Positions 1-64,000 of a DNA stretch of 64,000 bases are shown one piece after another; position 1 is the first letter of the stretch, and each line of letters starts with the position of its first letter. This DNA comes from Clostridia bacterium (lineage in GTDB: Bacteria; Bacillota; Clostridia; TANB77; CAG-508): assembly GCA_022793875.1 (NCBI GenBank), contig JAAWDR010000004.1, forward strand, positions 4,287 to 68,286. The letters run 5' to 3'. Below the pieces are notes generated by a model that was not told where the DNA came from, ran no database searches, and saw only the letters and a list, made by a program, of their open reading frames with translations. The position numbers were made by a program, and so were the translations under genes.

Positions 1-83
1 TTTTCACCTTGAACTTCGTTTACTGAAACAGCATCTTTATTATCAACAAGGTTTAATATTATAGTTTCTATAATTTCTTTCAT
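1..83 (-). CDS. khpA: KH-domain RNA-binding protein KhpA/YlqC, first 27 codons only (gene runs off window start)
   Basis: Reverse complement reads MKEIIETIILNLVDNKDAVSVNEVQGE. It lies directly downstream of rpsP, as in the conserved ffh-rpsP-khpA cluster. Confidence 0.6.
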   Translation of the reverse strand, partial: MKEIIETIILNLVDNKDAVSVNEVQGE

Positions 84-103
84 GTGCATTTCCCTCGTTT
101 CAA

Positions 104-340
104 TTATTTTGCAGCATTTTCAATTAATTTTTTAACTGTATCTGTTGGTTTAGCACCATTTTTTATCCATTGAGCAACTTTTTCTTTATCTAAAACTACT
201 GTAGATGGTTTTGTCATTGGATCATATGTTCCAATTTGTTCAATTATTTTTCCATCTCTTGAAACTCTAGAATCAGCAACTACTATATGATAGAAAGGAG
301 CTTTTTTCTTTCCTTCTCTTTGTAATCTTATTTTTACCAT
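104..340 (-). CDS. rpsP: 30S ribosomal protein S16
   Basis: The 78-aa [34 protein letters not shown] is a typical S16. An SD aaggaggtg lies upstream. Confidence 0.95.
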
Positions 341-504
341 TTTAATTTCACCTCCTTGGGATTAAGGGACGTTCCTTTTTTCCCTTTTTTTAGGGATTCT
401 GGGACAGTCCTATATATATATCGCTTACAGAATTATTTAGTAACTCTGTACAAGTTATCTGCAACTAGCATCTTGCTTGAAACAGCTAACTTAAAAGTTA
501 ATAA

Positions 505-1854
505 CTATATTTTAAAATTTTTAAGTGCATTTTCATCAATGCCATTCATAAACTTCTTCATTCCACCATTACTTTTCATTTGTTTCATCATTTTTTGTGT
601 CATTTCATATGATTTTATGAATTTATTTATGTCTTGAACTGTAGTTCCACTTCCTTTTGCTATTCTTATTCTTCTACTAGCATTTAAAAGTTTGGTATTC
701 TTTTTTTCTTTTTGAGTCATAGAACAAATTATAGCTTCTATTTTAACAAATTCCTTATCATCTATTTTTAAATCTTTAAATTGATTCATTCCAGGAATTA
801 GTTTTAATAGTGATGAAAAAGAACCCATTTTCTTCATTTGTCTTATTTGAGCTAAATAATCATCTAAATCAAGCTCATTCTTTTTCATCTTTTTCTCTAA
901 TTTCTCTGCTTCTTCTAAGTCAAAAGCCTCTTCTGCTTTTTCTATAACTGCTAAAATATCTCCCATTCCTAAAATTCTTGATGCCATTCTTTCTGGATGG
1001 AATATTTCTATATCACTTAATTTTTCACCTATTGCAGCAAATTTGATTGGTCTTCCAGTAACTTTTTTAACTGAAAGTGCTGCACCACCTCTAGTATCAC
1101 CATCTAATTTTGTTAATACTATTCCATCTATTCCAACTTTTTCATTAAATGTTTCTGCAACATTTACTGCTTCTTGACCTGTCATAGAATCTACTACTAA
1201 TAGTATTTCATGAGGTTTTACACTTTTCTTTACATTTTGTAATTCTTCCATTAGCTGTTCATCTATTTGTAAACGTCCAGCTGTATCTAGAATAATTACA
1301 TCATTCAATTTTGACATTGCTACACTTATTGCTTGTTTTGCAATGTGTACAACATCTTTTGATTGCTCATTTGCATATACTGGAATGTTTAGTTGTGAGC
1401 CAACTACTTGTAATTGTCTAATAGCTGCTGGTCTATAAACGTCACATGCTACTAATAATGGCTTTTTACCTTGTTTTCTAAACAAATTTGCAAGTTTTCC
1501 AGCTGTTGTTGTTTTACCTGAACCTTGAAGTCCAACTAACATTATTATTGTTGGCGGATTTGGTGAAAAGTTAACTTTACTTTCTGTTCCACCTAAAAGT
1601 TCAACTAATTCATCTTTTACTATTTTTACTACTTGTTGCCCAGGTGTTAATGATTTTAACACGTCTTGCCCTAATGCTTTTTCTTGTATATTAGCTATAA
1701 ACTCTTTTACTATTTTATAGTTAACATCAGCTTCTAATAGTGCAAGTTTTACTTCTCTTAACATATCTTTTAAATCTGAATCAGTAATTCTTGCTTTTCC
1801 TTTTAACTTTCTGGTTATTTCTTGTAATCTAGAAGATAATCCTTCAAAAGCCAT
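505..1854 (-). CDS. ffh: Signal recognition particle protein Ffh
   Basis: GTPase motifs GLQGSGKTT, DTAGR and TKLD plus a Met-rich M domain. The ORF opens at 1863, but MAFEGLSSRLQ at 1854 has the better SD spacing. Confidence 0.93.
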   Translation of the reverse strand: MAFEGLSSRLQEITRKLKGKARITDSDLKDMLREVKLALLEADVNYKIVKEFIANIQEKALGQDVLKSLTPGQQVVKIVKDELVELLGGTESKVNFSPNPPTIIMLVGLQGSGKTTTAGKLANLFRKQGKKPLLVACDVYRPAAIRQLQVVGSQLNIPVYANEQSKDVVHIAKQAISVAMSKLNDVIILDTAGRLQIDEQLMEELQNVKKSVKPHEILLVVDSMTGQEAVNVAETFNEKVGIDGIVLTKLDGDTRGGAALSVKKVTGRPIKFAAIGEKLSDIEIFHPERMASRILGMGDILAVIEKAEEAFDLEEAEKLEKKMKKNELDLDDYLAQIRQMKKMGSFSSLLKLIPGMNQFKDLKIDDKEFVKIEAIICSMTQKEKKNTKLLNASRRIRIAKGSGTTVQDINKFIKSYEMTQKMMKQMKSNGGMKKFMNGIDENALKNFKI

Positions 1855-1939
1855 ATTTTCCATTCCTTTCTAACAGTATATACCTGTTCTGAAAATTTTC
1901 ATTTGTCATTCGCTAAATAGCAATAGCTTTTTCCTAAAT

Positions 1940-2287
1940 CTATACTAAACAATTCAATTCTTGTTTAATTGATTCCAAGATATTTGCTACTTTCTTATCA
2001 GATGAGTCTCTTTGTATTTTTGCTAATTCTGATAAAACCTTTTTTAGCGTTTCTTCTTGATTTAACATCCTTTTCATAAATAACAACTTTTCTTCATATT
2101 CGAAAAGCTTTTTCTCCCCCTTCTTTATTATGTCTCTAACTGCCTGTCTTGTTATATTATCATTTTCTGCTATTTCTGATAGTGACAAGTCGTTATTATA
2201 GTAGTCATTTAAGATTTTAAATTGTTTTTCAGTTAATAATTTGCCATATAAATCGCATAATATACTTATTTCCACTTTTTTATCCAT
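1940..2287 (-). CDS. ylxM: UPF0122/YlxM-type helix-turn-helix protein
   Basis: 115 aa with HTH LSLSEIAENDNITRQAVRDIIKK, immediately upstream of ffh as in Firmicutes. Confidence 0.85.
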   Translation of the reverse strand: MDKKVEISILCDLYGKLLTEKQFKILNDYYNNDLSLSEIAENDNITRQAVRDIIKKGEKKLFEYEEKLLFMKRMLNQEETLKKVLSELAKIQRDSSDKKVANILESIKQELNCLV

Positions 2288-2520
2288 AAATACTACCTCT
2301 TTTAAAAATGTAATGCTAATATACTTTACACTATTTTTGTTAATTTGTCAATAGTTTTAGAGAAAATATTCATATTTTGTTGTATTTATTAGTGTAATAT
2401 GTTATACTGCTCTATGTAATTATTTCATTATTTTAATTCGCACTATAATTCTATAGTAAATTTTTTCAAATATATTGAATTCTAAGATTAACAATGCTAT
2501 AATAAAGGAGGTGATAATTT

Positions 2521-2787
2521 TTGCCAATTGTCTCACAATTTTATGGTATAATAATTAGTATGTTTTTCAACGATATTGATAAACATCATTTGCCACATAT
2601 TCATGTTCATTATGCAGAATATCGATGTACTTTTGATTTTAAAGGAAACATATTATCTGGAAGCATTCCAAATAAACAAAAAAAGTTAGTTGAAGCTTGG
2701 ATAGAAATTAGAAAAGAAGACTTAATAACTTTATGGAATATGCTTCAAAATGGAAATGGAAGCTTTACTATCGAACCTTTAAAATAA
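2521..2787 (+). CDS. DUF4160 family protein
   Basis: TTG start after aaaggaggtg. Carries the FYGIIISMF..D..HHLPHIHVHYAEY signature. Confidence 0.7.
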   Translation: MPIVSQFYGIIISMFFNDIDKHHLPHIHVHYAEYRCTFDFKGNILSGSIPNKQKKLVEAWIEIRKEDLITLWNMLQNGNGSFTIEPLK

Positions 2788-2808
2788 GTTTTATGTAGGG
2801 GGATTTTT

Positions 2809-3090
2809 ATGGAAAATGAAATAGAAGACTTACCTATTGAGGTAAAAGCATTAGAAAATTTTTTGTTATATATCAAATTTAAAAATGGAGAAGAAAAAAT
2901 ATATGATATGAAAGAAATGTTAAAATTTGACTTTTACAAAAATTTAAGAAATAGAGAAAATTTCAAAAATGTAAAAGTTTATGGAATAACTTTAAAATGG
3001 AGTACTGGTGAAGATATTGCACCAGAAAAAATCTATTTTAACAGCATTCCAATTCAAGAATTTAAATCTGAAATAGAAGAAATGAAATAA
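2809..3090 (+). CDS. DUF2442 family protein
   Basis: 93 aa with pattern YIKFKNGEEKIYDMKEML...F..V.V.G.TLKWSTGEDIAPEKIY. It is the usual partner gene of DUF4160. Confidence 0.7.
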   Translation: MENEIEDLPIEVKALENFLLYIKFKNGEEKIYDMKEMLKFDFYKNLRNRENFKNVKVYGITLKWSTGEDIAPEKIYFNSIPIQEFKSEIEEMK

Positions 3091-3157
3091 TTATTAAAAG
3101 AAGATTATATACTATGAAGCCATTAAAACTCTCATACTATATAATCTTCTTTACATT

Positions 3158-3919
3158 CTATTTTTCAATTTTTCTCTTTTGAACCATATAAGTAATTTTA
3201 GAAATAAAGCCACTTGGAACAAAATGACTAAAAAATATCCCTAATTTTACATCTAGTCCTGGAATAATATAAAATTTTCCTTTTAAAAGTTTTTCTATCG
3301 CATATTTAGCAACATTATAACAATTAGCCTCTCTCATATGAAATTTTACATTTGCAACTTTATTAAAATTAGTTTCTACTGGTCCAGGACACAAAATACT
3401 AATTTGAACATTAGACTTCTCCTTTTTCAGCTCTTCTCTAATTGCCTCTGATAACCTAACCACATAAGCTTTAGTAGAATAATATGTAGCCATCAAAGGT
3501 CCTGGCATAAACCCTGCAATAGATGCAACATTTAAAATCTTACCACTATTTTTAGCCTTCATATCAATTAAATACAACTTAGTTAATATATGATAAGCAA
3601 CAATATTTGTTTTTATCATATTCAATTCTTTATTTAAATCTGTTTTTGTAAAATTACCACAATCTCCAAATCCTGCATTATTAATTAAGATATCCACATC
3701 TGATACACATCTGTGTAATTCATTACAATTCTCCTCTAATGCTAAATCCATTGTAATAACTTGTACTTTAGTCTTATCCTTTTCTTGCAATTCTTCTGCT
3801 AATTCATTTAACTTATTTTCATCTCTTGCAACTAAAACTAACTCATATCCTTTTTTACTTAATATTCTTGCCATATCTCTTCCTATACCTGATGATGCAC
3901 CAGTAATTAATGCTTTCAT
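3158..3919 (-). CDS. Short-chain dehydrogenase/reductase (SDR) family oxidoreductase
   Basis: Motifs TGASSGIG, NNAG and YYSTK (YxxxK). The real start is MKALITG at 3919 with SD aaaggag; the upstream 11 codons of the ORF lie inside a repeat hairpin. Confidence 0.9.
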   Translation of the reverse strand: MKALITGASSGIGRDMARILSKKGYELVLVARDENKLNELAEELQEKDKTKVQVITMDLALEENCNELHRCVSDVDILINNAGFGDCGNFTKTDLNKELNMIKTNIVAYHILTKLYLIDMKAKNSGKILNVASIAGFMPGPLMATYYSTKAYVVRLSEAIREELKKEKSNVQISILCPGPVETNFNKVANVKFHMREANCYNVAKYAIEKLLKGKFYIIPGLDVKLGIFFSHFVPSGFISKITYMVQKRKIEK

Positions 3920-3929
3920 ATATACTCCT

Positions 3930-3961
3930 TTGAGACAGTTGGGACAGTCCAAAGTTGTCTC
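3930..3961. repeat. 32-bp hairpin repeat TGAGACAGTTGGGACAGTCCAAAGTTGTCTCA (copy 1)
   Basis: A 7-bp stem TGAGACA/TGTCTCA encloses the near-palindrome TTGGGACAGTCCAAA. It matches the reverse complement of 4021-4052 at 31 of 32 positions. Confidence 0.8.
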
Positions 3962-4020
3962 ATTTTATTTGTTATTTTTTGTAGAAATTTATCTTTTTCG
4001 ACATTTTTTGATAAAATTAG

Positions 4021-4052
4021 TGAGACAAATTTGGACTGTCCCAACTGTCTCA
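4021..4052. repeat. 32-bp hairpin repeat (copy 2), overlaps the stop codon of the oapA-like gene
   Basis: TGAGACAAATTTGGACTGTCCCAACTGTCTCA, an inverted copy of 3930-3961 lying 59 bp away. Confidence 0.8.
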
Positions 4053-4595
4053 CTTCTTACTAAATTTATTTAATACAATTCCAACTTTATGAACAATTGC
4101 TGTAGAGTTTTTATTTGCAACTTCTTTACCAAGAGCTTTTCCTCCAACAGTTATTGCTGAAACTAAAGCACTTAATATGTATTGTATATCAAATGGTAAT
4201 TTAATTTCACTACCTATTTTTATTGCAATTAAAGCTCCTATAGCACCACTTAATACTCCGCATATATCTCCTATAACATCAGCACAAATATTTGCAACTC
4301 TTGGGGCATTTTTTATTAGTTTTATTGAATCTTTTGAACCTTGAACTTTTTTTGTTGCCTTAGCATGAAATTCATCTATGTTTGCTACAGTAACTGCTAC
4401 CCCTATTATATCAAATACTATTCCTATACCTATTACTAATACTAATATTAATATTGCTGGTATTAAGCTCAAATTTGACACTCCATTAGTTGATATATAA
4501 GAAAAAACTACTGATAATACAAATGTCATAATAAATACTTGTATAAACCATTTTCTATTCGAGTGTTCTTTTGTAATTTCTTGTTTCTTATCCAC
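4050..4595 (-). CDS. oapA: Small polytopic membrane protein, OLE-associated protein A (OapA)-like
   Basis: 181 aa (~20 kDa), about 4 TM segments, Asp motifs FDIIG and ADVIGD, GTG start after aaagaggt. It sits directly downstream of a ~620-nt ORF-free structured region on the same strand. Confidence 0.55.
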   Translation of the reverse strand: MDKKQEITKEHSNRKWFIQVFIMTFVLSVVFSYISTNGVSNLSLIPAILILVLVIGIGIVFDIIGVAVTVANIDEFHAKATKKVQGSKDSIKLIKNAPRVANICADVIGDICGVLSGAIGALIAIKIGSEIKLPFDIQYILSALVSAITVGGKALGKEVANKNSTAIVHKVGIVLNKFSKK

Positions 4596-4617
4596 TTTTA
4601 ACCTCTTTCAATAAATT

Positions 4618-5238
4618 AAGGTAAGCACTTTAAGGCTTACCTTCTACTTTTAACTTAATTTTGTTTTGATGGTAAAAATCTAAGTAAATTTTACGGTTTA
4701 GGTCTAGTTGAATTTCTCTATCTCCCGCTTAACATTACTGTTATAGCTGTTTCCATTTAAGGGAAATAACTAATTTATTAATTAGTCACCAGATCGCCAC
4801 TCAAATCCGTACCTTAATCCTTAGATTTTCAAGCTTTATGATTAAAGCAAACATTCTAGAAGTTTTCCTTGACATACTTTTACAAATCTACTAGTCTATT
4901 TTGCAAGTGAAATTTCATACTTTAAAAATAACATCTATTTGGCCGAAATATCAATTATTTTCGATAAAAATAATCCCAATACACTCACTCGAGACAGGCT
5001 ACACTATGTATTTTGTGTCTTGGCACTCAACATAGGTTTAACTTAAACTCTATTTAAGCCTCCGCGAAACTAGGGAATCATATATATGCCATTACATACT
5101 ACCCTAACTCCTTTACTCCCTGAATACACACAAAACTGGCATTTCGCGCACAAACAAGAAACTTCAACGATGTGCCCTTTAGTGGATTTTTAGCCCCACC
5201 CTCGTAAATTTAAGTACGACTAGAATAATGCACCATCA
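4618..5238 (-). ncRNA. ole: Large structured non-coding RNA, probable OLE (ornate large extremophilic) RNA
   Basis: No ORF in any frame. GC-rich islands in an AT-rich genome with many complementary segments. Bounded by a strong promoter (5245-5273) and a hairpin (4618-4643). The ~620 nt length and the OapA-like gene immediately 3' both fit OLE. Confidence 0.5.
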
Positions 5239-5244
5239 ATATAT

Positions 5245-5273
5245 ATTATACCAAATTTTGAAAAAAATACCAA
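5245..5273 (-). promoter_or_regulatory. Sigma-A type promoter driving the large ncRNA
   Basis: The minus strand reads TTGGTA, a 17-nt spacer, then TGgTATAAT (extended -10). Confidence 0.6.
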
Positions 5274-5365
5274 TTTCATTTCTTTTTATTTTTTGTATTC
5301 TTTATCGAATTGTCGTAGAATATATTTACTTTTCTCTTCTAAGCTTTCTAAATCTCTTTTTTTCT

Positions 5366-5980
5366 TTATCTTTCTTCATCATAGATATTTTCTTTTGGTT
5401 GTATATAATCTATTATCTCATTTACACATTCTTGTAAGTCCATATTATAAAATTTCTTTTTAATTTGTGCTTTTTCTAAATTTTCTTCTGAAAAGTCTTT
5501 ACTATCAGCAATAAATCTTCTACACATTTCTGTATATTTAGGTTGTTTTTGTCTTTCTTCCCTTTCAATAGCTCTTCTTAATCTAATATTATCAGGAACT
5601 TCTATATATATTGGTACTATATCTACATCTCTATCATCTACAAAATTTTCTTTTATTTTCATATATGATTCTAAAGTCCCTAACATTAACATATCTTTAT
5701 TACTATTAAACTGTTCATCATTAATTGTTGCATATATCCATGGTCCATATTCAGTTTGATATGTTCTGTATTCTATTACACTTTGTTCTTTTTTTCCATC
5801 GATATATTCTTGCATCTGTTCTTTGCTTACAAAATTGTATGTTACTCCATCAACTTCTCCATCTCTAATAGGTCTTGTTGCATACATTACATATGTATTT
5901 ACATCCATTTTTTGCTTTAGTATATTATAAATAGTATCTTTTCCCGTTGAACTCTTTCCCATCATATATATTAATTTCAT
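5366..5980 (-). CDS. Guanylate kinase-like P-loop protein
   Basis: P-loop GKSSTGKDT and ATRPIRDGEVDGVTYNFVS (the GK TTR..R.GE.DG..Y.F motif). Confidence 0.7.
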   Translation of the reverse strand: MKLIYMMGKSSTGKDTIYNILKQKMDVNTYVMYATRPIRDGEVDGVTYNFVSKEQMQEYIDGKKEQSVIEYRTYQTEYGPWIYATINDEQFNSNKDMLMLGTLESYMKIKENFVDDRDVDIVPIYIEVPDNIRLRRAIEREERQKQPKYTEMCRRFIADSKDFSEENLEKAQIKKKFYNMDLQECVNEIIDYIQPKENIYDEER

Positions 5981-6127
5981 ATTTTAACCCCTTCCATTTG
6001 GATTATACTATCAAAATTCTTTTATTTCAACAATTTTACTAGATTTTTTTACTTTTTTATGATATAATAATTGTACTTTTATTTACAAAAAACACAACAA
6101 ATATCATAAATCTTAAGGAGGTAATGT

Positions 6128-7333
6128 ATGAAAAAATTTGAAAACTATGCAGCAGTGTCAACAAATCCTAAATGGGATAATATGACTAAAAGAGAAAATT
6201 ACCTTTATCAAAGAAGCAACGATATGAGAAGCCCTTTTCAGAGAGATTACACAAGAATAATACACAGTAATGGTTACAGAAGATTAAAACACAAAACGCA
6301 AGTATTTTTTTCACCTGAAAATGATCACATCTGTACAAGAATAGAACATGTTACTCATGTTGAATCTATAAGCTATACAATTGCAAAAAATTTGGGATTA
6401 AATACCGAATTAACAAAAGCGATTTCCGTAGCTCATGATATGGGCCATAGTGCATTTGGCCATACAGGTGAAAATATCTTATCACAAATCTCTAAAAGAG
6501 ATATTGGTATTCCATTCTGGCATGAACAAAATGGCTTAAATTTAGTTGATAATCTTGAATTATTAGAAGATAACAGTGGATTTATGCAAAATCTAAATTT
6601 AACATATGCTGTTAGAGATGGAATAATTTCACATTGTGGAGAAATTGATGAAAATTATTTAAAACCTAGAGCAGAATTCATTGATTTAAAGGATTATACT
6701 TCTCCTAACAAATATGCTCCATATACTTGGGAGGGATGTGTAGTAAAAATAGCTGACAAAATATCTTATATATGTCGTGATATTGAAGATGCTATTACTT
6801 TAGGAATTTTAGATGGTCATTTGGAAGAATTATATCATCTTTTAAATATTGATGTAGATGACGAGCCTATAAATAATACTGTTATAACCAATACTTTAAT
6901 TCATGATTTATGTGAAAATTCTTCTCCTGAAGTAGGATTACATTTTTCAGAAAAATCTTTAAATCTTATGAATGAAATTAAAAGATTTAACTACAAAAAT
7001 ATTTATGGATGTCCTAGAATTAAACCATCAAATAGATTTTTTAACATTGTTATTAATGAAATCTATGATTTATTAAAATCAACATATGATGGTTCAAACA
7101 CCTTAAATAATTTGAAATCCTTAATAAAGACTTATCCAAAACTGTGTACATCATTTATTAGTTTTATGCAGAATTATTACGATTTTAATAACAGAGATGA
7201 ACTAAAACTAAAAAACAAAGTTTTATTTTCAATTGATAATCCGACTGATTTTTATAAGTCCATTATTTACTTTATTTCTGGTATGACTGATAATTTTGCT
7301 ATTGAAATTTATAATGAAATTATTCACTTCTAA
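6128..7333 (+). CDS. dgt: dGTP triphosphohydrolase-like HD-domain protein
   Basis: FQRDYTRIIHS..YRRLKHKTQVF, RIEHVTHV and VAHDMGHSAFGH are typical of dGTPase-like HD phosphohydrolases. Confidence 0.85.
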   Translation: MKKFENYAAVSTNPKWDNMTKRENYLYQRSNDMRSPFQRDYTRIIHSNGYRRLKHKTQVFFSPENDHICTRIEHVTHVESISYTIAKNLGLNTELTKAISVAHDMGHSAFGHTGENILSQISKRDIGIPFWHEQNGLNLVDNLELLEDNSGFMQNLNLTYAVRDGIISHCGEIDENYLKPRAEFIDLKDYTSPNKYAPYTWEGCVVKIADKISYICRDIEDAITLGILDGHLEELYHLLNIDVDDEPINNTVITNTLIHDLCENSSPEVGLHFSEKSLNLMNEIKRFNYKNIYGCPRIKPSNRFFNIVINEIYDLLKSTYDGSNTLNNLKSLIKTYPKLCTSFISFMQNYYDFNNRDELKLKNKVLFSIDNPTDFYKSIIYFISGMTDNFAIEIYNEIIHF

Positions 7334-7384
7334 GATTTATTTTTTGTAATAATTTTATAAAAATATGTAAAATTATATTAAAAT

Positions 7385-7414
7385 GTTGATATGGTAAAAT
7401 ATTACCATATCAAC
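7385..7414. terminator. Bidirectional hairpin between convergent dgt and symporter genes
   Basis: GTTGATATGGTAA aatat TTACCATATCAAC followed by a T-run. Confidence 0.6.
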
Positions 7415-7450
7415 ACTTTTCTTAAATCTTTATTTTCTATTCTTAACTAA

Positions 7451-8698
7451 TTATTTTCTCATCCATTCTTTACCATCAACCATTCTAGCAACCATCATTG
7501 AAGAAACATCATCTCCAACAACATTTAAAACAGTTGCAGGTGCATCTATTATTGTCGCAATTATTGTTAAAATTGGTAATGCACTAACTGGATAGCCCAT
7601 CATTGTTAATATAAGCATTTCTGAAATTGTTCCTCCACCAATTGGAACTGCTGTTATTAATAAGTTTGCTATTAATGCAACTCCTAATACTCCAAATATT
7701 TCTCCTGCTGTTGCTAAACTTGTTCCAAATAGTCCAACTAAAAACATTATTTTAAATACTGAACCAATTACAGAACCATCTTTATGGAAGCTTGTTCCTA
7801 ATGGTATAGTTGTTTCTGCTATATCTTCTGGAACTCCCATCTTTTCAGCTGATTTAATATTTACTGGTATACATGCTGCACTTGAACATGTTCCTAAAGC
7901 TGTAAGTGTTGCTGGTATAACATTTTTCCAGAAGGCCACTATTCCTTTCTTTCCTCCTGCTATAAAAGCATATACAGTATAAACTACAAAGTAAAATAGT
8001 AATGACACTATTAAGTATACTATAAATGTTTTTAAGTATCCTACAGCTATTGTACTTCCAAAAGTACCTATAAATGATGCCATGTAACATCCTAAACCTA
8101 TTGGTGCATAGTACATTATTATTTTCACTATATTTTCCATAACAACATTTGCTGATTCTAATACTTTCCTAAATGTCTCTCCTTTTTCTCCTGACATGTT
8201 AATTGCAATTCCTACTATTATTGAAAATACTAAAAGTGCAATTACATTGTCTTTAGATAATAATTTTGAAAAATCATTTACTGTAATTAATTTTACAGTT
8301 CTATCAGCTATTGATACTTCTTCTTCGTCTCCTTCTTCATCTGTCACTTCTTCTAGTGATGCTCTTATTTCTTCTCCATCTTTGCTATTGACAAGTTTTA
8401 CAAAGTATGAACTTGCAAATCCTATTAATACTGCAATTATTGATGTTATTAAAAATACCGCAATTATTGATACAAGTATCTTTCCTAGTCTTTTGGGTTG
8501 TTTCATTTTTGATATTGCTGTTGTTATATTTAAAAATATTAGTGGGATAATTATAACTAATAATAGATTTAAGAATATGTCCCCTAAAGGACTTAATATA
8601 GTTGCTTTTTCTTTGAACACAAGTCCAATGACACTACCAACAATTATAGCAACTAATAAAATAATTGTTGATTTGTAATTTGATAAAAATTTTTTCAT
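7451..8698 (-). CDS. Dicarboxylate/amino acid:cation symporter (DAACS family)
   Basis: 415 aa and polytopic, with LGTCSSAACIPV and TTIPLGTSFHKDGS motifs. Confidence 0.85.
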   Translation of the reverse strand: MKKFLSNYKSTIILLVAIIVGSVIGLVFKEKATILSPLGDIFLNLLLVIIIPLIFLNITTAISKMKQPKRLGKILVSIIAVFLITSIIAVLIGFASSYFVKLVNSKDGEEIRASLEEVTDEEGDEEEVSIADRTVKLITVNDFSKLLSKDNVIALLVFSIIVGIAINMSGEKGETFRKVLESANVVMENIVKIIMYYAPIGLGCYMASFIGTFGSTIAVGYLKTFIVYLIVSLLFYFVVYTVYAFIAGGKKGIVAFWKNVIPATLTALGTCSSAACIPVNIKSAEKMGVPEDIAETTIPLGTSFHKDGSVIGSVFKIMFLVGLFGTSLATAGEIFGVLGVALIANLLITAVPIGGGTISEMLILTMMGYPVSALPILTIIATIIDAPATVLNVVGDDVSSMMVARMVDGKEWMRK

Positions 8699-8854
8699 AA
8701 TACTACCTTTCTCTCCGCTTCATTTCGTTCATTGTAATTTTGGGAGATTTTTATTTTAAGGTAACTCGAAATATAATTATATTTTGAGGATTTGTTCCAT
8801 TATATAGAAAAATATTCTAAATATCAAGTATTTAGAACATTTTTTATATAATTT

Positions 8855-11227
8855 TTATTTTAATTGATATTTACTCATCCAATATCCTGCTAATTCTTCT
8901 CCTTCATCATGTACTCCATTATTATTATTATCCCACCAAAATGCTTCTGGTATTTGATATCCTTTTGTTGGTGTTGTTTGCTCTTTATCTATAAAGTTTA
9001 CTACTGACTTTTGTGGATTTGTTGTAGCATCTAATTTGTATTCATATCTTGGTATCCATACAAAATATGTTTCCGTTCCTTCATTCGTTGTTACTATATT
9101 TGCCCATTGTTGTTTACTGTAATCATACCAATTTTCTGGTGCTTTTTCTGATATTGGTGTTCTTTCTTCTGTTCCATCTTCTTTATATACCACATAATAT
9201 GTGCATTCTTGATTAAATCCTTTTCCATCTACTATTAATTCTGGTTCGTTTGCTGCAATTGTTTTTATTTTCTTGGTTACTGCTGCTATATATTCATTTG
9301 TGTTTTTGTTTCTTGCTATTATATTTATTGTGTATGTTTTATTCTTTTCTAGTCCTTTGAATATATAGTACTCTTTACTACTGTCTCCTTTTGCATCTGT
9401 CATTTTTCTTCCATTTATATAGTATTCATATCTTGCATTTTCTCCTGCTTCTTCAATTGATGTTCCTGTAATATCTCCTATTTTTATATCAGTTCCTCCT
9501 GCTGTTATTTCTGCATCCATTCTTGGTGCACATTCTGCTGTTAATTGATATTTTGTCATCCAATATCCTGTTAGTTGTTCTCCTTCATCTGCCACTCTAT
9601 CACTATCATTATCCCACCAAAATGCTTCTGGTATTTTGTATCCTGATGTTGCTTCTGTTCTTGTTCCTTTTATAAATCTTACTATTGATTTTTGTGGATT
9701 TGATGTTGCATCTAGTTGATATTCATATCTTGGTATCCATACATAATATGTTTCTAGTCCATCATTTCTGGTCACTATGTTTGCCCAATTTGCTATTGTG
9801 TAATCATACCATTCATCTGGTGCTTTTTCTCTTATTGGTATTTCATTATGCTCATTTCCTTCTTCGTCCCAATATACATAAAAGGTTGTGTCTGGATCAA
9901 AGGCATATTCTTCTTTTCCTTCTTCATTTTTTGCTTTTAACTGTGGTTCGTTTACATCTGCTACTGCATATACTCTTGTCATGCTTCCTATTACTTCTCC
10001 ATCTTCGTCTAATGCAGTTACATTTAGTGATTTGTCTCCTTTCGCTAATCCTTTTATTAGATGGTCTGGTGCTTGTTTTTCTTCTTCTGTTTGTCCTTCA
10101 TTTGCATTTGGACATTCATATGTATACAAAATATTTCCATTTACTGAATATGTATATTTTGCTACTATTTTATCTGTCTTTATTTTTATTTCTTGTACAT
10201 TTATTGATGTTACTGTTGCGGCTGTATTGTAGTCTAGTACATATTCTCCTAAATCAGATAATTGGTATTTACTCATCCAATATCCTGGTAATTGTTCTCC
10301 ATCATCTTCTACTTCATTATTATTTGCATCCCACCAAAATGCTTCTGGTAATACATATCCTTGTTTCTGTAATTCTTCCCATGTTGTCTCTTCTTCTGTT
10401 TCTGCATCTTTATAATTATTATTTACATCAATAAATTTTACGTCCATTCTTTCATTTCCTGCTACTGAATTATTTACATCTTTTTTGTATACATATCTTG
10501 GTATCCATACATAATAACTCTCTATTCCATTGCTTTCTACATATAGATTTGCCCATTTTTGATTTTTATAGTCATACCAATCTTCATCTGGCTTTTTATT
10601 TATCCAATTTCCTGGAACTAAATTTCCTTCTCTATCATACGCATATCTTGTTGTATCTTTTGAAAATCCTGTATTTAATTGTGGTGTACATAAATACACA
10701 TCATTTACATTTTCATAATTTCCATTTACTACCCCCATTTTTGATGGTGGTATATATTCCCAAATTTTGATTCCTATTTCTTCGCACCATTTTACTTGGT
10801 CATTATTGTCTTTTATGTCTTTCTGTGATACATAGTATAACTCTCCTTCATGTATCATTACATATTTCTCTTCTGTTTTTCCTACTTCTGATAATAATTT
10901 TGTTATATCTACTACAACATCTTCTGTTATTTCTAAGCTTTCATCAACAATTATCTTTTTTAATATTTCTCCAGCATATACTTCTGTACTTTCTCCATTT
11001 ATTGATAAATTCATTTTTTGTATATCCCATTGCTCTGCTATTGTTGACATTTTTGTCTTAAATCTTGCTTCTTGAGCTCTTTTGAATAGCCCACTTCCTG
11101 TTAGTGTTCCTATTGTTAGTCCTGCAAGTATTAACAAAATTATTATTGTTATTACTAATGCTATTAGTGTTATTCCTCTATTTTTTCTTTCATTTTTTGT
11201 TGATACTTTTTCTTTATTCCATATCAT
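8855..11227 (-). CDS. Family-L giant protein, copy 1: prepilin-like N-terminus, three Trp-rich modules, Ig/FN3-like spacers
   Basis: 790 aa. The basic leader ends in G18, followed by ITLIALVITIIILLILAG. Three copies of W.DY..(N/Q).WAN....G.E.YYVWIPRYEYK ... GY.IPEAFWWD ... GE.L.GYWMSKYQL. Confidence 0.85.
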   Translation of the reverse strand: MIWNKEKVSTKNERKNRGITLIALVITIIILLILAGLTIGTLTGSGLFKRAQEARFKTKMSTIAEQWDIQKMNLSINGESTEVYAGEILKKIIVDESLEITEDVVVDITKLLSEVGKTEEKYVMIHEGELYYVSQKDIKDNNDQVKWCEEIGIKIWEYIPPSKMGVVNGNYENVNDVYLCTPQLNTGFSKDTTRYAYDREGNLVPGNWINKKPDEDWYDYKNQKWANLYVESNGIESYYVWIPRYVYKKDVNNSVAGNERMDVKFIDVNNNYKDAETEEETTWEELQKQGYVLPEAFWWDANNNEVEDDGEQLPGYWMSKYQLSDLGEYVLDYNTAATVTSINVQEIKIKTDKIVAKYTYSVNGNILYTYECPNANEGQTEEEKQAPDHLIKGLAKGDKSLNVTALDEDGEVIGSMTRVYAVADVNEPQLKAKNEEGKEEYAFDPDTTFYVYWDEEGNEHNEIPIREKAPDEWYDYTIANWANIVTRNDGLETYYVWIPRYEYQLDATSNPQKSIVRFIKGTRTEATSGYKIPEAFWWDNDSDRVADEGEQLTGYWMTKYQLTAECAPRMDAEITAGGTDIKIGDITGTSIEEAGENARYEYYINGRKMTDAKGDSSKEYYIFKGLEKNKTYTINIIARNKNTNEYIAAVTKKIKTIAANEPELIVDGKGFNQECTYYVVYKEDGTEERTPISEKAPENWYDYSKQQWANIVTTNEGTETYFVWIPRYEYKLDATTNPQKSVVNFIDKEQTTPTKGYQIPEAFWWDNNNNGVHDEGEELAGYWMSKYQLK

Positions 11228-11255
11228 TTTTTTCCTCTTTCTTTAATATTTTTTA

Positions 11256-11960
11256 TTAATATCCACTACCTATAACTACTACTGCACGACTACGCCATGA
11301 CTTAACATATGAAGCATCATAATGAGTAATACTACCACTAGTAAAAGTCTCATTATGCTCACCATAATATGAAAATATACTTCCTGAATATGCACGAACT
11401 AAACCTGCCAAATGTGGAAATCTTCCTTTAAACCATTGAGACGCTCCACTTCCATGCCATCCTGCTGTTTCGGAAACAGCATCTCCGATTTTTGCAACAT
11501 AACTACTTTCATATACATTTTTGTACTTTCCCACTGCATTCTTAAAATTTGCTATCTCTAATGTTGAATGTCCTGCTGCTACCCATTCTTTATTTAAATT
11601 TATATATATACCAGACTTATTCCCTGTTGTTGATTCTCCATCTGCTACTTTTCCTTGCTTTCCATATGCTGATGCTGAAAGAATAGCCATTGCTCCATAC
11701 TCTGTGTTTTTCTGCATATGTATATCTAGATTATTTGGTGTTCCCGTTGTATCCAGATTACTTCCAACTTCTCCTGCTAATCCTAGCGTTCCTCCTGTTG
11801 ATTCCATTTTTCTTATATTGATTAGCCAATTATTTATGGTGTCAGCTTTTCCTGGATTTCCATTTGCTTGCAATGCTGCTTGCGATTTTATTGGATTTGC
11901 TATTAAACATATTGCTGATATTCCAATTATTGATAATAAAACTTTTCCTTTTAATTTCAT
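11256..11960 (-). CDS. Family-S secreted protein, copy 1
   Basis: 234 aa. Sec signal ...NPIKSQA/ALQANG and core HMQKNTEYGAMAILSASAYG, GWHGSGAS. Its stop is 28 nt upstream of the L1 start. Confidence 0.8.
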   Translation of the reverse strand: MKLKGKVLLSIIGISAICLIANPIKSQAALQANGNPGKADTINNWLINIRKMESTGGTLGLAGEVGSNLDTTGTPNNLDIHMQKNTEYGAMAILSASAYGKQGKVADGESTTGNKSGIYINLNKEWVAAGHSTLEIANFKNAVGKYKNVYESSYVAKIGDAVSETAGWHGSGASQWFKGRFPHLAGLVRAYSGSIFSYYGEHNETFTSGSITHYDASYVKSWRSRAVVVIGSGY

Positions 11961-12020
11961 TGTTTTTTCTTCCTTTCCTCTTTTGATTTAATTCATTATA
12001 TATTTTGCTATTTTGAAACA

Positions 12021-12049
12021 CAACAAAAAGTGACCTTTTTACTGGTCAC
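12021..12049 (-). terminator. Rho-independent terminator after L2
   Basis: On the minus strand, GTGACCAGTAAAAAGGTCAC is followed by TTTTTGTTG. Confidence 0.6.
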
Positions 12050-12075
12050 TTTTTTACATAACATTCTGCCAAGTT

Positions 12076-14430
12076 TTATTTCAATTGATATTTACTCATC
12101 CAATATCCTGATATTTGTTCCCCTGCATCTTGTATTCCATTACTATTGTTATCCCACCAAAATGCCTCTGGTATTTTATATCCTGCTGTTGCCTTTGTTG
12201 TATCTTTTGATATGAAATTAATATCTATTCTTCTATTTGCTGTACTTAAACCACCTCTATCACTTAATATCTTATATTCATACCTTGGTATCCATACAAA
12301 ATATGATGTTGTTCCATTTCCTGTTGTTACTATATTTGCCCATTGTTGTTTTGTATAGTCATACCAATCTTCTGGTGGTTCTTCTGTTATTGGTACTCTT
12401 TTTTCACTTCCATCTGCATTATATACTACATAATATGTACATGATGGATTAAATCCTTTTCCATCTATTATTAACTCTGGTGCATTTGCTTCATTTGTTT
12501 TTATTTTCTTTGTTACTGCTCCTATATATGCATTATTTGTTCTATTTCTTGCTATTATATTTATTGTATATGTCTTATTTGCTTCTAATCCTGTAAATGC
12601 ATAATGTTCTGTACTACTATCTCCTTTTGCATCTGTCATTCTCTTTCCATTTATATAATATTCATATCTTGCATTTTCTCCAGCTAATGTTATTAATGTT
12701 CCCGTTATATCGTTTATTCTGATTACACTACTTCCTGCTGTCATTTCTGCATTCATTCTTGGTGTACTTTCCTCTGATGTTAATTGGTATTTGCTCATCC
12801 AATACCCTGTTAATTCCTCATTTTCTGTTCTCTTTCCATCATTATTATTGTCCCACCAAAATGCTTCTGGTATTTTATATCCTGATGTTGGTGTTGATCT
12901 TTTCCCTTCTATAAAGTTTATTATTGATTTTTGTGGATTTGATGTTCCATCTAATTGATATTCATATCTTGGTATCCACACATAATATGATTCTAATCCA
13001 TCATTTCTTGTTACTATATTTGCCCAATATGCTGATGTATAGTCATACCATGTATCTGGTGCTTTCTCTCTTATTGGTATTTCATTATGCTCATTTCCAT
13101 CATCATCCCAATATACATAGAATGTTGTATCTTTGTCAAATCCTGTTAAGTCTGGTTCATTTACATCTGCTACTTCATATACTACTGTTTTACTTCCTAT
13201 TACTTCTCCATTTGCATCTAATGCTGTTACATTTATTGATTTATGTCCTTTTACTAATCCACTTATTAGCTTATCTGGTGCTTGTGTACTTCCACCTTCT
13301 TTGCAATCATATGTATATAATATGTTTCCATTTATTGCATATGTATATTTTGCAACTTCTCTAACATTTGTTAAATGGCTTGTATCTAATTTTATGTTCT
13401 GGATATTTATTGATGTTACTGTTGCTGCTGTATCATAATCTATTACATATCCTTCTAATTCTGATAATTGGTATTTACTCATCCAATATCCTGGTATTTG
13501 TTCTCCTGCATCTTCTTTTCCATCACTATTATTATCCCACCAAAATGCTTCTGGCAACACATATCCTTGTTTTTTTAATTCTTCCCATGTTGTTTCTTCA
13601 TCTGTTTCTGCATCTTTATAGTTATTATTTGTGTCTACTAGTTTTACGTCCATTCTTTCATTTCCTGCAACTGAGTTCTTTGTATCTTTTTTATATACAT
13701 ATCTTGGTATCCATACATAATAACTTTCTATTCCATTGCTTTCTACATATAGATTTGCCCATTTTTGATTTTTATAATCATACCAATCTTCTTCTGGTTT
13801 CTTATTTATCCAATCTCCTGGTACTAAGTTTCCATCCCTATCATATGCATATCTTGTTGTGTCTTTTGAAAATCCTACATTTAATTGTGGTGTGCATAAA
13901 TACACATCATTTACATTTTCATAATTTCCATTTACTACTCCCATTTTTGATGGTGGTGTATATTCCCATATCTTTATTCCTATTTCTTCACACCATTTTA
14001 CTTGGTCTTTGTTATTTTTTATATTTTTTTGTGATACATAATACAATTCCCCTTCATGTATTATTGTATATCTTTCTTCTTCTTTTCCTACCTCTGGTAC
14101 TAATTTCTTTATATCTACAACAACATCTTCTGTTATTTCTAAGCCTTCATCAACTATTATCTTTTTTAATACTTCTCCTGCATATACTTCTGTGCTCTCT
14201 CCATTCATTGATAAATTGATTTTATATATATCCCATTGTTCTGCTATTGTTGCCATTTTTGTTTTAAATTTTGCTTCTTCTGCTCTTTTAAACAATCCAC
14301 TTCCTGCTAGTGTTCCTATTGTTAATCCTGCCAAGATTAACAATATAATTATTGTTATTACTAATGCTATTAATGTTATTCCTTTATTTCTTTTGTTTTT
14401 TGTTGATATTTTTTCTTTATTCCATATCAT
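12076..14430 (-). CDS. Family-L giant protein, copy 2
   Basis: 784 aa, colinear paralog of 8855-11227 with the same leader and three Trp-rich modules. Confidence 0.85.
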   Translation of the reverse strand: MIWNKEKISTKNKRNKGITLIALVITIIILLILAGLTIGTLAGSGLFKRAEEAKFKTKMATIAEQWDIYKINLSMNGESTEVYAGEVLKKIIVDEGLEITEDVVVDIKKLVPEVGKEEERYTIIHEGELYYVSQKNIKNNKDQVKWCEEIGIKIWEYTPPSKMGVVNGNYENVNDVYLCTPQLNVGFSKDTTRYAYDRDGNLVPGDWINKKPEEDWYDYKNQKWANLYVESNGIESYYVWIPRYVYKKDTKNSVAGNERMDVKLVDTNNNYKDAETDEETTWEELKKQGYVLPEAFWWDNNSDGKEDAGEQIPGYWMSKYQLSELEGYVIDYDTAATVTSINIQNIKLDTSHLTNVREVAKYTYAINGNILYTYDCKEGGSTQAPDKLISGLVKGHKSINVTALDANGEVIGSKTVVYEVADVNEPDLTGFDKDTTFYVYWDDDGNEHNEIPIREKAPDTWYDYTSAYWANIVTRNDGLESYYVWIPRYEYQLDGTSNPQKSIINFIEGKRSTPTSGYKIPEAFWWDNNNDGKRTENEELTGYWMSKYQLTSEESTPRMNAEMTAGSSVIRINDITGTLITLAGENARYEYYINGKRMTDAKGDSSTEHYAFTGLEANKTYTINIIARNRTNNAYIGAVTKKIKTNEANAPELIIDGKGFNPSCTYYVVYNADGSEKRVPITEEPPEDWYDYTKQQWANIVTTGNGTTSYFVWIPRYEYKILSDRGGLSTANRRIDINFISKDTTKATAGYKIPEAFWWDNNSNGIQDAGEQISGYWMSKYQLK

Positions 14431-14456
14431 TTTTTTCCTCTTTCTTTAATTTCTTT

Positions 14457-15134
14457 TTAAAATCCATTTCCTACTACTATGACTGCTCTACTAAACCATG
14501 GTTTAGTATACCAAGTTGAGTCTCTATCTCCGAACTTGGACTGAGCACGATACGCAAATATACCATTCTGATATGCACGTAATATTCCTACACTATCCAT
14601 TATATTCCAATCAGAATAATTACTTCCATGCCATCCTCTTGTTTCAGTAATAGCATCTCCTATTTTAGCTACATATGTATTAGTATATATATTCTTATAC
14701 TTTCCTTCTGCATTTTTGAAATTTACTACATTAAAATTATTAATTCCTGCTACTACCCATTCTATATTTAAAAAAATATATATTCCTGACTTATTTCCCG
14801 TAGTTGTTTCTCCATCAGCTATCTTTTTTTGATTCCCATAAGCTGACGCTGATAATATTGCCATCGCTCCATATTCTGTATTTTTTTGCATATGTATATC
14901 TATATTATTTGTTTCTCCTGAGTCTGTTAAATTTCCGTTTATCCCTGCCGCTAGTCCTAGTGTTCCTCCTATCGCTTCCATTTTCCTTATATTTATTAGC
15001 CAATTATTTATTGTATCTGTCTTTCCTGTATTCCCATTTGCTTGTAATGCTGCTTTTGATTTGATTGGATTTAATATCAGGCATATCGCTGATATTCCAA
15101 TTATTGATAATAAAAATTTTTCTTTTACTTTCAT
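14457..15134 (-). CDS. Family-S secreted protein, copy 2
   Basis: 225 aa paralog. Its stop is 26 nt upstream of the L2 start. Confidence 0.8.
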   Translation of the reverse strand: MKVKEKFLLSIIGISAICLILNPIKSKAALQANGNTGKTDTINNWLINIRKMEAIGGTLGLAAGINGNLTDSGETNNIDIHMQKNTEYGAMAILSASAYGNQKKIADGETTTGNKSGIYIFLNIEWVVAGINNFNVVNFKNAEGKYKNIYTNTYVAKIGDAITETRGWHGSNYSDWNIMDSVGILRAYQNGIFAYRAQSKFGDRDSTWYTKPWFSRAVIVVGNGF

Positions 15135-15258
15135 TGTTTTTTCTCCTTTTTCTTTTGATTTACTTAATTTTATATTTTGTCTTTTTCAAAAACAATAAAA
15201 GTATTACTTTTTACTATTCACTTTTTTACATAATCAATGTACATTTTTCAAATTCATT

Positions 15259-15933
15259 TTAAAATCCATTGCCAACTACTATGACTGCACGTGAAGAATA
15301 TACTCTATTATTAAGTGCTATTCCACTAGTATCACCTGCTCCTGCAAAATATGAAAACAAACTACCTGAATATGCACGAATAACCCCTGTATTACTATTA
15401 TTAATCCATCTAGAAGCTCCGCTTCCATGCCATCCATTTGTTTCAGTTATAGCATCTCCTACTTTTGCTACATATGTTGCTGTATATATATTTTTATATT
15501 TTCCTAATGCATTTTTAAAATTCGTTGAACTTAAATCATTAAGTCCAGCTGATACCCATTCCTTATTTAGTGCAATATATATACCAGACTTATTTCCTGT
15601 AGTTGTTTCTCCATCAGCTATTTTTTTTTGATTTCCATAAGCTGACGCTGATAATATTGCCATCGCTCCATATTCTGTATTTTTTTGCATATGTACATCT
15701 ATATTATTTGTTTCTCCTGAGTCTGTTAAATTTCCATTTATTCCTGCCGCTAGTCCTAGCGTTCCTCCTATTGCTTCTATCTTTCTAATATTGATTAACC
15801 AATCATTTACAGTTGCTGTTGAATTTCCATTCCCATTTGCTTGTAATGCAGCCTTCGATTTTATTGGATTCAGTATTAAACATATTGTGGATATTCCTAT
15901 TATTGATAATAAAATTTTTTTCTTTACTTTCAT
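15259..15933 (-). CDS. Family-S secreted protein, copy 3
   Basis: 224 aa paralog. Its upstream intergenic region is near-identical to that of copy 2. Confidence 0.8.
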   Translation of the reverse strand: MKVKKKILLSIIGISTICLILNPIKSKAALQANGNGNSTATVNDWLINIRKIEAIGGTLGLAAGINGNLTDSGETNNIDVHMQKNTEYGAMAILSASAYGNQKKIADGETTTGNKSGIYIALNKEWVSAGLNDLSSTNFKNALGKYKNIYTATYVAKVGDAITETNGWHGSGASRWINNSNTGVIRAYSGSLFSYFAGAGDTSGIALNNRVYSSRAVIVVGNGF

Positions 15934-16062
15934 TGTTTTTTTCTCTCCTTCTTCTTTTGATTTACTACATTTTATATTTTGTCTTTTTCAAAAACAATAA
16001 AAGTATTACTTTTTACTATTCACTTTTTTACATAATCAATGTACATTCTTTATTGCAACCTT

Positions 16063-16746
16063 CTAAAATCCACTTCCTACTACGACCACGGCACGGCTAG
16101 ACCACTGCCTAGTGTAGATAGCGTCAACGTAGCTGTTGTCGCCTCTACCATAATACGAGAACAAACTACCCGCATACGAACGAAGTAATCCGCTGCTGAG
16201 GCAGATGGTCATCCACTGAGACGCCCCACTTCCATGCCATCCATTTGTTTCAGTTATAGCATCCCCTACTTTTGCTACATAACTTTCTGTATATATATTT
16301 TTATATTTTCCTACTGCATTTCTAAAGTTTTCTAGATAGTTTCCTAATTCATTACCTCCTGCTGCTACCCATTCTTTATTTAAATTTATATATATACCAG
16401 ACTTATTCCCTGTTGTTGATTCTCCATCTGCAACTTTTCCTTGCTTTCCATATGCTGATGCTGAAAGAATAGCCATTGCTCCATACTCTGTGTTTTTCTG
16501 CATATGTATATCTAGATTATTTGGTGTTCCCGTTGTATCCAGATTACTTCCGACTTCTCCTGATAAGCCAAGCGTTCCTCCTGTTGATTCCATTCTTCTT
16601 ATATTTATTAGCCAATTATTTATTGTCCCTATCGAACCTGGATTTCCATTTGCTTGCAATGCTGCTTTTGATTTGATTGGATTCAGTATTAAACATATCA
16701 TTGATATTCCAATTACTGATAACAAAAATTTTTCTTTTACTTTCAT
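16063..16746 (-). CDS. Family-S secreted protein, copy 4 (GC-rich 3' end)
   Basis: 227 aa paralog. The central part matches copy 1. The last ~50 codons use GC-rich codons atypical for this window. Confidence 0.8.
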   Translation of the reverse strand: MKVKEKFLLSVIGISMICLILNPIKSKAALQANGNPGSIGTINNWLINIRRMESTGGTLGLSGEVGSNLDTTGTPNNLDIHMQKNTEYGAMAILSASAYGKQGKVADGESTTGNKSGIYINLNKEWVAAGGNELGNYLENFRNAVGKYKNIYTESYVAKVGDAITETNGWHGSGASQWMTICLSSGLLRSYAGSLFSYYGRGDNSYVDAIYTRQWSSRAVVVVGSGF

Positions 16747-16948
16747 TTTTTCACTTCTCCTTCTTCTTTTGATTTATTTCATTATATATTTTGTCTTTTT
16801 TTAGAACAATAAAATCTCCCCTTTTTACTAATAACATTTTTACATAATGTCGAATTCTAATAATTTATTTTGTAAAAACTTCATAGAAAAATATTGAAGG
16901 TATTATTTATAAATGCTATAATGAAATAAAAACAAGAGGTAATTAATA

Positions 16949-18032
16949 TTGAAATTAGAAGAATTAAATTTAACAGAAAAAATTGGACAAATGATAATGA
17001 TTGGACTAGACACAAACTATATAACAGAAAGAATTAAAACAATGATAACTAAATATAAGATTGGTGGAATAATCTTGTATAGAAAGAATTTTAATACATA
17101 TCAAGAAATGATTAAATTGATAAATGATTTAAAAAGTCTAAATAGAGAGAATAGACTTCCTTTATTTATTGCAATAGACCAAGAAGGTCGGGAGAGTAAA
17201 TAGAATGCCACCAGAAATAAAAAATTTACCACCCGCAAATAAATTAGCATCTCTTAATAATAAAGAGATTATCATTGATTCTGCAAAAATAACAGGAAAA
17301 CTATTAAAAGAGTCAGGTTTCAATTTAAATTTTGCTCCTGTATTAGATATTAAACGTTTTGATGACGGACATCCTATTGGTGATAGATGTTATGGAAAAA
17401 CAAAAGAAGAAGTTACAGAATATGCAATCCCTGTTATGAAAGAATTACAAAACCAAGGAATTGTTTCAGTAATTAAACACTTTCCTGGCCATGGTGCAAC
17501 CAAACAAGACTCTCATGCCTTGTTACCTGTAATAAACTCTAATATTAAAAATTTACAAAACGAAGATATGTATCCATTTGAACACGCAATTAATCAAGGA
17601 GCTGATGCAATACTTGTAAGTCATCTACTAATCCCAAAAATAACTGGCATTTATCCAGCATCACTATCAAGAAAATTTATTACTACATATTTGAGAAAAA
17701 AATATAAATTTAGAGGTCTTGTAATTACAGATGACTTAAAAATGAAAGCAATAAAACTCATATATGGTGCTGATTTAGCTGTCGAAAAAGCTTTTAAAGC
17801 TGGAAATGATATTATTGTTTTTAGATTTAACCATTCAGAAGAAACACGTATTCTTGATAAAATTTTATTTCTAGTAAAAAAAGGAAAAATTAAGGAATAT
17901 CAAATTAACAGAAGTGTTAAAAGAATAATTAGAATAAAAGAAAAATATAATATTTCTGATGAATCTGTTGAAGGAGTTTCAGATATAAATAATTTAAATA
18001 ATAGAATTGAAGAGATTAGAAGTCTGTTCTAA
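16949..18032 (+). pseudogene. nagZ: Beta-N-acetylhexosaminidase (GH3, NagZ-like) interrupted by a 1-nt frameshift
   Basis: ORFs 16949-17203 and 17205-18032 join if c17189 is removed, giving IAIDQEGGRVNRMPPEI. Motifs KHFPGHG and VITDDL are present. Confidence 0.8.
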
Positions 18033-18077
18033 AAAATCTATATTTCACTTATTTAAAAATCTACCAATAATCTAAGC

Positions 18078-18557
18078 TTATTGGCAGATTTTATTTTTAC
18101 TTTTCATTTTTCTTAAATCTTTAAAAAACTCCTTTAGTATATTCTCACATTCATCTTTAAGAATTCCTTTTTCAACTTCAACTTTATGATTAAAGGTATA
18201 ATCTTCTAACAAATTAAATACAGAACCAACCGCTCCTGTTTTTTCATCATTTGTTCCAATATACACTTTTTTAATTCTAGAATTAATTAATGCTCCTGCA
18301 CACATAGAACATGGTTCTAAAGTAACATACATTTCACAGTCAATCAATCTCCAAGAATTTAATTTTTTACTTGCTTTTTGAATTGCTAAAATTTCTGCAT
18401 GTTTTGTTGTATCAAATTTAGTTTCTTTTAAGTTGTGTGCTCTTGCTATAATTTTTCCATCTTTTACAATTACTGCTCCAACTGGTACTTCTAGTTTGTC
18501 ACATGCTTTTTTTGCTTCTTTTAGAGCTTCTTTCATAAATTTCTCTTTATACTCCAT
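18078..18557 (-). CDS. tadA: tRNA-specific adenosine deaminase
   Basis: HAEILAI and LEPCSMCAGAL zinc motifs. The start is MEYKEKFMKEAL with SD aaagga; the upstream ORF extension is not credible. Confidence 0.9.
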   Translation of the reverse strand: MEYKEKFMKEALKEAKKACDKLEVPVGAVIVKDGKIIARAHNLKETKFDTTKHAEILAIQKASKKLNSWRLIDCEMYVTLEPCSMCAGALINSRIKKVYIGTNDEKTGAVGSVFNLLEDYTFNHKVEVEKGILKDECENILKEFFKDLRKMKSKNKICQ

Positions 18558-18585
18558 ACTAATTTTTCCTTTAAATATCATTTTG

Positions 18586-19240
18586 TTAAAAAGTAATACC
18601 ATCAATACAATTCTCATAAACAAATTGTTTAATTTTAGAATTATCATTTGAATTATAAAATTCAGATAACAATGTAGTAAACTCTTGTAATTTATTATCT
18701 GGGACCTTTATAATTCCACATCCATTTTCAATCATAATCTTATTAGCACAAATAGTACTTGTTCTTTTATTTCCATCCCAAAACAATTGACTTCTCATTC
18801 CATATAACATATATTCAATAGCTCTTTCTGTAGAATTTTCTATTTGCAATATTTTATTTATATCTTCCTTTACTTTTTCTTCATTCGGAATATCTGGAAT
18901 ATACTCTGTACCAGTAATTTGTACATTACCGATTTCTTAATACTCCCCACGAAAGGCTCTCATTTCTAGCTACAAATTCATTAACTTTACAAATAAATTC
19001 TAAATTAAATATATCTTCTATATTATTTATAACATATTTCCAAGCATCTCTTAAATTTAGTATACACTGTATTTCATCTATTTTCAAATTAGGAACATTT
19101 ACACCTTCTAAAACAGTCTTAGTTTCAGGGAAAGTAACATTTAGTCCTTCCATTCTAGCATTTGCATATACATTGTCTACTAAATTTCTCTTAGCTAAAA
19201 AAATATTTTGTTCTAATGTTAAATTATATTTATTTTCCAT
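18586..19240 (-). pseudogene. Fic/Doc-family protein, split by a frameshift near 18925
   Basis: The N-terminal ORF ends ...WGVLRNR*. The next frame continues GNVQITGTEYIPDIP into ...QLFWDGNKRTST, a Doc-like GNKR motif lacking the conserved His. Confidence 0.6.
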
Positions 19241-19305
19241 ATTATCACCCTTTTTTAATTTAATACAATTATAACATATTATCTTTAAAATTACTATATT
19301 TAAAA

Positions 19306-19545
19306 TTTTTTAAGTTTCTATATTTTTATTTATATTTAAATTTAAAAGTTATAATATATAGTAAAATGTAGTAATGCGCAGTTTGGGAGGACACTTATTA
19401 ATATAGATTAGCTATATTAACTGTTCTTTTTTTGAAATATTAATAAACATTTTTATATGATTAGTCCAACCAATAAAGAACGGAATTTTACTATATATTA
19501 TAACTTTTATAAATTATTTTAAAAAATACTGAAACTTAAATTAAA
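19306..19545. repeat. Nested palindromic element family 1, long form (copy 1)
   Basis: Inner 24-bp IR AAAAGTTATAATATATAGTAAAAT (19344-19367 and 19485-19508) flanks a ~117-bp core. Outer IR is TAAGTTTC / GAAACTTA. Other copies lie at 44575-44702 and 58445-58670. Confidence 0.8.
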
Positions 19546-19690
19546 ATTTTTTTAAATTTTTCAGATACTGCATCTGCAAATTATCTTCTACAAACTGTTC
19601 TTGATCTGATTTACATCTTTTACTTTGAATTAATAATACCCATAAAAATAATTCCTGAAAAAATAATATTCCTGAAATAAATAAAAACAT
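19541..19690 (-). CDS. Possible 49-aa small hydrophobic protein
   Basis: ATG preceded by aaaagaggtg. Sequence MFLFISGILFFQELFLWVLLIQSKRCKSDQEQFVEDNLQMQYLKNLKKF. It is below the ORF-track cutoff and its 3' end abuts palindrome copy 1. Confidence 0.3.
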   Translation of the reverse strand: MFLFISGILFFQELFLWVLLIQSKRCKSDQEQFVEDNLQMQYLKNLKKF

Positions 19691-19940
19691 AAGCACCTCT
19701 TTTCTAGTATTTATATTGTATATAATAAAGTATCATATCTCTATTATATTAACCAAAAATAGAAATGTTATAATACTTTACATAATATTATAACACTTCT
19801 ATTTATATAATACTCAAAAAAATTGTCGAAAATATTTATTATTTAAATATTTTTAATATGTGTCCCTTTTTTTAATGTTTACAAAATTCATTTCATGAAT
19901 TATGCATAAGGTATCTGTAACTCGCTTTGCTCTAACAGCT

Positions 19941-19983
19941 ATCTCAAAAATGTCCCAAAGAGAAACGTCCCCAATGGGACATT
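19941..19983 (-). terminator. Hairpin immediately after the rpoC stop codon
   Basis: The minus strand reads AATGTCCCA, a 17-nt loop, TGGGACATT, then TTTGAG. It contains the dispersed GTCCC motif. Confidence 0.5.
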
Positions 19984-19984
19984 C

Positions 19985-22900
19985 CTATTGGACATCTTCT
20001 TCTTTTTTCTCTGTATTAATATGAGTTTCTTGATATCTCTTCATACCAGTACCAGCTGGAATTAACTTACCAATAATAACATTTTCTTTTAATCCAACTA
20101 AATCATCTGTCTTACCTTTAATTGCAGCTTCTGTAAGAACTCTAGTTGTTTCTTGGAATGATGCTGCTGATAAGAAACTTTCTGTTGCAAGAGATGCTTT
20201 AGTAATACCAAGTAATACTCTATGTCCTGTTGCTGGGCGTTTACCATTTGCAACTGCTTCATTATTTTTATCTTCAAAGTCATACATATCAACTAATGAA
20301 CCTGGGAACATATCAGTATCTCCATTATCTTCAACTCTAACTTTTTTAAGCATTTGTCTACCAATAACTTCAACGTGTTTATCATTTATATCAACACCTT
20401 GATTTCTATATACTTTTTGAACTTCAGATGTTAAGTATTCGTAAACTCCTTCTGGTCCTTTTAAAGTAAGTATTTCTGATGGATTTATAGAACCTTCAAT
20501 TAATGGATCTCCAACTTCTACTATGTCTCCATCTTTTACTTTCATCTTTGAACCAAATGGTATTGTATATGTTCTTGAATCATCATTAGAAGTAACAACA
20601 ACTTCTTTTTTCTTCTTAGTTTCTTTTATTTTAACTTTACCTGCAATTTCTGTAATAATTGCAACTCCCTTAGGTTTTCTAGCTTCGAATAATTCCTCGA
20701 CTCTAGGAAGACCTTGTGTAATATCTGCTACACCTGCAACACCACCAGAGTGGATAGTTCTCATTGTAAGCTGTGTACCAGGCTCACCTATTGATTGTGC
20801 AGCTATGATACCTACAGATTCTCCTATTGATACAAGACTTCTTCTTGCTAATCCCATACCATAACATTTTTGACATACACCGTGTTTTGATCTACATGCT
20901 AGAACTGAACGTACTTCTAGTTTTTCAATTCCTGCTGCAACTATTTTATCAGCTATTTCATCTGTTATCATAGTTTCTGTGTCAACAATTAGTTCTTTAG
21001 TATTTGGATCATATACATCATTTACAGCAAATCTACCAACCATTCTTTCTTGCATTTTTTCAATTACTTGATTTCCGTCTTTAATATCATAAATTACTAG
21101 CCCTTCATGTGTTCCACAATCATATTCTCTAACTATAATATCTTGTGATACATCAACTAATCTTCTTGTTAAATATCCTGAGTCAGCTGTTCTTAAAGCT
21201 GTATCTGAAAGTCCCTTACGAGCACCATGAGCAGAAATGAAATATTCTAGAGCATCTAGCCCTTCTGCAAATGATGATTTAATAGGAATTTCTACGGCTT
21301 TACCTGTTGTACTAGCCATAAGTCCACGGATACCTGCAATTTGTCTTAATTGGTTCATATTACCTCTGGCTCCAGATTTAACCATCATATATATTGGGTT
21401 TAAGTCTTCAAAGTTTTCTTCCATCGCTGTACTTATTTTCTTTGTAGCATCTTCCCAAACTTTAATTACTGAATTATATCTTTCTTCATTAGTAATTAAA
21501 CCTCTTGCATATTGTTTTCTGATTGTTTCAATTTTTTTATCAGCTTCTTCTAGTAATCCTTTTTTAGCTTCAGGCACTTTAACATCACTCATTGAGAATG
21601 TAATACCTGCAAGTGTTGAATATTTAAATCCTAAAGATTTTATATAGTCAATTACTTCTGCTGATTCTACAACACCATGTACTTTTATTTCTCTGTCTAT
21701 TATTTGTCCCATTGTTTTCTTAACTACTGGGAAGTTTATTTCATATTGGAATGGATCTTCTTCTCTATTTACAAAACCTAAATCTTGAGGAATTCCCTGG
21801 TTAAATATAATTCTACCAACACTTGTTTCAATCTTTTTAGATTTCATTTCTCCATTAATTTCTTTTGTTATTCTAACAAATATCTTAGCATGCATACTTA
21901 TATCATTATTTTCATATGCCATTATTGCTTCTTCTGGGTCTTTGAAATATTTTCCTTCTCCCAATTCTCCCTCTAATGTCATTGTTAAGTAATAACTTCC
22001 TAAAATCATGTCTAGTCTAGGTACTGCAACTGGTTTACCATCTTGTGGTTTTAATAAGTTATTTGTTGCAAGCATTAAGTATCTAGCTTCTGCTTGTGCT
22101 TCTGGTGATAATGGTAAGTGAACTGCCATTTGGTCACCATCGAAGTCAGCATTAAATGCTTCACAAACTAATGGGTGAAGTTTAATTGCTCTACCTTCTA
22201 CTAATACTGGTTCAAATGCTTGTATACCTAATCTGTGTAGAGTAGGTGCACGGTTTAACATTACAGGATGATCTTTTATAACATACTCTAATATTTCCCA
22301 TACTTCTGGTCTTAATCTTTCTACCATTCTTTTAGCATTTTTTATATTTTGAGCAATTCCTCTTCCAACTAATTCTTTCATTACAAATGGTTTGAATAAT
22401 TCAACAGCCATTTCTTTTGGAAGACCACATTGATAAATATTTAGTTCTGGTCCAACAACTATAACAGAACGTCCAGAATAGTCAACTCTCTTACCTAATA
22501 AGTTTTGACGGAATCTACCTTGTTTTCCTTTTAACATATCAGATAAAGATTTTAAAGCTCTATTTCCAGCACCTGTTACAGGCTTTCCTCTTCTACTATT
22601 ATCAATTAATGCATCTACAGATTCTTGTAACATTCTTTTTTCATTTCTTACAATTATTTCTGGAGCACCTAATTCTAATAATCTTTTTAATCTGTTATTT
22701 CTATTAATAACTCTTCTATATAAGTCATTTAAATCAGAAGTTGCAAATCTACCACCATCTAATTGAACCATTGGTCTTAACTCTGGCGGAATTACTGGTA
22801 CAACTGACATTATCATCCATTCTGGTTTTGTATCTGATAATCTAAATGAATCAATTGTATCAAGTCTTTTAACAATTTTACTTTTCTTTTGCTCACTTGC

Positions 22901-23494
22901 ATTTTCTAATTCTTTTCTTAAATCGTTAGACAATTTATCTAAATCAACTTTTTCTAATAATTCTTTTAAAGCTTCTGCACCCATTCTAGCCTTAAATGTA
23001 CCTTTACCACATCTTTCTTCTGCTTCATGATATTCTTTTTCAGTTAAAACTTGGCATTCACTTAAATCTGATGTTCCTTTATCTGTAACTATATAAGAAG
23101 CAAAATATACTACCTTTTCTAAATTACGTGGTGAAACATCTAGTATCAAAGCAATTCTACTAGGAATTCCTTTAAAATACCAAATATGTGCCACTGGTGC
23201 AGCAAGTTCAATATGTCCCATTCTTTCTCTTCTAACTTTTGATTTAGTTACTTCAACACCACATCTATCACATACTATTCCTTTATATCTAACCCTTTTA
23301 TATTTACCACAATGACATTCCCAGTCTTTTGTTGGTCCAAAAATTCTTTCACAGAATAGACCATCTCTTTCTGGTTTTAATGTTCTATAATTTATAGTCT
23401 CAGGTTTTTTAACTTCACCTTTTGACCATTCTCTTATTTTCTCATCTGATGCAATTCCTATTTTTATTTTATTAAAAATATCTAATTCGTCCAC
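19985..23494 (-). CDS. rpoC: DNA-directed RNA polymerase subunit beta'
   Basis: 1169 aa with NADFDGD, a zinc-binding CxxC cluster and [14 protein letters not shown] start after aggggga. Confidence 0.97.
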
Positions 23495-23514
23495 TTTTTT
23501 TCCCCCTAATTTTA

Positions 23515-23547
23515 TTTGTCCAAAAGAGAGGTTTCTTTTTGGACAAA
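23515..23547 (-). promoter_or_regulatory. Strong hairpin 20 nt upstream of the rpoC start (attenuator/terminator-like)
   Basis: TTTGTCCAAAAG ... CTTTTTGGACAAA, a ~12-bp stem with a weak U-tract. Confidence 0.45.
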
Positions 23548-23698
23548 AATGTCCAATTAAGACACATCTTAATCCAAAAAGAATTTTCCCTATTTGATTA
23601 TTTTAAAGGTTTTAATTTCAAAACAGTAACAAAGCTCTATCCACTGCTGGTGCAATTCTATATTGTCGACTTCTCACTTTTTAAAATTTATTTAATTG

Positions 23699-23734
23699 CT
23701 GAACCTGTTAAAGCTTTGCTTGTTACAGGTTCAG
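23699..23734 (-). terminator. Hairpin after the hepT stop
   Basis: CTGAACCTGT(T)AA ... TTACAGGTTCAG, an ~11-bp stem about 30 nt downstream of the hepT stop. Confidence 0.4.
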
Positions 23735-23764
23735 TACACAAAATGTGTTAGCTTTTTGTGTTTC

Positions 23765-24115
23765 TTATATTTCTACATTAAGTTGTTTTTCTATAAATGT
23801 TTTTACAACAGGTATATCCTCGACTGCTGTATAAAATATTTTTGTAGAATCCATTTTACCATAACCATGTGCAAAACGGTTTCTCATTCCTCTTATGGCA
23901 TTCCAGTTCATATCATTTTTAGTTTCTTCTAAATATTCATCTGTTAAATGATTTGCTAATTCTCCAATTTGAAATATTTTCATAGAAAGTGAATCTTTAT
24001 AATCATTATCTAATTTAAACTTTTCAATATCATTTCCAAAACGATTTATAGTAGCATTAATCTCATTACAATACTTTAACATATGTTTTAAAACTGTTAT
24101 ATCTCTATTCTCCAT
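23765..24115 (-). CDS. hepT: HepT-like (DUF86) RNase toxin of a type VII TA system
   Basis: 116 aa with the Rx4HxY motif RNRFAHGY. Overlaps the upstream nucleotidyltransferase gene by 11 nt. Confidence 0.8.
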   Translation of the reverse strand: MENRDITVLKHMLKYCNEINATINRFGNDIEKFKLDNDYKDSLSMKIFQIGELANHLTDEYLEETKNDMNWNAIRGMRNRFAHGYGKMDSTKIFYTAVEDIPVVKTFIEKQLNVEI

Positions 24116-24446
24116 AAATCATCACTCTCTCTTTTTTTATATTTTCATAAAATTCTTCTTCAAAATCTTCCATTTGTTCATTTTCAAAACATTCTTCTTC
24201 AATTAAATCAACATCCTTTTGTAATGTTTCTTTCAAATTTTCAAGAATTATTCCTATAACAAATAAACTTCTTATATTTTTTGCTACTATTATAATATCA
24301 ATATCGCTATTTTCATTATAATCTCCTCTAGCATAAGAACCAAAAATATATGCTTTATCTACACCATATTTTCTAAATATTGGCTCTGTAAGTTTTTTTA
24401 TTTGAGCAATAGCCTCTTCTTTATTTAATTTTTCCATAAGCTTCAC
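24105..24446 (-). CDS. mntA: MNT-type nucleotidyltransferase antitoxin
   Basis: 113 aa with GSYARGD and SDIDI (GSx10-20DxD pattern of minimal nucleotidyltransferases). Confidence 0.8.
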   Translation of the reverse strand: MKLMEKLNKEEAIAQIKKLTEPIFRKYGVDKAYIFGSYARGDYNENSDIDIIIVAKNIRSLFVIGIILENLKETLQKDVDLIEEECFENEQMEDFEEEFYENIKKERVMIYGE

Positions 24447-24592
24447 TCCTTTTTTGATTTAATACTATCTGAACGAATCAAAAGCGGTGTATTGGTAGGA
24501 AAGCTAGAAAAAATCTTTGAAATAATACGTTTGTATATTGAAAAGATTTTTTCGACGCTTGACAACGCAAGACGCCGCTTTTCATTTGTTCA

Positions 24593-27500
24593 TTATATTA
24601 AGTCGTCATCATTGGCAAGATTATCCTCAGCCAAATCACTATCGAAAATAGCATCATCATCTTCATCATCTAAATCTTCAAATAAATCATCACTATCTTC
24701 GTCAACCTCTTCTTCATCTAATAAAACATCATCTTCAACATCCTCGCTATAGCCATCAGCCAAATCATCAGCAGCTACAACCTCATCTTCTGCTAAATAC
24801 TTTTTATCTTTTTCAGGATCATATTCAATTCCATCTTCAATATTTTCCTTTAATTCAAGTTCTTGATTATCTTCTGAATATAAACGAATATCTAATCCTA
24901 AAGATTGTAATTCTTTTACAAGAACTTTAAAGCTTTCTGGAACACCTGGCTCAGGAATATTTTCACCTTTAACTATTGATTCATAAGTTTTTACTCTACC
25001 TACAACATCATCAGATTTAACTGTTAACATTTCTTGTAATGTATAAGCAGCACCATAAGCTTCCAATGCCCAAACTTCCATTTCTCCGAAACGTTGTCCA
25101 CCAAATTGAGCTTTACCTCCAAGTGGTTGTTGTGTAACTAATGAGTATGGTCCAGTTGAACGAGCATGTATTTTATCATCAACTAAATGGTGAAGTTTCA
25201 ACATGTACATTACACCAACTGTAATTGGCTTATCAAATGGGTCACCTGTTCTACCATCATATAGAATTGATTTACCATCTTCACTCATTCCTGCTTGTTT
25301 TAATAATTCTTCAACATCTTCTTGTGTTGCACCATCAAATACTGGTGTTGATACATGCCATCCTAAAGCTTTAGCTGCTCCTCCTAAGTGAACTTCAAGT
25401 ATTTGTCCTAAATTCATACGAGATGGAAGTCCAAGTGGGTTAAGTAATATATCTATTGGTGTACCATCTGGTAAGAATGGCATATCTTCTTCTGGTAATA
25501 CTCTTGAGATAACACCTTTGTTACCATGACGTCCAGCCATTTTATCTCCAACTGATATTTTTCTTTTTGTTGCTATATAACATCTAATTATTTGATTTAC
25601 TCCTGGTCCTAATTCATCTGAATTATCTCTTGTAAAGATTTTAACATCAACTATTGTTCCAGCTTCTCCATGAGGTACTTTTAATGATGTATCTCTTACT
25701 TCCCTAGCTTTTTCACCAAAGATTGCTCTTAATAATCTTTCTTCAGCTGTTAATTCTGTTTCTCCTTTTGGAGTAACTTTACCAACTAAGATATCTCCTG
25801 GTCTAACTTCTGCACCTATTCTTATAATACCATTTTCATCTAAGTCTTTTAATACATCATCACCAACATTTGGTATATCTCTTGTTATTTCTTCTGGCCC
25901 TAATTTTGTATCACGACATTCACAATCATATTCTTCAATATGTATTGATGTAAATACATCTTCTTTTACTAATCTTTCATTTAATAGTATAGCATCCTCA
26001 TAGTTGTATCCTTCCCATGTTGAGAAAGCAACTAATGCATTTTTACCTAATGACATTTCACCATCTTTTGTTGATGGACCATCAGCTATGCTATCTCCTT
26101 TTTTAACTTTTTCTCCAACTTTAACAATTGGTCTTTGGTTTATACATGTACCACCATTTGTTCTTTTGAATTTACGTAATTTATGTACTACTGTTTTTCC
26201 ATTTTTATATTTAACTGTAATAGCATTTCCTGTAACTTTTTCAATAACACCATCATCTTCTGCTAGTATTAATATTCCAGAATCTTTTGCTGCTCTATAT
26301 TCAATACCTGTTGCAACTATTGGTCTTTCTGTTATCATTAAAGGAACCGCTTGTCTTTGCATGTTTGCACCCATTAAAGATCTTTTTGCATCATCATGCT
26401 CTAAGAATGGTATCATGGCTGCTGCTATAGATACTAATTGTTTTGGTGAAACATCTATATATTGAACTCTGTCTTTTTCAACTTCTATGATTTCATTTTT
26501 ATATCTAACTCTAATTCTGTCATTTACAAATTCACCATTTTCGTTCATTGGTTCAGATGCTTGTGCTATTATGTAATTATCTTCTACATCTGCACTCATA
26601 TATTCAACATTATCTGTTGCTCTATGTGTTTCTGGATCTATTTTTCTGTATGGTGTTTCTATGAATCCATATTCATTTATATTTGCAAATGATGAAAGTG
26701 CTGAAATTAATCCAATGTTCGGTCCTTCTGGTGATTCTATTGGACATAGTCTACCATAGTGTGTATAGTGAACGTCTCTAACTTCAAATCCAGCTCTTTC
26801 TCTTGTAAGACCTCCAGGTCCTAATGCTGAAATTCTTCTTTTATGTGTTAATTCTGAAAGTGGGTTAGTTTGATCCATAAATTGTGACAATTGTGAACTT
26901 CCAAAGAATTCTCTTATTGATGATGTTATTGGTTTTGTATTAATTAATGTTTGTGGTGTTACAACATCTAAGTCTTGAATTGTCATTCTTTCTCTTACAA
27001 CTCTTTCAAGTCTTGTTAGACCAATTCTAAATTGATTTTGTAATAATTCCCCAACACATCTAATTCTACGATTAGCTAAGTGGTCTATATCATCTACATT
27101 TCCTAATCCATGAGCTAAATTTAATAAATAGTTTATAGATGATAACATATCTTCTGTTGTAATAGTTTTTGGTATTAATTCATCAATTCTTTGTCCAATT
27201 ACTTTTACTAAATCTTTCTCATCAGTATTTTCAATTATATTTTGTAATACTTGATAATTTACTTCTTCTTTTATATTTAAAGAACTTAAATCAACTGTTG
27301 GTAATACTTCATGAATGTTTACAGTTCCATTTCCTATAACTCTAACTGTTCTTTCTCCAACTAATACATCAACAATATTTATTCCTGCATTTTTAATATT
27401 TTTAGCAACTTCTGCAGATATAACTTCTCCTGCTTGTACAAATACTTCTCCTGTTTCTTTATCCATTATATCTTTTGCTGCAATTTTTCCTGTTATTCTT

Positions 27501-28351
27501 GTTGATAAACTTAATTTTTGATCAAATTTATATCTACCAACTTTTGCTAAATCATATCTTCTATTGTCATAGAATAATCCATCAAATAAATTTCTTGCTG
27601 CGTCTACTGTTGGAAGTTCTCCTGGTCTTAATTTCTTATATATTTCAATTAAAGCTTCTTCTTGAGTTTTAATTGTATCTTTTGAAATTGTTGCATTTAA
27701 TAATTCTTCATCTCCAAATAAATCTCTTATTTGGTCATCTGTAACTATTCCTATTGCTCTTAATAATGTTGTTACTGGTACTTTTCTTGTTCTATCAACA
27801 CGAACATAAAAAATATCATTTCCATCTGTTTCATATTCTAGCCATGCTCCTCTTAATGGCATAACTGTTGATGTATATGTTCTCTTTCCTGTTTTTGTGT
27901 CAAATTCCTCTGCATAATAACATCCTGGTGAACGTACTAATTGGCTTACTACAACTCTTTCTGCACCATTTATTATAAATGTTCCACTATCTGTCATTAA
28001 TGGAAAATCACCTAAGTAAATTTCTTGCTCTTTTATTTCTCCTGTTTCTCTGTTTATTAAACGAACTTTAACATGTAATCTTGTTGAATATGTTGCATCT
28101 CTTTCTTTTGCTTCTTCAATTGAATATTTTGTCTTGTCCTCCATATAGTAATCAAAAAATTCAAGAACTAGATTTCCAGAATAGTCTTCTATTGGTGATA
28201 TATCTTTTAATACTTCTCCTAATCCTTCATTTACAAACCATTCATATGAATCTTTTTGTACTTTGATTAAGTTTGGCATTTCAATAAAATCTCCAACTTT
28301 TGCGAAATCTTTTCTTGAAGCTTTTTCATATTGTACATCTTTAATTTTCAA
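24593..28351 (-). CDS. rpoB: DNA-directed RNA polymerase subunit beta
   Basis: About 1250 aa with the conserved blocks of beta ([25 protein letters not shown]). The probable start is TTG at 28351 after agggag; the ORF opens at 28360. Confidence 0.97.
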
Positions 28352-28754
28352 AAAAATCACTCCCTATAAAAATTTGAAGCAGATTCCTTAAGTTCTTAAT
28401 TAATACTTTCGCATTTAATTTAGAATTTAAGTATAAATTTGTTTGATTTTAAGAAAAGTCCTTCTTACAATACAGTTACTCTTATATCTAAATTATCTCG
28501 TCTGCTTTTCGAGCTAGTTTATCTATATTTTACTGTATTTAATTCCTCTCTTCTTAAATTTTGAACTTAGTATTTTGAATTTTATTTCTTTTGAAAAAAA
28601 TTATAATTAATCACTCTATATGATACCACATTTTACCAGTAAAAGTCAAGAGTTTCACAATATTTTTGATAAAAATTGTAATATAATTATTGCTTTTGCA
28701 AATAGATTATAGTAAAATAATCAAGAAATTATTTATAGAAAGGACAAAAGAATT

Positions 28755-29315
28755 ATGATGAGCTTACCAATTGTTGTAAAATATTTATTAATAGCACTAG
28801 TTAGTATGGTTCCAATAGTTGAATTAAGAGGTGCAATTCCAATCGCAGAAGGGTTAGGTTTAGATATATTTATATATTATCCAGTAGCCATTATAGGAAA
28901 TATGCTACCAGTCCCATTTATATATTTATTTGCTAGAAAATTTCTTGAATGGGGAAAGGATAAAAAATTAATCGGAAAATTTTTCACATGGTGTTTAGAA
29001 AAAGGTGAAAAAGGTGGCGAAAAATTAAAAGAAACTGCTGGGAATAAAGGTTTATTTTTTGCTTTACTTTTATTTGTTGGAGTTCCACTACCTGGAACAG
29101 GTGCATGGACAGGAACTTTAGCTGCTAGCTTCTTAAAAATAGATTTTAAAACAAGTATTTTAGCTGTAACTTTAGGTGTTTTATTAGCTGGTATTATAAT
29201 GTCTTTAGGTAGCAAATTTGTTGCGGTTTTGGGATGGACTGGTTTACTGGCAATTATTGCTGTAATAGCAATTATAATTATTGCTTCAATTATGATTAGA
29301 AAAAGAAAAAATTAA
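28755..29315 (+). CDS. Small multidrug-export-like membrane protein (COG2426-type)
   Basis: 186 aa and polytopic, with VELRGAIPIA and the PLPGTGAWTG motif. Confidence 0.65.
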   Translation: MMSLPIVVKYLLIALVSMVPIVELRGAIPIAEGLGLDIFIYYPVAIIGNMLPVPFIYLFARKFLEWGKDKKLIGKFFTWCLEKGEKGGEKLKETAGNKGLFFALLLFVGVPLPGTGAWTGTLAASFLKIDFKTSILAVTLGVLLAGIIMSLGSKFVAVLGWTGLLAIIAVIAIIIIASIMIRKRKN

Positions 29316-29342
29316 AGTACACATTTTGTTGTGTACTTTTTT
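29316..29342 (+). terminator. Rho-independent terminator
   Basis: AGTACACA tttt gt TGTGTACT followed by TTTTTT. Confidence 0.7.
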
Positions 29343-29421
29343 AATAATACTAACTATTGTCCTATTATTAATTTAATATTTTTCTTTACAAATTTTATTT
29401 TAAATTTACCTTTCTTTTGTT

Positions 29422-29943
29422 TCAGTTATCATATAAATAATCCAATGCTTGTTTAACATTTGTTATATCTGTACCATCTTTTGATTTCCATGCACTATCT
29501 GATGGTATAAATTCGACCATTTCTGCTGTAATAATTTCTGGTACTGTAACATTTTCTATTCCTTTATATTCTGTTGTTCCATCTGTTATATAAAATATAA
29601 ATCCATCATTTGTTATTAATTTTATTTTATTTATATTTTTATCTTCTATACTTTCACTAACCCAGTCTCTTTGCTTAGAATCATTAAAGGCTATATTTAG
29701 CCTTTCTAATGTAATTCCACCATTGTAAGATAATCTTGTTTCTACTTTTATTAGCTCTATTTTTTCCTTATATTGTGCAATTAAAGTTTCTTCTTTTGCT
29801 AATTCTGCTTTTTTTAACAATCCACTTCCTGCTAAGGCTGATATTGATATTCCTGCTAAAATTAATAAAATTATGATTGTGATTACGAGTGCTACTAATG
29901 TAATACCATTATTATTACAAAATTTATCTTTTTTCTCTTGCAT
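29422..29943 (-). CDS. Small protein with the same prepilin-like leader as family L
   Basis: 173 aa. MQEKKDKFCNNNG/ITLVALVITIIILLILAGISISALAGSGLLKKAELAKEE. Confidence 0.75.
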   Translation of the reverse strand: MQEKKDKFCNNNGITLVALVITIIILLILAGISISALAGSGLLKKAELAKEETLIAQYKEKIELIKVETRLSYNGGITLERLNIAFNDSKQRDWVSESIEDKNINKIKLITNDGFIFYITDGTTEYKGIENVTVPEIITAEMVEFIPSDSAWKSKDGTDITNVKQALDYLYDN

Positions 29944-30000
29944 TTTAAAATTTTCTCCTTTTCTTTTGATTTTTTACAAAATTATATTATCATATCTGCA
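29944..30000 (-). promoter_or_regulatory. Conserved promoter/5' leader shared with the 43758 gene and the S genes
   Basis: The minus strand reads ..GATATGATAATATAATTTTGTAAAAAATCAAAAGAAAAGGAGAA..ATG and aligns with 43759-43830. The AAATCAAAAGA..GGAGAA leader is also present before S1-S4. Confidence 0.45.
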
Positions 30001-30075
30001 ATTCCTATTATATATTTTTAATTTTCCAAGCACAATAAAGTGCATATTTTTTATTATGCACTTTTACATAATATT

Positions 30076-31215
30076 TTATTCACTCTCATCCTTAATTCTA
30101 TTTTTATTATCAATATAATCACACAAAATAGTCTTAATTACAACAGCAATTGGAACAGCTAAAAACATTCCAAGTATTCCAAAATATGCCCCTCCAATAG
30201 TAATTGAAAATAGTACAAGTAATGGACTTGTTTCTAATGAATTGCCTAGTATTTTAGGATTAATAATATTAGCATCAATTTGTTGTAAAACTATTACAAC
30301 TATTGACATTGCAAGAGCTTGTCCAAATCCTCCTGTAATAAATGTTATAAGTATTGATAATCCAACAGCTATAATTGCTCCTATATATGGTATCATATTG
30401 AATAGTCCTATTAAAAATCCTAATAATGGTGCATATTTTACTTTTAATAATAGCATTCCAATAGTAGTTAATATTCCTACAATAACTGCATCTAACAATT
30501 GACTAGATATAAATGTAAAAAATACATTATTTGCATTAGTAAAATATCTATCTACTGTTTGATAAGTTTCTTTCTTAAATACAGCTCTCGCAAATTTTCT
30601 TAAAAATTCCATTATAGAAGTTCTTTGTAATAATATATATACAGAAACTACAATTGAAACAAATACATCAAAAATTCCTGAAAATATATCTATAATATTT
30701 TTAACATATTCTAAAATTTTTTCACTATTAATACTTAATAATTGATTTATATCAATATTTCTTATTTCCGACATTTTAGCCTTTATCATATCACTCTTAA
30801 AAATTGAATCTTCTGGTAATTCATCATATTTATTAACTATTGTATTATAATAATTTGGCACATTACTAATTAATTCTACTACACTGTCTTTTAATATTGG
30901 AAAAATACAGTTTATTATTATTACTATTACTAAAATAGCAATTAAATATGTAGTTATAACTGCTAATCCTCTTGATTTTTTTGTTATTATTTTGAATCTT
31001 GATTTTTTATAAATATTTTCAATTTTTCTACATGGTATAAGTAAAATATATGATATTAATAAACCAACAAAAAATGGGCTTAATATTCTAAATAGTGTTC
31101 CAAACCATGCTTGTATACTAGAAAAATTGTCTAACATTTTATAAACAAATACTACTATTAGTGCAATTACTAACCATGACATCCTTTTTTTCCAACCTTG
31201 TTTAATTTCTTCCAT
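30076..31215 (-). CDS. AI-2E family (PerM-like) transporter
   Basis: 379 aa and polytopic, with the typical ...IPYIGA... and LAVPIA segments. Confidence 0.8.
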   Translation of the reverse strand: MEEIKQGWKKRMSWLVIALIVVFVYKMLDNFSSIQAWFGTLFRILSPFFVGLLISYILLIPCRKIENIYKKSRFKIITKKSRGLAVITTYLIAILVIVIIINCIFPILKDSVVELISNVPNYYNTIVNKYDELPEDSIFKSDMIKAKMSEIRNIDINQLLSINSEKILEYVKNIIDIFSGIFDVFVSIVVSVYILLQRTSIMEFLRKFARAVFKKETYQTVDRYFTNANNVFFTFISSQLLDAVIVGILTTIGMLLLKVKYAPLLGFLIGLFNMIPYIGAIIAVGLSILITFITGGFGQALAMSIVVIVLQQIDANIINPKILGNSLETSPLLVLFSITIGGAYFGILGMFLAVPIAVVIKTILCDYIDNKNRIKDESE

Positions 31216-31291
31216 ATTATCTTTCCTTTCTCTTCACTCATTATCATCCAAAAATTTATCTCATAAATTCTATATAAGATATTCGTAATAC

Positions 31292-32062
31292 TTATTCTTC
31301 GCTAGCAGCTAACTTAATATCTAATCCTACTGGACAGTGGTCACTTCCAAAAACTTCTGGATATATCATCGTATCTTTTACTTTATCATTTATATCTTTT
31401 GATATTATAAAATAGTCAATTCTCCACCCTACATTCTTTTCTCTAGCATGACCCATATATGACCACCAACTATATGCATTTTCCTTATCTGGATATAATA
31501 GTCTAAATGTATCTGTAAATCCAGCTTCTAATAGTTCTGTCATTTTATTTCTTTCTTCATCTGTAAATCCTGCATTTTTTCTGTTACTTTTTGGATTTTT
31601 TAAGTCTATCTCTTTATGTGCTACATTTAAATCTCCACACATTATAACTGGCTTGTTTTGGTTTAATTTTAATAAATATTTTCTTATTTCATCTTCCCAA
31701 ATTTGTCTATAATCTAGTCTTTCTAATCCTCTTTTTGAATTAGGTGTATATATATTAACAAGATAAAATTTTTCAAATTCTAATGTAATGACTCTTCCTT
31801 CTTTATCATGTTCTTCTATACCTATTCCATAACCTACATTCTTTGGTTTAATTTTTGTAAATATAGCTGTTCCTGAATACCCTTTTTTCTCCGCACTATT
31901 CCAATAACTTGTATATCCATCAAACTCTAATTCTATTTGTTCTTGTTGGCATTTTGTTTCTTGAATACAAAATATATCTGCATCTATTTCATTAAAAAAC
32001 TCTGAAAACCCCTTTGTCAAACATGCTCTTATTCCATTTACATTCCATGATATTAATTTCAT
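31292..32062 (-). CDS. xth: Exodeoxyribonuclease III
   Basis: MKLISWNVNGIRA, CIQETK, GDLNVAH and SDHCPV. Confidence 0.92.
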   Translation of the reverse strand: MKLISWNVNGIRACLTKGFSEFFNEIDADIFCIQETKCQQEQIELEFDGYTSYWNSAEKKGYSGTAIFTKIKPKNVGYGIGIEEHDKEGRVITLEFEKFYLVNIYTPNSKRGLERLDYRQIWEDEIRKYLLKLNQNKPVIMCGDLNVAHKEIDLKNPKSNRKNAGFTDEERNKMTELLEAGFTDTFRLLYPDKENAYSWWSYMGHAREKNVGWRIDYFIISKDINDKVKDTMIYPEVFGSDHCPVGLDIKLAASEE

Positions 32063-32282
32063 TATTTTTGTCCTTTCAATTAATATATTAGCATTTTACT
32101 ACATTTTTTTATAAATATCAATAAAAAGCTGCTGATTTTCTTGCTTTTTTCTAATATATGTGTTATAGTTAATAAAGTTTCAATAAAGAAACTTTAGAAT
32201 TTATTTTAGAATATTTGTCCTCTCTTTAGATTGGTTAAGTACAAAAATTAATTCGAATCAGTTTAAAAGGAGGTTTATATAC

Positions 32283-32453
32283 ATGGAAACATCATATGAA
32301 GATATTACTCTTACATGCAAAGATTGTGGTTCAGAATTTGTTTTTACATCTGGAGAACAACAATTTTATGCAGAAAAAGGTTTTACAAATCAACCTGTAA
32401 GATGTCCAGCTTGTAGAAAAGCTAGAAAACAACAAAATAACAATAAATATTAA
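32283..32453 (+). CDS. 56-aa zinc-ribbon protein (not in ORF track)
   Basis: SD aaaggagg. METSYEDITLTCKDCGSEFVFTSGEQQFYAEKGFTNQPVRCPACRKARKQQNNNKY with two CxxC pairs. Confidence 0.7.
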   Translation: METSYEDITLTCKDCGSEFVFTSGEQQFYAEKGFTNQPVRCPACRKARKQQNNNKY

Positions 32454-32456
32454 GTC

Positions 32457-32489
32457 AAAAAAAGAATCCTTTAAATCGGATTCTTTTTC
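32457..32489. terminator. Bidirectional terminator between convergent genes
   Basis: An A-run, AGAATCC tttaaatc GGATTCT, then a T-run. Confidence 0.7.
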
Positions 32490-32498
32490 ATATTCATA

Positions 32499-33440
32499 TT
32501 ATTGTACAACATTAACAGTTAAATATTTAACACCCCAAGCTAAAGCTTCAGCATGTGTATTCATATATACATCTATTTTATTTCCTTTTATAGCTCCACC
32601 TCTATCTTCAACTGTATAAACATGACCATTTATATTTAATTTTGTACCAAATGCAAATTGAGATGATGCTGCAACTGTTCTACCAGCTGTTGCATGAGTT
32701 CCCATTGCAGTAATACCATTTGTTTTACCACAGCATTTAGCACATGCACAATATGCTGTTACTTTAAATACTTGCCCATTTGAACTTGTTGAATTTGTAT
32801 TTGATGTAGCTCTTTCTGTTGTACCAGATCTTGATGTTACAACTTTATTTACTTGTACTATTTTATTAACTGGTTCTTTAACTATTTTTTCAGATAATTG
32901 TGTTTTTTCTATTTCTACTTCATTTTGATATTTTATTTTAAATGTAACTTCTTTTAACCCATTTTTTCCTTGTTGTAATACTTTATTTGTTGTATTTTGA
33001 GTTGTCCCTGTAGAATTTTTTGTTATTGTTTCAAAAGGTATTTCAACTTGTTCTACAACTATTTTTTCTGTAATTGGTGCATAATTGTTTAATAGTTCTT
33101 CTAATGTTGCTTCAACACCTTCGTCTGAAACTTTTGCAATTTGTACTTCATTATATGATTTATCAACAATTTTTATTATTGACCCTGCTGTTATTTGTTC
33201 TTCTCCATCAGGAATTGTTTTTTTATTTTCTTCTAAAATAATGTTATTTTCTTCTAAAACTTCATCTACTGTTGTTTTAGCTGTTAAAACTGTCATTTCA
33301 TATCCATTCTGTAAAATAATTCTAACATCTTTTAGATTTGTACTAACTGCCATAACTCCTATTCCTGAAATTAATACTAATATTATACTAACACATATTA
33401 TTTTCATAATTGAAACTGAAGCTTTTTCTTCATTTTTCAT
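32499..33440 (-). CDS. Cell-wall protein with DUF348, G5 and 3D domains (YabE/Rpf-like)
   Basis: N-terminal TM segment, a G5-like VLQQGKNGLKEVTFKIKY, and a C-terminal 3D domain FKVTAYCACAKCCGK...VEDRGGAIKGNKIDVYM. Confidence 0.85.
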   Translation of the reverse strand: MKNEEKASVSIMKIICVSIILVLISGIGVMAVSTNLKDVRIILQNGYEMTVLTAKTTVDEVLEENNIILEENKKTIPDGEEQITAGSIIKIVDKSYNEVQIAKVSDEGVEATLEELLNNYAPITEKIVVEQVEIPFETITKNSTGTTQNTTNKVLQQGKNGLKEVTFKIKYQNEVEIEKTQLSEKIVKEPVNKIVQVNKVVTSRSGTTERATSNTNSTSSNGQVFKVTAYCACAKCCGKTNGITAMGTHATAGRTVAASSQFAFGTKLNINGHVYTVEDRGGAIKGNKIDVYMNTHAEALAWGVKYLTVNVVQ

Positions 33441-33669
33441 AAATTATAATACCTCCTTTTTGGCATCAATTATTATTATACTACTTTTTCCCAGATTTGT
33501 CAAATCTGGTACAAGCCTTTAATTTCAATACGTTCATTATATTATATTCTGTAATAGGTTAATTTAGAACAAAAGAAGCATGATTAAAATTTTTAAAAAA
33601 TATTGTTAAAAATATAAATATATGTTATTATAATTGTATAATATATATAGTAATAAGGAGGAACTTTTT

Positions 33670-34233
33670 ATGGTAGGATGGATTATATTAGCAATAGTAG
33701 TAATATTAGTATTTGCAATTATATCAATGTATAACAATTTAGTAACATCAAAAGTAAAAGTTGATAATGCTTGGAGTCAAATTGATGTACAATTACAAAG
33801 AAGATTTGATTTAATTCCAAACTTTGTTGAAACAGTAAAAGGATACGCTGCTCATGAAAAAGAAACTTTTGAAAAAATAACTTCATTAAGATCTTCATGG
33901 GCAAATGCTTCAACAATTTCTGAAAAAGCAGAATTAGATAATCAATTATCTGGAGCATTAAAAACAATAATGGCTGTTTCTGAAAATTACCCAGAATTAA
34001 AAGCTAATCAAAACTTTTCTGAATTATCTGAAGAACTAAGAAATACTGAAAATAAAATTTCTTTTTCTAGACAATTCTATAATGATACTGTAACAATGTA
34101 TAATCAAAAATTATTAACTTTCCCTTCTAACATCATAGCTAACATGTTTAATTTTAAATCTCATGATTTATTTAAAGCTGATAGCGATGAAGCTAGAAAA
34201 AATGTTAAAGTAGATTTCGGAAAAAATGCATAG
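33670..34233 (+). CDS. lemA: LemA family protein
   Basis: Start MVGWIILAIV after taaggagg. Motifs YNNLV, VDNAWSQIDVQLQRR.DLIPN and ENYPELKAN. Confidence 0.9.
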   Translation: MVGWIILAIVVILVFAIISMYNNLVTSKVKVDNAWSQIDVQLQRRFDLIPNFVETVKGYAAHEKETFEKITSLRSSWANASTISEKAELDNQLSGALKTIMAVSENYPELKANQNFSELSEELRNTENKISFSRQFYNDTVTMYNQKLLTFPSNIIANMFNFKSHDLFKADSDEARKNVKVDFGKNA

Positions 34234-34293
34234 TCTAAAAAGGGATTACTCTAACAGTAATTCCTTTTTATTACAATAGAAGGAGGTTAAAAT

Positions 34294-35196
34294 ATGTTTG
34301 AATGGTCAAGAAAAAATAAATTTCAATCAGCAATAATAATCGCAATTTTTATACTTGTTATAACTTTAATAATTTATTATATATGTAATGCACTAGAATT
34401 AGGTGGATTTTCAATATTAATTGCATTAGTTTTCTCAATTGCTAGTAGTTGGGCATCATATTATTATAGTGATAAAATTATTCTTGCATCATGTAAAGCT
34501 AGACCTGCAACAAAAGAAGAAGATTTAAAACTTGTAAATATATTAGATTCTTTAATGGTTACTGCTGGATTACCAAAAAAGCCAGATTTATATGTAGTAG
34601 AAGATAATCAACCAAATGCATTTGCTACTGGTAGAAATCCAGAACATGCAGTTATCTGCGTTACTACTGGTTTATTAGATAAATTAAGTTATTATGAACT
34701 AGAAGGTGTAATAGCACACGAAATGAGTCACATAAAAAATTATGATATCCTTTTAAGTACTGTTGTATCAGTTTTCGTAGGTTTTATTGTAATGCTATCA
34801 GATATGTTTACTAGAATTATATTTTGTGGTGGTTCTAAAGATAGTGATGATGACAGTAAAGCAAATGGAATATTAATGTTATTAGGTTTAATTTGTCTAA
34901 TTTTATCTCCTATTTTTGGTACTTTAATGCAATTAGCACTTTCAAGAAAAAGAGAATTCTTGGCTGATAGTACTGCCATAGAATTCACTCGTAATCCTGA
35001 TGGTTTAATATCTGCATTGCAAAAACTTGAAGATGATTCTAATGAATTACAATATGCAAATTCAGCTACTGCTAATATGTATATTGTAAATCCTTTTAAA
35101 AAGGATGGTAATAGAGGTAAAAAGAAAACTTCTAGTATTTGGTCTACTCATCCAAGTACAGAAGATAGAATAAATGCTTTAAAAAATATAATATAA
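34294..35196 (+). CDS. htpX: M48 family zinc metalloprotease (HtpX-like)
   Basis: HEMSH motif, TM segments and STHPSTEDRI at the C-terminus. The lemA-htpX pairing is common. Confidence 0.85.
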   Translation: MFEWSRKNKFQSAIIIAIFILVITLIIYYICNALELGGFSILIALVFSIASSWASYYYSDKIILASCKARPATKEEDLKLVNILDSLMVTAGLPKKPDLYVVEDNQPNAFATGRNPEHAVICVTTGLLDKLSYYELEGVIAHEMSHIKNYDILLSTVVSVFVGFIVMLSDMFTRIIFCGGSKDSDDDSKANGILMLLGLICLILSPIFGTLMQLALSRKREFLADSTAIEFTRNPDGLISALQKLEDDSNELQYANSATANMYIVNPFKKDGNRGKKKTSSIWSTHPSTEDRINALKNII

Positions 35197-35198
35197 AT

Positions 35199-35240
35199 AA
35201 AAGAAGAATTCACTAAAATTAAAGTAGAATTCTTCTTTTA
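35199..35240. terminator. Bidirectional terminator
   Basis: AAAGAAGAATTC ... GAATTCTTCTTT. Confidence 0.65.
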
Positions 35241-35250
35241 CTATTTAATC

Positions 35251-35700
35251 TTATCTTACTAACGATTGCTTTAATAAAAGTACTCCATTTACAGCATTTT
35301 CTTTATGTTCTTTTAATTCTTGTGATATTTTTTGATGTTCTCTTCTTTCAACATTTTGAATTACCTTCATAACCTCATTAAGTTGTTTTCCTACCTCTGA
35401 AGAAAATTTCTGTATAGCATTTGCTATTTTTTCATCGATTTCTTTACTAACCTTTTGCAAAATTCTCTTTTCTTGTTTATCCATTTCTTCATGAAGCCTC
35501 TGTAAAATTCTTTCTTCTTGTTTATCCATTTCTTCATGAAGCCTCTGTAAAATTCTTTCTTCTTGTTTATCCATTTCTTCATGAAGCCTTTGTAAAATTC
35601 TTTCTTCTTGCTCCTTATTTTCTTTTCTTAATAGTTCAACATTATCATTAGTTTTTTTTGCAGCAATTAAAATTTCTTTTAAAACATCTTCCTGACTCAA
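35251..35700 (-). CDS. Coiled-coil protein with 15-aa tandem repeats
   Basis: TTG start after aaggaggtg. EERILQRLHEEMDKQ is repeated three times. Confidence 0.6.
   Translation of the reverse strand: MSQEDVLKEILIAAKKTNDNVELLRKENKEQEERILQRLHEEMDKQEERILQRLHEEMDKQEERILQRLHEEMDKQEKRILQKVSKEIDEKIANAIQKFSSEVGKQLNEVMKVIQNVERREHQKISQELKEHKENAVNGVLLLKQSLVR
35481..35610. repeat. 45-bp tandem repeat, about 2.9 copies, in frame inside the coiled-coil gene
   Basis: Unit CCATTTCTTCATGAAGCCTCTGTAAAATTCTTTCTTCTTGTTTAT starts at 35481, 35526 and 35571. Confidence 0.9.
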
Positions 35701-35996
35701 AATTTACACCTCCTTGCTAAAATATTTCTACATAGTAACACTTCGCTTTTACATTCCTAAATTTTATTACAAAATAATTATATTATCACATCACCGTAAA
35801 GTCAATATTATTTTATAAGTTTATTTTTAAATTTTCAAATCTAGTCCAATTAATAAATTTCTTTTAAACTTTGGGAAATTTTTTCGAATTAAAATTAATC
35901 TTTATATATGATTTATAGAAAAAAACTATATTACTATATAGCTTTTCTACTTATATCATATAATTCAACATTTGTAAATAGCATTTTACACAATTT

Positions 35997-36097
35997 CTTG
36001 ATACCTGACATTTTTTTATTGATGGTTAGATACCCTACTAAAATATATCTCTATAGTAGGGGATCCAACCATCAATAAAAAAGTATCTGGTATTAAG
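35997..36097. repeat. Nested palindromic element family 2, short form
   Basis: CTTGATACCTGACATTTTTTTATTGATGGTTAGATACCCTAC, a 17-nt loop, then the inverted arm. The same arms occur at 57051-57491. The right arm overlaps the last codons and stop of tatD. Confidence 0.8.
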
Positions 36098-36875
36098 ACA
36101 TAATTTTTAAAATTTTCTTTGCATTTTTTTCTGTAATTTTTCCTATTTCTTCTAACGATAATCCTTTTACACTTGCAATTTTTTCAGCAATAAATCTTAC
36201 ATTAGCTGGTGTATTTCTTGTTCCTCTAACAGGCTCTGGCGCTAAATATGGACTATCAGTTTCTATTAAAATTCTATCATTAGGAACTAATTTAATAATT
36301 TCATCTGCATCTTTAGAATTCCTAAAAGTAATTGGTCCTGCAAAAGAAATATAAAAATTAAGCTTTAACGCTTCTTTTATTAATTCTCTATTTTGGGGGC
36401 AACAATGAAAAACTCCTTTATTATTTACAGGATTATCTTTCAAGATTTGAATTGTATCCATTACAGCATCTCTTGTATGAATAACTATAGGCAAATTAAG
36501 CTCATTTGCTAATTTTATTTGTTCTATAAAAGCTCTTTTTTGAATTTCTTTATTATCAGTATTCCAATAATAATCTAACCCAATTTCACCTATTGCCAAA
36601 ACTTTACTATTATTTTGAGCTAGGTTTTTAATTTCCTTTATATCTTTCCACAGTTTGTTCTCATCTTGTGGAATATCATTAGGTGAAACTCCTACTATTG
36701 CATAACTAAAATTATAATTATTTGAAATTTGAATTGCCTTTCTTGAACTTTCTACACTATATCCAGCTGTAATAAAATTTGTAACTCCTGATGCATATAT
36801 TTCATTTATTACTTTATCTCTATCTTCATCGAACTTTTCATCATTCAAATGACTATGACTATCAAATAAATTCAT
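36093..36875 (-). CDS. tatD: TatD family metal-dependent hydrolase
   Basis: MNLFDSHSHL, GEIGLDY, IHTRDA and ETDSPYL. The start is taken at M12 of the ORF. Confidence 0.9.
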   Translation of the reverse strand: MNLFDSHSHLNDEKFDEDRDKVINEIYASGVTNFITAGYSVESSRKAIQISNNYNFSYAIVGVSPNDIPQDENKLWKDIKEIKNLAQNNSKVLAIGEIGLDYYWNTDNKEIQKRAFIEQIKLANELNLPIVIHTRDAVMDTIQILKDNPVNNKGVFHCCPQNRELIKEALKLNFYISFAGPITFRNSKDADEIIKLVPNDRILIETDSPYLAPEPVRGTRNTPANVRFIAEKIASVKGLSLEEIGKITEKNAKKILKIMS

Positions 36876-37267
36876 ATTTCCTCCGATTCCCATAAAATCA
36901 TTGTACAAGCAGCTGCATACAATTCACAATGTGTAATACTAATATCTATACTCTTTATCTTTTGCTTACATATATTAAATAAATTGACAATTGGCCTTCC
37001 TTGTCCATCATTTACAACTTCAAAATCTTTCCATGATACAGAATACTTATTATCTAATTCTTTGGAAATAGCTTTAAAAATTGCTTCTTTTGCTGCAAAT
37101 CTTCCAGCATAATGCTGATATTTTTGTACGTTTCTTGATTCGCAATATTCAATTTCATTGTCTGTAAAAACTCTATTTAAAAATTTTTCCTGCAATTTCT
37201 CTATGTCTTCTTTTATTCTTTCAATTTCTATTATGTCCATGCCACAGCTTACTTCACCAATACTCAT
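36872..37267 (-). CDS. acpS: Holo-[acyl-carrier-protein] synthase
   Basis: 131 aa with GMDIIEIERI, FAAKEAIFKA and the IS(I)THC pattern. Confidence 0.85.
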   Translation of the reverse strand: MSIGEVSCGMDIIEIERIKEDIEKLQEKFLNRVFTDNEIEYCESRNVQKYQHYAGRFAAKEAIFKAISKELDNKYSVSWKDFEVVNDGQGRPIVNLFNICKQKIKSIDISITHCELYAAACTMILWESEEI

Positions 37268-37313
37268 TTCTATTTTCCCCCAATTAACACATGCAAAACA
37301 GTCAAATTTTATC

Positions 37314-38516
37314 TCAAATTATATTAACTAGTAATAACACTACTAATAATATTATAATAATAATTGACATTTTGGAATTCTTTTCTATATTTAGTTCTTT
37401 ATATAATAAATCATATTTTAATTTCATTTCATAATACAATCTATCTAACTCCAAAATTTTACCTAATTTATAATTAATACTAGAACCAACTTCATCATCT
37501 GTTATATCTTGAATCCATAAGTTTTTTGTAAATTCAATAAATCTTTTTCTAACTTTTCTTGTATTTGCTGGATTTCTAAATTCTAATTCTAATTTTTTTA
37601 AATATATCTTTTTGTATAAATTTAAAATATATGTATAAAAATATTGATTTTCAAATTTATCTGGCATCTCAATAAAATTATTTATATCACTACTTGAAGT
37701 AAACAATGTAACACCTTGTTTATTAATTCCCATTTTAGCATACTTCCATTCTGACAAAACACATTCTTCATATATATTCAAATTTGCTGAATTGTCTGAT
37801 GACAAAAAGTTCATATATTTTATAAAATCATGTTGTATTCCATCAAAATTATTATTTGTATTCCAAGCTTCACTATCTACACAAACATATGAATATGTTA
37901 AAAATCTTTGAGTATCAATATCATGTTTCATAGTTTCGATATCAGATCCAGTCATATCTTTAATAAATTCTGTTAATTTATTAATATTACTAAAAGTATC
38001 TGTTTGCAAATATATCTTATCATAATTTTTCAAGTTACTTTCTTGTCTTATGTCTCTAAATTTATAATTAAAATTCAATAAATCTGAAAAATCATAACTA
38101 TTTTCTATATTTGTTTTCATATTAAAAAAACATATACCTGTATTAAAACAAATTATTTCTATTTTCTGAATTTTAAAAAATATTCCTTTATCTTGTGCTT
38201 TTCCTTGTATATCTTCATCTAAAATATATTCAAAAATATTACAAGGATATTTACTTAAAACTGCTGATTTCGTATCATCTGGCAATTCGTCCAATTTATT
38301 TAACTTTGTTCTAGAGTGCGAAAAACTAGAAAAAAGAAATTCTCTAGTTTTAGGCGAAAAATAATTATATAAATCTATATCTTTACTTTTCTGAAATGTT
38401 TTTAATTTAAATTTTTTATCTTTAATTAAACTTAATAAATATTTTTGATATTTATTCTCCTTTATTACAAAAGGATGTATAAAGTATGTATATTGATAAT
38501 TCATCTTTAGTTTCAT
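37314..38516 (-). CDS. Hypothetical 400-aa protein with a single C-terminal TM anchor
   Basis: Long ORF with coherent coding composition and a C-terminal MSIIIIILLVVLLLVNII. No motif was recognised. Confidence 0.5.
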   Translation of the reverse strand: MKLKMNYQYTYFIHPFVIKENKYQKYLLSLIKDKKFKLKTFQKSKDIDLYNYFSPKTREFLFSSFSHSRTKLNKLDELPDDTKSAVLSKYPCNIFEYILDEDIQGKAQDKGIFFKIQKIEIICFNTGICFFNMKTNIENSYDFSDLLNFNYKFRDIRQESNLKNYDKIYLQTDTFSNINKLTEFIKDMTGSDIETMKHDIDTQRFLTYSYVCVDSEAWNTNNNFDGIQHDFIKYMNFLSSDNSANLNIYEECVLSEWKYAKMGINKQGVTLFTSSSDINNFIEMPDKFENQYFYTYILNLYKKIYLKKLELEFRNPANTRKVRKRFIEFTKNLWIQDITDDEVGSSINYKLGKILELDRLYYEMKLKYDLLYKELNIEKNSKMSIIIIILLVVLLLVNII

Positions 38517-38660
38517 TTTTATTACCTCATTTACTAATATAATTTATACTTTTAAAATTGTGACATATATAATACTTTGAAGTCCAAGACCTATAGGTAG
38601 ACCCCAGATATGTTTTGGACAAAAAGTATTATATATGCAACAATTTTATATTATATAATT

Positions 38661-40184
38661 TTATATCTGATTATAATAATTCATATTTATATCTAAACCT
38701 AAATGCCACCTACCAATAAAATCAATCAATAGATAATCATCCAAATTATATATAGGTTCTTGTATTACATTTCCTTTTCTATCAATGCTTCCCCATCTAC
38801 CATCTTTTTTTACTGCAGCAAATCCATAATCATTTTGTTCTGTTGCATCATTATAAATATAATCTACTATAACTTTTCCACTCTTATCTGTATATCCATA
38901 TTTTCCATCTTTTTTACTTAAAAACATTGTTCTATTTGGAAAAATATCTGATTCTTGTTTTTCTTCAAATTTAAAATTATAATACTTATAATTATCATCA
39001 ACTCTTAATTTTAAATATCCTTTAGTTTCATTTAGCTCAACCAATATTCCACTTACTTTGCTTTCTAAATTGCTATTGAATATATTAGAATTGAATTTGT
39101 CGTCTTCTGCTATATAAATATCTGCTTTCTCGTTATATACAATTGATGTATATTCAAAAGGTAGTTTTTCTTCTTTTTGAATATTTATAATTCCATATTT
39201 TTGACCTAATTTAGCTATAAATATTCCCATTTTAGATTCTTTTAATAAATCATAATTAGCTTCTATTATAACTTCTCCTGTTAAATTCATTATTCCATAT
39301 TTATTTGCTTTTTCAAATATTACTGCATTTTCTTGACTTGCTAATATTTCTTTAATAGAATCAAATCCTGTTATTAAAACATCTTCTCCATTTCTATTTA
39401 CTAATTTTTGCTTTCCTTCTGATACTACTACATATAAATCATTTTTGTATATTTTTTCAATAGAATCATATTTCATTTCTAATACTTTATTTTTTGAATA
39501 GTCTATAATTCCATATTTTCCACTATCATCTTTTACAATAAATCCTGATTTATTATCTTTACCCAATATGTCTATATCTGCATATTTAGCTTCAACTACT
39601 ATTTTTCCTTCATTATCTACTATTCCATATTTTCCATCTTTTTTTATCTTAAATGAATTTTCTATTCCTAAAACTGCCACAATTTCTTCATATTCTGGTT
39701 TCAAAACTTCTTTTCCATTTAAGTTTATTAATCCAAATCTTTCATTTTTTTGAACTTTTAGTACATTTTCTTCATACAAAAGATTTCCATTCTTATCTTG
39801 ATTTGTTATTGCTTCTATTTTTTCATAACCTTTAAAAATTTCTTCATTTTTTTCATTTATCACTTTGGTTTTATATGTTCCATTTTCATAATCTGTATCA
39901 TATGTAACAATAAATACTCCTGCTTTATTGTTTGGAATTACTATCATTTCTGCATATGAAGGATCTGTTACATAATTTCCAGTTGAGTTTATTACTCCCC
40001 ATTTATTGTCTTTATATACTGAAAAATAGCTTTCACTTGTTATTTTTCCACTTGATTCATCTTTTGTTAATAATCCTTTTATTATAAATATGAACATTAC
40101 TATTACTACTATTGCTATAATTACTGCAAATACCTTTTTCATATTTAGTTTTGGTTCATCATCATATCTTTTTCCTCTACTCAT
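38661..40184 (-). CDS. WG-repeat (KWG) protein with N-terminal TM anchor
   Basis: Repeated (K/R)(W/Y)G(V/I)(I/V)(N/D) units: KWGVIN, RFGLIN, KYGIVD, KYGIID, KYGIMN, KYGIIN, KYGYTD, RWGSID. Confidence 0.8.
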   Translation of the reverse strand: MSRGKRYDDEPKLNMKKVFAVIIAIVVIVMFIFIIKGLLTKDESSGKITSESYFSVYKDNKWGVINSTGNYVTDPSYAEMIVIPNNKAGVFIVTYDTDYENGTYKTKVINEKNEEIFKGYEKIEAITNQDKNGNLLYEENVLKVQKNERFGLINLNGKEVLKPEYEEIVAVLGIENSFKIKKDGKYGIVDNEGKIVVEAKYADIDILGKDNKSGFIVKDDSGKYGIIDYSKNKVLEMKYDSIEKIYKNDLYVVVSEGKQKLVNRNGEDVLITGFDSIKEILASQENAVIFEKANKYGIMNLTGEVIIEANYDLLKESKMGIFIAKLGQKYGIINIQKEEKLPFEYTSIVYNEKADIYIAEDDKFNSNIFNSNLESKVSGILVELNETKGYLKLRVDDNYKYYNFKFEEKQESDIFPNRTMFLSKKDGKYGYTDKSGKVIVDYIYNDATEQNDYGFAAVKKDGRWGSIDRKGNVIQEPIYNLDDYLLIDFIGRWHLGLDINMNYYNQI

Positions 40185-40457
40185 TGTTGTCCTCCTTTTA
40201 TGGTATATTTATATCATAGATTACTTTGAATTTCAATATTTTATCGATTTTTTGCGTAACAAAAAAGTATAATTAAAATTTCTTCAATTTTTAGATTACC
40301 TTCGAAATATTTTTATATATTAAAAGTGATATAGCATTTAAAATATTGCTACATCACCATAAAAAGCACAAGAAAAGTGAAAATTGAAAATTTTCACGCT
40401 GGCACTAATTTAAGTTAGTGCCTTTTATTTTTCTTCTCTATATGTTATAATTCTTTT

Positions 40458-41630
40458 ATGGAATTTTTAGATTACTTAGATGAAGAAGTTAATCATACTT
40501 ATCACCACGATAATTATAAGTCAAAATTTAAAATTAAAGATATTTTTAATGACCACTGGTACTCTTTTTTAGATGATAACCCTAACTTGAACATTAGACC
40601 TATTGTTCTTGAAGAAGTCGAAAAGATGATGGGCTGTGGTTCTCTTTCTAATGGTTATGCTGTCTATACTTGCGACCATTGTAATAATTATTTATATGTG
40701 CCTTTTACTTGTAAATCTCGTTTTTGTTGCTCTTGTGGTACTAAATCTTCTTTAGATAGAGCTGACACTATTTCCAGAAAATCTATCAACTGCACTCATA
40801 GACATATGACTTTTACTATTCATAATGACCTTTGGCCTCTTTTTCAAAAAGATAGATCTTTACTTAATCTCCTTTTTGATGCTGTTTCTTCCACTATTCT
40901 TTCTTGGTTCTATGAGCAAAATCATAAAGAAAATTTTACACCTGGTTTTATTTCCACTTTACATACCTTTGGTCGTGATTTAAAATGGAATCCTCATATT
41001 CACGTCCTTATTACTGAAGGGGCTGCTGGAAACTTTACTCATTGGAAAAAGTTCAATGTTTTTCCTTATATTATGCTTCGTAATCGATTTCAAACTACTT
41101 TACTTTCTTTACTTGAAAAGCATTTTGGTAAGAAAAAATTTAAAGCTCTCAAAAATCATATCTATAAAACTTCTTCTAATGGTTTTTATGTTCATGCTCC
41201 TAAAGTTAAACATCGTAATATTAAATCTACTGTTACATATGTTATTCGTTATTCTGGTAAACCTGCTATGGCTCAATCTCGTATTCTTGACTATGATGGA
41301 GAATATGTTACTTTTTGGTATGATAGACATGAAGATAATCAACATGTTACTGAAAAAATTCATGCTTATGATTTTATCAAAAGACTTATTATTCATATTT
41401 ATGATAAACATTTTAATGTTGTTAGATATTATGGGCTTTATGCTAAAAAACATAAATTTTCTGATAAATTCAATTACATGCTTAAGCCTCATGTTGCTGA
41501 ATTTAGAAAACAATTTAAAAATTGGAGATATCGTATTGAATTATATTTTAAACATGCCCCTCTTAAATGTTCTTGTGGGCATACTTTTCACTTTGACTAT
41601 CTTGTTCAAAAGTCGTATAATACCTCTTAA
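40458..41630 (+). CDS. IS91 family transposase (zinc-binding N-domain plus Y2 HUH domain)
   Basis: Cys-rich N-terminus (CGS..YTCDHCNN..FTCKSRFCCSCG), HTFGRDLKWNPHIHVLITEG, YVIRYSGKPAM and RYYGLYAKK. Confidence 0.8.
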   Translation: MEFLDYLDEEVNHTYHHDNYKSKFKIKDIFNDHWYSFLDDNPNLNIRPIVLEEVEKMMGCGSLSNGYAVYTCDHCNNYLYVPFTCKSRFCCSCGTKSSLDRADTISRKSINCTHRHMTFTIHNDLWPLFQKDRSLLNLLFDAVSSTILSWFYEQNHKENFTPGFISTLHTFGRDLKWNPHIHVLITEGAAGNFTHWKKFNVFPYIMLRNRFQTTLLSLLEKHFGKKKFKALKNHIYKTSSNGFYVHAPKVKHRNIKSTVTYVIRYSGKPAMAQSRILDYDGEYVTFWYDRHEDNQHVTEKIHAYDFIKRLIIHIYDKHFNVVRYYGLYAKKHKFSDKFNYMLKPHVAEFRKQFKNWRYRIELYFKHAPLKCSCGHTFHFDYLVQKSYNTS

Positions 41631-41633
41631 GAG

Positions 41634-41858
41634 GTGATTATTTTGAAAATTAGAAGACCAACTTATACTGAATTTATTTGTACTCATTGTAAATGTCATG
41701 AAAAGATTCCTACTAAAATTGTTTTACAAATGGATATGATGGATCCTGGGGATCCTATTTATCCACCTATGTTTGATTGTGAAAAGTGTGGTGGCTTAAT
41801 GAAACCTGTATATTTCATCGGTTATACTGGTATTGAATATTCTTACGATGGCAATTAA
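41634..41858 (+). CDS. Small zinc-ribbon protein downstream of the transposase
   Basis: 74 aa with CTHCKC and CEKCGG pairs. SD aagagg lies before an in-frame TTG at 41643. Confidence 0.4.
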   Translation: MIILKIRRPTYTEFICTHCKCHEKIPTKIVLQMDMMDPGDPIYPPMFDCEKCGGLMKPVYFIGYTGIEYSYDGN

Positions 41859-42019
41859 TTATTTACATATATTTCCATTTATACCTTTTTATTAAGGTCT
41901 TTTTGTGTTGTCTTTAATATTTTTGTAACTTTATGTTACTTAATTATATTATAATAGAGTTTTTTCTTTTTTTCAATATTTCTTCTTTCTTCAACATTCG
42001 TTCCATTGCGAAGAATGAG

Positions 42020-42195
42020 CAATTTAGTACAAAAGAACAGTTTTCGAATATAAAAAGAAAGCATCTTCTAAAGTTGAAGAAAACACTTTCACGCAGTATG
42101 CTTACGCTTGCAAACAATTAGGCATACACATCGAAACTAGTTCTGTACCAGAATTTAAGCCACGTGTAGAAAGACTTTCTCAAGCACATACATAA
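42020..42195 (+). pseudogene. Remnant of a DDE (rve-type) transposase
   Basis: The frame reads ..ENTFTQYAYACKQLGIHIETSSVPEFKPRVERLSQAHT*. This resembles the ..F.RAC.ELGI......SPQAKGR(V/I)ERL block of integrase-core transposases. It has no start codon and no N-terminal part. Confidence 0.4.
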
Positions 42196-42353
42196 AACGA
42201 TTTAATTACAAATTCGCTTTATGTATTAATAATAACAAATCTGTATATGAAAATCAACCAAGTGAAGAAAAAATAAATCTTATAATATAGTGTGATGCAA
42301 CTGTGAAAGCTGTACCACACCACTATTGATAAAGTCTCAATCATAAGTGCTAG

Positions 42354-42653
42354 TTATAAAACTCTAAACCGATCTAGAATGATATCGAGCCACGCTATCA
42401 TATTTGAGGCATCTGAACACCCATTTATAACCATCCATACCAAATCCCCATCAACTCTAACCTCCGCACTTACACCAACCCTATATGTTTGAACGCTGTG
42501 GGTTGTATATACACTGAAACGCTCGGCATCCGCTATTTCTTCTCTTCTACAACTTCCAGACCATACTTTGATCCAAGGCATATGGGTCGACGTAGAATTA
42601 GTACTTCCTAATTTTATTTTAACTCTTCCATATTCGCCGTAATTTTTCACCAA
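42354..42653 (-). CDS. C-terminal continuation of the pilin-like Big_2 protein in another frame (GC-rich)
   Basis: 99-aa ORF opening right at the end of 42619-43758. A 1-nt shift within AATAAATA would fuse them. G+C is visibly higher than in the surroundings. Confidence 0.5.
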   Translation of the reverse strand: MVKNYGEYGRVKIKLGSTNSTSTHMPWIKVWSGSCRREEIADAERFSVYTTHSVQTYRVGVSAEVRVDGDLVWMVINGCSDASNMIAWLDIILDRFRVL

Positions 42654-43758
42654 CGAGATCCATATTTATTACAAACCCTGCGTAATTTATCTGCGGACTC
42701 TTTAAAGGCAGTCTAATGTGATTACGCAAATTATTATAAGATGTATTGGTAAAAGAATCGTTATAAACAACCTTGATAACTTCAGATGTAAATAATTCAC
42801 TAAGATCATTACTACCTGAAATCGTTATAGGTGGGCTGACAACATTTAAATCGCACTCTCGACTTTTATTCCCTGCTTTTGCATATATTTTAGTTCTTCC
42901 TGATTTACCTGCAGTTATCATTCCATTATCTGATATGGTTGCAACACTTTCATCCAAACTATTCCATTCTATATTATCTGTTGTATTGCTTGGTTCTACT
43001 GTTGCTGTTAACTGTAATGTTTTTCCTACTTCTACTGTTGCACTTTCTTGTGATATACTTAATCCTGTAGCTGGTATTCTTGTTGTTGCTGTAATTTTCT
43101 TTGTTACACCACTATTTACTTCTTTTACTGTTATTTCTACATCTCCTATTTTATCTTTTGCTGTTAATTTTATTTTTCCATTTTCTGTTTTACTTGCTTC
43201 TATTGTAGTACTATCACTAGATATTACTGTTACTTCTGGCTCTTTACTTATTTCTCCTACATTTGTTTCTTCTGTATTTACTATAATATTTCCATTATTA
43301 AATAGTATTTCATAATATTTTCCTTGTACTTCTACAAAATATCTTACGGTTGTCCCCTCTGAATAAACAAATGTATATGTTACTGTTTTTTCTGTATTTC
43401 TCTCTACTGTCACATTTTCTTCGCTTAATGCTATTCCTGTTATAGCATTTTCTCCACTAGTAATTTCCTTTATCTTATATCCTTTTTCTTTTAAGTCACT
43501 TATTACTCCTGCCATTGTGGTTTGTTCGCCACCTGCTATTTCTTCCATTTGTCCTTCCATATATGATATTCTTGCGAATTCTTCTATTTCTTTTAGCTCT
43601 GATATTTTTGTTGCTTCTTGTGCTTTTCCAAATAATCCACTATTTGTTAATGAATTTATTGTTATTCCTGCTAATATTAACAATATTATTATTGTTATTA
43701 CTAGTGCAACTAATGTTATACCATTATTTTTGCAAAATAAAACATTTTTCTTTATCAT
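42619..43758 (-). CDS. Prepilin-like-leader protein with a Big_2 (bacterial Ig-like) domain
   Basis: MIKKNVLFCKNNG/ITLVALVITIIILLILAGITINSL. Big_2-like GLSISQESATVEVGKTLQLTATVEPSNTTDNIEWNSLDESVATISDNGMITAGKSG. Confidence 0.75.
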   Translation of the reverse strand: MIKKNVLFCKNNGITLVALVITIIILLILAGITINSLTNSGLFGKAQEATKISELKEIEEFARISYMEGQMEEIAGGEQTTMAGVISDLKEKGYKIKEITSGENAITGIALSEENVTVERNTEKTVTYTFVYSEGTTVRYFVEVQGKYYEILFNNGNIIVNTEETNVGEISKEPEVTVISSDSTTIEASKTENGKIKLTAKDKIGDVEITVKEVNSGVTKKITATTRIPATGLSISQESATVEVGKTLQLTATVEPSNTTDNIEWNSLDESVATISDNGMITAGKSGRTKIYAKAGNKSRECDLNVVSPPITISGSNDLSELFTSEVIKVVYNDSFTNTSYNNLRNHIRLPLKSPQINYAGFVINMDLVGEKLRRIWKS

Positions 43759-43893
43759 CTTACAATCTTCTCCTTTTTCTTTTGATTTTCTACAAAATCA
43801 TATTATCATACCAGCAATTATTTTGCAAGCATTTTTGAGTGCATATTTATTTTTTCATATAATGTAAAATACTTGCATGAGGAAATAAATAAT

Positions 43894-44094
43894 ATGAATA
43901 AATTAAAAATTCCAGAAAACCATAGTGGTATAAGCAAAACTCTACGCTTACCAGAAAATTTAGTAGATGATGTTCAAAACTTAGCAAACATAAAAAATCT
44001 ATCATTTAACAGAATTATAATTTCATTAATAGAATTTAGTTTAGAAAATTTAGATGAAGAAGATAAAAATAAATTAAATTCATTAAAAAATTAA
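43894..44094 (+). CDS. Possible ribbon-helix-helix (CopG/Arc-like) small protein
   Basis: The MNKLKIP start has SD gagga. ISKTLRLPENLVDDVQNLA...SFNRIIISLIEFSL fits a beta-strand-helix-helix pattern. Confidence 0.4.
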   Translation: MNKLKIPENHSGISKTLRLPENLVDDVQNLANIKNLSFNRIIISLIEFSLENLDEEDKNKLNSLKN

Positions 44095-44364
44095 AATTTC
44101 TACATCTATATCATTATCTAAACTAAAACATAAACTATTTTTTAATTCTTTAACATCATAAACCTGATTAAAATTTATAGAAAAATGCGTTTTATCTATA
44201 TCATCTTTTATAGTTAATATATCATTTTCTATACCATATACTAATTTTTTTATATAAAATTGACTAGAAACAAAGCCTTTCTGCTTAAGAGCAATTGGCT
44301 TTTCTTTATATTTTTCTAAACAATTTAAAACATTCATTAACATTCTATCATCCATAATCATCAC
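44083..44364 (-). CDS. Hypothetical 93-aa protein
   Basis: ORF only; no motif recognised. Confidence 0.35.
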   Translation of the reverse strand: MMIMDDRMLMNVLNCLEKYKEKPIALKQKGFVSSQFYIKKLVYGIENDILTIKDDIDKTHFSINFNQVYDVKELKNSLCFSLDNDIDVEILIF

Positions 44365-44574
44365 CTATCTATATATTTATTTTTTCTCGTTCTAACAACA
44401 ATTGTTCTATTTTTTACAAATCTTTACAATTAACATTTCAATATCAATCTATTAGTTAATATCAATATATATTTCATAGGACATAAAATTTCTCATATCC
44501 TTTTAATCAAAATACCTAATAGATCAATTTTTCCTTATTATATACAATTGTAATTTATTTGTCAATATTAACTT

Positions 44575-44702
44575 TTTAAGTTTTAGTATTTTATTTATAT
44601 ATTTTTTTAAAAGTTATAATATATAGTATAAAACCCGAAATTTTACTATATATTATAACTTTCATATTAATCGTATTTTTACAAAAAACTGAAACTTAAA
44701 TA
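44575..44702. repeat. Nested palindromic element family 1, short (hairpin-only) form (copy 2)
   Basis: AAAAGTTATAATATATAGTA taaaacccga AATTTTACTATATATTATAACTTT, with the outer TAAGTTTT / GAAACTTA arms. Confidence 0.75.
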
Positions 44703-44728
44703 ACCTTTGAATAAACTATAAATTGTAA

Positions 44729-47167
44729 CTATTTATTCAAAAACTTACAAACTACAACACTCATATCATCTTTAGCAACACCATAAGTATTATCAATAGC
44801 CTCATTCAAAATCAAATCAGCAATCTTTTTAGTATTAGTAGACTCCATATCTTCAAGCAAATACTTAACCCATAGTTCTTTATTCTTATATTCAATATTA
44901 GAATCAAGAACACCATCAGAGCACATAATCATAATATCACCACTAGCAATATCTCTATCAAAAGACTGTAAATTAGTATCATTAATAATACCAGCTGGAA
45001 GAGAATTAGCTTTTATGACCTGAACCTTCTTATTATTCTTAATATAAGTTGGACAAGCCCCACTTTTTATAAACTCGATATTACCTTTATATAAATCTAC
45101 AATTGCAATATCTAGAGTTGCAAAAATTTCCTCATTATTATTAATCAAACTAGAATTTATCAATTCAATTGATGTCTTTTTATCAAAACCAGAAACTAAT
45201 AAATTTTCAAGCATTTTTAATGCTTTATTACTACTTTGCCTTGCCTCGTTTCCTGAACCCATTCCATCACTTATAGCAACTAAATATTTACCATCTTTTA
45301 ATCTTATATTTAATATACTATCACCTGATATATTACTATTATTTTTAGTAACTTCTGAATTTCCTATTGCCATAACAAATTTATCATCAGAAAAGAAATT
45401 TAACCTAGTTCCAATACTAGCTTCCTCATTAAAAACAATTTTCTCATTTAAGACTTCTGTAAGTATTTCTTCAATACATTCTATGTCTGTATTGTTAGAC
45501 TTTTCCATATAAATTTCAATTAAAACTCTTTCTTCTTTTTGTATTGAAATTTCTTGTATATTTATCTCCTTTTGTCTTAACAATTCAACTATTTGTCTTT
45601 TCTCATTTGTAAATTGTTCTTCATTTTTAATATTTTTTTCAATATTATCTGCCATATTTGAAAGAGCCTTAGAAACACCTTTTAATTGAGTTTCTATATT
45701 TTTCTTATTCTCTTCAAATTTCTTTTGCCAAACAAAATTTGATTTACTTATTTTATATGACATGTTTATAACTCTAATCATTTGAGAAATATTTTCTTCT
45801 AAATATTCACTTATTTTTTTATCATCAAATCCAACTATATAACTATTACATTTAGCAAATATTTCAAGCAATTGTTCTCTATTTATTTGTTGTTTATCAA
45901 TTAATAGTTTAAATACTTCATCTACAATTTTTCCTTCTGTATTAGCCATATCCTCATATAACATGTTATTTTCATATCCATTTAAGTTATCTAATAACTC
46001 TGAAATAAATATATCTTTATTAGATTGCATTGGCTTATTATCTACAACAGTTTCTTCAACATTATATGTTTTTGCCATTTCTTGTATAGTCTCAGAAACA
46101 TTATTTAACTTATCTGCTGTTTCTTTACTCTTATTTAGAGCCCTATCAGGAAAAATTGGTAATAATTTAGAACTTCCTATAAACTCTTCTATATTTATTT
46201 GAATTGATTTTGGAATTGCTAATAATCCTATTGATGCTATTAATATTTCTTTAAAATGAATTAATTCTACTGTATATCCATTAGCGACATAAGCAAGTAC
46301 TATATTACCTAAACCAAAACCAACTATAACTCCTAATTTACCAAATTTATTTAATATACCTGCTACCATACCTGAAATAGCATAAGCAGCTACCATTAGT
46401 GGGTCAGAGGTTGTTATTACACCTAAAGTAACCCCTATTGTAACACCAGCTGTTGTTCCAACCAATACTCCATTTTTCCATCCTAAAATCATAACAATTA
46501 AAATACTTAAAATATTTCTTATTGAAAATCCAAAAATACTTAATTCTCCAAATGCTCCAAATGCTATAGCTAACATTAAACTAGCACCTAACACTTCTTC
46601 TATTGAAAATGCTTTTGCTTCATAAAAATCTCTAAACGCTATTATTGAATTTACAAATATTTTATAAAATACAACTGCTATTATTGAAATAGAAATACAT
46701 GATAATATATCATATAATGTAAATCCTGATATTCCAACATTTGCTAATTGAATTATCATATATGCTATAAAAATATTTTTTGATAATCTTATTTTCTCAT
46801 TTTTTTCTTCATCATTAGCTATTGGTTTAATTATAAACATTGTTATAATTAGCACTAATGCTGTCAATATATATGTTAAAGCTCCACTGACACCAAACTT
46901 TATGCTTGTCCCTATTAAACTAAAAAGAACAATTCCTAATAATGGCACTGAATTTGCAATACATGCTCCAAAAATACTAATACTAAATGGTGAAATTCCT
47001 TCAGAAATTCCTACCATAGATATCATTAAAGATATTATATATATTGGTATGTTTTTAATTGCAAATACATTTGTAAATAACTCTATCTTTTTGTTTTCTT
47101 TTTTGCTTTCTTTGTAATCTATATCATCTATTGTGCTTTCATTTATATTTTGAAACATCCTTACCAC
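44729..47167 (-). CDS. spoIIE: Stage II sporulation protein E (membrane PP2C phosphatase)
   Basis: 812 aa with about 10 N-terminal TM segments and a C-terminal PP2C domain (AISDGMGSG, MCSDGVLD). Confidence 0.9.
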   Translation of the reverse strand: MVRMFQNINESTIDDIDYKESKKENKKIELFTNVFAIKNIPIYIISLMISMVGISEGISPFSISIFGACIANSVPLLGIVLFSLIGTSIKFGVSGALTYILTALVLIITMFIIKPIANDEEKNEKIRLSKNIFIAYMIIQLANVGISGFTLYDILSCISISIIAVVFYKIFVNSIIAFRDFYEAKAFSIEEVLGASLMLAIAFGAFGELSIFGFSIRNILSILIVMILGWKNGVLVGTTAGVTIGVTLGVITTSDPLMVAAYAISGMVAGILNKFGKLGVIVGFGLGNIVLAYVANGYTVELIHFKEILIASIGLLAIPKSIQINIEEFIGSSKLLPIFPDRALNKSKETADKLNNVSETIQEMAKTYNVEETVVDNKPMQSNKDIFISELLDNLNGYENNMLYEDMANTEGKIVDEVFKLLIDKQQINREQLLEIFAKCNSYIVGFDDKKISEYLEENISQMIRVINMSYKISKSNFVWQKKFEENKKNIETQLKGVSKALSNMADNIEKNIKNEEQFTNEKRQIVELLRQKEINIQEISIQKEERVLIEIYMEKSNNTDIECIEEILTEVLNEKIVFNEEASIGTRLNFFSDDKFVMAIGNSEVTKNNSNISGDSILNIRLKDGKYLVAISDGMGSGNEARQSSNKALKMLENLLVSGFDKKTSIELINSSLINNNEEIFATLDIAIVDLYKGNIEFIKSGACPTYIKNNKKVQVIKANSLPAGIINDTNLQSFDRDIASGDIMIMCSDGVLDSNIEYKNKELWVKYLLEDMESTNTKKIADLILNEAIDNTYGVAKDDMSVVVCKFLNK

Positions 47168-47499
47168 CTCTTAAACTTTTATTGCCATTATTTTACTACT
47201 TGTCCTTTGTATTTTTTGTCTTTTTTAGAAACCTATTAAAAAAAGTTTTTTACAATTTGTGATACATAATTTATAATTATTACATTATTTATCATTTTGT
47301 GGTTTTTATTTTATTATAAATTATCAAAAAAAGCAATATATTCACAATTTTAGTTTAATATTTTTTGATAGCTTGCCATTTGATAGTACTTCCATACCCT
47401 GTTATATTTTTATTATTTACTGCTTGATTGAAGAATGGCGAGCTATCAAAAAACAAAAGAGCCATGTCTCCACAGCTCCTTCAATTTATTAAATTACTA

Positions 47500-50400
47500 T
47501 TATCCAATAACAAACTTTTTAATAGCAAATGTCCCAGCACCTAAAGTAATTAAAGTTGTAATTCCTATAACAATTGGTAATACATAATCTTTGTTTTCAC
47601 CAGTATTTGGAATAATTATAACTCTCTCTGAATTTGCTGCATTAAAGTTAAACTTACTTCCATTCCATGTAACTTTTACAGGAGTACCTGTATTAAACCC
47701 TGGTGTTTTTGTAACTTCTACAATTTCAGACTTATTATCAAATGTATTATCCTCTGTACTTGTAAGTAATTTAGAAACATGTAAATCAACTGTATTTGAT
47801 TCTCCTGGTGCTAACGCCTTTGATAAATGTGATGTCAAATAAGTTCTAGTATTATTTATATATGATGTATTCTCTTTTTCACTCGCATTAACAGAAGTCA
47901 AATAATTTTCATCTTTTTCATTCCATTTATCATCAAGAATTGATAATCTTCCATCAATATAATCTATTAATCCAGTTACTGATGCTTTAACTAAATCTGC
48001 TGGTCTCTTATCAATACCATAATAGTAGTAATTATTAGACATATAATCTAATTCACCAATATTTGTTACTTTCATTACATAAGTTATTTCAATAGTAGCA
48101 CCTTCTATCAGCTCATTATCCATTTCTGTTCTTATTAAAGCTGGTCTAACATAAGTTGTATAATCGTGTGCTCCTGTTACATTTCCGTTTTCATCTATAT
48201 TTGCATCTACTAATATTTGACCATTTGCTAATGTAATCTTATATTTTGAAATTCTCTTAGATAAATCTAATTGTTGTTTAGGCCTTTCTGCTATTCCAAA
48301 ATCTATATTTTCTACTGTAAACTTAACTTGAGGTACTGTACCATCTGTGATTGTTGTTTCATATTCTACACTAAATGCTATTATTGGTGTTAAAGATTCC
48401 ATTTTTGTTTGAGAAATATAGCTTGAACCACCACTATATGCTTTATTTATTTCATTTTCTAGAATATTAATCTTAACTGCTTCCATTTCATCATCTATTT
48501 TTTCTCTAATTGAATAATTATCTAAAGCATCTGACTTTCTTGTATTTTTACTTATTGTATCATTTCCATATTCTGAACCTCTGTACCAATATGAATCATT
48601 TTGTTTTCTATTTGAATCATATATTGTTCCTTTATAATATTGAACTTTATATGTTTGGTCACCCCATATATATGTCAAGATATAATTTCCTGGTATATAT
48701 CCTGCAAATGTATAATCTCCATTTTCATTTGTTGTTGTAGTCATTTCAATTCTTTCACCATTGTAACTGCTATCATCTTTTCCTATTTCACGTAATTTTA
48801 CAGTTATTCCACTAAGAGGTGTCTCACCATTATCTAATATTCCATTTCCTATTCTCTCTTGTTCTTTATATACAAGATTACTATTTTTTCCTGTTGAATC
48901 TACAAATGCTTTACCTTTTAAATCTCTTTCATCTTTAAATTCTAGTCGTAATGATCTTGCAGCATCTGTATCATCCTCATATGTATTAAAGTTACCTGGT
49001 ATTGCATTTCCTGGTACTGAGTCTTGATCTATTACAGCAACTGGTGTAGATACATTACCATTTTTAAATGTTGTATATGAATTAATTTCTGTAACATTAT
49101 TTATTAAATCTCCACTATTCATTATAGATAACACTGCTGTTCTATCTAATCTAAATTGTGCATACAAATAACTTGTAGTTCCTGAATTCAATAATGTATT
49201 TGTATTAATTATATATTTTGAATATGTACCATTATATGCAGTTTTTGCTCCAAATCCTATATTTCCTGTAATATTATCTGAATTATCTATTCCTGTTCCA
49301 ACTGCTATTAATTCAGTTCTACTATCTGTATAATTTACTATATTATTAATTCTTCCTAAATATTGAGATTCGTTTCTTAAAGCAATCTTATATGTTACAT
49401 ATACTTTAATCTCATTATCTTTATGATTTGGTGCTTCATAAACAGCATCTGATTTGTATATTGCTCTATCATATGTTCCTCTATTATTTTGGAATTTTAT
49501 TCCTACATTCCAAGAAGCATCTCCATTTTCACTTCCATCCGCATTATATCTTACTTTAGCATATCTATATATATGTGAAAATCCATTTACTGAAACTTTT
49601 ACATCGTACAAATCTTGAGTAAGTGCAAAATCTGATTGTGCTTTTTCAAATAACCCTAAATTTACATATCTTATTTCTTCAAATGTTGGAGTAAATCCAC
49701 TATATAGATTATATCCAGCTTCATTTGTTCTAGCATAAACATCACATCCTGTATGACTATTAATTGTACTTGCATAATTATTTACACTATTATAATTTAC
49801 TGTAACTCCATTTATATATACAGATTGACTTCCATTTCCATTAACACTTGTAAATCTACTATCTAATACATTTCTTGTTGCTGTATCAATAGCTTTTGAT
49901 CCCTTATTTTCACTTAATTTAGGAGCTACTGATTGATATGTTATACCACAATATTCAAATTCAACATAGTAACTTCCTGCTTGTAATTCATCCAAATTAA
50001 TGTCTGTAAATTGATATTCTCCACCATTTATTTCTGAATATAATCCTAATTCTGATGTAGTTGTTGTTTTAATAACACTTCCACCTGATTTTAAGTATAC
50101 TTTTATTCCATTTACTCCTGCTTCACCTTGATCAAATATATCATTTCTAATAGCTTGTTTTCCTTCATTTCCATCCATCCATACATATCCAGACAATTTA
50201 ACCAAATTTTGATGATTATATACATTTCTACTTTGTAATATTGGATTATTACTATTAAGAGAAAGTGTCCATGATCCCCCAGCACTATATCCATAATGTG
50301 GATTACTTACTTCTTTTGCTGTAACAGATGTTCCTTGTTTTATTCTTTCAGTCCACCTAGTATCATCTATTACTTCACCTGTATTCTTATTATACTTAGT

Positions 50401-51819
50401 TGTTACTTTAATAGTTTTAAAACTTATATTCTTTGATATTTGTCCTAGACTATCTGTATAATATGTATATGGTGAAGTTGACCAACTACCATCTCCTTGC
50501 AAATACATTGTATAATCTTTCCAATCATATTTAATTTCTGTGTAATCATATTCTGTATCAGAACTATGTTGCCATCCATCATTATCATGCTCATATTGTT
50601 TTGGATCATATGAAGTACCATCATCTTTTAATTTTTCATGAGAACATCCATTTGGATGTTTACATTGTACTTGCTTATCATGGTCTTTCCTTTCTGTTTC
50701 TTCATACTTCTGTATTGTTGCTTTAAATTGAAATCCTACATTTGGTAAAGGTCTATTATCTGCTCTATCATCAAGTTTTGTTAAACCAACTTTTAATGAT
50801 AAGCTAACATTATAGTATCCAACCCCAGAACCATTTCCAGGTGTATATGGTCTATCTCCAGCATGTACATAAAATAAGTTCTGATGATCTCCTGATTTAA
50901 AAAACCATAATTTTGCAGTACATATTGTATTATAATTACTATTACTTATAGACGAATTTGTTTGTAATCTTAAACTTGTTAAACTACTTGCCCCTTTTAT
51001 ATCAACATAAAATGGCTCTCCTGTTAATATATCTGATACATTTACTATGTTAGCACTAGTACCAGTATATTTTACAAATCTAACATTTGATCCACCAACT
51101 GTTCCACCATTCACTGTTATACTTTGTAACGTTCCGCCAAATTCCCATCTAAATGGTCCAACTCTCATAAATCCATCGCCTGTACTTTTAGCTGACAAAT
51201 TATTTCTATCTGTTTTATCTGTAACACTAATAGGAGCTGGTGCAGATGTACTTCCTGAACTTCCAGCTATACTTGAAGCTTTTGCATCTCCAATTGAATT
51301 AGCATATGCAATTGCTTCATCATTTAAGCTTTGTTTACCTACTCCATCATTTCCTGCCCATACATAAGATTGATCTCCAAGAACTGTTGTTGTCCAAGAA
51401 TTTGATATATACCAAAATGCTTTTTGTGCCTCTGACTGTGTTCCTGAATTACTCATATATCCATTTCCTTTACTTAAAATATATGCAACTTGAGCATTTA
51501 AGTCATCAACAACCACTTTTTCTACTTCACCATTTATATTATAAATAGTTGCTTCTTTTCCATTTATTTCTACATACTTGTCTAACAAAAATGTAACCTC
51601 TGGAGTTTTTAAAGATGCATGGTGCTGTATACAATACAAGTTTGAGCCTACTACAGCTAAAGAATTATCCCAATTCATTTTAAACGTTTGCCCTAAGTAT
51701 TCAGTAGTTGTATTATCCAATATAGTTAAATCGCTTACAGCAAAAACTGTTGTATTCAAAAATGTAATTATTAATAGTAATATTAATAAAGTTGTTATAA
51801 TTTTAATTTTTCCTTTCAT
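47500..51819 (-). CDS. Cell-wall-anchored adhesin: probable thioester (TQXA-like) domain, SdrD-B/CnaB-like domains, IPNTG sorting signal
   Basis: 1439 aa with a signal peptide. LYCIQHHASLKTP and TQSEAQKAFWY resemble the Cys and Gln thioester motifs. GYVWMDGNEGKQ...YQFTDI and GNGILDNGE...GDYTFAG are B-type repeats. The C-terminus is IPNTG, a TM segment and KK. Confidence 0.75.
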   Translation of the reverse strand: MKGKIKIITTLLILLLIITFLNTTVFAVSDLTILDNTTTEYLGQTFKMNWDNSLAVVGSNLYCIQHHASLKTPEVTFLLDKYVEINGKEATIYNINGEVEKVVVDDLNAQVAYILSKGNGYMSNSGTQSEAQKAFWYISNSWTTTVLGDQSYVWAGNDGVGKQSLNDEAIAYANSIGDAKASSIAGSSGSTSAPAPISVTDKTDRNNLSAKSTGDGFMRVGPFRWEFGGTLQSITVNGGTVGGSNVRFVKYTGTSANIVNVSDILTGEPFYVDIKGASSLTSLRLQTNSSISNSNYNTICTAKLWFFKSGDHQNLFYVHAGDRPYTPGNGSGVGYYNVSLSLKVGLTKLDDRADNRPLPNVGFQFKATIQKYEETERKDHDKQVQCKHPNGCSHEKLKDDGTSYDPKQYEHDNDGWQHSSDTEYDYTEIKYDWKDYTMYLQGDGSWSTSPYTYYTDSLGQISKNISFKTIKVTTKYNKNTGEVIDDTRWTERIKQGTSVTAKEVSNPHYGYSAGGSWTLSLNSNNPILQSRNVYNHQNLVKLSGYVWMDGNEGKQAIRNDIFDQGEAGVNGIKVYLKSGGSVIKTTTTSELGLYSEINGGEYQFTDINLDELQAGSYYVEFEYCGITYQSVAPKLSENKGSKAIDTATRNVLDSRFTSVNGNGSQSVYINGVTVNYNSVNNYASTINSHTGCDVYARTNEAGYNLYSGFTPTFEEIRYVNLGLFEKAQSDFALTQDLYDVKVSVNGFSHIYRYAKVRYNADGSENGDASWNVGIKFQNNRGTYDRAIYKSDAVYEAPNHKDNEIKVYVTYKIALRNESQYLGRINNIVNYTDSRTELIAVGTGIDNSDNITGNIGFGAKTAYNGTYSKYIINTNTLLNSGTTSYLYAQFRLDRTAVLSIMNSGDLINNVTEINSYTTFKNGNVSTPVAVIDQDSVPGNAIPGNFNTYEDDTDAARSLRLEFKDERDLKGKAFVDSTGKNSNLVYKEQERIGNGILDNGETPLSGITVKLREIGKDDSSYNGERIEMTTTTNENGDYTFAGYIPGNYILTYIWGDQTYKVQYYKGTIYDSNRKQNDSYWYRGSEYGNDTISKNTRKSDALDNYSIREKIDDEMEAVKINILENEINKAYSGGSSYISQTKMESLTPIIAFSVEYETTITDGTVPQVKFTVENIDFGIAERPKQQLDLSKRISKYKITLANGQILVDANIDENGNVTGAHDYTTYVRPALIRTEMDNELIEGATIEITYVMKVTNIGELDYMSNNYYYYGIDKRPADLVKASVTGLIDYIDGRLSILDDKWNEKDENYLTSVNASEKENTSYINNTRTYLTSHLSKALAPGESNTVDLHVSKLLTSTEDNTFDNKSEIVEVTKTPGFNTGTPVKVTWNGSKFNFNAANSERVIIIPNTGENKDYVLPIVIGITTLITLGAGTFAIKKFVIG

Positions 51820-51839
51820 ATTCTACCTCCTTTCCTACA

Positions 51840-54800
51840 TTAATCTTTTGTTATAATAAATCTTTTTAATAAAAAGATTGCTATTCCTAAAATAAATATT
51901 GTTACAATTACTAAAGATATTGCCATTATAGTTTGACCTGTTCTTATACTTATAATTAAATCTGCTGACCCCATATCATTTTCGCCTTTTACCTTATTTC
52001 CCTCTGTTGAATTTATATCACTTAATCCTAATTCATTATAAGAACTTACTATTTCTGCTGTATTATTAACTAATCCTGTGTTATTTTCTGTCATTTGTTT
52101 TACCACTGTTAATTTAACTTCTTTACTTTCTCCCGGTTTTATCTCTTCATTTGCTAAACTTGTACAATATAAATCATCACCTGATTGATACCAATCCTTA
52201 TTTAATTCTGAATTAAATTTATAATCTTTTGACAAATAATCTGCTATCTTTTTAACATATCCTGAAACATCACCTTTATTTGTTACTTTTATTGTATATT
52301 CAACAACTACCATTGTAGAAGCTACTTGTTTTGCATCAATCTCTTGTTTTACTAATGTTGCATTTTCATAATTATTTGTAACAGTTTTATTATTTTGTAC
52401 TGTAACTTTACTTATATATTTTTCTAATTGTAAATCATATTTTTTAGCTTTTATTAATCCTATATTAATATTAGATATATTATCTTCATTAACATTTATT
52501 ATTTCTGTTGCTGAAACATTCTTTTCTTCACCATTTACATTTATAGTTTTTATAATTGCATTTGAATTATTTTCTTTTGAAATTCCATCTTTTTCAAATG
52601 CTGTTAAACCATATTTAGTGTTATCATATTCAAATACTACTAAATATTGTCCATTTTCTACTCTATCAAAACTATAAAATCCAGTTGAAGTTGTTGTTAC
52701 TACAATAACATTTCCATTTGAATCTTTTACAAATTCATTTGTTGTTACATTTAATAATTTTACAGACATACCTTCAAAGCTTTTTTCTTCTATTCCTTTT
52801 TGTCCATCTTCATTTTCATCTATCCATGCAAAACCTGAAATTACTTTATAAGTATTAGGGATATCTGGGTTATCTGGGTTATCTGGATTGTCTGGGTTAA
52901 TAGGAGTATCTCCTCCATTTTCACTAGGTTGTAATATATGTGATAATTTAGCTGTTTGAATTTCAGAACCTCTAACTAATAGAGAATATTCACTAATTAC
53001 TTCTGTTGCATTTACGCTTCCATCTAATAAATTAACTATTACTTCTATCTGATATTCAATACTTTGTCCAGCTTCTATCTCGTTATCTACTACTTGTAAT
53101 ACCTTTTTATTTTCTTTACTATCTATATTTAAAGAATACTTATCTGATGGTAATTCCTCTCCATTTCTTATAACTTTTGTTAAAGTAACATCATTTGAAA
53201 TCCAATTTTTTAAAACCACATTAACAGTATTACTATTACCCTCATTCTTAATTGCTACATTATATTTAATTGTATCTCCTGCTTTAACATATTGTCCATT
53301 ATTTTCTGAAGTTGCATTTAATTTAATTACTAAATCTGATTTTGCAATCAAATTAATTTCATTAGAATTATATGTTGTACCATTATTTACTGCTGCAAAT
53401 AATGAAATATCATGTAATTCATTATCTTGGAAAATACCAACAGTAGTATAAACTACTATTTCAAGTGTTTCATTAGGTGAAATTTCTGGAATTTTTATAC
53501 TATCTGAATTATTAGCTACAACAGCTTTATCATTAGAATCTATATAATACATTTGTGTAACATTTACAAGTTTATTTGTATTTAGTTTAACTTCAAGATT
53601 TTTCATGTTTTCTTCGGATTTATTTGTAACATATACTATATATCTATATTGACATCCTGTTTTTAAAACTCCATTCTCTGCATCTTGTGAAATAAGTCTT
53701 AATTCTAATTTCCCTTCTTCCACATTTAATTTGACTTCATTTGAATTTTTAGAAACATCTCCATAATGTGTTATAACTGTGTTTGTAATTTCTTTTTGTG
53801 TCATTCCTTTTTTCACTTGAACTTCATAATATATTTTAGTTTCTTTCCCACTAGGTAAGTTTTCTATATTAAACTCTACTTTCTTCTTATTCTCGTCTAT
53901 AAATTTAAGTTCACTTGAATCATTTTCTACTTCTCCTCCAGCATCCCCAATATTTAAAGCATTATTTATCTTATCACTATTTACAAATACTGTACCTTCT
54001 GGAATATTAGCTTCAACCTTTACATTTGATACATCCATAGAACCTGTATTTGCTACTGTCATTTCATATCTCAATACTTCATTTTCTTTTACTGTATTTG
54101 TTTCTTTTCCTGCAATTAAACCTTTCATTGTTGTTTCAACTACAGTTCCTGCTGGTGTAGATAATTTAATAGATTTTGTTTTTACTTGTTCTTCTACTGT
54201 TACATTATTATAATATACTATATATCCTTCCTCAGCTGATTCATTATATTCTAGATTAGAAGGAATTGATATTTCATAAGATAAGTCTAATTCTTCATAT
54301 AAATCTAATTCATTTATAACAACAAGATATTTTTTTACAACCTTATTATCTTCAATATTCTCTTTCCATGCATTCTCCTTATTTTCTAAGTCTTCTGTTG
54401 CATTTTCATTACTAGAATAATATACTTTTACTTTATTACTATCTATTCCAGAAATTGTTATATTTCCAACTTGTATATTAATATTATTAGTATCTATAGC
54501 TGCTTTTGTAGGAAATGTTCCTAATATTCTTACATCTGATATTTTGTTTTCTTTATTATTTATTATTTTCTTTTCAATTGTAACATTCTTCATACTATCT
54601 GATACAGCTAATTCCGCTATTTCTGTACCATTATTGTTTACAATATCTATTCCATATTCTGAAATTTGATTTGTTGTTACAACACCTACATACGAAATTA
54701 TATTTATATCTTTTTCAACCTTAGCATCATCCCTATAATTTACAGCATTTTCATTTGAATATGATAATTTAACTTTTTCTGTACTATTTGGAATTTTTGT

Positions 54801-56714
54801 ATCTGTTGTTAAATTAGCATTTATTACAATCATTGCACCTTTTATTGCTTCTTCTTTATACTTAGTTTGTTGTCCTTCTAGAAGAATTTCTACAACATTA
54901 CCTTTTAAAGATGCTGATTTTATTTTTAATTCATCTTCGTCAAGTAGTTTTATATAATTCACTTGTATATCTTTTATCTTTTCAGGTAATTCCAATCTTA
55001 AAACTGGATTTTTAAATAGTTCTTGATTTTCTTCTCTAGAATTTAAAATCATTCTAAATTCTACATTATTATTTGTTACCATTGCTGATAATTCAGTTCT
55101 ATTAATTTCTAAATCTACAGAAGTTTCTGTTTCTTTTAATTCTATATTAGATTCAGTTACTTCTAATTCTGTTATTTTGTCATTTATAACATATGAAACT
55201 GAAGGCTTAGAAATTATCTTATTTTGAGCTTTTATAATATTTCTGTCTAAAGAATTTATTGTTTTTGTAGTTTCTATCTCTAATTTTCCAATTGCATTTA
55301 TTGATTTTATCTCAAATTTAACTGTTTCAATATTTTCTGGATATATAAAAATAATATTACCATCCTCATCTGCTTTAGTGTCCTTATTTATTGTTGAAAT
55401 TACTTCTCCATTCGCAGCATTTATTATATTTAGAACTCCATTTTCACCTAATATATTATCAACATTAGATTTATTTATTTTTGTTGTTCTATATACTGAT
55501 TTTAAAACTTTATCTCCTATTGTTTGTTTATTTTCTTCTATATTAATTGTATTTGCAACATTATTTAAGTTAACATTAATTATATTTTTATATTTAATAT
55601 CTCTTGAAACTCCTGCATATAATTTTCCTTTATATATACTTGTTTCGTTTTGAATAATTTCTGATGTTACAATAGCATCTTTTTCTTCACTATTTAATAT
55701 TATTTCATTAGACGCTTTAATTATTGTACTTTTAGTATCATAAAGTTTAATTTCTGAATTTGCTGATATTTTTTCTTCAGCTATTTCTACTTTTTCATCA
55801 AATACATATGTAACTATAAAAGTATCTGTTCCAGATTTTTTCCAAGAAACTTTTCCATCATTTTCTTTATTTTCTATATCAATTGTAAGTAATCCTGAAT
55901 TCTCATCATAATTCCAATTTTCATTTGCTAAATTACTTCCATTAGTAACTAAAACATCATTTACATTAACTATTGCGCTTTCAGGATACTTATCTGAAAT
56001 TTTAGGAGCTTGTACATTAATTTTAGAATTATTTATTGGATACAAATTATTATCTAATCCAGATTTAATCTCTACTTGTATAATCCTTTTATTTTTTCCA
56101 TTAATTTCAAATATTTTATTTGTCACAATATTTTGAGATAATATTATATTTTCATCAGTATATGGACTTACTAAATTTAATTTAACATTCTTTTCTGCTT
56201 TTATTGAAATATCTTTTTCTGTTCTATCTCTATAAATACCTTCAATATAAATTTTGCTGTTTAAATCTATTAATTTCAAATCAAATTTTTCATCTCTTAA
56301 TATCTCTATGTTTACTTCTATTTCTTTAGTCTCTCCTGCTTTTATTTGATTTAAATAAATAGTACCATTTTCTATTTTATTTACTGAATCACTTAATATA
56401 TCTGCTTTTAATGCAAAATTAGTATCTTTTAATAAGATATTCCCATTAAAATATCCTTCTCTATTTACAGATATTTCAAAATAAAGCTTTAAATTTTCAC
56501 CATTTGTAACTTCATCTTTTTCAATAACTTTATTTCCGTTTCCATCCTTAAAATAAGCCATAAATTCTACATTTTTATGGTTTGTACTCTTATCTGCATT
56601 AATTGCATCTGCAGCATATGATACAACATCTACACATATTAATAAAAAGTTCGCAATTGTCATTGTTATTATTAATAATACTGATGTTATAACTTGTAAA
56701 AATTTTTGTTTCAT
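51840..56714 (-). CDS. Giant surface protein with DUF11-type repeats and an SdrD-B-like domain
   Basis: The probable start is MKQKFLQ after gggagg; the ORF opens at 56768. DUF11-like LRYEMTVANTGSMDVSNVKVEANIPEGT, YRYIVYVTNKSE, IKYNVAIKNEGN and VEYTIKVTNKGD. PDNPDNPDNPD linker. C-terminal SIRTGQ plus a TM segment plus KR. Confidence 0.75.
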   Translation of the reverse strand: MKQKFLQVITSVLLIITMTIANFLLICVDVVSYAADAINADKSTNHKNVEFMAYFKDGNGNKVIEKDEVTNGENLKLYFEISVNREGYFNGNILLKDTNFALKADILSDSVNKIENGTIYLNQIKAGETKEIEVNIEILRDEKFDLKLIDLNSKIYIEGIYRDRTEKDISIKAEKNVKLNLVSPYTDENIILSQNIVTNKIFEINGKNKRIIQVEIKSGLDNNLYPINNSKINVQAPKISDKYPESAIVNVNDVLVTNGSNLANENWNYDENSGLLTIDIENKENDGKVSWKKSGTDTFIVTYVFDEKVEIAEEKISANSEIKLYDTKSTIIKASNEIILNSEEKDAIVTSEIIQNETSIYKGKLYAGVSRDIKYKNIINVNLNNVANTINIEENKQTIGDKVLKSVYRTTKINKSNVDNILGENGVLNIINAANGEVISTINKDTKADEDGNIIFIYPENIETVKFEIKSINAIGKLEIETTKTINSLDRNIIKAQNKIISKPSVSYVINDKITELEVTESNIELKETETSVDLEINRTELSAMVTNNNVEFRMILNSREENQELFKNPVLRLELPEKIKDIQVNYIKLLDEDELKIKSASLKGNVVEILLEGQQTKYKEEAIKGAMIVINANLTTDTKIPNSTEKVKLSYSNENAVNYRDDAKVEKDINIISYVGVVTTNQISEYGIDIVNNNGTEIAELAVSDSMKNVTIEKKIINNKENKISDVRILGTFPTKAAIDTNNINIQVGNITISGIDSNKVKVYYSSNENATEDLENKENAWKENIEDNKVVKKYLVVINELDLYEELDLSYEISIPSNLEYNESAEEGYIVYYNNVTVEEQVKTKSIKLSTPAGTVVETTMKGLIAGKETNTVKENEVLRYEMTVANTGSMDVSNVKVEANIPEGTVFVNSDKINNALNIGDAGGEVENDSSELKFIDENKKKVEFNIENLPSGKETKIYYEVQVKKGMTQKEITNTVITHYGDVSKNSNEVKLNVEEGKLELRLISQDAENGVLKTGCQYRYIVYVTNKSEENMKNLEVKLNTNKLVNVTQMYYIDSNDKAVVANNSDSIKIPEISPNETLEIVVYTTVGIFQDNELHDISLFAAVNNGTTYNSNEINLIAKSDLVIKLNATSENNGQYVKAGDTIKYNVAIKNEGNSNTVNVVLKNWISNDVTLTKVIRNGEELPSDKYSLNIDSKENKKVLQVVDNEIEAGQSIEYQIEVIVNLLDGSVNATEVISEYSLLVRGSEIQTAKLSHILQPSENGGDTPINPDNPDNPDNPDIPNTYKVISGFAWIDENEDGQKGIEEKSFEGMSVKLLNVTTNEFVKDSNGNVIVVTTTSTGFYSFDRVENGQYLVVFEYDNTKYGLTAFEKDGISKENNSNAIIKTINVNGEEKNVSATEIINVNEDNISNINIGLIKAKKYDLQLEKYISKVTVQNNKTVTNNYENATLVKQEIDAKQVASTMVVVEYTIKVTNKGDVSGYVKKIADYLSKDYKFNSELNKDWYQSGDDLYCTSLANEEIKPGESKEVKLTVVKQMTENNTGLVNNTAEIVSSYNELGLSDINSTEGNKVKGENDMGSADLIISIRTGQTIMAISLVIVTIFILGIAIFLLKRFIITKD

Positions 56715-57050
56715 AATATTACCTCCCAAAATATAAAATGCTATAATTTTTAATACATTTTTCGACATTTTTACATAATATCTCTAAATAAAATTATACA
56801 CCAAAAATAGTGATTTTTCAACCATTTTTAATAAAATATTACTTATATTTTTACAATATATATTATAGTTACATTCATTTATAAAGTAAAGCCCTTCTAA
56901 TCCACAATATTTAAACAATTTGTGCACTATTTACGGAATCCTTAATATTACAAAATATTAAATTTTCTTTACTTTTTTATCAAATTTTGTAATTTTTTAT
57001 TCTTATTTCAACCTACTTAGCCTATTTCCCTAAGTTTTTTTATGTAATAT

Positions 57051-57491
57051 CTTGATACCCGACACTTTTTTATTGATGGTTAGCTCCCCTACTATAGAGA
57101 TATATTTTAGTATGTATCGCTTGATTGAAGTGAAAAATAGAAATGTTTAAATAAGAAAATGAGGAATGTTCACGGAAAAATAGATACTTATATTTATTTT
57201 TTCATTGCATTCCTCGGTTTAATACAGGACTTAGAAAATCTAAATAAAATCAATCAGTGCCCTCGTGAGGCGAGATTCCCTAATTAATTTTATTAAGATT
57301 TTCTATAGTCCTTCCATGGCACATTCGGAATTTCATTCAAAAGAAATATAAGTATCTATTTTGGCCTGAGTGAAAGCGGCTCATTTTCTTATTTTAACAA
57401 TTCTTTTTGAACATAATGAACAAGATACATACTAAAATATATCTCTATAGGAGGGTATCCAACCATCAATAAAAAAGTGTCGGGTATCAAG
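57051..57491. repeat. Nested palindromic element family 2, long form (~440-bp imperfect foldback)
   Basis: The ~42-bp arms match 35997-36097. The loop segment TAAAATATATCTCTATA is duplicated in inverted orientation and encloses a further ~310-bp imperfect palindrome centred near 57270. Confidence 0.8.
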
Positions 57492-57574
57492 ACATAAATA
57501 AAATTATTTAAAAATCTAATTATAACACATCTAATTAAAATTAGAATATTATATTATAATATTAATTATAAAAT

Positions 57575-57817
57575 ATGAAAGGAAAAAATAAAATGCCAAG
57601 TTTATATAGATGTGAAAACACAAAATCATTAGAAACAATAAAAAATGAACAATATGAAAAAAGAGGAGAAAAAAAACCTTCCCCATCTAAAAAGAAAAAA
57701 ATAAATTTTAATACCTGCAAAAAAAATACTCTAAACTCATTAAATGAAGTAGAGCATTTTTTAAGAAATTTTAGCGGTTTTATGAAATATGTAAAATTAT
57801 ACAAAATATTGAAATAA
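57575..57817 (+). CDS. Lys-rich small protein, possibly YqfQ/VrrA-like
   Basis: 80 aa with a basic low-complexity centre and the C-terminal LNEVEHFLRNFSGFMKYVKLYK. The alternative start MPSLYR (57593) has SD aaagga. Confidence 0.35.
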   Translation: MKGKNKMPSLYRCENTKSLETIKNEQYEKRGEKKPSPSKKKKINFNTCKKNTLNSLNEVEHFLRNFSGFMKYVKLYKILK

Positions 57818-57849
57818 TATTATAAAATATCTATTTCTTAAGGGATATT

Positions 57850-58386
57850 CTATTTTCTCACATATTCATCTTTAAAATCTTCATTTGTATTACCATCAAT
57901 TAAAAATTTAACCTTATTTACTTCATTAAGTTCAGTAACAGTATTAACAATAGAATTAATCAAATTCTCTTTCACTTTAGAATCATCTTTACTATAATTT
58001 AACAACTCAGACGAAAAATCCAAAGTCAAACATTCTCCCTCTAAAGAAGCATTTAACAACTTAACATTTTCAGGAATAACAACCTTTAGCTTATCACTTT
58101 TAGGACCCTGAATTAACAATTCTATCAAAACATTATATGGAGCTTGTATAAGTTCTTTAACATTAACAAGCCTAGCCTCAGGCTTTATCAAATTAGTCTC
58201 CTTATCAGGAAAGTACAAACTTACAATAGTCTCTCTAAACTGCTCCTCAGAAATTTCCTCTTGAGGAGTATATTCACCTCGTACTTCTCCAGCCTTTTTC
58301 TCTTTCACATATTTAATTGAAAAAAATCCAACCACAAATATTATAATTAGTAAAATTAAGAATAACGAAACAATCTTCTTATTCAT
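57850..58386 (-). CDS. gerM: GerM domain (sporulation/germination) lipoprotein-like protein
   Basis: Start MNKKIVS after aaggagga. TM/signal segment, then SLYFPDKETNLIKPEARLV...LIELLIQGPKS...VNKVKFLIDG. Confidence 0.75.
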   Translation of the reverse strand: MNKKIVSLFLILLIIIFVVGFFSIKYVKEKKAGEVRGEYTPQEEISEEQFRETIVSLYFPDKETNLIKPEARLVNVKELIQAPYNVLIELLIQGPKSDKLKVVIPENVKLLNASLEGECLTLDFSSELLNYSKDDSKVKENLINSIVNTVTELNEVNKVKFLIDGNTNEDFKDEYVRK

Positions 58387-58444
58387 TATAACTTCCTCCT
58401 TCTTCTTTACCATAACTCAGTTTTAATATATAAATATGTAAATA

Positions 58445-58670
58445 TTATTATTTTAGTATTTTTAATTTAGCTTTAAATATAAAAGTTATAATATATAGTA
58501 AAATGCAGTGATGCGTAGTTTGGGATGACACATATTCATACAGATAAGACAGATTAACTCTTCTACATTTAAAATATAAATAAATTTACTTACATGATTA
58601 GTCCAACCAGTAAAGAACGGATTTTTACTATATATTATAACTTTTGTATTAAAAAACAAACTTAAATACT
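58445..58670. repeat. Nested palindromic element family 1, long form (copy 3)
   Basis: Inner IR at 58481-58504 and 58621-58645. Its core aligns with copy 1 (..GATGCGTAGTTTGGGATGACA.. and ..ATGATTAGTCCAACCAGTAAAGAACGGA). Confidence 0.8.
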
Positions 58671-58876
58671 TATATTTTATTTAATATAAAACTCTGAGTT
58701 ATAACAATTTTATTATTTGTTTGTCCAAAATATGCATAAATTTCAAACATTTCAAAAAGACTGTCCCTTTTGGCAATTTTTTGTGTCAAAAAAGGGCGTC
58801 CCCATTGACACGAATTTGACAAACAATGATTTTTTATATAAAATACTACACATAAATAGGTAAAAGGAGCAAAAGT

Positions 58877-61800
58877 ATGGAAAAAATATTACATGTAGGA
58901 CTAGATGTTGGCTCAACAACCATAAAAATAATAGTTATGGATGAACAACAAAATATTATATACAAAAGTTATCAAAGACACTATTCCGATACAAAAAATA
59001 CAATATGTAATGTACTAGAAAACTTAATAAATATATTTCCAGAAAATAAATTTACTCTAGCCCTAACAGGTTCAGGAGCAATGTCTGCAAGCAACTTTTT
59101 AGGAGTATCTTTTATTCAAGAAGTTATATCTTGTAAAAGAGCTGTTGAAAAATACATTCCTGAAACAGATGTTGTAATAGAGCTTGGCGGAGAAGACGCC
59201 AAAATAATATATTTTGATAAATCAATAGAACAAAGAATGAATGGAACTTGTGCTGGTGGAACAGGTGCTTTTTTAGACCAAATGGCATCATTATTACATA
59301 CAGATACAGAAGGTTTAAATGAACTTGCAAAAAACTACAAAACTATATATCCAATAGCTTCAAGATGTGGTGTTTTTGCAAAAACTGATATACAACCTTT
59401 AATAAATGAAGGTGCAGCAAAAGAAGATATTGCAGCCTCTATATTTCAGGCTGTTGTAAATCAAACAATAAGTGGATTAGCTTGCGGAAAACCTATTAGA
59501 GGAACTGTTGCTTTTTTAGGTGGTCCTTTAAATTATTTATCTGAATTGAGAAAAAGGTTTATTGAAACACTTAATTTAGAGCCTGAGGAAGTTATAGTTC
59601 CTAAAGAGGCTCACCTCTTAGTAGCAAAAGGTGCAACTCTTGACTCCCTAAATACAACACCTTTTACAGTACAAAAATTAACTGAAAAAATAGAAAATCT
59701 TAAAAATTCTCATGATAATACAACTGAACCTTTAGAACCATTATTCAAAAATGAAAAAGAATATGAAGAATTTTTAAAAAGACACTCTAAGTCAAAAATT
59801 ATAAAAAAAGATATTTCTACTTATGAAGGCAATTGCTATTTGGGAATCGATGCTGGTTCAACAACTACAAAATTAGTTTTAATAGATAATAATGGAAACC
59901 TTCTATATTCTTTATATAGAAGTAATGAAGGTAATCCTTTAAAAAGTGTTATAGATATGCTTAAAAATGCTTATAATATACTTCCTGAAAAAGCAATTTT
60001 AAGATATAGTGGTGTTACTGGGTATGGAGAAAAATTAATACAAACTGCTTTAAATATTGACTTAAATGAAATAGAAACAATAGCACATTATACAGCTGCT
60101 AAACAATTTGAACCTGATGTTACAGCAATTATAGATATTGGTGGACAAGATATGAAATATATCAAACTAAAAAATGGTAATATAGATAATATCATGTTAA
60201 ATGAAGCATGTTCCTCAGGATGTGGTTCATTTATAGAAACTTTCGCCAAAAGTTTAAAAATAGAAATTTCTGAATTTGTAAAAGAAGCTATACATTCAAA
60301 AAGTCCCGTTGATTTAGGTTCAAGATGTACAGTATTTATGAATTCAAAAATAAAACAATCTCAAAAAGAAGGTTATACTGTTGGAGACATATCAAGTGGA
60401 CTTTCTTATTCTATAATAAAAAATGCTATTCAAAAAGTTATGAAAATTAGGGATACCACCAATTTAGGAAACCACATAGTAGTACAAGGAGGAACCTTTT
60501 ATAACGATGCTGTGTTAAGAGCTTTTGAAAAAATAGTTGGCAAAAATGTTATACGCCCAGACATTTCTGGATTAATGGGAGCATATGGTATAGCTCTACT
60601 TTCTAAAGAACAATATGAATCAAATTTAGATATGGAATATAAATCTACAATATTAAAATCTGATGAACTTGACAAATTAGAAATAGAAATAACACATACA
60701 AGATGTAATAATTGTGAAAATAATTGCAAACTAACAATTAATAAATTTAATAATGGCTCACATCATATATCTGGAAATCGCTGTGAAAAAGGTTCTGGTA
60801 TACTTACTAATAAAAAGAATTTACCAAACTTAGTACAATACAAATATCAACGAATATTTGATTATAAACCATTAGAAAAACAATATTCTGCTAGGGGAAC
60901 AATAGGTATACCAAGAGTTCTAAATATGTATGAAGACTATCCATTTTGGTTCACATTCTTCACAAATTTAGGCTTTAGAGTAATCATTTCGGATAAAAGT
61001 ACTAGAAATACATATGAAAAAGGAATGGAATCTATCCCATCAGAATCAGTTTGCTACCCAGCAAAAATTTCTCATGGGCACATAGAAAATTTAATAGAAA
61101 AAGGAATTACTACTATATTCTATCCTTGTATGCCATATTCAAGAAAAGAATACAAAAAAGTTGACAATCATTATAATTGTCCAATTGTAATTTCATATTC
61201 AGAAGTGCTAAAAAATAATGTTGAAAATTTAAAAACAAAAAATATTAAATTTATAAATCCATTCTTACCTTTTGATATAAAAAACCTTGTTAAAAAAATT
61301 ATGGAACTAGATGAATTTAAGGAATATAATTTTACGAAACAAGAATTAGTTAAAGCTGCTCAAAAAGCAGAAGCTGAATATCAAAAATGTAAGAAAGATA
61401 TACAAAATAAAGGAGCTGAAACAGTAAAATATATTGAAGAAAACAACTTAAAAGGAATTGTTTTAGCTGGAAGGCCCTATCATATAGATCCTGAAATAAA
61501 TCATGGAATAGACACATTAATTACCTCTCTTGGATTATGTGTTTTAACAGAAGATAGTATCTGTAATAAAACAGAAGCAAAACGCCCTATAAGAGTTGTA
61601 GATCAGTGGGTATTTCATGCAAGATTATATGCTGCAGCAGATTTTGTTGGAAAACATGATAACTTAGAATTAATACAATTAAATTCATTTGGATGTGGTG
61701 TTGATGCTGTTACAACTGACCAAGTTGAAGAAATTTTATCAAGTTATGACAAAATGTATACTTTAATCAAGATAGATGAGGTAAATAACTTAGGGGCAGT

Positions 61801-63163
61801 AAGAATTCGTATACGATCATTAATTGCTAGTATGAATAAACGAATTGAAAAAAAGAAAGAAGAAAAAGCCCAAGGTGACTACGGAATTACAAAAAAAATC
61901 TTCACAAAGGAAATGCGAAAAGATTACACTATTCTTTTTCCTCAAATGGCACCAATACATTTTGAATTACTAGAATCTGCAATACAAGAATGTGGATATA
62001 AAATAGAATTATTAAGAGAATGTACTTCTCACACAGTAGAAACTGGTTTAAAATACATAAATAATGACGCCTGTTACCCTTCAATATTAGTTGCAGGTCA
62101 AATGATTGAAGCCTTAGAATCTGGTAAATATGACTTAAATAAAACTGCTTTAATAATGTCACAAACAGGTGGTGGATGTAGGGCAACAAATTATATAGGC
62201 TTTATTAGAAAAGCTCTTAAAGATGCAGGATTTAACAATATACCTGTAATATCCTTTAATGTTGTTGGAATGGAAAAAATGCCTGGATTTAAGCTAACTC
62301 CAAAAATGATTAAAAGACTAATAAAATGTATAATATATGCAGACTTATTACAAAAAATGTTAACAAAAAACAAAGCTTATGAAATAAATACAGGAGAAAC
62401 ACAAAAACTATTTGATGAATGGTTAATAAAATGTAAAAAACTTGTTAGAAAATCGAACACTATACAATTTAAGCAGAGCATTTATGACATAGTAAATGAC
62501 TTTGAAAAAATAGAATTAAATTTGAAGCTTAGAAAGCCTAAAGTTGGAATAGTTGGAGAAGTACTAATTAAATATCATCCTTTTGGAAATAACTTTGTAT
62601 CAGATTTACTTGAAAAAGAAGGTGCAGAAGTAATCTTACCAGATTTTATGGGATTTGTTAAATTTATGGCAACAAATAAAATTACATTTAACAATTTATT
62701 AAATACATATAAAGCATCTTCAAAAATAAGTAAAATAGCAATAAAGATTATTGATGTTCTAGAAAAAGATGTTAAAATTGCATTATTAAAATCTAAGAAA
62801 GGATATTTACAACCTTGTGATATATGGCACTTAGAAAATCAAGTAAAAGATGTTCTATCCATTGGAAATCAAACTGGAGAAGGCTGGTTCTTAACAGCTG
62901 AAATGATTGAATATATCGAAAGTGGCATTCCCAATATTATATGTGTTCAGCCTTTTGCTTGCTTACCAAATCATGTGGTTGGTAAAGGAGTAATAAAAAC
63001 AATTAGACAAAAATATCCTGAAGCTAACATTTCACCTGTAGATTATGATCCAGGTGCTAGTGAAACAAATCAAGCTAATAGAATTAAATTGTTAATGACT
63101 GTTGCTAAAGATAATTTGAATAAACAAGAAAATTCGTATACTAAAAAAAAATCTGATATATAA
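58877..63163 (+). CDS. Fusion protein: two BadF/BadG/BcrA/BcrD-type ATPase (activase) domains plus CoA-enzyme-activase/dehydratase-like domains
   Basis: 1428 aa. Actin-fold starts VGLDVGSTTIKIIV and LGIDAGSTTTKLVLID. Cys cluster CNNCENNCKL..CEKG. This architecture is common in Clostridia. Confidence 0.8.
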   Translation: MEKILHVGLDVGSTTIKIIVMDEQQNIIYKSYQRHYSDTKNTICNVLENLINIFPENKFTLALTGSGAMSASNFLGVSFIQEVISCKRAVEKYIPETDVVIELGGEDAKIIYFDKSIEQRMNGTCAGGTGAFLDQMASLLHTDTEGLNELAKNYKTIYPIASRCGVFAKTDIQPLINEGAAKEDIAASIFQAVVNQTISGLACGKPIRGTVAFLGGPLNYLSELRKRFIETLNLEPEEVIVPKEAHLLVAKGATLDSLNTTPFTVQKLTEKIENLKNSHDNTTEPLEPLFKNEKEYEEFLKRHSKSKIIKKDISTYEGNCYLGIDAGSTTTKLVLIDNNGNLLYSLYRSNEGNPLKSVIDMLKNAYNILPEKAILRYSGVTGYGEKLIQTALNIDLNEIETIAHYTAAKQFEPDVTAIIDIGGQDMKYIKLKNGNIDNIMLNEACSSGCGSFIETFAKSLKIEISEFVKEAIHSKSPVDLGSRCTVFMNSKIKQSQKEGYTVGDISSGLSYSIIKNAIQKVMKIRDTTNLGNHIVVQGGTFYNDAVLRAFEKIVGKNVIRPDISGLMGAYGIALLSKEQYESNLDMEYKSTILKSDELDKLEIEITHTRCNNCENNCKLTINKFNNGSHHISGNRCEKGSGILTNKKNLPNLVQYKYQRIFDYKPLEKQYSARGTIGIPRVLNMYEDYPFWFTFFTNLGFRVIISDKSTRNTYEKGMESIPSESVCYPAKISHGHIENLIEKGITTIFYPCMPYSRKEYKKVDNHYNCPIVISYSEVLKNNVENLKTKNIKFINPFLPFDIKNLVKKIMELDEFKEYNFTKQELVKAAQKAEAEYQKCKKDIQNKGAETVKYIEENNLKGIVLAGRPYHIDPEINHGIDTLITSLGLCVLTEDSICNKTEAKRPIRVVDQWVFHARLYAAADFVGKHDNLELIQLNSFGCGVDAVTTDQVEEILSSYDKMYTLIKIDEVNNLGAVRIRIRSLIASMNKRIEKKKEEKAQGDYGITKKIFTKEMRKDYTILFPQMAPIHFELLESAIQECGYKIELLRECTSHTVETGLKYINNDACYPSILVAGQMIEALESGKYDLNKTALIMSQTGGGCRATNYIGFIRKALKDAGFNNIPVISFNVVGMEKMPGFKLTPKMIKRLIKCIIYADLLQKMLTKNKAYEINTGETQKLFDEWLIKCKKLVRKSNTIQFKQSIYDIVNDFEKIELNLKLRKPKVGIVGEVLIKYHPFGNNFVSDLLEKEGAEVILPDFMGFVKFMATNKITFNNLLNTYKASSKISKIAIKIIDVLEKDVKIALLKSKKGYLQPCDIWHLENQVKDVLSIGNQTGEGWFLTAEMIEYIESGIPNIICVQPFACLPNHVVGKGVIKTIRQKYPEANISPVDYDPGASETNQANRIKLLMTVAKDNLNKQENSYTKKKSDI

Positions 63164-63225
63164 TAAAATATATAGTATACTATAATAGCTTCAGCAAAAT
63201 AAAGTTGATAATGTCCTTCATGGAT

Positions 63226-63260
63226 AAAAAAAGAACAGTAGTCCAGTCCTGTTCTTTTTC
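63226..63260. terminator. Bidirectional terminator
   Basis: AAAAAAGAACAG tagtccagtc CTGTTCTTTTT. Confidence 0.7.
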
Positions 63261-63381
63261 AATTATGAATTAAAAAGTCCAAAAGCTTAATTAATATGAT
63301 AATCTTTAATAGTTTGATATATCCTTCATTTTATTCGTCTCCTTCCAAAGTCAAATAAATTATATAATAAATATTTACTTG

Positions 63382-64000
63382 TTATAAGAATTTTATATTA
63401 TTCTTATTCAAAAAATTTTTCGTTTCATTATATCCCTTTTCATAAAACTCATCAATTTTACTCATATCCAAAAGAGAAACTTTTTCACTTTTTATTTTTA
63501 TTAAACACTCCTCTCCCCTAAGTTCATATTTAGAAAGTTCTTTACACATTAATTCATAAGAACGAGCAGTAACATCAATTAAATTTTTAAAACAACTATT
63601 ATCAACTTCGTTTTCAAAAACAACACTAATAACTTTATCAGCACCTAAAAACTTAACCTCTCTCCAAGGTACATTTTCCCTAATACCACCATCCACTAAT
63701 TTACAATTTTTATAATCACATGGAGAGAAAATAGCAGGAAAACTACAACTTGCTTGAACAGCATTACCAATTTTTACATCATTAACAAAAACAGTATTAT
63801 CAGAAAAAGCTCTCATTTTTAAAGATGTAAAACATACAACTTCACCTGTATTCATATTAACACTTGGAATCGCCAATGGCATTTTTATATCTGAAATATT
63901 ATAAATATCTTTTTTATTACACATTTTATTTATTAATTTATTTATAGATTTCCCAGAATTTAACCCATCAATTATTATACTCCCTGTTGTAATAATTCCA
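63382..64000 (-). CDS. Patatin-like phospholipase, C-terminal part (gene continues past window end)
   Basis: LVDGGIRENVPW (the catalytic Asp DGG motif). The frame stays open upstream of the annotated Met through to position 64000. Confidence 0.7.
   Translation of the reverse strand, partial: GIITTGSIIIDGLNSGKSINKLINKMCNKKDIYNISDIKMPLAIPSVNMNTGEVVCFTSLKMRAFSDNTVFVNDVKIGNAVQASCSFPAIFSPCDYKNCKLVDGGIRENVPWREVKFLGADKVISVVFENEVDNSCFKNLIDVTARSYELMCKELSKYELRGEECLIKIKSEKVSLLDMSKIDEFYEKGYNETKNFLNKNNIKFL

Follow-up and report, generated by a model that had tools for sequence, protein, structure and literature searches.

Which function is served by the duplicated, uncharacterised S-L gene pair that an uncultured mouse-gut Clostridia bacterium carries? 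The locus lies in a window of 64,000 nt, the whole stretch of DNA analysed here, and its six ORFs follow each other on the minus strand in the order S4, S3, S2-L2, S1-L1, as a preliminary description of the sequence had it: S4 (16063-16746; 227 aa, MCI8616790.1), S3 (15259-15933; 224 aa), S2 (14457-15134; 225 aa), L2 (12076-14430; 784 aa, MCI8616787.1), S1, a putative secreted lectin-like protein (11256-11960; 234 aa, MCI8616786.1), and L1, a pilin-like modular protein and candidate stalk (8855-11227; 790 aa, MCI8616785.1, 'hypothetical protein' at NCBI). With 790 aa, L1 is large rather than 'giant', as it had been called; L2, which the IMG auto-annotation names 'competence protein ComGC', is its colinear paralogue, as claimed, at 77% identity, and the S paralogues are 63-75% identical to each other. 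The S1-L1 and S2-L2 spacers (11228-11255, 28 nt, and 14431-14456, 26 nt; minus strand) each hold an AAGAGG ribosome-binding site and, as described, no hairpin; no terminator was called in the former, and S1 and L1 are probably co-transcribed. Directly 3' of L2, the terminator described there is found as a hairpin of 11 pairs with a T-run (12054-12025), followed within the inter-unit region (11961-12075, minus strand) by a conserved promoter-like element and the S1 ribosome-binding site. Upstream of S2 (15135-15258, minus strand), a degenerate hairpin remnant precedes a promoter-like site (TTGTTT-17 nt-TAAAAT) and a ribosome-binding site; by alignment, conserved elements also lie ahead of S3 (15934-16062) and S4 (16747-16900) on the same strand, and the four S upstream regions have a mean column identity of 72%.

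The S4-S3-S2-L2-S1-L1 order is complete on a JGI contig, and shorter contigs (ENA; the NCBI MAG GCA_949744685.1; the mouse-gut run ERR675592) hold colinear parts of the locus, cut by contig ends; found in four independent assemblies, the layout is therefore no assembly artefact. Its neighbours are core genes (ffh, gmk, an SDF transporter, tadA, rpoC, rpoB), and the locus is part of the core chromosome, not phage. DGR variable proteins combine a lectin/FGE fold with a variable C-terminus, and one of them, TaqVP, is the best weak Foldseek match of S, which would suit an origin of the pair as prophage- or DGR-derived receptor-binding proteins, i.e. a tail fibre and a lectin-fold variable protein. 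Such an origin is effectively refuted, however, by the core-gene flanks and by phage searches that returned no PHROG family, no tblastn match among 50,697 phage genomes and no relative in IMG/VR; moreover, neither a reverse transcriptase nor a template-repeat copy was found for the locus, and the paralogues differ by indels. The prophage context that the preliminary description had named as speaking against its own reading is thus not the one observed.

The two gene families of the locus are persistently linked. Across 60 related loci from dozens of gut MAG assemblies, L lies directly 3' of S on the same strand for 40 of 71 S genes; 11 precede another S within an array and a further 11 border a contig end, while of the remaining nine, eight have L or an L-module remnant directly upstream and one has L approximately 1.9 kb downstream. 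Adjacency is therefore seen in nearly all assessable loci, down to approximately 32% identity. In addition, the C-terminus of L runs into the N-terminus of mature S in at least five distinct fusions, comprising the in-frame P0322 and P0433, three in-frame ORFs in MAG MGBC143692 (L036 7418-9898; L050 351-2795; L050 4330-6594) and the less secure P0391. Independent fusions share one junction, ..GFWMSKYQ[IV]S, a linker of 4-15 residues and LQ[AS]N.., which falls exactly at the S signal-peptidase site, and L1 itself ends in GYWMSKYQLK, the point from which the S domain continues in fused relatives. In L061 and L062, from Erysipelotrichaceae and Bacilli MAGs, a module and an S-like domain are contiguous in a single chain. 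The two-component system proposed earlier, for which co-occurrence had been set in advance as the test, is thus upheld by adjacency at the 60 loci and by the in-frame fusions, and the sequence comparisons support S and L as a genuine two-component unit. As the pair encoded here appears as one fused protein in other gut bacteria, the locus most likely specifies a two-piece cell-surface adhesin in which L would be the stalk and S, hypervariable at its C-terminus, the head that docks to it, a reading that we hold with middling confidence.

Alternatively, S and L could be co-regulated yet independent surface or secreted proteins, L membrane-anchored and fibrillar and S a free secreted lectin, encoded side by side owing to a common regulon and history of duplication and fused through incidental shuffling of domains. 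A promoter-like element precedes each S gene, S3 and S4 have no L immediately downstream, and a mirror-tree analysis of 12 pairs found the co-variation of S with module 3 of L no better than with other L regions. The families also differ in size, with at least 773 clusters at 90% identity for S and at least 4463 for L, many from uncultured gut Clostridia, so that many L-type proteins would function without S. Independence would not, however, account for adjacency that persists to such low identity, for a single junction shared by independent fusions or for the contiguity of both parts in distant single-chain relatives, and we consider it distinctly unlikely. The same cluster counts, together with the Erysipelotrichaceae and Bacilli relatives, show that the system is not narrowly 'lineage-specific', as it had been termed.

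L begins with a pilin-like region (L1 residues 1-190; 10658-11227, delineated by alignment, profile search and predicted secondary structure), in which a hydrophilic leader ends at Gly18 and is followed by ITLIALVITIIILLILAG, which resembles a class III signal and has Ala at +5. An AlphaFold model of L1 (pLDDT 82.8) predicts a long alpha-1 helix (residues 21-76) and an alpha/beta head (87-180). The N-terminal alignment, with A5 present and GITLIAL invariant, yields a profile that matches solved pilins (Geobacter PilA-N, 9egp_A, E 2.4e-5; PilA, MshA and PilE1 with weaker E), while Pfam N_methyl scores under its cutoff; by these profile matches, the N-terminus is demonstrably of pilin type. Three Trp-rich beta modules, identified by motif scan, tblastn self-matches and structure prediction (all-beta for module 1), then alternate with Ig-like domains: module 1 (residues 191-322, 10262-10657; WYDY..WAN..YYVWIPRYVYK..PEAFWWD..GYWMSKYQL), a predicted beta-sandwich spacer with Foldseek matches to fn3 arrays (323-428, 9944-10261), module 2 (429-561, 9545-9943), an Ig/fn3-like spacer with a faint Pfam fn3 signal and Foldseek matches to fn3 arrays (562-660, 9248-9544) and module 3 (661-790, 8858-9247), all on the minus strand. 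L1 and L2 differ most from each other in module 3 (67% identity), and the modules match a Pfam family in none of more than 4463 homologues.

A pilin-type N-terminus raises the question of a pilus. L could be a minor pilin lacking Glu5, priming and capping a type 4 filament whose assembly machinery is encoded at another locus, with S as cargo whose N-terminus hooks the L tip and which pilus extension carries out or releases, as in CofB-CofJ and TcpB-TcpF (PMC6048534, PMC9565799, PMC10120004). Tip-capping minor pilins without Glu5 exist (review PMC10191384), the S gene adjoins a large pilin gene and the S N-terminus is conserved and disordered. Furthermore, L-type leaders are scattered outside the locus within the window, in a pilin-sized protein of 173 aa (29422-29943, minus strand; NNG followed by ITLVALVITIIILLILAG; NCBIfam PpdD-like NF007862 at E 6e-5, under its cutoff) and in a protein of 379 aa with a Big_2 Ig domain (42619-43758, minus strand). 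Against this, no pilus ATPase, platform protein, prepilin peptidase or sortase is encoded in the window, as already remarked, and none of the first three lies within 10 kb of any related locus (978 kb in all). The +5 position is Ala, never Glu, and Glu5 is missing in 40 of 40 pilin-like leaders of this type, so that a canonical major pilin was not among them. With a Sec signal of its own, S could leave a monoderm cell without a pilus, and searches of PDB sequences gave no similarity to CofJ, TcpF, CofB or TcpB. Finally, P0322, L061 and L062 carry the module-plus-S unit behind an ordinary transmembrane anchor; a pilus is therefore not required. Display at a pilus tip is possible, if unlikely.

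S has a Sec signal peptide (residues 1-27 in S4, predicted cleavage between KSKA and ALQANG), followed by a conserved core (28-173) and a hypervariable C-terminus (174-227; nt 16066-16227, minus strand); all blocks described as invariant are present (WLINIR, HMQKNTEYGAMAILSASAYG, TTGNKSGIYI, GWHGS, SRAV.V.G.G[FY]), and the Sec signal, copy-number expansion and C-terminal variability noted before all check out. Between S paralogues, amino-acid identity is 37-56% past GWHGS versus 70-87% in the core, and dN/dS is 0.4-0.9 (with dS saturated and no estimate in two of six pairs) versus 0.2-0.34, never exceeding 1. The C-terminus is thus under relaxed or mixed selection with omega below 1; the diversification that had been called rapid holds in so far as this region is more divergent than the core, while positive selection is unproven. 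At the mature N-terminus, A28 and Q31 never vary and L30, N33 and G34 hardly do, and in an AlphaFold monomer model of S4 (pLDDT 81) residues 22-34 fall below pLDDT 50. Conservation and disorder together are typical of docking peptides, which the segment resembles.

The fold of S is assigned through intermediates, since direct comparisons are not significant. The best eight Foldseek matches in the PDB are all of lectin/FGE fold (TaqVP, CEL-I, FGE and PorK among them) at non-significant E-values of 0.2-0.6 and TM of approximately 0.35, BFVD yields SUMF-like and C-type lectin matches, and direct comparison of S with the FGE profile gives P 0.02-0.04. However, the S profile matches L061 and L062 at E 1e-10, and the C-terminal halves of L061, L062 and P0433 align with FGE in hhalign at P 9.3e-5 and score 37.8 (shuffled controls at most 22.9, reversed 17.8), a transitive link over only about 54 columns that probably connects S to the FGE/C-type-lectin fold. 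The view that no domain is recognisable thus stands for S in that it matches no curated family, but not for the pilin-type N-terminus of L or for this link.

Given the link to the FGE-sulfatase family, S could be an enzyme of the FGE/SUMF1-EgtB-PvdO type or have another metal-dependent activity, modifying L, the cell wall or a host substrate, with L as substrate or scaffold. Its core holds an invariant polar cluster (D79, H81, N85, E87, T111-N114, E125, D162, H171, R189), of which D79, H81, N85, E87, D162 and H171 could equally form a catalytic or metal site. FGE catalysis needs a Cys pair, however, and the S alignment has neither a conserved Cys nor a His triad or three-His iron site, which speaks for a role of S in binding and not in catalysis. 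Furthermore, FGE is absent from the Pfam and NCBIfam matches of S even at E 10, many members of the fold, such as DGR variable proteins and PorK, both among the best Foldseek matches, are purely binding, and a hypervariable C-terminus is unusual in an enzyme. Catalysis by S is accordingly improbable.

For the two-piece adhesin, these features suggest the following scenario. L would enter the membrane via its type IV pilin-like (class III) signal and, because +5 is always Ala rather than Glu, stay anchored by its hydrophobic alpha-1 helix or cap the tip of a type 4 filament, projecting three Trp-rich beta modules with Ig-like domains as spacers. S, cleaved after Sec export, would fold as a non-catalytic, divergent FGE/C-type-lectin-like domain and dock non-covalently on L through its invariant, intrinsically disordered ALQANG segment, most simply beside the C-terminal module. 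The conserved core would keep the fold and the L interface, whereas the hypervariable C-terminal 55-65 residues, placed like the variable region of lectin-fold DGR proteins, would make up the surface that binds the ligand, probably a host or microbial glycan. With promoter-S(-L) units duplicated in tandem, one cell would have several alternative heads.

How does this arrangement compare with known systems? Modular type IV pilins carry adhesive modules (PMC8179133), as in Streptococcus sanguinis PilB (pilin and vWA) and PilC (pilin and lectin) (PMC8179133, PMC9934059). Like these, L combines a class III signal-like segment and a pilin-type helix and head with grafted non-pilin modules, in a monoderm host and with a presumed role in ligand binding and adhesion. 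Unlike them, it has Ala at +5 in every member seen, a sub-threshold Pfam N_methyl match, no linked pilus operon and, as graft, three copies of an undescribed Trp-rich module spaced by Ig domains, and the lectin-like part is, in this genome, the separate Sec-secreted S. In enterotoxigenic Escherichia coli (ETEC) CofB-CofJ and Vibrio cholerae TcpB-TcpF, as here, a large modular pilin-like protein and a small secreted partner are encoded side by side (PMC6048534, PMC9565799, PMC10120004), and the minor pilin binds the partner via the partner's flexible N-terminus (PMC6048534, PMC9565799); docking by such a conserved segment is proven there and inferred for S. Those systems belong to complete pilus operons of diderms with pilus-dependent partner secretion, whereas S has its own Sec signal and no machinery nearby, is multiplied into variable paralogues and is fused to L in some relatives; neither S nor L resembles them in sequence.

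With FGE/C-type-lectin-fold binders (TvpA, TaqVP, Mtd, PorK), S shares the probable fold, the absence of catalytic residues and an order of landmarks (..F.i.KYeVT.. / helix / ..EyGA.A.L.. / ..TTGN..G....EW.. / ..R.v.v), and, as in TvpA, TaqVP and Mtd, variability concentrates at the C-terminal end of the fold. It differs in escaping the Pfam model, in a diversity that stems from gene duplication and ordinary divergence rather than a retroelement, and in that a separate polypeptide, L, seems to contribute the N-terminal part of the unit. The GxYDMxGNxWEW hallmark of the fold, eroded in S, is kept only in the distant single-chain relatives L061 (8099-10831) and L062 (8714-10732) from Erysipelotrichaceae and Bacilli gut MAGs. 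Also uncharacterised, these begin with an ordinary signal or transmembrane segment rather than a pilin-like one, contain a single module where L has three, and include insertions as well as a long linker with Cys; in one chain they combine an L-type module (WVWIPRYKY..HPAFTFG..GIWYAKFEMS) and, after it, an S-type domain (IRNME..DIHMQKNMEWGAVTYLAYSKYG..TTGTVYGIYDMNGG..SSRPVLAV).

What does the organization of this locus reveal about the two protein families that it encodes? Six open reading frames lie on the minus strand, exactly where the preliminary description had placed them: two for large, modular, pilin-like proteins, L1 (8855-11227, 790 aa) and L2 (12076-14430, 784 aa), and four for small secreted proteins, S1 (11256-11960, 234 aa), S2 (14457-15134, 225 aa), S3 (15259-15933, 224 aa) and S4 (16063-16746, 227 aa). 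L1 and L2 are 77% identical, and the S paralogs share 63-75% identity among themselves. S1 is separated from L1 by 28 nt and S2 from L2 by 26 nt; as had been claimed, these gaps are free of hairpins, and each carries an AAGAGG ribosome-binding site, so that the partner gene adjoins the large pilin-like gene in the manner of a co-transcribed pair, an adjacency that is conserved in related loci. The terminator proposed to follow L2 is likewise present as a hairpin of 11 pairs with a T-run (12054-12025). A conserved element of about 95 nt lies 5' of each S gene (11961-12075, 15135-15258, 15934-16062 and 16747-16900) and comprises, in this order, a hairpin, a promoter-like site (TTGTTT-17 nt-TAAAAT) and a ribosome-binding site. 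As it precedes every S gene, the duplicated unit consists of terminator/promoter and S, with or without L, and the recurrence of the hairpin argues that amplification copied a terminator-promoter cassette. This hairpin forms a good terminator only after L2 (GTGACC..GGTCAC and Ts); the copies that precede S2, S3 and S4 are degenerate, and read-through between S genes may therefore vary from unit to unit.

The complete order S4-S3-S2-L2-S1-L1 recurs in a JGI contig, and colinear parts of it, ended by contig ends, are found in three shorter contigs from ENA, an NCBI MAG and a mouse-gut run. GenBank lists the six proteins as MCI8616785-MCI8616790, each a 'hypothetical protein [Clostridia bacterium]'. 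In IMG, L2 (12076-14430) is labeled 'competence protein ComGC', evidently on the strength of its N-terminal 40 residues alone, which is misleading for a protein of 784 aa.

The window, with a GC content of about 28%, is ordinary chromosome. The locus is flanked on one side by ffh, gmk, an HD phosphohydrolase and an SDF transporter gene, and on the other by a GH3 gene, tadA, rpoC and rpoB, with spoIIE and germination genes farther off. An Rfam scan of the locus yielded no RNA family, and a PADLOC scan yielded nothing. The adjoining GH3 (NagZ-like) gene (16949-18032, plus strand) is split into two ORFs of 84 and 275 aa in different frames, with the break at 17203/17205; since the identical split occurs in an independent JGI contig, it represents a real frameshift or pseudogene, or recoding. 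Two very large putative surface proteins of 1439 and 1642 aa with SdrD_B and DUF11 repeats are encoded side by side on the minus strand (47500-51819 and 51840-56768); they have ordinary signal-type N-termini, without a pilin-like leader. The sole mobile-element gene seen in the window, of the IS91 family (Y2 transposase; 40458-41630, plus strand), is placed between the gene for a WG-repeat protein (38661-40184) and that for a pilin-like protein with a Big_2 domain.

The claim that S and L belong together held up in related genomes. Among 71 S genes from 60 related loci in dozens of MAG assemblies, 40 have an L gene directly 3' on the same strand; 11 are followed by a further S within an S-S-L array, and another 11 abut a contig end. 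An L gene or L-module remnant lies directly upstream in eight of the remaining nine, and in the last an L gene follows about 1.9 kb downstream. Furthermore, the two proteins occur as natural L-S fusions, namely P0322, P0433, three in-frame ORFs of the MAG MGBC143692 and, with less certainty, P0391. All of them have a ..G[FY]W[IM]SKY[EQK][LIV]. motif followed by 4-15 residues and then by ..LQ[AS]N.., so that the very C-terminus of L1 and L2 is linked to what is predicted as the N-terminus of mature S. P0391, from an ENA contig of 2012 bp, starts with the KH-like domain found at the C-terminus of the GTPase EngA/Der (PF14714), set directly on an L-type Ig domain, which is probably due to a chimeric contig or a gene-call artefact; despite this odd start, its module-S junction is identical to that of the other fusions. 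Distant single-chain relatives consist of one module and one S-like domain in direct continuation, and the ancestral state was probably a single chain. Mirror-tree comparison of S with each region of L (12 pairs) found no preferential co-variation with the third and last module, and thus lends no support to a specific docking module.

At their N-termini, the L proteins carry a hydrophilic, Lys/Asn-rich leader of varying length with an invariant terminal Gly; next come ITLIALVITIIILLILAG and a long stretch that is conserved and helix-forming. This is the layout of a type IV pilin or class III signal, in which a short hydrophilic leader ending in Gly or Ala precedes some 20-25 mainly hydrophobic residues (PMC10191384). 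Residue +5 of the mature protein, counted after the leader Gly, is Ala and not Glu in L1, L2 and both other pilin-like proteins of the window, and in all 40 leaders compared from the window and related loci. Glu5 is frequent in pilins, not universal, and a subunit without it caps the tip complex (PMC10191384). A profile of 11 L N-termini is significantly similar to solved pilins in the PDB: it aligns from the leader across about 50 residues with Geobacter PilA-N (9egp_A, E 2.4e-5), followed by 7tgg_A (E 0.0024) and, at weaker E-values, PilA, MshA and Streptococcus sanguinis PilE1. The Pfam N_methyl model (PF07963) gives 16.9 and 18.4 bits, under its cutoff of 21.2, and the GspG, PilA, ComGC and ComGE models stay far under theirs (E 0.004-0.1). 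In pilins, an alpha-1 helix of about 50 residues packs on a beta-sheet head; for L, AlphaFold (pLDDT 82.8) predicts helices at 21-42 and 45-76 and an alpha/beta head region at 87-180.

The two other pilin-like proteins of the window are a pilin-sized one of 173 aa (29422-29943, minus strand; NCBIfam PpdD-like at E 6e-5, under the cutoff) and one of 379 aa with a Big_2 Ig domain (42619-43758, minus strand), both with a leader ending in NNG followed by ITLVALVITIIILLILAG and both with Ala at +5. In several related MAGs (loci L008, L020, L028, L032, L042, L055 and L057), comparable additional genes for pilin-like proteins are situated no more than 10 kb from the S-L locus. Together with the GITLIAL motif, which is invariant in L N-termini, the leader common to two further proteins of the window suggests a dedicated recognition step. 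The preliminary description had noted the lack of a pilus ATPase, platform protein, prepilin peptidase and sortase, and none was found in the window. When every ORF of the window and of 978 kb of related loci was searched with Escherichia coli HofB, HofC, GspE, GspF and GspO, there was no match, and neither a prepilin peptidase nor ATPase/platform machinery occurs in the window or within 10 kb of any related locus; pilus machinery genes are thus not adjacent to the S-L locus in a search that covered the window and the surroundings of these loci. Units of module and S are also found behind ordinary transmembrane anchors.

Beyond its pilin-like part, L is predicted by AlphaFold to contain three all-beta, Trp-rich modules with the motif WYDY..WAN..YVWIPRYEY..PEAFWWD..GYWMSKYQL, each except the last followed by an Ig/fn3-like domain, and the chain ends directly after the KYQL strand of the last module. 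The N-terminal region and module 1 are best preserved between L1 and L2 (87% identity), and module 3 (67%) and the first Ig-like spacer (69%) have diverged most. The Trp-rich module belongs to no curated family: when L was scanned against Pfam, NCBIfam, PHROGs and PADLOC, the only matches were to N_methyl and fn3, all of them below threshold, and Foldseek with the full-length model retrieved only fn3/Ig arrays, which is uninformative on this module. The L family comprises at least 4463 clusters at 90% identity.

In six paralogous L genes of two related MAGs, the reading frame changes by +1 at one common spot, the boundary between pilin-like head and module 1. These are found in MGBC143692 (L013 at ~11290, L034 at ~13360, L036 at ~7440, and L050 at ~370 and ~4355) and in SRR15730552_bin.38 (L042 at ~7225). 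The DNA at the site reads ..AT(C/T) AAA CGG AGT.., with a conserved AAA CGG A core and varying flanking codons; in the +1 frame it is followed by a conserved NGVYLCTPKLDTGF, and the downstream ORFs remain open for 1.7-2.5 kb. CGG is almost unused in such genomes, accounting for one of 12,762 codons in the window. Judged from the DNA, this looks like programmed +1 ribosomal frameshifting on a slippery AAA and a hungry CGG, or a conserved expression switch, and not like a sequencing error. Neither L1 nor L2 of the window has this frame change.

S carries a standard Sec signal (MKVKEK, a hydrophobic core and NPIKSKA/A) without a lipobox, and has no match in Pfam, NCBIfam, PHROGs or PADLOC. Its family comprises at least 773 clusters; nearly all members stand alone, are 220-250 aa long and come from uncultured Clostridia of the mouse, rabbit and human gut. 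S and L represent two undescribed protein families, absent from Pfam, NCBIfam and PHROGs; literature searches with their sequence motifs returned nothing relevant, and neither family appeared in the papers searched. Few stretches of the S family are as well conserved as the mature N-terminus (A28, L30, Q31, N33, G34), and yet no other segment of the AlphaFold monomer has a pLDDT below 50, a combination that fits a peptide that becomes ordered only on a partner. The core, from LQANG to GWHGS, is 70-87% identical between the paralogs of the window (dN/dS 0.21-0.34), as against 37-56% in the C-terminal 51-54 aligned codons, which also differ by indels (dN/dS 0.41-0.87 in the four pairs with an estimate). 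The variability of the C-terminus is real, and its pattern is one of relaxed or mixed selection, not of demonstrated positive selection.

To which fold does S belong? Its AlphaFold model (pLDDT 81, pTM 0.75) has no significant structural neighbor in the PDB, all Foldseek matches having E-values of 0.56 or worse and TM-scores of 0.35 or lower. At this level, the eight best and 15 of all 34 matches have the fold of C-type lectins and formylglycine-generating enzyme (FGE), among them the variable protein TaqVP of a diversity-generating retroelement (DGR), CEL-I, FGE, PorK, PvdO and CD23; in BFVD, a SUMF-like phage protein and a C-type lectin were matched with comparable strength. Even at E 5-10, Pfam PF03781 and its relatives match neither S nor the natural fusions nor the single-chain relatives, and PDB sequence searches with profiles of S and of the fusions, and with the domain of the single-chain relative L062, gave no usable match. 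For profile comparison, 12 FGE-family sequences were aligned as a reference, of which human FGE was verified against the PDB and the remainder come from annotated plasmid genes. When profiles of S, or of module and S, are aligned directly with this reference by hhalign, the motifs pair as expected, GYWiSKYQLs with F.idkyeVT and TTGN.tGv..E.vA with n.GlyDm.GNvwEW; as proof, we reject this alignment, as P was 0.02-0.04 and one of 30 column shuffles scored higher. A significant link runs through intermediates. The S profile finds single-chain proteins in MAGs of Erysipelotrichaceae and Bacilli at E 1e-10, which keep ..TTGTVYGIYDMNGGAYEYV.., and two of these relatives, L061 (8099-10831) and L062 (8714-10732), combined with the fusion P0433, align with FGE over about 54 columns at a probability of 59% (P 9.3e-5, score 37.8), while the best scores in two sets of 100 shuffles were 18.8 and 22.9 and that of a reversed control was 17.8. 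The profile match, which includes the hallmark GxYDMxGNxWEW region, is obtained via these intermediates only, so the connection of S to FGE is transitive. A lectin/FGE fold for S is thus probable, although not proven. Across 66 S sequences, no Cys is invariant or nearly so, and only two His are invariant; the catalytic residues, be it the Cys pair of FGE or metal ligands of the EgtB/PvdO type, are absent. Accordingly, S is most likely a binding domain and not an FGE-type enzyme.

A variable C-terminus on a lectin-like protein brings to mind a DGR target, which is defined by a reverse transcriptase (RT) encoded close by and by a template repeat whose only differences from the variable region are at adenines. 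We reject this origin, as the 3' ends of the S genes have no further copy elsewhere that could be a template repeat, and no ORF is RT-like; that the S paralogs differ by indels is a further point against it. We also reject a phage origin, for instance as a prophage tail fibre or receptor-binding protein: there is no PHROG family, no tblastn match in 50,697 phage genomes, no relative in IMG/VR and no phage gene context.

Our analysis suggests a stalk-and-head mechanism to which, as a whole, we would give even chances. L would form a stalk, displayed via its pilin-type N-terminus, perhaps as the tip subunit of a filament, with the involvement of a pilus, or perhaps just anchored in the membrane, and the Sec-secreted, non-catalytic S would dock onto it as a lectin-like head. 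The hypervariable C-terminus of S, equal in position to the variable region of lectin-fold DGR proteins, would be the ligand surface, and duplication would provide alternative heads. Of this picture, the gene layout, the signals, the pilin-type N-terminus, the S-L adjacency, the fusions and the regional variability are observed, and the docking, its site, the ligand and a role of a pilus are inferred. A bolder and rather doubtful proposal holds that an ancestral lectin-fold unit has been split into separate polypeptides, with S as one half and the L modules as the other. Each module would be an incomplete domain to which an exchangeable S head supplies the rest in trans, and display would follow a route other than that of classical pili. 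A single stalk with its pilin-type anchor might in this way hold up to three such heads from the repertoire of S paralogs, yielding a combinatorial, swappable-tip adhesin, and the Ala5 leader common to many proteins of these bacteria would mark the separate route.

Uncultured Clostridia are major members of the gut communities of mouse, rabbit and human, and to our knowledge their means of attachment to mucus, food particles or other microbes are largely unknown. The locus supplies a testable architecture for both families, in which the anchor is of the pilin type, the stalk is repetitive and the lectin-like head diversifies and has a gene of its own. Should S dock on L as in the stalk-and-head mechanism, it would be the first monoderm counterpart known to us of the principle seen in CofB-CofJ and TcpB-TcpF, and a natural adhesin that changes specificity by exchange of its secreted subunit. 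Domain fission could be studied along the evolutionary series that the split, fused and single-chain states provide. The invariance of the Ala5 leader also prompts one to ask if pilin-like proteins are processed and displayed in these bacteria in the absence of pilus assembly.

The closest working analogs are the modular type IV pilins of monoderms, PilB and PilC of S. sanguinis (PMC8179133, PMC9934059), and the type IVb pairs CofB-CofJ and TcpB-TcpF, in which a large minor pilin binds an operon-encoded secreted protein via the flexible N-terminus of the partner (PMC6048534, PMC9565799). The S-L locus differs from both in lacking homology and a pilus operon context, in having Ala instead of Glu at +5, and in scoring below curated pilin thresholds. 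CofB/TcpB and CofJ/TcpF did not come up when the PDB was searched by sequence with profiles of S, of the fusions and of the L N-terminus, and they are absent from the Foldseek PDB matches of S and from the 50 matches listed for L. Whereas the genes of the type IVb pairs lie inside a complete pilus operon, the neighbors of the S-L locus are housekeeping genes, with no machinery within 10 kb. The locus is therefore best described as a variation on the theme of a pilin-anchored adhesin with a secreted partner, built from two undescribed protein families.

Follow-up and report, generated by a model that had tools for sequence, protein, structure and literature searches.

The RNA polymerase genes rpoB and rpoC are essential and are normally contiguous. 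An AT-rich gut Clostridia bacterium (27.5% GC) departs from this arrangement with two small open reading frames (ORFs) between the two genes, which raises the question of what these ORFs encode, how they came to reside there and how the enlarged operon is expressed. In the window, which here denotes the entire 64,000-nucleotide stretch of DNA analysed, gene calls and a Pfam scan agree with the spacing of about 1.1 kb given in a preliminary description of this DNA; the gap is exactly 1098 nt (23495-24592) and holds two co-oriented ORFs. Read along the minus strand, the order is rpoB, 155 nt, mntA, hepT, 270 nt and rpoC (Table 1). Pfam identifies Rpb2 domains 1-7 in rpoB (E down to 4e-141) and Rpb1 domains 1-5 in rpoC, and the rpoB tail is full length relative to relatives.

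Table 1. Genes and predicted RNA structures in and around the rpoB-rpoC spacer, in window coordinates and in order of reading on the minus strand.
Feature	Position	Strand	Description
rpoB	24593-28360	-	Beta subunit, 1255 aa, acidic C-terminal tail; upstream flank of insert
Nested imperfect palindrome, 123 nt	24470-24592	-	Begins directly after rpoB stop codon
mntA-like minimal nucleotidyltransferase	24105-24437	-	110 aa; Pfam, motif and PDB sequence matches
hepT-like HEPN RNase	23765-24115	-	116 aa; overlaps mntA by 11 nt
Small hairpin CACAAAA...TTTTGTG	23736-23761	-	Directly past hepT stop; -5.3 kcal/mol
Hairpin CTGAACCTGT...ACAGGTTCAG	23699-23734	-	-16.4 kcal/mol
rpoC leader stem-loop	23614-23688	-	Conserved apical motif GAATTGCACCAGCAGTGG
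Composite palindrome	23503-23609	-	Just upstream of rpoC Shine-Dalgarno; contains hairpin 23515-23547; fold -29.0 kcal/mol
rpoC	19985-23494	-	Beta', 1169 aa, GTG start after GGGGGA; downstream flank of insert

Hidden Markov model searches place the two ORFs above the Pfam cut-offs for HepT (DUF86) and NTP_transf_2, and together with motifs, PDB profile matches and the HepT fold they uphold the earlier assignment of a HepT/MntA-type pair. The hepT product matches PF01934 with an E-value of 3.7e-15 (56.1 bits versus a cut-off of 23.5) across profile positions 4-119 of 120. It carries R78-N-R-F-A-H83-G-Y85 (RNRFAHGY), an instance of R-phi-xxxHxY in which, across 36 homologues, R78 and Y85 never vary and H83 is kept in at least 90%. 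Its profile also matches Shewanella HepT (6m6u_B/5yep_B, E 1.9e-05) with the motif in register. When the AF2 model of HepT (pLDDT 90.6, pTM 0.84) was compared with the PDB by Foldseek, ranks 1-19 were all type VII HEPN toxins (chains of 7ae6, 7ae8, 7ae2, 7ae9, 7bxo, 6m6u, 6m6w and 5yep; probability 0.92-1.0, TMq 0.56-0.69); their E-values are only about 0.1-0.7, a level to be expected when the protein is small and helical.

The partner protein is matched by Pfam NTP_transf_2 (E 4.3e-14, 53.1 bits versus a cut-off of 21) and Polbeta (E 2.3e-13), and its nucleotidyltransferase motif GSYARGDYNENSDID conforms to GSx10DxD. PDB sequence matches include 2rff_A (E 3e-07) and Shewanella MntA (5yep_A, E 2.3e-05). 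The ORF list had opened this gene at a GTG (24105-24446), but the ATG at 24437 is the better start because it lies 8 nt past an AAGGAG Shine-Dalgarno sequence and is also the start used in gene calls on public contigs. The previously noted overlap of 11 nt with hepT is indeed found (24105-24115), and measures 8 nt in all relatives.

The motifs described for type VII systems are R-phi-xxxH followed by xY in the toxin, where the Tyr is the AMP acceptor, and GSx10DxD in the antitoxin (PMC13000451). The antitoxin motif is kept at 16 of 16 cassette loci, and at every one of these the antitoxin gene comes first and the two genes are co-oriented and overlap. The full RNase motif is kept at 12 of the 16; the remaining four have H83R, a widespread allele that replaces the catalytic His with Arg and occurs with both genes intact in several samples. 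Judged by these motifs and by the modelled fold, the rpoB-rpoC spacer carries a genuine two-gene type VII toxin-antitoxin (TA) module in its predicted function. By homology to known pairs, HepT would be toxic, MntA would AMPylate it and the two might have a role in defence.

Comparison with the nearest known systems shows a relationship that is clear in kind and distant in degree. The top NCBIfam matches are HepT_toxin (NF047751, 23.5 bits) and MntA_antitoxin (NF047752, 43.4 bits), both below the cut-off of 60, which indicates a distant, shorter branch rather than an equivalog of the Shewanella pair. That pair, HepT/MntA of Shewanella oneidensis (SO_3166/SO_3165; 5YEP, 6M6U, 6M6W, 7BXO), is the reference type VII TA system and shares with the module described here an antitoxin-first overlapping operon, GSx10DxD, R-phi-xxxHxY with its acceptor Tyr and the same fold, the HepT motifs aligning in register (RGMRNRFAHGY versus VGLRNIAVHDY). 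However, structural-alignment identity is 13-19%, the proteins differ in length (110 and 116 aa here versus 139 and 133 aa), and the pair here sits in the rpoB-rpoC spacer, a position kept across a clade. The best Foldseek matches come from the HEPN/MNT system of Aphanizomenon flos-aquae (7AE2, 7AE6, 7AE8, 7AE9; probability 0.99-1.0, TMq 0.62-0.65), which belongs to the same mechanism class, with a di- or oligo-AMPylated Tyr beside the RNase motif (PDB entry titles; PMC13000451), whereas its toxin is larger (about 140-150 aa), 11-14% identical and part of a stand-alone module. Minimal nucleotidyltransferases of the MJ0435/TTHA type (2RFF, 1WOT), whose partners in archaea and thermophiles are DUF86/HEPN proteins, are of MntA-like size (about 100-110 aa) and provide the best sequence match of MntA (2rff_A), but they are functionally uncharacterised structural-genomics targets with no link to RNA polymerase genes. 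Six PADLOC models of PDC-S09, a candidate defence system only, matched MntA (best E 1e-17), and HepT had no PADLOC match.

A gene order of this kind might be produced by assembly or binning, had either fused rpoB, the TA pair and rpoC into a chimeric contig. The window seems to match metagenome-derived sequence, the identical proteins occur in metagenome assemblies and one MAG, and L001, the nearest relative that lacks the cassette, is a MAG contig of 1.6 kb. This explanation is already refuted and has practically no probability left: all 20 contigs examined that carry the exact proteins (ENA, NCBI, JGI and Logan) have identical junctions in independent samples and with differing assemblers, and diverged lineages show the same gene order.

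The module is far from confined to the window. Identical HepT is present in 121 and identical MntA in 126 sample blocks of a public assembly collection. HepT clusters with 72-86% identity (P0004, P0009, P0019, P0030, P0054, P0057, L118 and L119) without exception occupy the rpoB-rpoC spacer; they represent at least six further lineages, and their outer neighbour genes differ between genomes. Clusters with 64% identity or less (P0061, P0064 and P0065) are located elsewhere, and none of 78 metagenome loci with HepT of at most 61% identity places it between rpoB and rpoC. Among the 80 best-matching GTDB species representatives, none has the pair at this position. Synteny comparison of the lineages with an occupied site reveals the same TA genes in place, in some cases with added small genes, rather than unrelated genes without a TA function.

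Cassette-free nearest relatives have an rpoB-rpoC spacer of about 125-230 nt, which supports the earlier view of the pair as an insertion relative to the ancestral state. In the sister group (L002-L004) the spacer measures 136-230 nt and has only the leader stem-loop inside, and in L001 it is ~125 nt and mostly hairpin. Two cassette-free states, that of L001 and that of L198-L200, are nested within the cassette-carrying clade, from which it follows that the cassette is dispensable. A HepT/MntA module of ordinary kind is kept intact by several related lineages, but at a very unusual site. The TA family is known, and for its presence between rpoB and rpoC no precedent was found in the literature searched, the coverage of which is incomplete, so that this absence is no proof of novelty.

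The preliminary description had implied a mobile cassette lodged in this single genome, and here it does not stand. Recent insertion of a mobile and addictive TA cassette into the rpoBC operon of this genome, with rpoC expression disturbed or compensation forced, would be in line with the absence of the pair from the 80 GTDB representatives, the nearest ones included. It would also be in line with the species-specific hairpins immediately 3' of hepT and with the presence of distant homologues on mobile DNA, as in L115-L117, where they lie next to a serine recombinase that interrupts the gene of a peroxiredoxin. However, the same site is occupied in the six or more other lineages with HepT at 72-86% identity, and the synonymous sites of the cassette are near saturation, with dN/dS about 0.1. 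Nucleotide identity between the window and L097 is about 82% in the cassette and equally in its flanks, GC3 is host-like (0.10 in mntA, 0.14 in hepT), and no transposase, integrase or terminal repeats surround the cassette within the window. The clade-wide distribution largely refutes a recent insertion, which we regard as very improbable.

Purifying selection is evident in both genes. Overall dN/dS values are 0.04-0.28 for mntA and 0.00-0.20 for hepT; for pairs with dS near 1 they are 0.08-0.28 for MntA and 0.06-0.20 for HepT, compared with 0.04-0.16 for the first 300 codons of rpoC. By dN/dS and identities, the constraint on HepT is about equal to that on rpoC and exceeds that on MntA.

We consider it likely that ancestral entry, mainly vertical inheritance, probable co-transcription and a TA role together account for the locus. 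The pair would have entered the spacer in the ancestor of a small, very AT-rich clade of gut Clostridia, between the rpoB stop codon and a pre-existing rpoC leader stem-loop. Descent would afterwards have been mainly vertical, with purifying selection of about the strength seen in rpoC, occasional exchange between lineages, and loss or replacement of the cassette in some. By homology, MntA would neutralise HepT by oligo-AMPylating Tyr85 of RNRFAHGY, and failure of AMPylation would trigger abortive infection or growth arrest, which is what such modules usually do. Expression of HepT/MntA would be tied to RNA polymerase synthesis. The site itself would make imprecise deletion lethal, and its highly conserved flanks could be used as arms for homologous recombination.

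The same constraint could be read as domestication, wherein the pair now serves housekeeping RNA processing or regulation of the rpoBC transcript or of the polymerase, for example through leader cleavage by HepT under the control of MntA. Such a function would suit the fixed position of the cassette across the clade, a HepT constrained like rpoC and more than MntA, and an H83R allele that retains both genes intact in several samples. Yet the RNase and AMPylation residues are conserved in all lineages except for H83R, the leader stem-loop is older than the cassette and also occurs in its absence, and loss of the cassette or its exchange for a PemK-like gene is the behaviour of an accessory gene. 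The RNA target for HepT is, moreover, only hypothetical, and we judge domestication improbable.

The purpose of chromosomal TA modules has long been debated. The module described here occupies about the most constrained place in a genome, with its catalytic residues intact and low dN/dS at synonymous saturation, and it offers a natural test case in which selection on a toxin is separable from simple addiction, because the toxin is better conserved than MntA and because the H83R allele and cassette-free relatives are available for comparison. The value of this test case is increased by expression that is probably tied to RNA polymerase synthesis and by a spacer that accepts other cassettes in relatives. 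The rpoB-rpoC junction is evidently not inviolable.

The genes rpoB-mntA-hepT-rpoC are most likely transcribed as one unit, as gene spacing suggests. In the ancestral arrangement a separate rpoC promoter would not fit, and co-transcription is favoured by the 12 nt (L097) and 21 nt (L202) that separate mntA from the rpoB stop codon; in L112 an ORF starts 3 nt past rpoB. A terminator scan of 23300-24800 found no terminator-like site. Counts from scans for sigma-70 promoters and intrinsic terminators equalled those from shuffled sequences, which makes such scans unusable for defining transcription units in this AT-rich genome. The preliminary description had offered two alternatives, read-through of the hairpins into rpoC or an rpoC promoter in the interval 23548-23700. 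Most of this interval consists of the ancestral leader stem-loop, which cassette-free relatives have as well and which was not acquired with the cassette. A promoter-like match at 23684-23655 is weak, overlaps this conserved stem-loop and has a -10 hexamer that is not conserved in relatives.

In this species strong hairpins bracket the cassette and could terminate, attenuate or process transcripts; one is the 123-nt palindrome that follows rpoB, the other the hairpin of -16.4 kcal/mol downstream of hepT. The palindrome has outer arms of 25 nt (84% complementary) and inner arms of 18 nt (89%), and it folds with -44.4 kcal/mol (z = -6.2), a stability reached by 0 of 200 shuffles. Palindromes of the same layout lie 3' of rpoB in L106, L109, L110 and L198 and are absent from cassette-free L001-L004. 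This element is a candidate RNA processing or attenuation hairpin, or alternatively a candidate boundary element of inserted DNA. The hairpin at 23699-23734 is missing from the other cassette-bearing lineages, and because no U-tract follows it, it is not a canonical intrinsic terminator. Its small neighbour at 23736-23761 is likewise species-specific, being missing 3' of hepT in L097, L106, L107 and L100. The hairpins at 23699-23734 and 23515-23547 had been noticed before and both exist, the latter with perfect arms of 11 nt; the small neighbour, the leader stem-loop and the post-rpoB palindrome had been overlooked.

Structures of this stability would also allow the pair to be insulated from its neighbours, with the post-rpoB palindrome acting as a terminator or RNase III-type site, mntA and hepT transcribed from their own promoter in 24438-24592, and rpoC expressed either from a promoter that lies past hepT or through transcription reading on from the cassette promoter. 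The spacers of 155 nt before mntA and 270 nt before rpoC and the weak match at 23684-23655 leave room for such an arrangement, which we nevertheless consider unlikely. Promoter-like matches are no better than those in shuffles, and the one at 23684-23655 coincides with the leader stem-loop and lacks a conserved -10 hexamer. Moreover, a U-tract follows none of the hairpins, the hairpins after hepT are absent in other lineages, and the gaps after rpoB in L097, L202 and L112 are very short.

In relatives, the rpoB-rpoC spacer is a variable accessory-gene hotspot between core genes. Across cassette loci the distance from rpoB to mntA ranges from 12 to 1824 nt and includes 0-5 extra ORFs; L198-L200 have a PemK-like gene and a winged-helix ORF in place of MntA/HepT, and L001 is empty. 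The extra small ORFs of relatives yielded only a generic winged-helix fold in searches of Pfam, PADLOC, PHROGs and PDB profiles and, for one of them, with Foldseek, and no member of this winged-helix family is encoded in the window. Their interpretation as delta-like polymerase subunits was not taken up, the match to 8x6g_E (a chain of a Staphylococcus aureus RNA polymerase complex) being no better than many other winged-helix matches.

In relatives, some inserted units are bordered by duplicates of the rpoB tail or of the rpoC leader. Clear flanking repeats occur only in relatives (L100, L112); the window has no convincing direct repeats or target-site duplications around the cassette, and the short, low-identity AT-rich matches present there were judged to be due to chance. 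Recombinases gave 0 Pfam matches among the 16 window proteins scanned, a set that covers the neighbours of rpoB and rpoC, and none is present in the gene calls of the rpoB-rpoC loci. The spacer resembles integration hotspots and defence islets, for which integron arrays serve as an analogy, in that its content varies between conserved core genes, with 0-5 small ORFs, and in that the inserted genes are co-oriented and close-packed with repeated boundary sequences. It differs from such hotspots in lying within an essential operon rather than between operons, and no integrase or attC-type site was identified. An integron-like cassette array was rejected on the same grounds: apart from a lineage-specific 20-mer, the repeats duplicate the rpoB tail or rpoC leader, and they are not attC sites. 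Repeats that copy the rpoB 3' tail or the rpoC leader speak for homologous recombination or duplication and not for a site-specific mechanism.

It is possible, if doubtful, that the rpoB-rpoC region of this clade constitutes an operon-embedded slot in which TA and other small genes are gained, swapped and lost under the drive of the polymerase promoter, an integrase-free analogue of an integron. Exchange may proceed through the duplicated rpoB 3' tail and rpoC leader, and across lineages through ultra-conserved flanks, and the genes concerned may comprise HepT/MntA, the PemK-like gene and the small winged-helix family. If this were true, HepT/MntA synthesis would be hard-wired to RNA polymerase synthesis, and the module could report the transcription or ATP status of the host, for example upon phage takeover.

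A weak resemblance seen by eye between the sequence that precedes the mntA Shine-Dalgarno and the first part of the rpoC leader (ATTAAAT...AAAAGTGA-AAG) was dropped, as repeat searches gave no support. Motif TTTTGGACAAA of hairpin 23515-23547 occurs 6 times in the window versus 4.5 expected, which is no enrichment. Relatives have differing nested inverted-repeat insertions at the site of the composite palindrome, as a result of which the hepT-rpoC spacer varies from 108 to 381 nt. An Rfam scan of 18500-30500 at E-values up to 1 matched neither the leader stem-loop nor any of the palindromes. The motif GAATTGCACCAGCAGTGG is found upstream of rpoC both in cassette-bearing loci and in cassette-free L001-L004. 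On this comparison, the stem-loop is ancestral and older than the cassette, and because the cassette lies upstream of it, the stem-loop remains adjacent to rpoC. Alignment of 13 leaders with MAFFT and RNAalifold gave no consensus structure, since stem sequences from different sub-lineages cannot be aligned. When folded as single sequences, however, 10 of 11 leader versions form a long hairpin with the motif at its apex, on stems whose sequences are unrelated between sub-lineages. The locus therefore also points to a lineage-specific structured leader ahead of rpoC.

The gap between rpoB and rpoC measures 1098 nt (23495-24592) and coincides exactly with the interval to which the preliminary description assigned two small ORFs, both of which are supported by Pfam.

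Features of the rpoB-rpoC region of the window, with the rpoB-derived repeats of the related locus L112 (positions in that locus)
Feature	Position	Strand	Remarks
rpoB	24593-28360	minus	1255 aa; Pfam-confirmed
rpoB-mntA spacer		minus-strand gene order	155 nt
nested palindrome	24470-24592	minus	begins immediately past the rpoB stop codon; fills nearly all of the 155-nt spacer
mntA-like nucleotidyltransferase ORF	24105-24437	minus	110 aa; ATG after AAGGAG Shine-Dalgarno (GTG at 24446 in the mechanical ORF list)
hepT-like HEPN ORF	23765-24115	minus	116 aa; 11 nt overlap with the nucleotidyltransferase ORF
hepT-rpoC spacer		minus-strand gene order	270 nt
hairpin 1, directly after hepT	23736-23761	minus	species-specific
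hairpin 2 after hepT	23699-23734	minus	species-specific; first hairpin of the preliminary description
rpoC leader stem-loop	23614-23688	minus	third domain; ancestral
composite palindrome	23503-23609	minus	includes the second hairpin of the preliminary description
rpoC	19985-23494	minus	1169 aa; Pfam-confirmed
rpoB-tail repeats in L112	1146-1369, 1818-2041, 2544-2656

The assignment of these ORFs as a HepT/MNT-type pair, originally made by eye, holds in profile searches. The nucleotidyltransferase matches NTP_transf_2 (E 4.3e-14) and Polbeta (2.3e-13), and the HEPN protein matches HepT-like PF01934 (3.7e-15), all far over the curated cut-offs. Type VII antitoxins are nucleotidyltransferases with a GSx10DxD motif, and their cognate toxins are HEPN RNases carrying R-phi-xxxH followed by xY, on whose tyrosine at least two AMPs are placed (PMC13000451). 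Both motifs occur in exact register in the window, as GSYARGDYNENSDID in the MntA-like protein and RNRFAHGY in HepT. Searched against PDB sequences, the MntA-like protein hits a minimal nucleotidyltransferase (2RFF, 3e-07) and Shewanella MntA (5YEP_A, 2.3e-05). The single HepT sequence has no PDB sequence match; a profile of 36 homologues recovers Shewanella HepT (6M6U_B and 5YEP_B, 1.9e-05), and the catalytic motifs align. An AlphaFold model of HepT built from the same alignment is confident (pLDDT 90.6), and its top 19 Foldseek matches in the PDB are exclusively Aphanizomenon and Shewanella type VII HEPN toxins (probability 0.92-1.0, TM ~0.6-0.7). The module itself belongs to a known family. 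However, although the HepT and MntA equivalog models of NCBIfam are the best matches, the scores fall short of the cut-offs (23.5 and 43.4 bits versus 60), and we therefore classify the pair as a distant, shorter family member rather than an equivalog of the characterised pair.

The cassette had been implied to be peculiar to this genome, which is not the case. Exact copies of HepT and MntA appear in 121 and 126 indexed blocks, respectively, of a public assembly collection, and every contig read (20 per query, from ENA, NCBI, JGI and Logan, a mouse-gut metagenome included) carries rpoB-mntA-hepT-rpoC with identical junctions. A further 57 HepT clusters (defined at 90% identity) lie at 72-92% identity to the window protein. 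All six of these whose genomic context was looked up, P0009 and P0004 (86%), P0019 and P0030 (83%), P0054 (78%) and P0057 (72%), reside between rpoB and rpoC, with differing outer neighbours. HepT clusters no more than 64% identical (P0061, P0064 and P0065) occupy other genomic places. Likewise, in a scan of metagenome contigs only the two loci at 72% or higher are flanked by rpoB or rpoC, and none of 78 loci with HepT identity of 61% or less shows such a flank within the flanking sequence available. In one of the clusters at 64% or less, a distant pair (L115-L117, 56% HepT identity) adjoins a large serine recombinase, and the element apparently splits a peroxiredoxin gene, with AhpC-TSA on one side and 1-cysPrx_C on the other, which shows that relatives of the module ride on mobile DNA.

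Comparison of rpoB-rpoC synteny among relatives bears out the view of the cassette as an insertion, though not one confined to a single genome. Near this junction, the pair is absent from all 80 best-matching GTDB species representatives, and the four closest of them (L001-L004) have spacers of about 125-230 nt; however, it is kept at the same site in diverged lineages. A neighbour-joining tree from RpoB (470 aa) and RpoC (300 aa) places the window with L097, L100, L106, L107 and L109 in one cassette-bearing clade, with the cassette-free L002-L004 as sister. The cassette-free L001 tentatively groups with the window on the 300-aa RpoC fragment alone. L198-L200, which fall in the L106 sub-lineage by identity, have a 165-aa PemK/MazF-like ORF (PF02452, 21.6 bits, slightly below the cut-off of 23.1) together with a winged-helix ORF of 110 aa in place of MntA and HepT (4435-5333 in L198). 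In the simplest history, the pair was gained once, after L002-L004 had split off, and was then inherited vertically and lost or replaced at least twice. L109, L110 and L111 retain truncated N-terminal pieces of the 165-aa gene upstream of the pair.

Both genes are under purifying-type constraint by dN/dS, which among lineages with dS of ~1 is 0.06-0.20 for HepT, 0.08-0.28 for MntA and 0.04-0.16 for the first 300 codons of rpoC; absolute dS is rough at GC3 near 0.1, and the contrast between pS (0.4-0.7) and dN (0.08-0.24) is firm. The two genes have host-like GC3 (0.10 and 0.14), and between the window and L097 the cassette shows the same 82% nucleotide identity as rpoB and rpoC. Between L106 and L107, the cassette (locus positions 5653-6345) is 95-100% identical whereas the rpoB and rpoC flanks are 86-94% identical, and dS is 0.05 for HepT versus 0.58 for rpoC. 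This indicates that the cassette occasionally passes between lineages, and suggests a recent exchange by recombination through the conserved flanks. HepT is consistently more conserved than MntA, which is not what simple addiction would predict, since it is the antitoxin and not the toxin that addiction protects. One allele (cluster P0004, L201-L204) carries H83R, changing the catalytic histidine to arginine (RNRFARGY), with mntA intact. Seven contigs, from different samples, carry it, with the gene in its place between rpoB and rpoC and an extra upstream ORF in some contigs and none in others.

Several non-coding elements border the pair. The nested palindrome following rpoB has a predicted fold of -44.4 kcal/mol (z = -6.2); L106, L109, L110 and L198 also have a palindrome after rpoB, laid out in the same way and with similar outer arms, and cassette-free relatives have none. 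The hepT-rpoC spacer is predicted to form four folded domains, and both hairpins recognised earlier, one after hepT and one before the rpoC Shine-Dalgarno, reappear in the predicted folds. In the predicted minimum-energy fold, the composite palindrome pairs with part of that Shine-Dalgarno. The third domain carries an apical motif, GAATTG-YWC-N-AGCRGTGG, that lies upstream of rpoC in cassette-bearing and cassette-free family members alike (the window, L001-L004, L097, L100, L102 and L106-L112). In ten of 11 versions the predicted fold is a long hairpin topped by the motif, and the stem sequences of different sub-lineages show no relationship. Since cassette-free relatives share this leader, the cassette entered between the rpoB stop codon and the leader, which still adjoins rpoC. 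The stem-loop has no match in Rfam and is a candidate lineage-specific cis-regulatory or processing element for rpoC. Short palindromic repeats of the GGGAC(G/A)T / CCAATAGG / TGGACA type occur at both ends of rpoC (19940-19990 and 23503-23609), and the 11-mer TTTTGGACAAA is not enriched across the whole window. Upstream of rpoC in L107, L109, L110 and L198, these palindromic repeats form nested inverted-repeat (MITE-like) insertions that extend the leader to as much as 381 nt.

In relatives, the spacer behaves as a variable slot, of which the window (palindrome, mntA and hepT) is the minimal version. The rpoB-mntA distance is as short as 12 nt in L097 and 21 nt in L202 and reaches 1824 nt in L112; the wider gaps accommodate as many as five additional small ORFs, all co-oriented. 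Most of these constitute one loose family with no match in Pfam, PADLOC, PHROG or PDB sequences, one member of which was modelled as a winged helix. The L100 locus has a 127-nt direct repeat (91%) on either side of mntA-hepT (5568-5690 and 6336-6460); it consists of the rpoC leader as far as the ATG, so that a duplicated rpoC translation-initiation region serves mntA there. In L112, the final 227 nt of rpoB are repeated after a 147-aa ORF (92%) and partially after a 162-aa ORF (79%). Both sets of repeats are clear insertion footprints. A 20-mer, ACGTCGTTAATTCGAAAAAG, is confined to the spacer in L106, L107, L109, L110 and L198, in places preceding successive ORFs. No recombinase was found by Pfam among 16 window proteins or among the gene calls of the rpoB-rpoC loci.

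Because the L001 spacer is ~125 nt in total and mainly leader hairpin, rpoB and rpoC were almost certainly co-transcribed ancestrally. This ancestry, the shared strand, rpoB-mntA gaps of 12-21 nt among relatives and the absence of any U-tract terminator in a terminator scan of the locus together make a four-gene rpoB-mntA-hepT-rpoC transcript reasonably likely; consensus promoter and terminator scans were uninformative. The hairpins could serve as processing or attenuation sites. By analogy with the family, HepT would cleave RNA, and MntA, with ATP, would neutralise it by oligo-AMPylating Tyr85. The genomic context would link expression of the pair to the polymerase operon, favour persistence, as imprecise deletion would hit essential genes, and aid spread, as the flanks would make ideal recombination arms. 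Candidate benefits include phage defence, ATP or transcription sensing, or a role tied to RNA polymerase. Our literature search, incomplete in coverage, found no report of a gene cassette, toxin-antitoxin or other, at the rpoB-rpoC junction; what makes the locus of interest for follow-up is its unusual context, conserved across the clade, together with the variability of the slot in relatives.

The surroundings of rpoB and rpoC (28360-31215 and 17205-19985) differ from the usual ribosomal-protein neighbourhood, with no rplJ/rplL or rpsL/rpsG seen among the neighbours. The upstream side of rpoB has a divergent Sm_multidrug_ex gene, a 173-aa ORF whose prepilin-type N-methylation motif is weak, and an AI-2E transporter; the downstream side of rpoC has a MafB19/dCMP-type deaminase and a GH3 fragment besides a broken Fic gene. 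The Fic/DOC-family gene (18586-19240, minus strand, ~750 nt downstream of rpoC) is frameshifted after ...WGVLRNR and is also called as two ORFs in same-species public contigs. Its joined frames (218 aa) pass the Pfam Fic threshold (26.5 bits versus 24), and its core motif is degenerate (LFWDGNKRTS, lacking the catalytic His). Elsewhere in the 64-kb window, a full-length OLE (Ornate Large Extremophilic) RNA gene (4653-5252, minus strand; RF01071, 328.8 bits versus a gathering threshold of 50, model positions 1-616) is the sole Rfam family at threshold. The minus-strand stretches 47500-56768 and 44729-47167 hold two adjacent giant ORFs with SdrD_B and DUF11 repeats (1439 and 1642 aa), which probably encode surface proteins, and beside them a SpoIIE sporulation phosphatase gene whose presence indicates a spore-forming Clostridia lineage.

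Follow-up and report, generated by a model that had tools for sequence, protein, structure and literature searches.

Four proteins encoded in the window analysed here, a stretch of 64,000 nucleotides from a Clostridia bacterium, start with almost the same N-terminal segment. This segment resembles the cleavage and methylation motif of type IV prepilins, but it carries Ala at position +5 in place of the Glu on which filament assembly is held to depend. Is it a signal of the prepilin type, or a generic membrane anchor? The window is chromosomal (27.5% GC), with ffh, rpoB, rpoC, spoIIE, tatD, acpS and other housekeeping genes, and its organism is a spore-forming member of the Clostridia.

We find that all four ORFs are real (Table 1) and share the N-terminal pattern that the preliminary description had claimed for them. 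A short basic leader, rich in K, N and R, ends in Gly and is directly followed by the hydrophobic stretch ITL(I/V)ALVITIIILLILAG(L/I)(T/S)I, spanning +1 to +21, and then by GSGL(F/L).(K/R)A. The alignment of the first ~55 residues contains 27 invariant columns. Performing a six-frame motif scan of the whole window, we found G-ITL(I/V)ALVITIIILLILAG at the N-termini of these four ORFs and nowhere else. The translations also bear out the replacement at +5, which is Ala in 4/4 proteins; none has the Glu5 of type IV pilins. Over the 22 codons from Gly-1 to +21, the window genes differ by 5-10 synonymous and 0-3 non-synonymous changes. The dominance of synonymous differences argues that the identity is kept by purifying selection on the protein and is not a recent duplication or conversion tract. 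Chance or low-complexity similarity was rejected from the motif scan, this codon comparison and the census described below. The passengers behind the leader had been called otherwise unrelated. This stands for five of the protein pairs, in which similarity is confined to the leader, but not for L1 and L2, the passengers of which are 74.6% identical over ~730 aa. Thus, the window holds three unrelated passengers and not four, L1 and L2 being paralogs.

Pfam N_methyl matches all four proteins below its threshold (15.7-18.4 bits against a gathering score of 21.2). Weak NCBIfam similarity to the PpdD, GspG, ComGC and ComGE models reaches 20-40 residues beyond the hydrophobic stretch. A Sec/SPase I signal peptide was rejected, as the hydrophobic stretch is at least 21 residues long, there is no A-x-A site and Gly is fixed at -1.

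Table 1 Positions of the leader-bearing genes in the window, of their surroundings and of related features in other loci.
Feature	Sequence	Position	Strand	Remarks
L1	window	8855-11227	minus	790 aa; Gly18, then ITLIALVITIIILLILAGLTI; modular pilin candidate
Secreted paralog beside L1/L2	window	11256-11960	minus	
L2	window	12076-14430	minus	784 aa; Gly17; L1 paralog with the same leader
Secreted paralog beside L1/L2	window	14457-15134	minus	
Secreted paralog beside L1/L2	window	15259-15933	minus	
Secreted paralog beside L1/L2	window	16063-16746	minus	
rpoC	window	19985-23494		
HepT-like RNase / MNT nucleotidyltransferase pair	window	23765-24446	minus	between rpoB and rpoC
rpoB	window	24593-28360		
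173-aa protein	window	29422-29943	minus	Gly13; pilin-sized
Leader, hydrophobic alpha1-N segment and conserved polar motif of the 173-aa protein	window	29794-29943	minus	aa 1-50
Upstream block of the 173-aa gene	window	29944-30030	minus	common to the 379-aa gene
Insertion relative to L001	window	40458-44364		
IS91-family transposase	window	40458-41630		Y2_Tnp + Zn_Tnp_IS91
379-aa protein	window	42619-43758	minus	Gly13; leader MIKKNVLFCKNNG / ITLVALVITIIILLILAGITI; modular pilin candidate
Upstream block of the 379-aa gene	window	43759-43845	minus	matches that of the 173-aa gene
Giant surface protein	window	47500-51819	minus	1,439 aa
Giant surface protein	window	51840-56768	minus	1,642 aa
Leader protein in the slot of the 173-aa gene	L001	10001-10324		107 aa
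L1-like modular pilin, then homolog of the secreted paralogs	L024	10001-12743		
PilD-like protein	L039	11369-12181		orthologs in 88 other loci
pilB, as two overlapping ORFs	L039	13075-14710		
pilT, as two overlapping ORFs	L039	14722-15829		
Stand-alone canonical A24 peptidase	L031; L050; L069	964-1716; 5737-6513; 19131-19883		PF01478 61-67 bits
Tiny major-slot pilin	L109	42-260		
Tiny major-slot pilin	L115			
Tiny major-slot pilin	L120	5697-5915		
Tiny major-slot pilin	L146	5594-5809		

The 173-aa protein is built from the leader MQEKKDKFCNNNG, followed by ITLVALVITIIILLILAGISI, GSGLLKKAELAKEE and a small alpha/beta domain, with a predicted cleavage site at Gly13/Ile14. It reaches 17.9 bits with N_methyl (sub-threshold) and E 6e-5 with the PpdD model. 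Its AF2 model (pLDDT 82) shows a helix at 13-38, a GSG kink, a helix at 42-72 and a four-strand sheet, a predicted outline that resembles the pilin lollipop. A Foldseek search of the PDB with this model gave nothing significant, T. thermophilus PilA5 ranking first at E 1.2. The protein has 1,085 homologs at E<=1e-3. We also checked its slot in L001, a contig that shares synteny with the window (its rpoB/rpoC is 88% identical at the nucleotide level), and found a 107-aa leader protein there instead, which by eye resembles the tiny operon pilins described below. The slot, between the Sm_multidrug_ex gene and rpoB, keeps a leader-bearing pilin in L001 and L002-L004, and the mature part differs.

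The 379-aa protein consists of the leader, a short pilin-like region and a Big_2 Ig-like domain at aa 230-297, which was noted earlier and is detected here at E 1.3e-15. The L1/L2 passenger (~720 aa) has no confident Pfam match. Each of L1 and L2 contains three internal repeats of ~150-200 aa, with the motifs W.DY..W.AN(I/L)..., YYVWIPRYEY, IPEAFWWD and GYWMSKYQL; a weak FGE-sulfatase hit falls on one leader-family member elsewhere. L1 and L2 are interspersed with four paralogs of ~225-234 aa, which are 62-74% identical, have Sec-type signal peptides and find no match in Pfam or NCBIfam. In L024, an L1-like modular pilin is likewise followed by a homolog of these secreted proteins, which may be partners or cargo of L1-type pilins.

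The genes of the 173-aa and 379-aa proteins have ~85 nt of upstream sequence in common (…TATGATAATAT.ATTTTGTA.AAAATCAAAAG.AAAAGGAGAA…). This block holds a putative TATGATAAT extended -10-like element, a common 5'UTR and an AAAGGAG RBS, and the leader motif FC(N/K)NNG is common to the two proteins too. It would seem, therefore, that the promoter is part of the 5' cassette that was exchanged. Operon major pilins in L109 and L120 are likewise preceded by the RBS context TCAAAAGAAAAAGGAG. The 379-aa gene lies in an insertion relative to L001, where a WG-repeat gene directly follows spoIIE. Besides this gene, the insertion carries an IS91-family transposase and a 93-aa ORF. Thus, this modular pilin candidate sits in a variable, possibly mobile, segment.

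To see how far the leader extends, a profile made from the four window leaders was run against 1.84 billion 50%-identity representatives. It matched 29,280 representative clusters at E<=1e-3 and 7,312 at E<=1e-10. The leader is clearly not a duplication artefact of a single genome, a reading that the preliminary description had named as one that would overturn its own. Position statistics were taken from 248 family members with an intact N-terminus. Position -1 is Gly in 238 and Ala in 10 (96% and 4%), and this restriction to Gly or Ala matches the specificity of prepilin peptidases. Position +1 is Ile in 246/248, and T2, L3 and T9 are invariant. At +5 there is Ala in 237 (96%), Ser in 7, Thr in 2 and Val in 2, with Glu or Asp in none. 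Past the helix, the family keeps L24-T25-G26-x-G28-(L/I)-F-x-K-A.

The family proteins are 60 to ~700 aa long, and their passengers, which include Big_2, F5/8 type C (discoidin), Flg_new, fn3, LRR, DUF285 and an FGE-sulfatase-like domain, are surface or adhesin modules. N_methyl was found at E<=1e-3 in just 23/73 family proteins. In many loci there are several leader genes. In species-representative genomes, the profile matched at least 375 loci; the best 80 of these lie almost without exception in MAGs labelled uncultured Clostridia or Clostridium sp., and a few carry the label Bacilli, Erysipelotrichaceae or Lachnospiraceae. The isolate names of these 80 indicate samples from human (Hadza), rabbit, chicken and sheep. 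The leader peptide is kept in many MAGs from the gut of human, rabbit, chicken, sheep and mouse. The lineage is one of low-GC, uncultured, spore-forming gut Clostridia. An association with phages was rejected, as 2.9 million viral contigs gave 5 weak hits and no more.

We checked the window for genes that could process and assemble such proteins, and found no PilB/T2SSE, PilC/T2SSF, pilD or A24 peptidase gene in it. The public contigs that carry the window encode no pilus machinery or peptidase within 10 kb beyond either of its ends. A dedicated prepilin peptidase, suggested earlier as a check, is thus absent from the window and its 10 kb flanks; the same search succeeded in three related leader-bearing MAGs, as given below.

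In related gut Clostridia, the leader lies within a type IV pilus operon. We examined 89 loci, 9 among the best 80 of at least 375 genome loci and 80 metagenome loci fetched with the PilD-like protein. The order of genes is conserved as pilMN, pilO-like, pilin(s), PilD-like, two minor pilins, pilB, pilT and pilC. The same leader begins the small pilins of the major-pilin slot, one to three in number, the genes of which lie immediately upstream of the PilD-like gene. A pilin occupies this position in 72/73 loci with room upstream, the metagenome loci with such room having it in all cases but one. Among 80 distinct major-slot pilins, +5 is Ala in 79 and Ser in 1. In 49/68 loci, the first pilin-like gene downstream encodes an acidic residue at +5, Asp in 47 and Glu in 2 (G|FTGIDI…); the remaining 19 show Ser, Ala or Thr at this position, as does the second minor pilin (G|VTLTSLIIY…). 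The leader thus marks the pilins of a conserved PilT-containing pilus operon in this lineage.

The operon of L039 includes a PilN-containing fusion of ~540 aa, a PilO-like protein of ~241 aa and a small TM protein. It further comprises three tandem Ala5 pilins (127-138 aa), the A24_N_bact protein and two more pilin-like genes, together with T2SSE with MshEN (PilB), T2SSE (PilT) and T2SSF (PilC). The identities of PilB and PilT were confirmed with NCBIfam on the L026 orthologs. In L039 itself, the reading frames of pilB and pilT are broken, each into two overlapping ORFs. Both are intact in L026, L051, L054 and L035 (544-547 and 365-368 aa), and what is seen in the L039 MAG is probably due to a frameshift in the assembly or to a pseudogene. 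The same operon is present on an independently annotated JGI contig, where a separate gene call with Pfam labels agrees, and automatic annotation at JGI calls some leader proteins 'pseudopilin PulG'.

The exact leader subtype of the window, 'III' (GITLVALVITIIILLILAGISIA…GLF..AQ.AKE), is found in the major slot in L109, L111, L112, L115, L118-L120, L133, L135-L137, L139 and L146. These operon loci have 25.6-26.8% GC, against 27.5% for the window. Major-slot proteins with the leader are 68-199 aa long. The tiny ones of the 'III' subtype are precursors of 68-78 aa, ~62-70 aa when mature, with almost no globular domain, and are comparable in size to Geobacter PilA or ComGC. Four MAGs contain the operon together with scattered leader proteins that have large passengers: BRZ_DD_bin29 (L076 with L017, L018 and L059), BRZ_L_bin35, ERS329794_bin95 and ERS329807_bin34. 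Leader genes with passengers of 300-950 aa are found scattered outside the operon, several per genome. Neither the PilD-like homologs of the 'III' subtype nor the NCBI accessions next to MCI8617894.1 of the sister MAG HFJ60 linked the pilus operon to the window's genome or to that MAG, and none of the JGI PilD-like contigs for the window's sample was tied to the window's genome.

The PilD-like protein shows a strong A24_N_bact match (E 1e-29 to 1e-32) and CxxC…CxxC motifs. A24_N_bact is the N-domain linked to N-methylation (PMC10191384, PMC3584216). PF01478 (Peptidase_A24) gave no match even at E<=10 in 8/8 operon PilD-like proteins, and the precomputed Pfam assignments of 240 close homologs list PF06750 only, with PF01478 in none. 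Comparing 41 distinct sequences, we find no GxGD motif; positions 204-205 are G-E (95%) and not G-D. D126 and E128 (GIDKE) are invariant in this set, D176 is conserved at 90% and T-G-E205 at 95%. The conserved GIDKE lines up with the first catalytic Asp motif of canonical PilD, and the hhalign alignment with canonical A24 ends at this motif (probability 1.7%). A PDB sequence search gave zinc-finger noise alone, NCBIfam gave nothing, and Foldseek on the AF2 model (pLDDT 68) was uninformative. NCBI annotates the protein in Clostridium sp. CAG:470 as 'leader peptide-processing enzyme'.

Three leader-bearing MAGs encode a canonical A24 peptidase as a protein of its own, no more than 10 kb away from a leader protein. 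It has the motifs IDY…IPN, GFGDVKL and IPFGPF and is devoid of the A24_N_bact methylase domain. Its neighbourhood reads HAD phosphatase, A24 peptidase, Xaa-Pro aminopeptidase, efp. Judging from these motifs and domains, the protease and methylase functions may plausibly be split between two proteins.

We consider it likely that the common N-terminus joins two elements, a class III (prepilin-type) signal peptide specific to this lineage and the core helix (alpha1-N) of a type IV pilin. The earlier proposal of a prepilin-like signal with Ala5, distinct from a generic anchor, gains support from the N_methyl similarity, the Gly or Ala at -1, the operon slot and the census. The decisive support for the pilin reading comes from the presence of the leader in the major-pilin slot of the relatives' operon. 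As to the four window proteins, we regard a role in this system as pilins, plain or adhesin-carrying, as the most likely. According to this reading, the precursor would insert in the membrane, an A24 prepilin peptidase would cut after the Gly at -1, and Ile1 would possibly be N-methylated by the operon PilD-like protein, which retains the methylase-type domain. The PilB/PilC machinery would then extract the helix into the filament core. The 173-aa protein would be a stand-alone pilin, and the Big_2 protein, L1 and L2 would be modular pilins that display adhesin-type modules on the pilus or at its tip. The helix would be near-invariant across passengers because it must fit one peptidase and pack against the same major-pilin helices.

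Since the major subunit normally has Ala5 here, the usual salt bridge from Glu5 to the N-terminal amine would be unused in this system. We tentatively suggest, as a possibility that falls somewhat short of an even chance, that the lineage builds a retractile Ala5 type IV pilus without the salt bridge, with a split peptidase and methylase and with adhesive modular pilins used in combination. If this is true, no subunit needs Glu5, so dozens of adhesin-carrying modular pilins per genome could join one filament.

A different fate of the large proteins deserves consideration. The class III signal may be real and only the small operon pilins polymerise, with the large-passenger proteins, once cleaved, staying anchored by the helix or building short structures akin to a pseudopilus or bindosome by which binding modules are pushed across the wall, like archaeal sugar-binding proteins with class III signals or T2SS pseudopilins. 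The scattering of the 300-950-aa passenger genes outside the operon and the carbohydrate-binding types among their passengers, e.g. F5_F8_type_C and Big_2, fit such an arrangement, and bulky modules fit a filament body poorly, the literature placing them at tips (PMC8179133). We find it unlikely all the same. No direct evidence of such assemblies in one-membrane bacteria is known, and the modular pilins of S. sanguinis do enter pili (PMC8179133, PMC9934059). Moreover, alpha1-N of the large proteins is kept as strictly as that of the operon pilins, T2 and T9 included, which suggests the same packing.

That the segment is an uncleaved N-terminal signal-anchor (type II) of an expanded paralogous surface family, its prepilin likeness being ancestral or convergent, appears very improbable. 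A simple anchor does not account for a -1 residue that is Gly or Ala in 248/248 proteins, nor for ~20 positions that stay nearly invariant across 7,312 clusters. The missing Glu5 and the sub-threshold N_methyl scores speak for an anchor, as do the lack of a peptidase in the window and of GxGD in the operon PilD-like protein; yet canonical A24 peptidases are present in these MAGs, and the same N-terminus begins the 68-199-aa major-slot proteins beside pilD, pilB, pilT and pilC. The upstream block common to the 173-aa and 379-aa genes, and the IS91-type transposase that adjoins the latter, would suit a recent 5' cassette duplication or gene conversion inside this genome, free of functional constraint. 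We give this almost no credence: 5-10 synonymous against 0-3 non-synonymous differences in 22 codons, and the same peptide in many MAGs from five gut hosts, tell against it. As a sole explanation, duplication is refuted by the census, the host range and the codon differences, although cassette exchange may contribute to the spread of the 5' module.

Taking the segment as a class III signal and pilin helix, we compared the system with known ones. Glu5 is held to be essential and forms a salt bridge to the amine at the N-terminus of its neighbour in the filament; no pili are made with ComGC E5A (PMC8727766). The type IV pilins of monoderms (Clostridium, S. sanguinis PilE-type; IPR012902/PF07963) share with the proteins described here the short basic leader ending in Gly and the ~21-residue hydrophobic helix from +1 with T2 and L3, followed by a GspG-like polar stretch. 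In the relatives, the operon likewise brings together a pilM/N fusion, pilO, pilD, pilB, pilT and pilC, and the predicted shape of the 173-aa protein resembles the pilin lollipop. The present proteins differ from them in having Ala and not Glu at +5 (79/80 major pilins), Ile and not Phe or Met at +1 and no Pro22. They also differ in the sub-threshold Pfam signature (PF07963, TIGR02532, IPR012902 class) and in the size of some major pilins, only 68-78 aa.

Pilins that naturally do without Glu5 have been described, each as the only cap subunit of its system: GspK/PilK in the HIJK complex, and PilA in S. sanguinis (PMC9934059, PMC10628169, PMC10191384). Their Glu5-less N-termini resemble those found here, and they still enter type IV filaments. 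These caps are single low-abundance apical subunits encoded among the minor pilins. The pattern is inverted in the present system, where the major slot, often in 2-3 tandem copies, and many paralogs are Glu5-less and the acidic residue at +5, Asp or Glu, is kept by one minor pilin of the operon. An identity as cap-type minor pilins was rejected, since the leader occurs in the major slot and on many paralogs per genome.

The modular pilins (S. sanguinis PilB with vWA and PilC with a lectin; >1,200 InterPro architectures, PMC8179133) combine a pilin module with binding modules and are often encoded away from the machinery, as here, where the passengers are Big_2, discoidin, LRR and fn3. The combination that defines them, a pilin module plus a domain that is not pilus-specific, is found in the Big_2 domain of the 379-aa protein and in the passengers of the family. 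The leader proteins lack Glu5, whereas S. sanguinis PilC has it. The published census of modular pilins was keyed on IPR012902 (PMC8179133). The leader mostly fails IPR012902, and this large set is therefore probably missing from it. Archaeal class III proteins (pilins, archaellins, Sulfolobus sugar-binding proteins) also have no conserved Glu5 and many passengers per leader, but they are processed by PibD/FlaK under different leader rules, and the machinery here is bacterial and T4aP-like, including PilT. With bifunctional PilD (A24_N_bact + Peptidase_A24), the operon protein shares the N-domain, CxxC…CxxC and the operon position; it differs by the lack of PF01478 and GxGD, in place of which it has 'TGE' (95%), and by the separate A24 next to efp.

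The proteins would thus belong to a known kind, the type IV pilins, as a Glu5-less system with a large repertoire of modular pilins. A full-text literature search for the motif string ITLIALVIT returned no paper, and none on this leader or on Ala5 major pilins was found in the literature, the coverage of which was incomplete, so a prior description may exist. Glu5 has been treated as near-universal and essential in bacterial type IV pilins, and E5A or E5V major-pilin mutants fail to assemble. The Ala5 major pilins, in thousands of protein clusters from the gut microbiota of several hosts, would be a natural counter-example to the Glu5 rule. Comparing Ala5 with canonical filaments could reveal the actual roles of Glu5 and N-methylation. 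Pilin censuses based on signatures (IPR012902, PF07963, PilFind-type rules) largely miss this leader family, so the pilus-displayed adhesins of abundant uncultured gut Clostridia are under-annotated as 'hypothetical proteins'.

Two further observations concern the window itself. It encodes two adjacent giant surface proteins with SdrD_B and DUF11 repeats. Both have an ordinary signal sequence at the N-terminus and, at the C-terminus, a hydrophobic anchor that carries a basic tail; an LPXTG motif is not visible in their last 50 residues. They represent a different route of surface anchoring in the same genome. The window also holds a toxin-antitoxin pair, a HepT-like RNase with an MNT nucleotidyltransferase, between rpoB and rpoC; in the syntenic L001, rpoB and rpoC are adjacent with a gap of ~127 nt.
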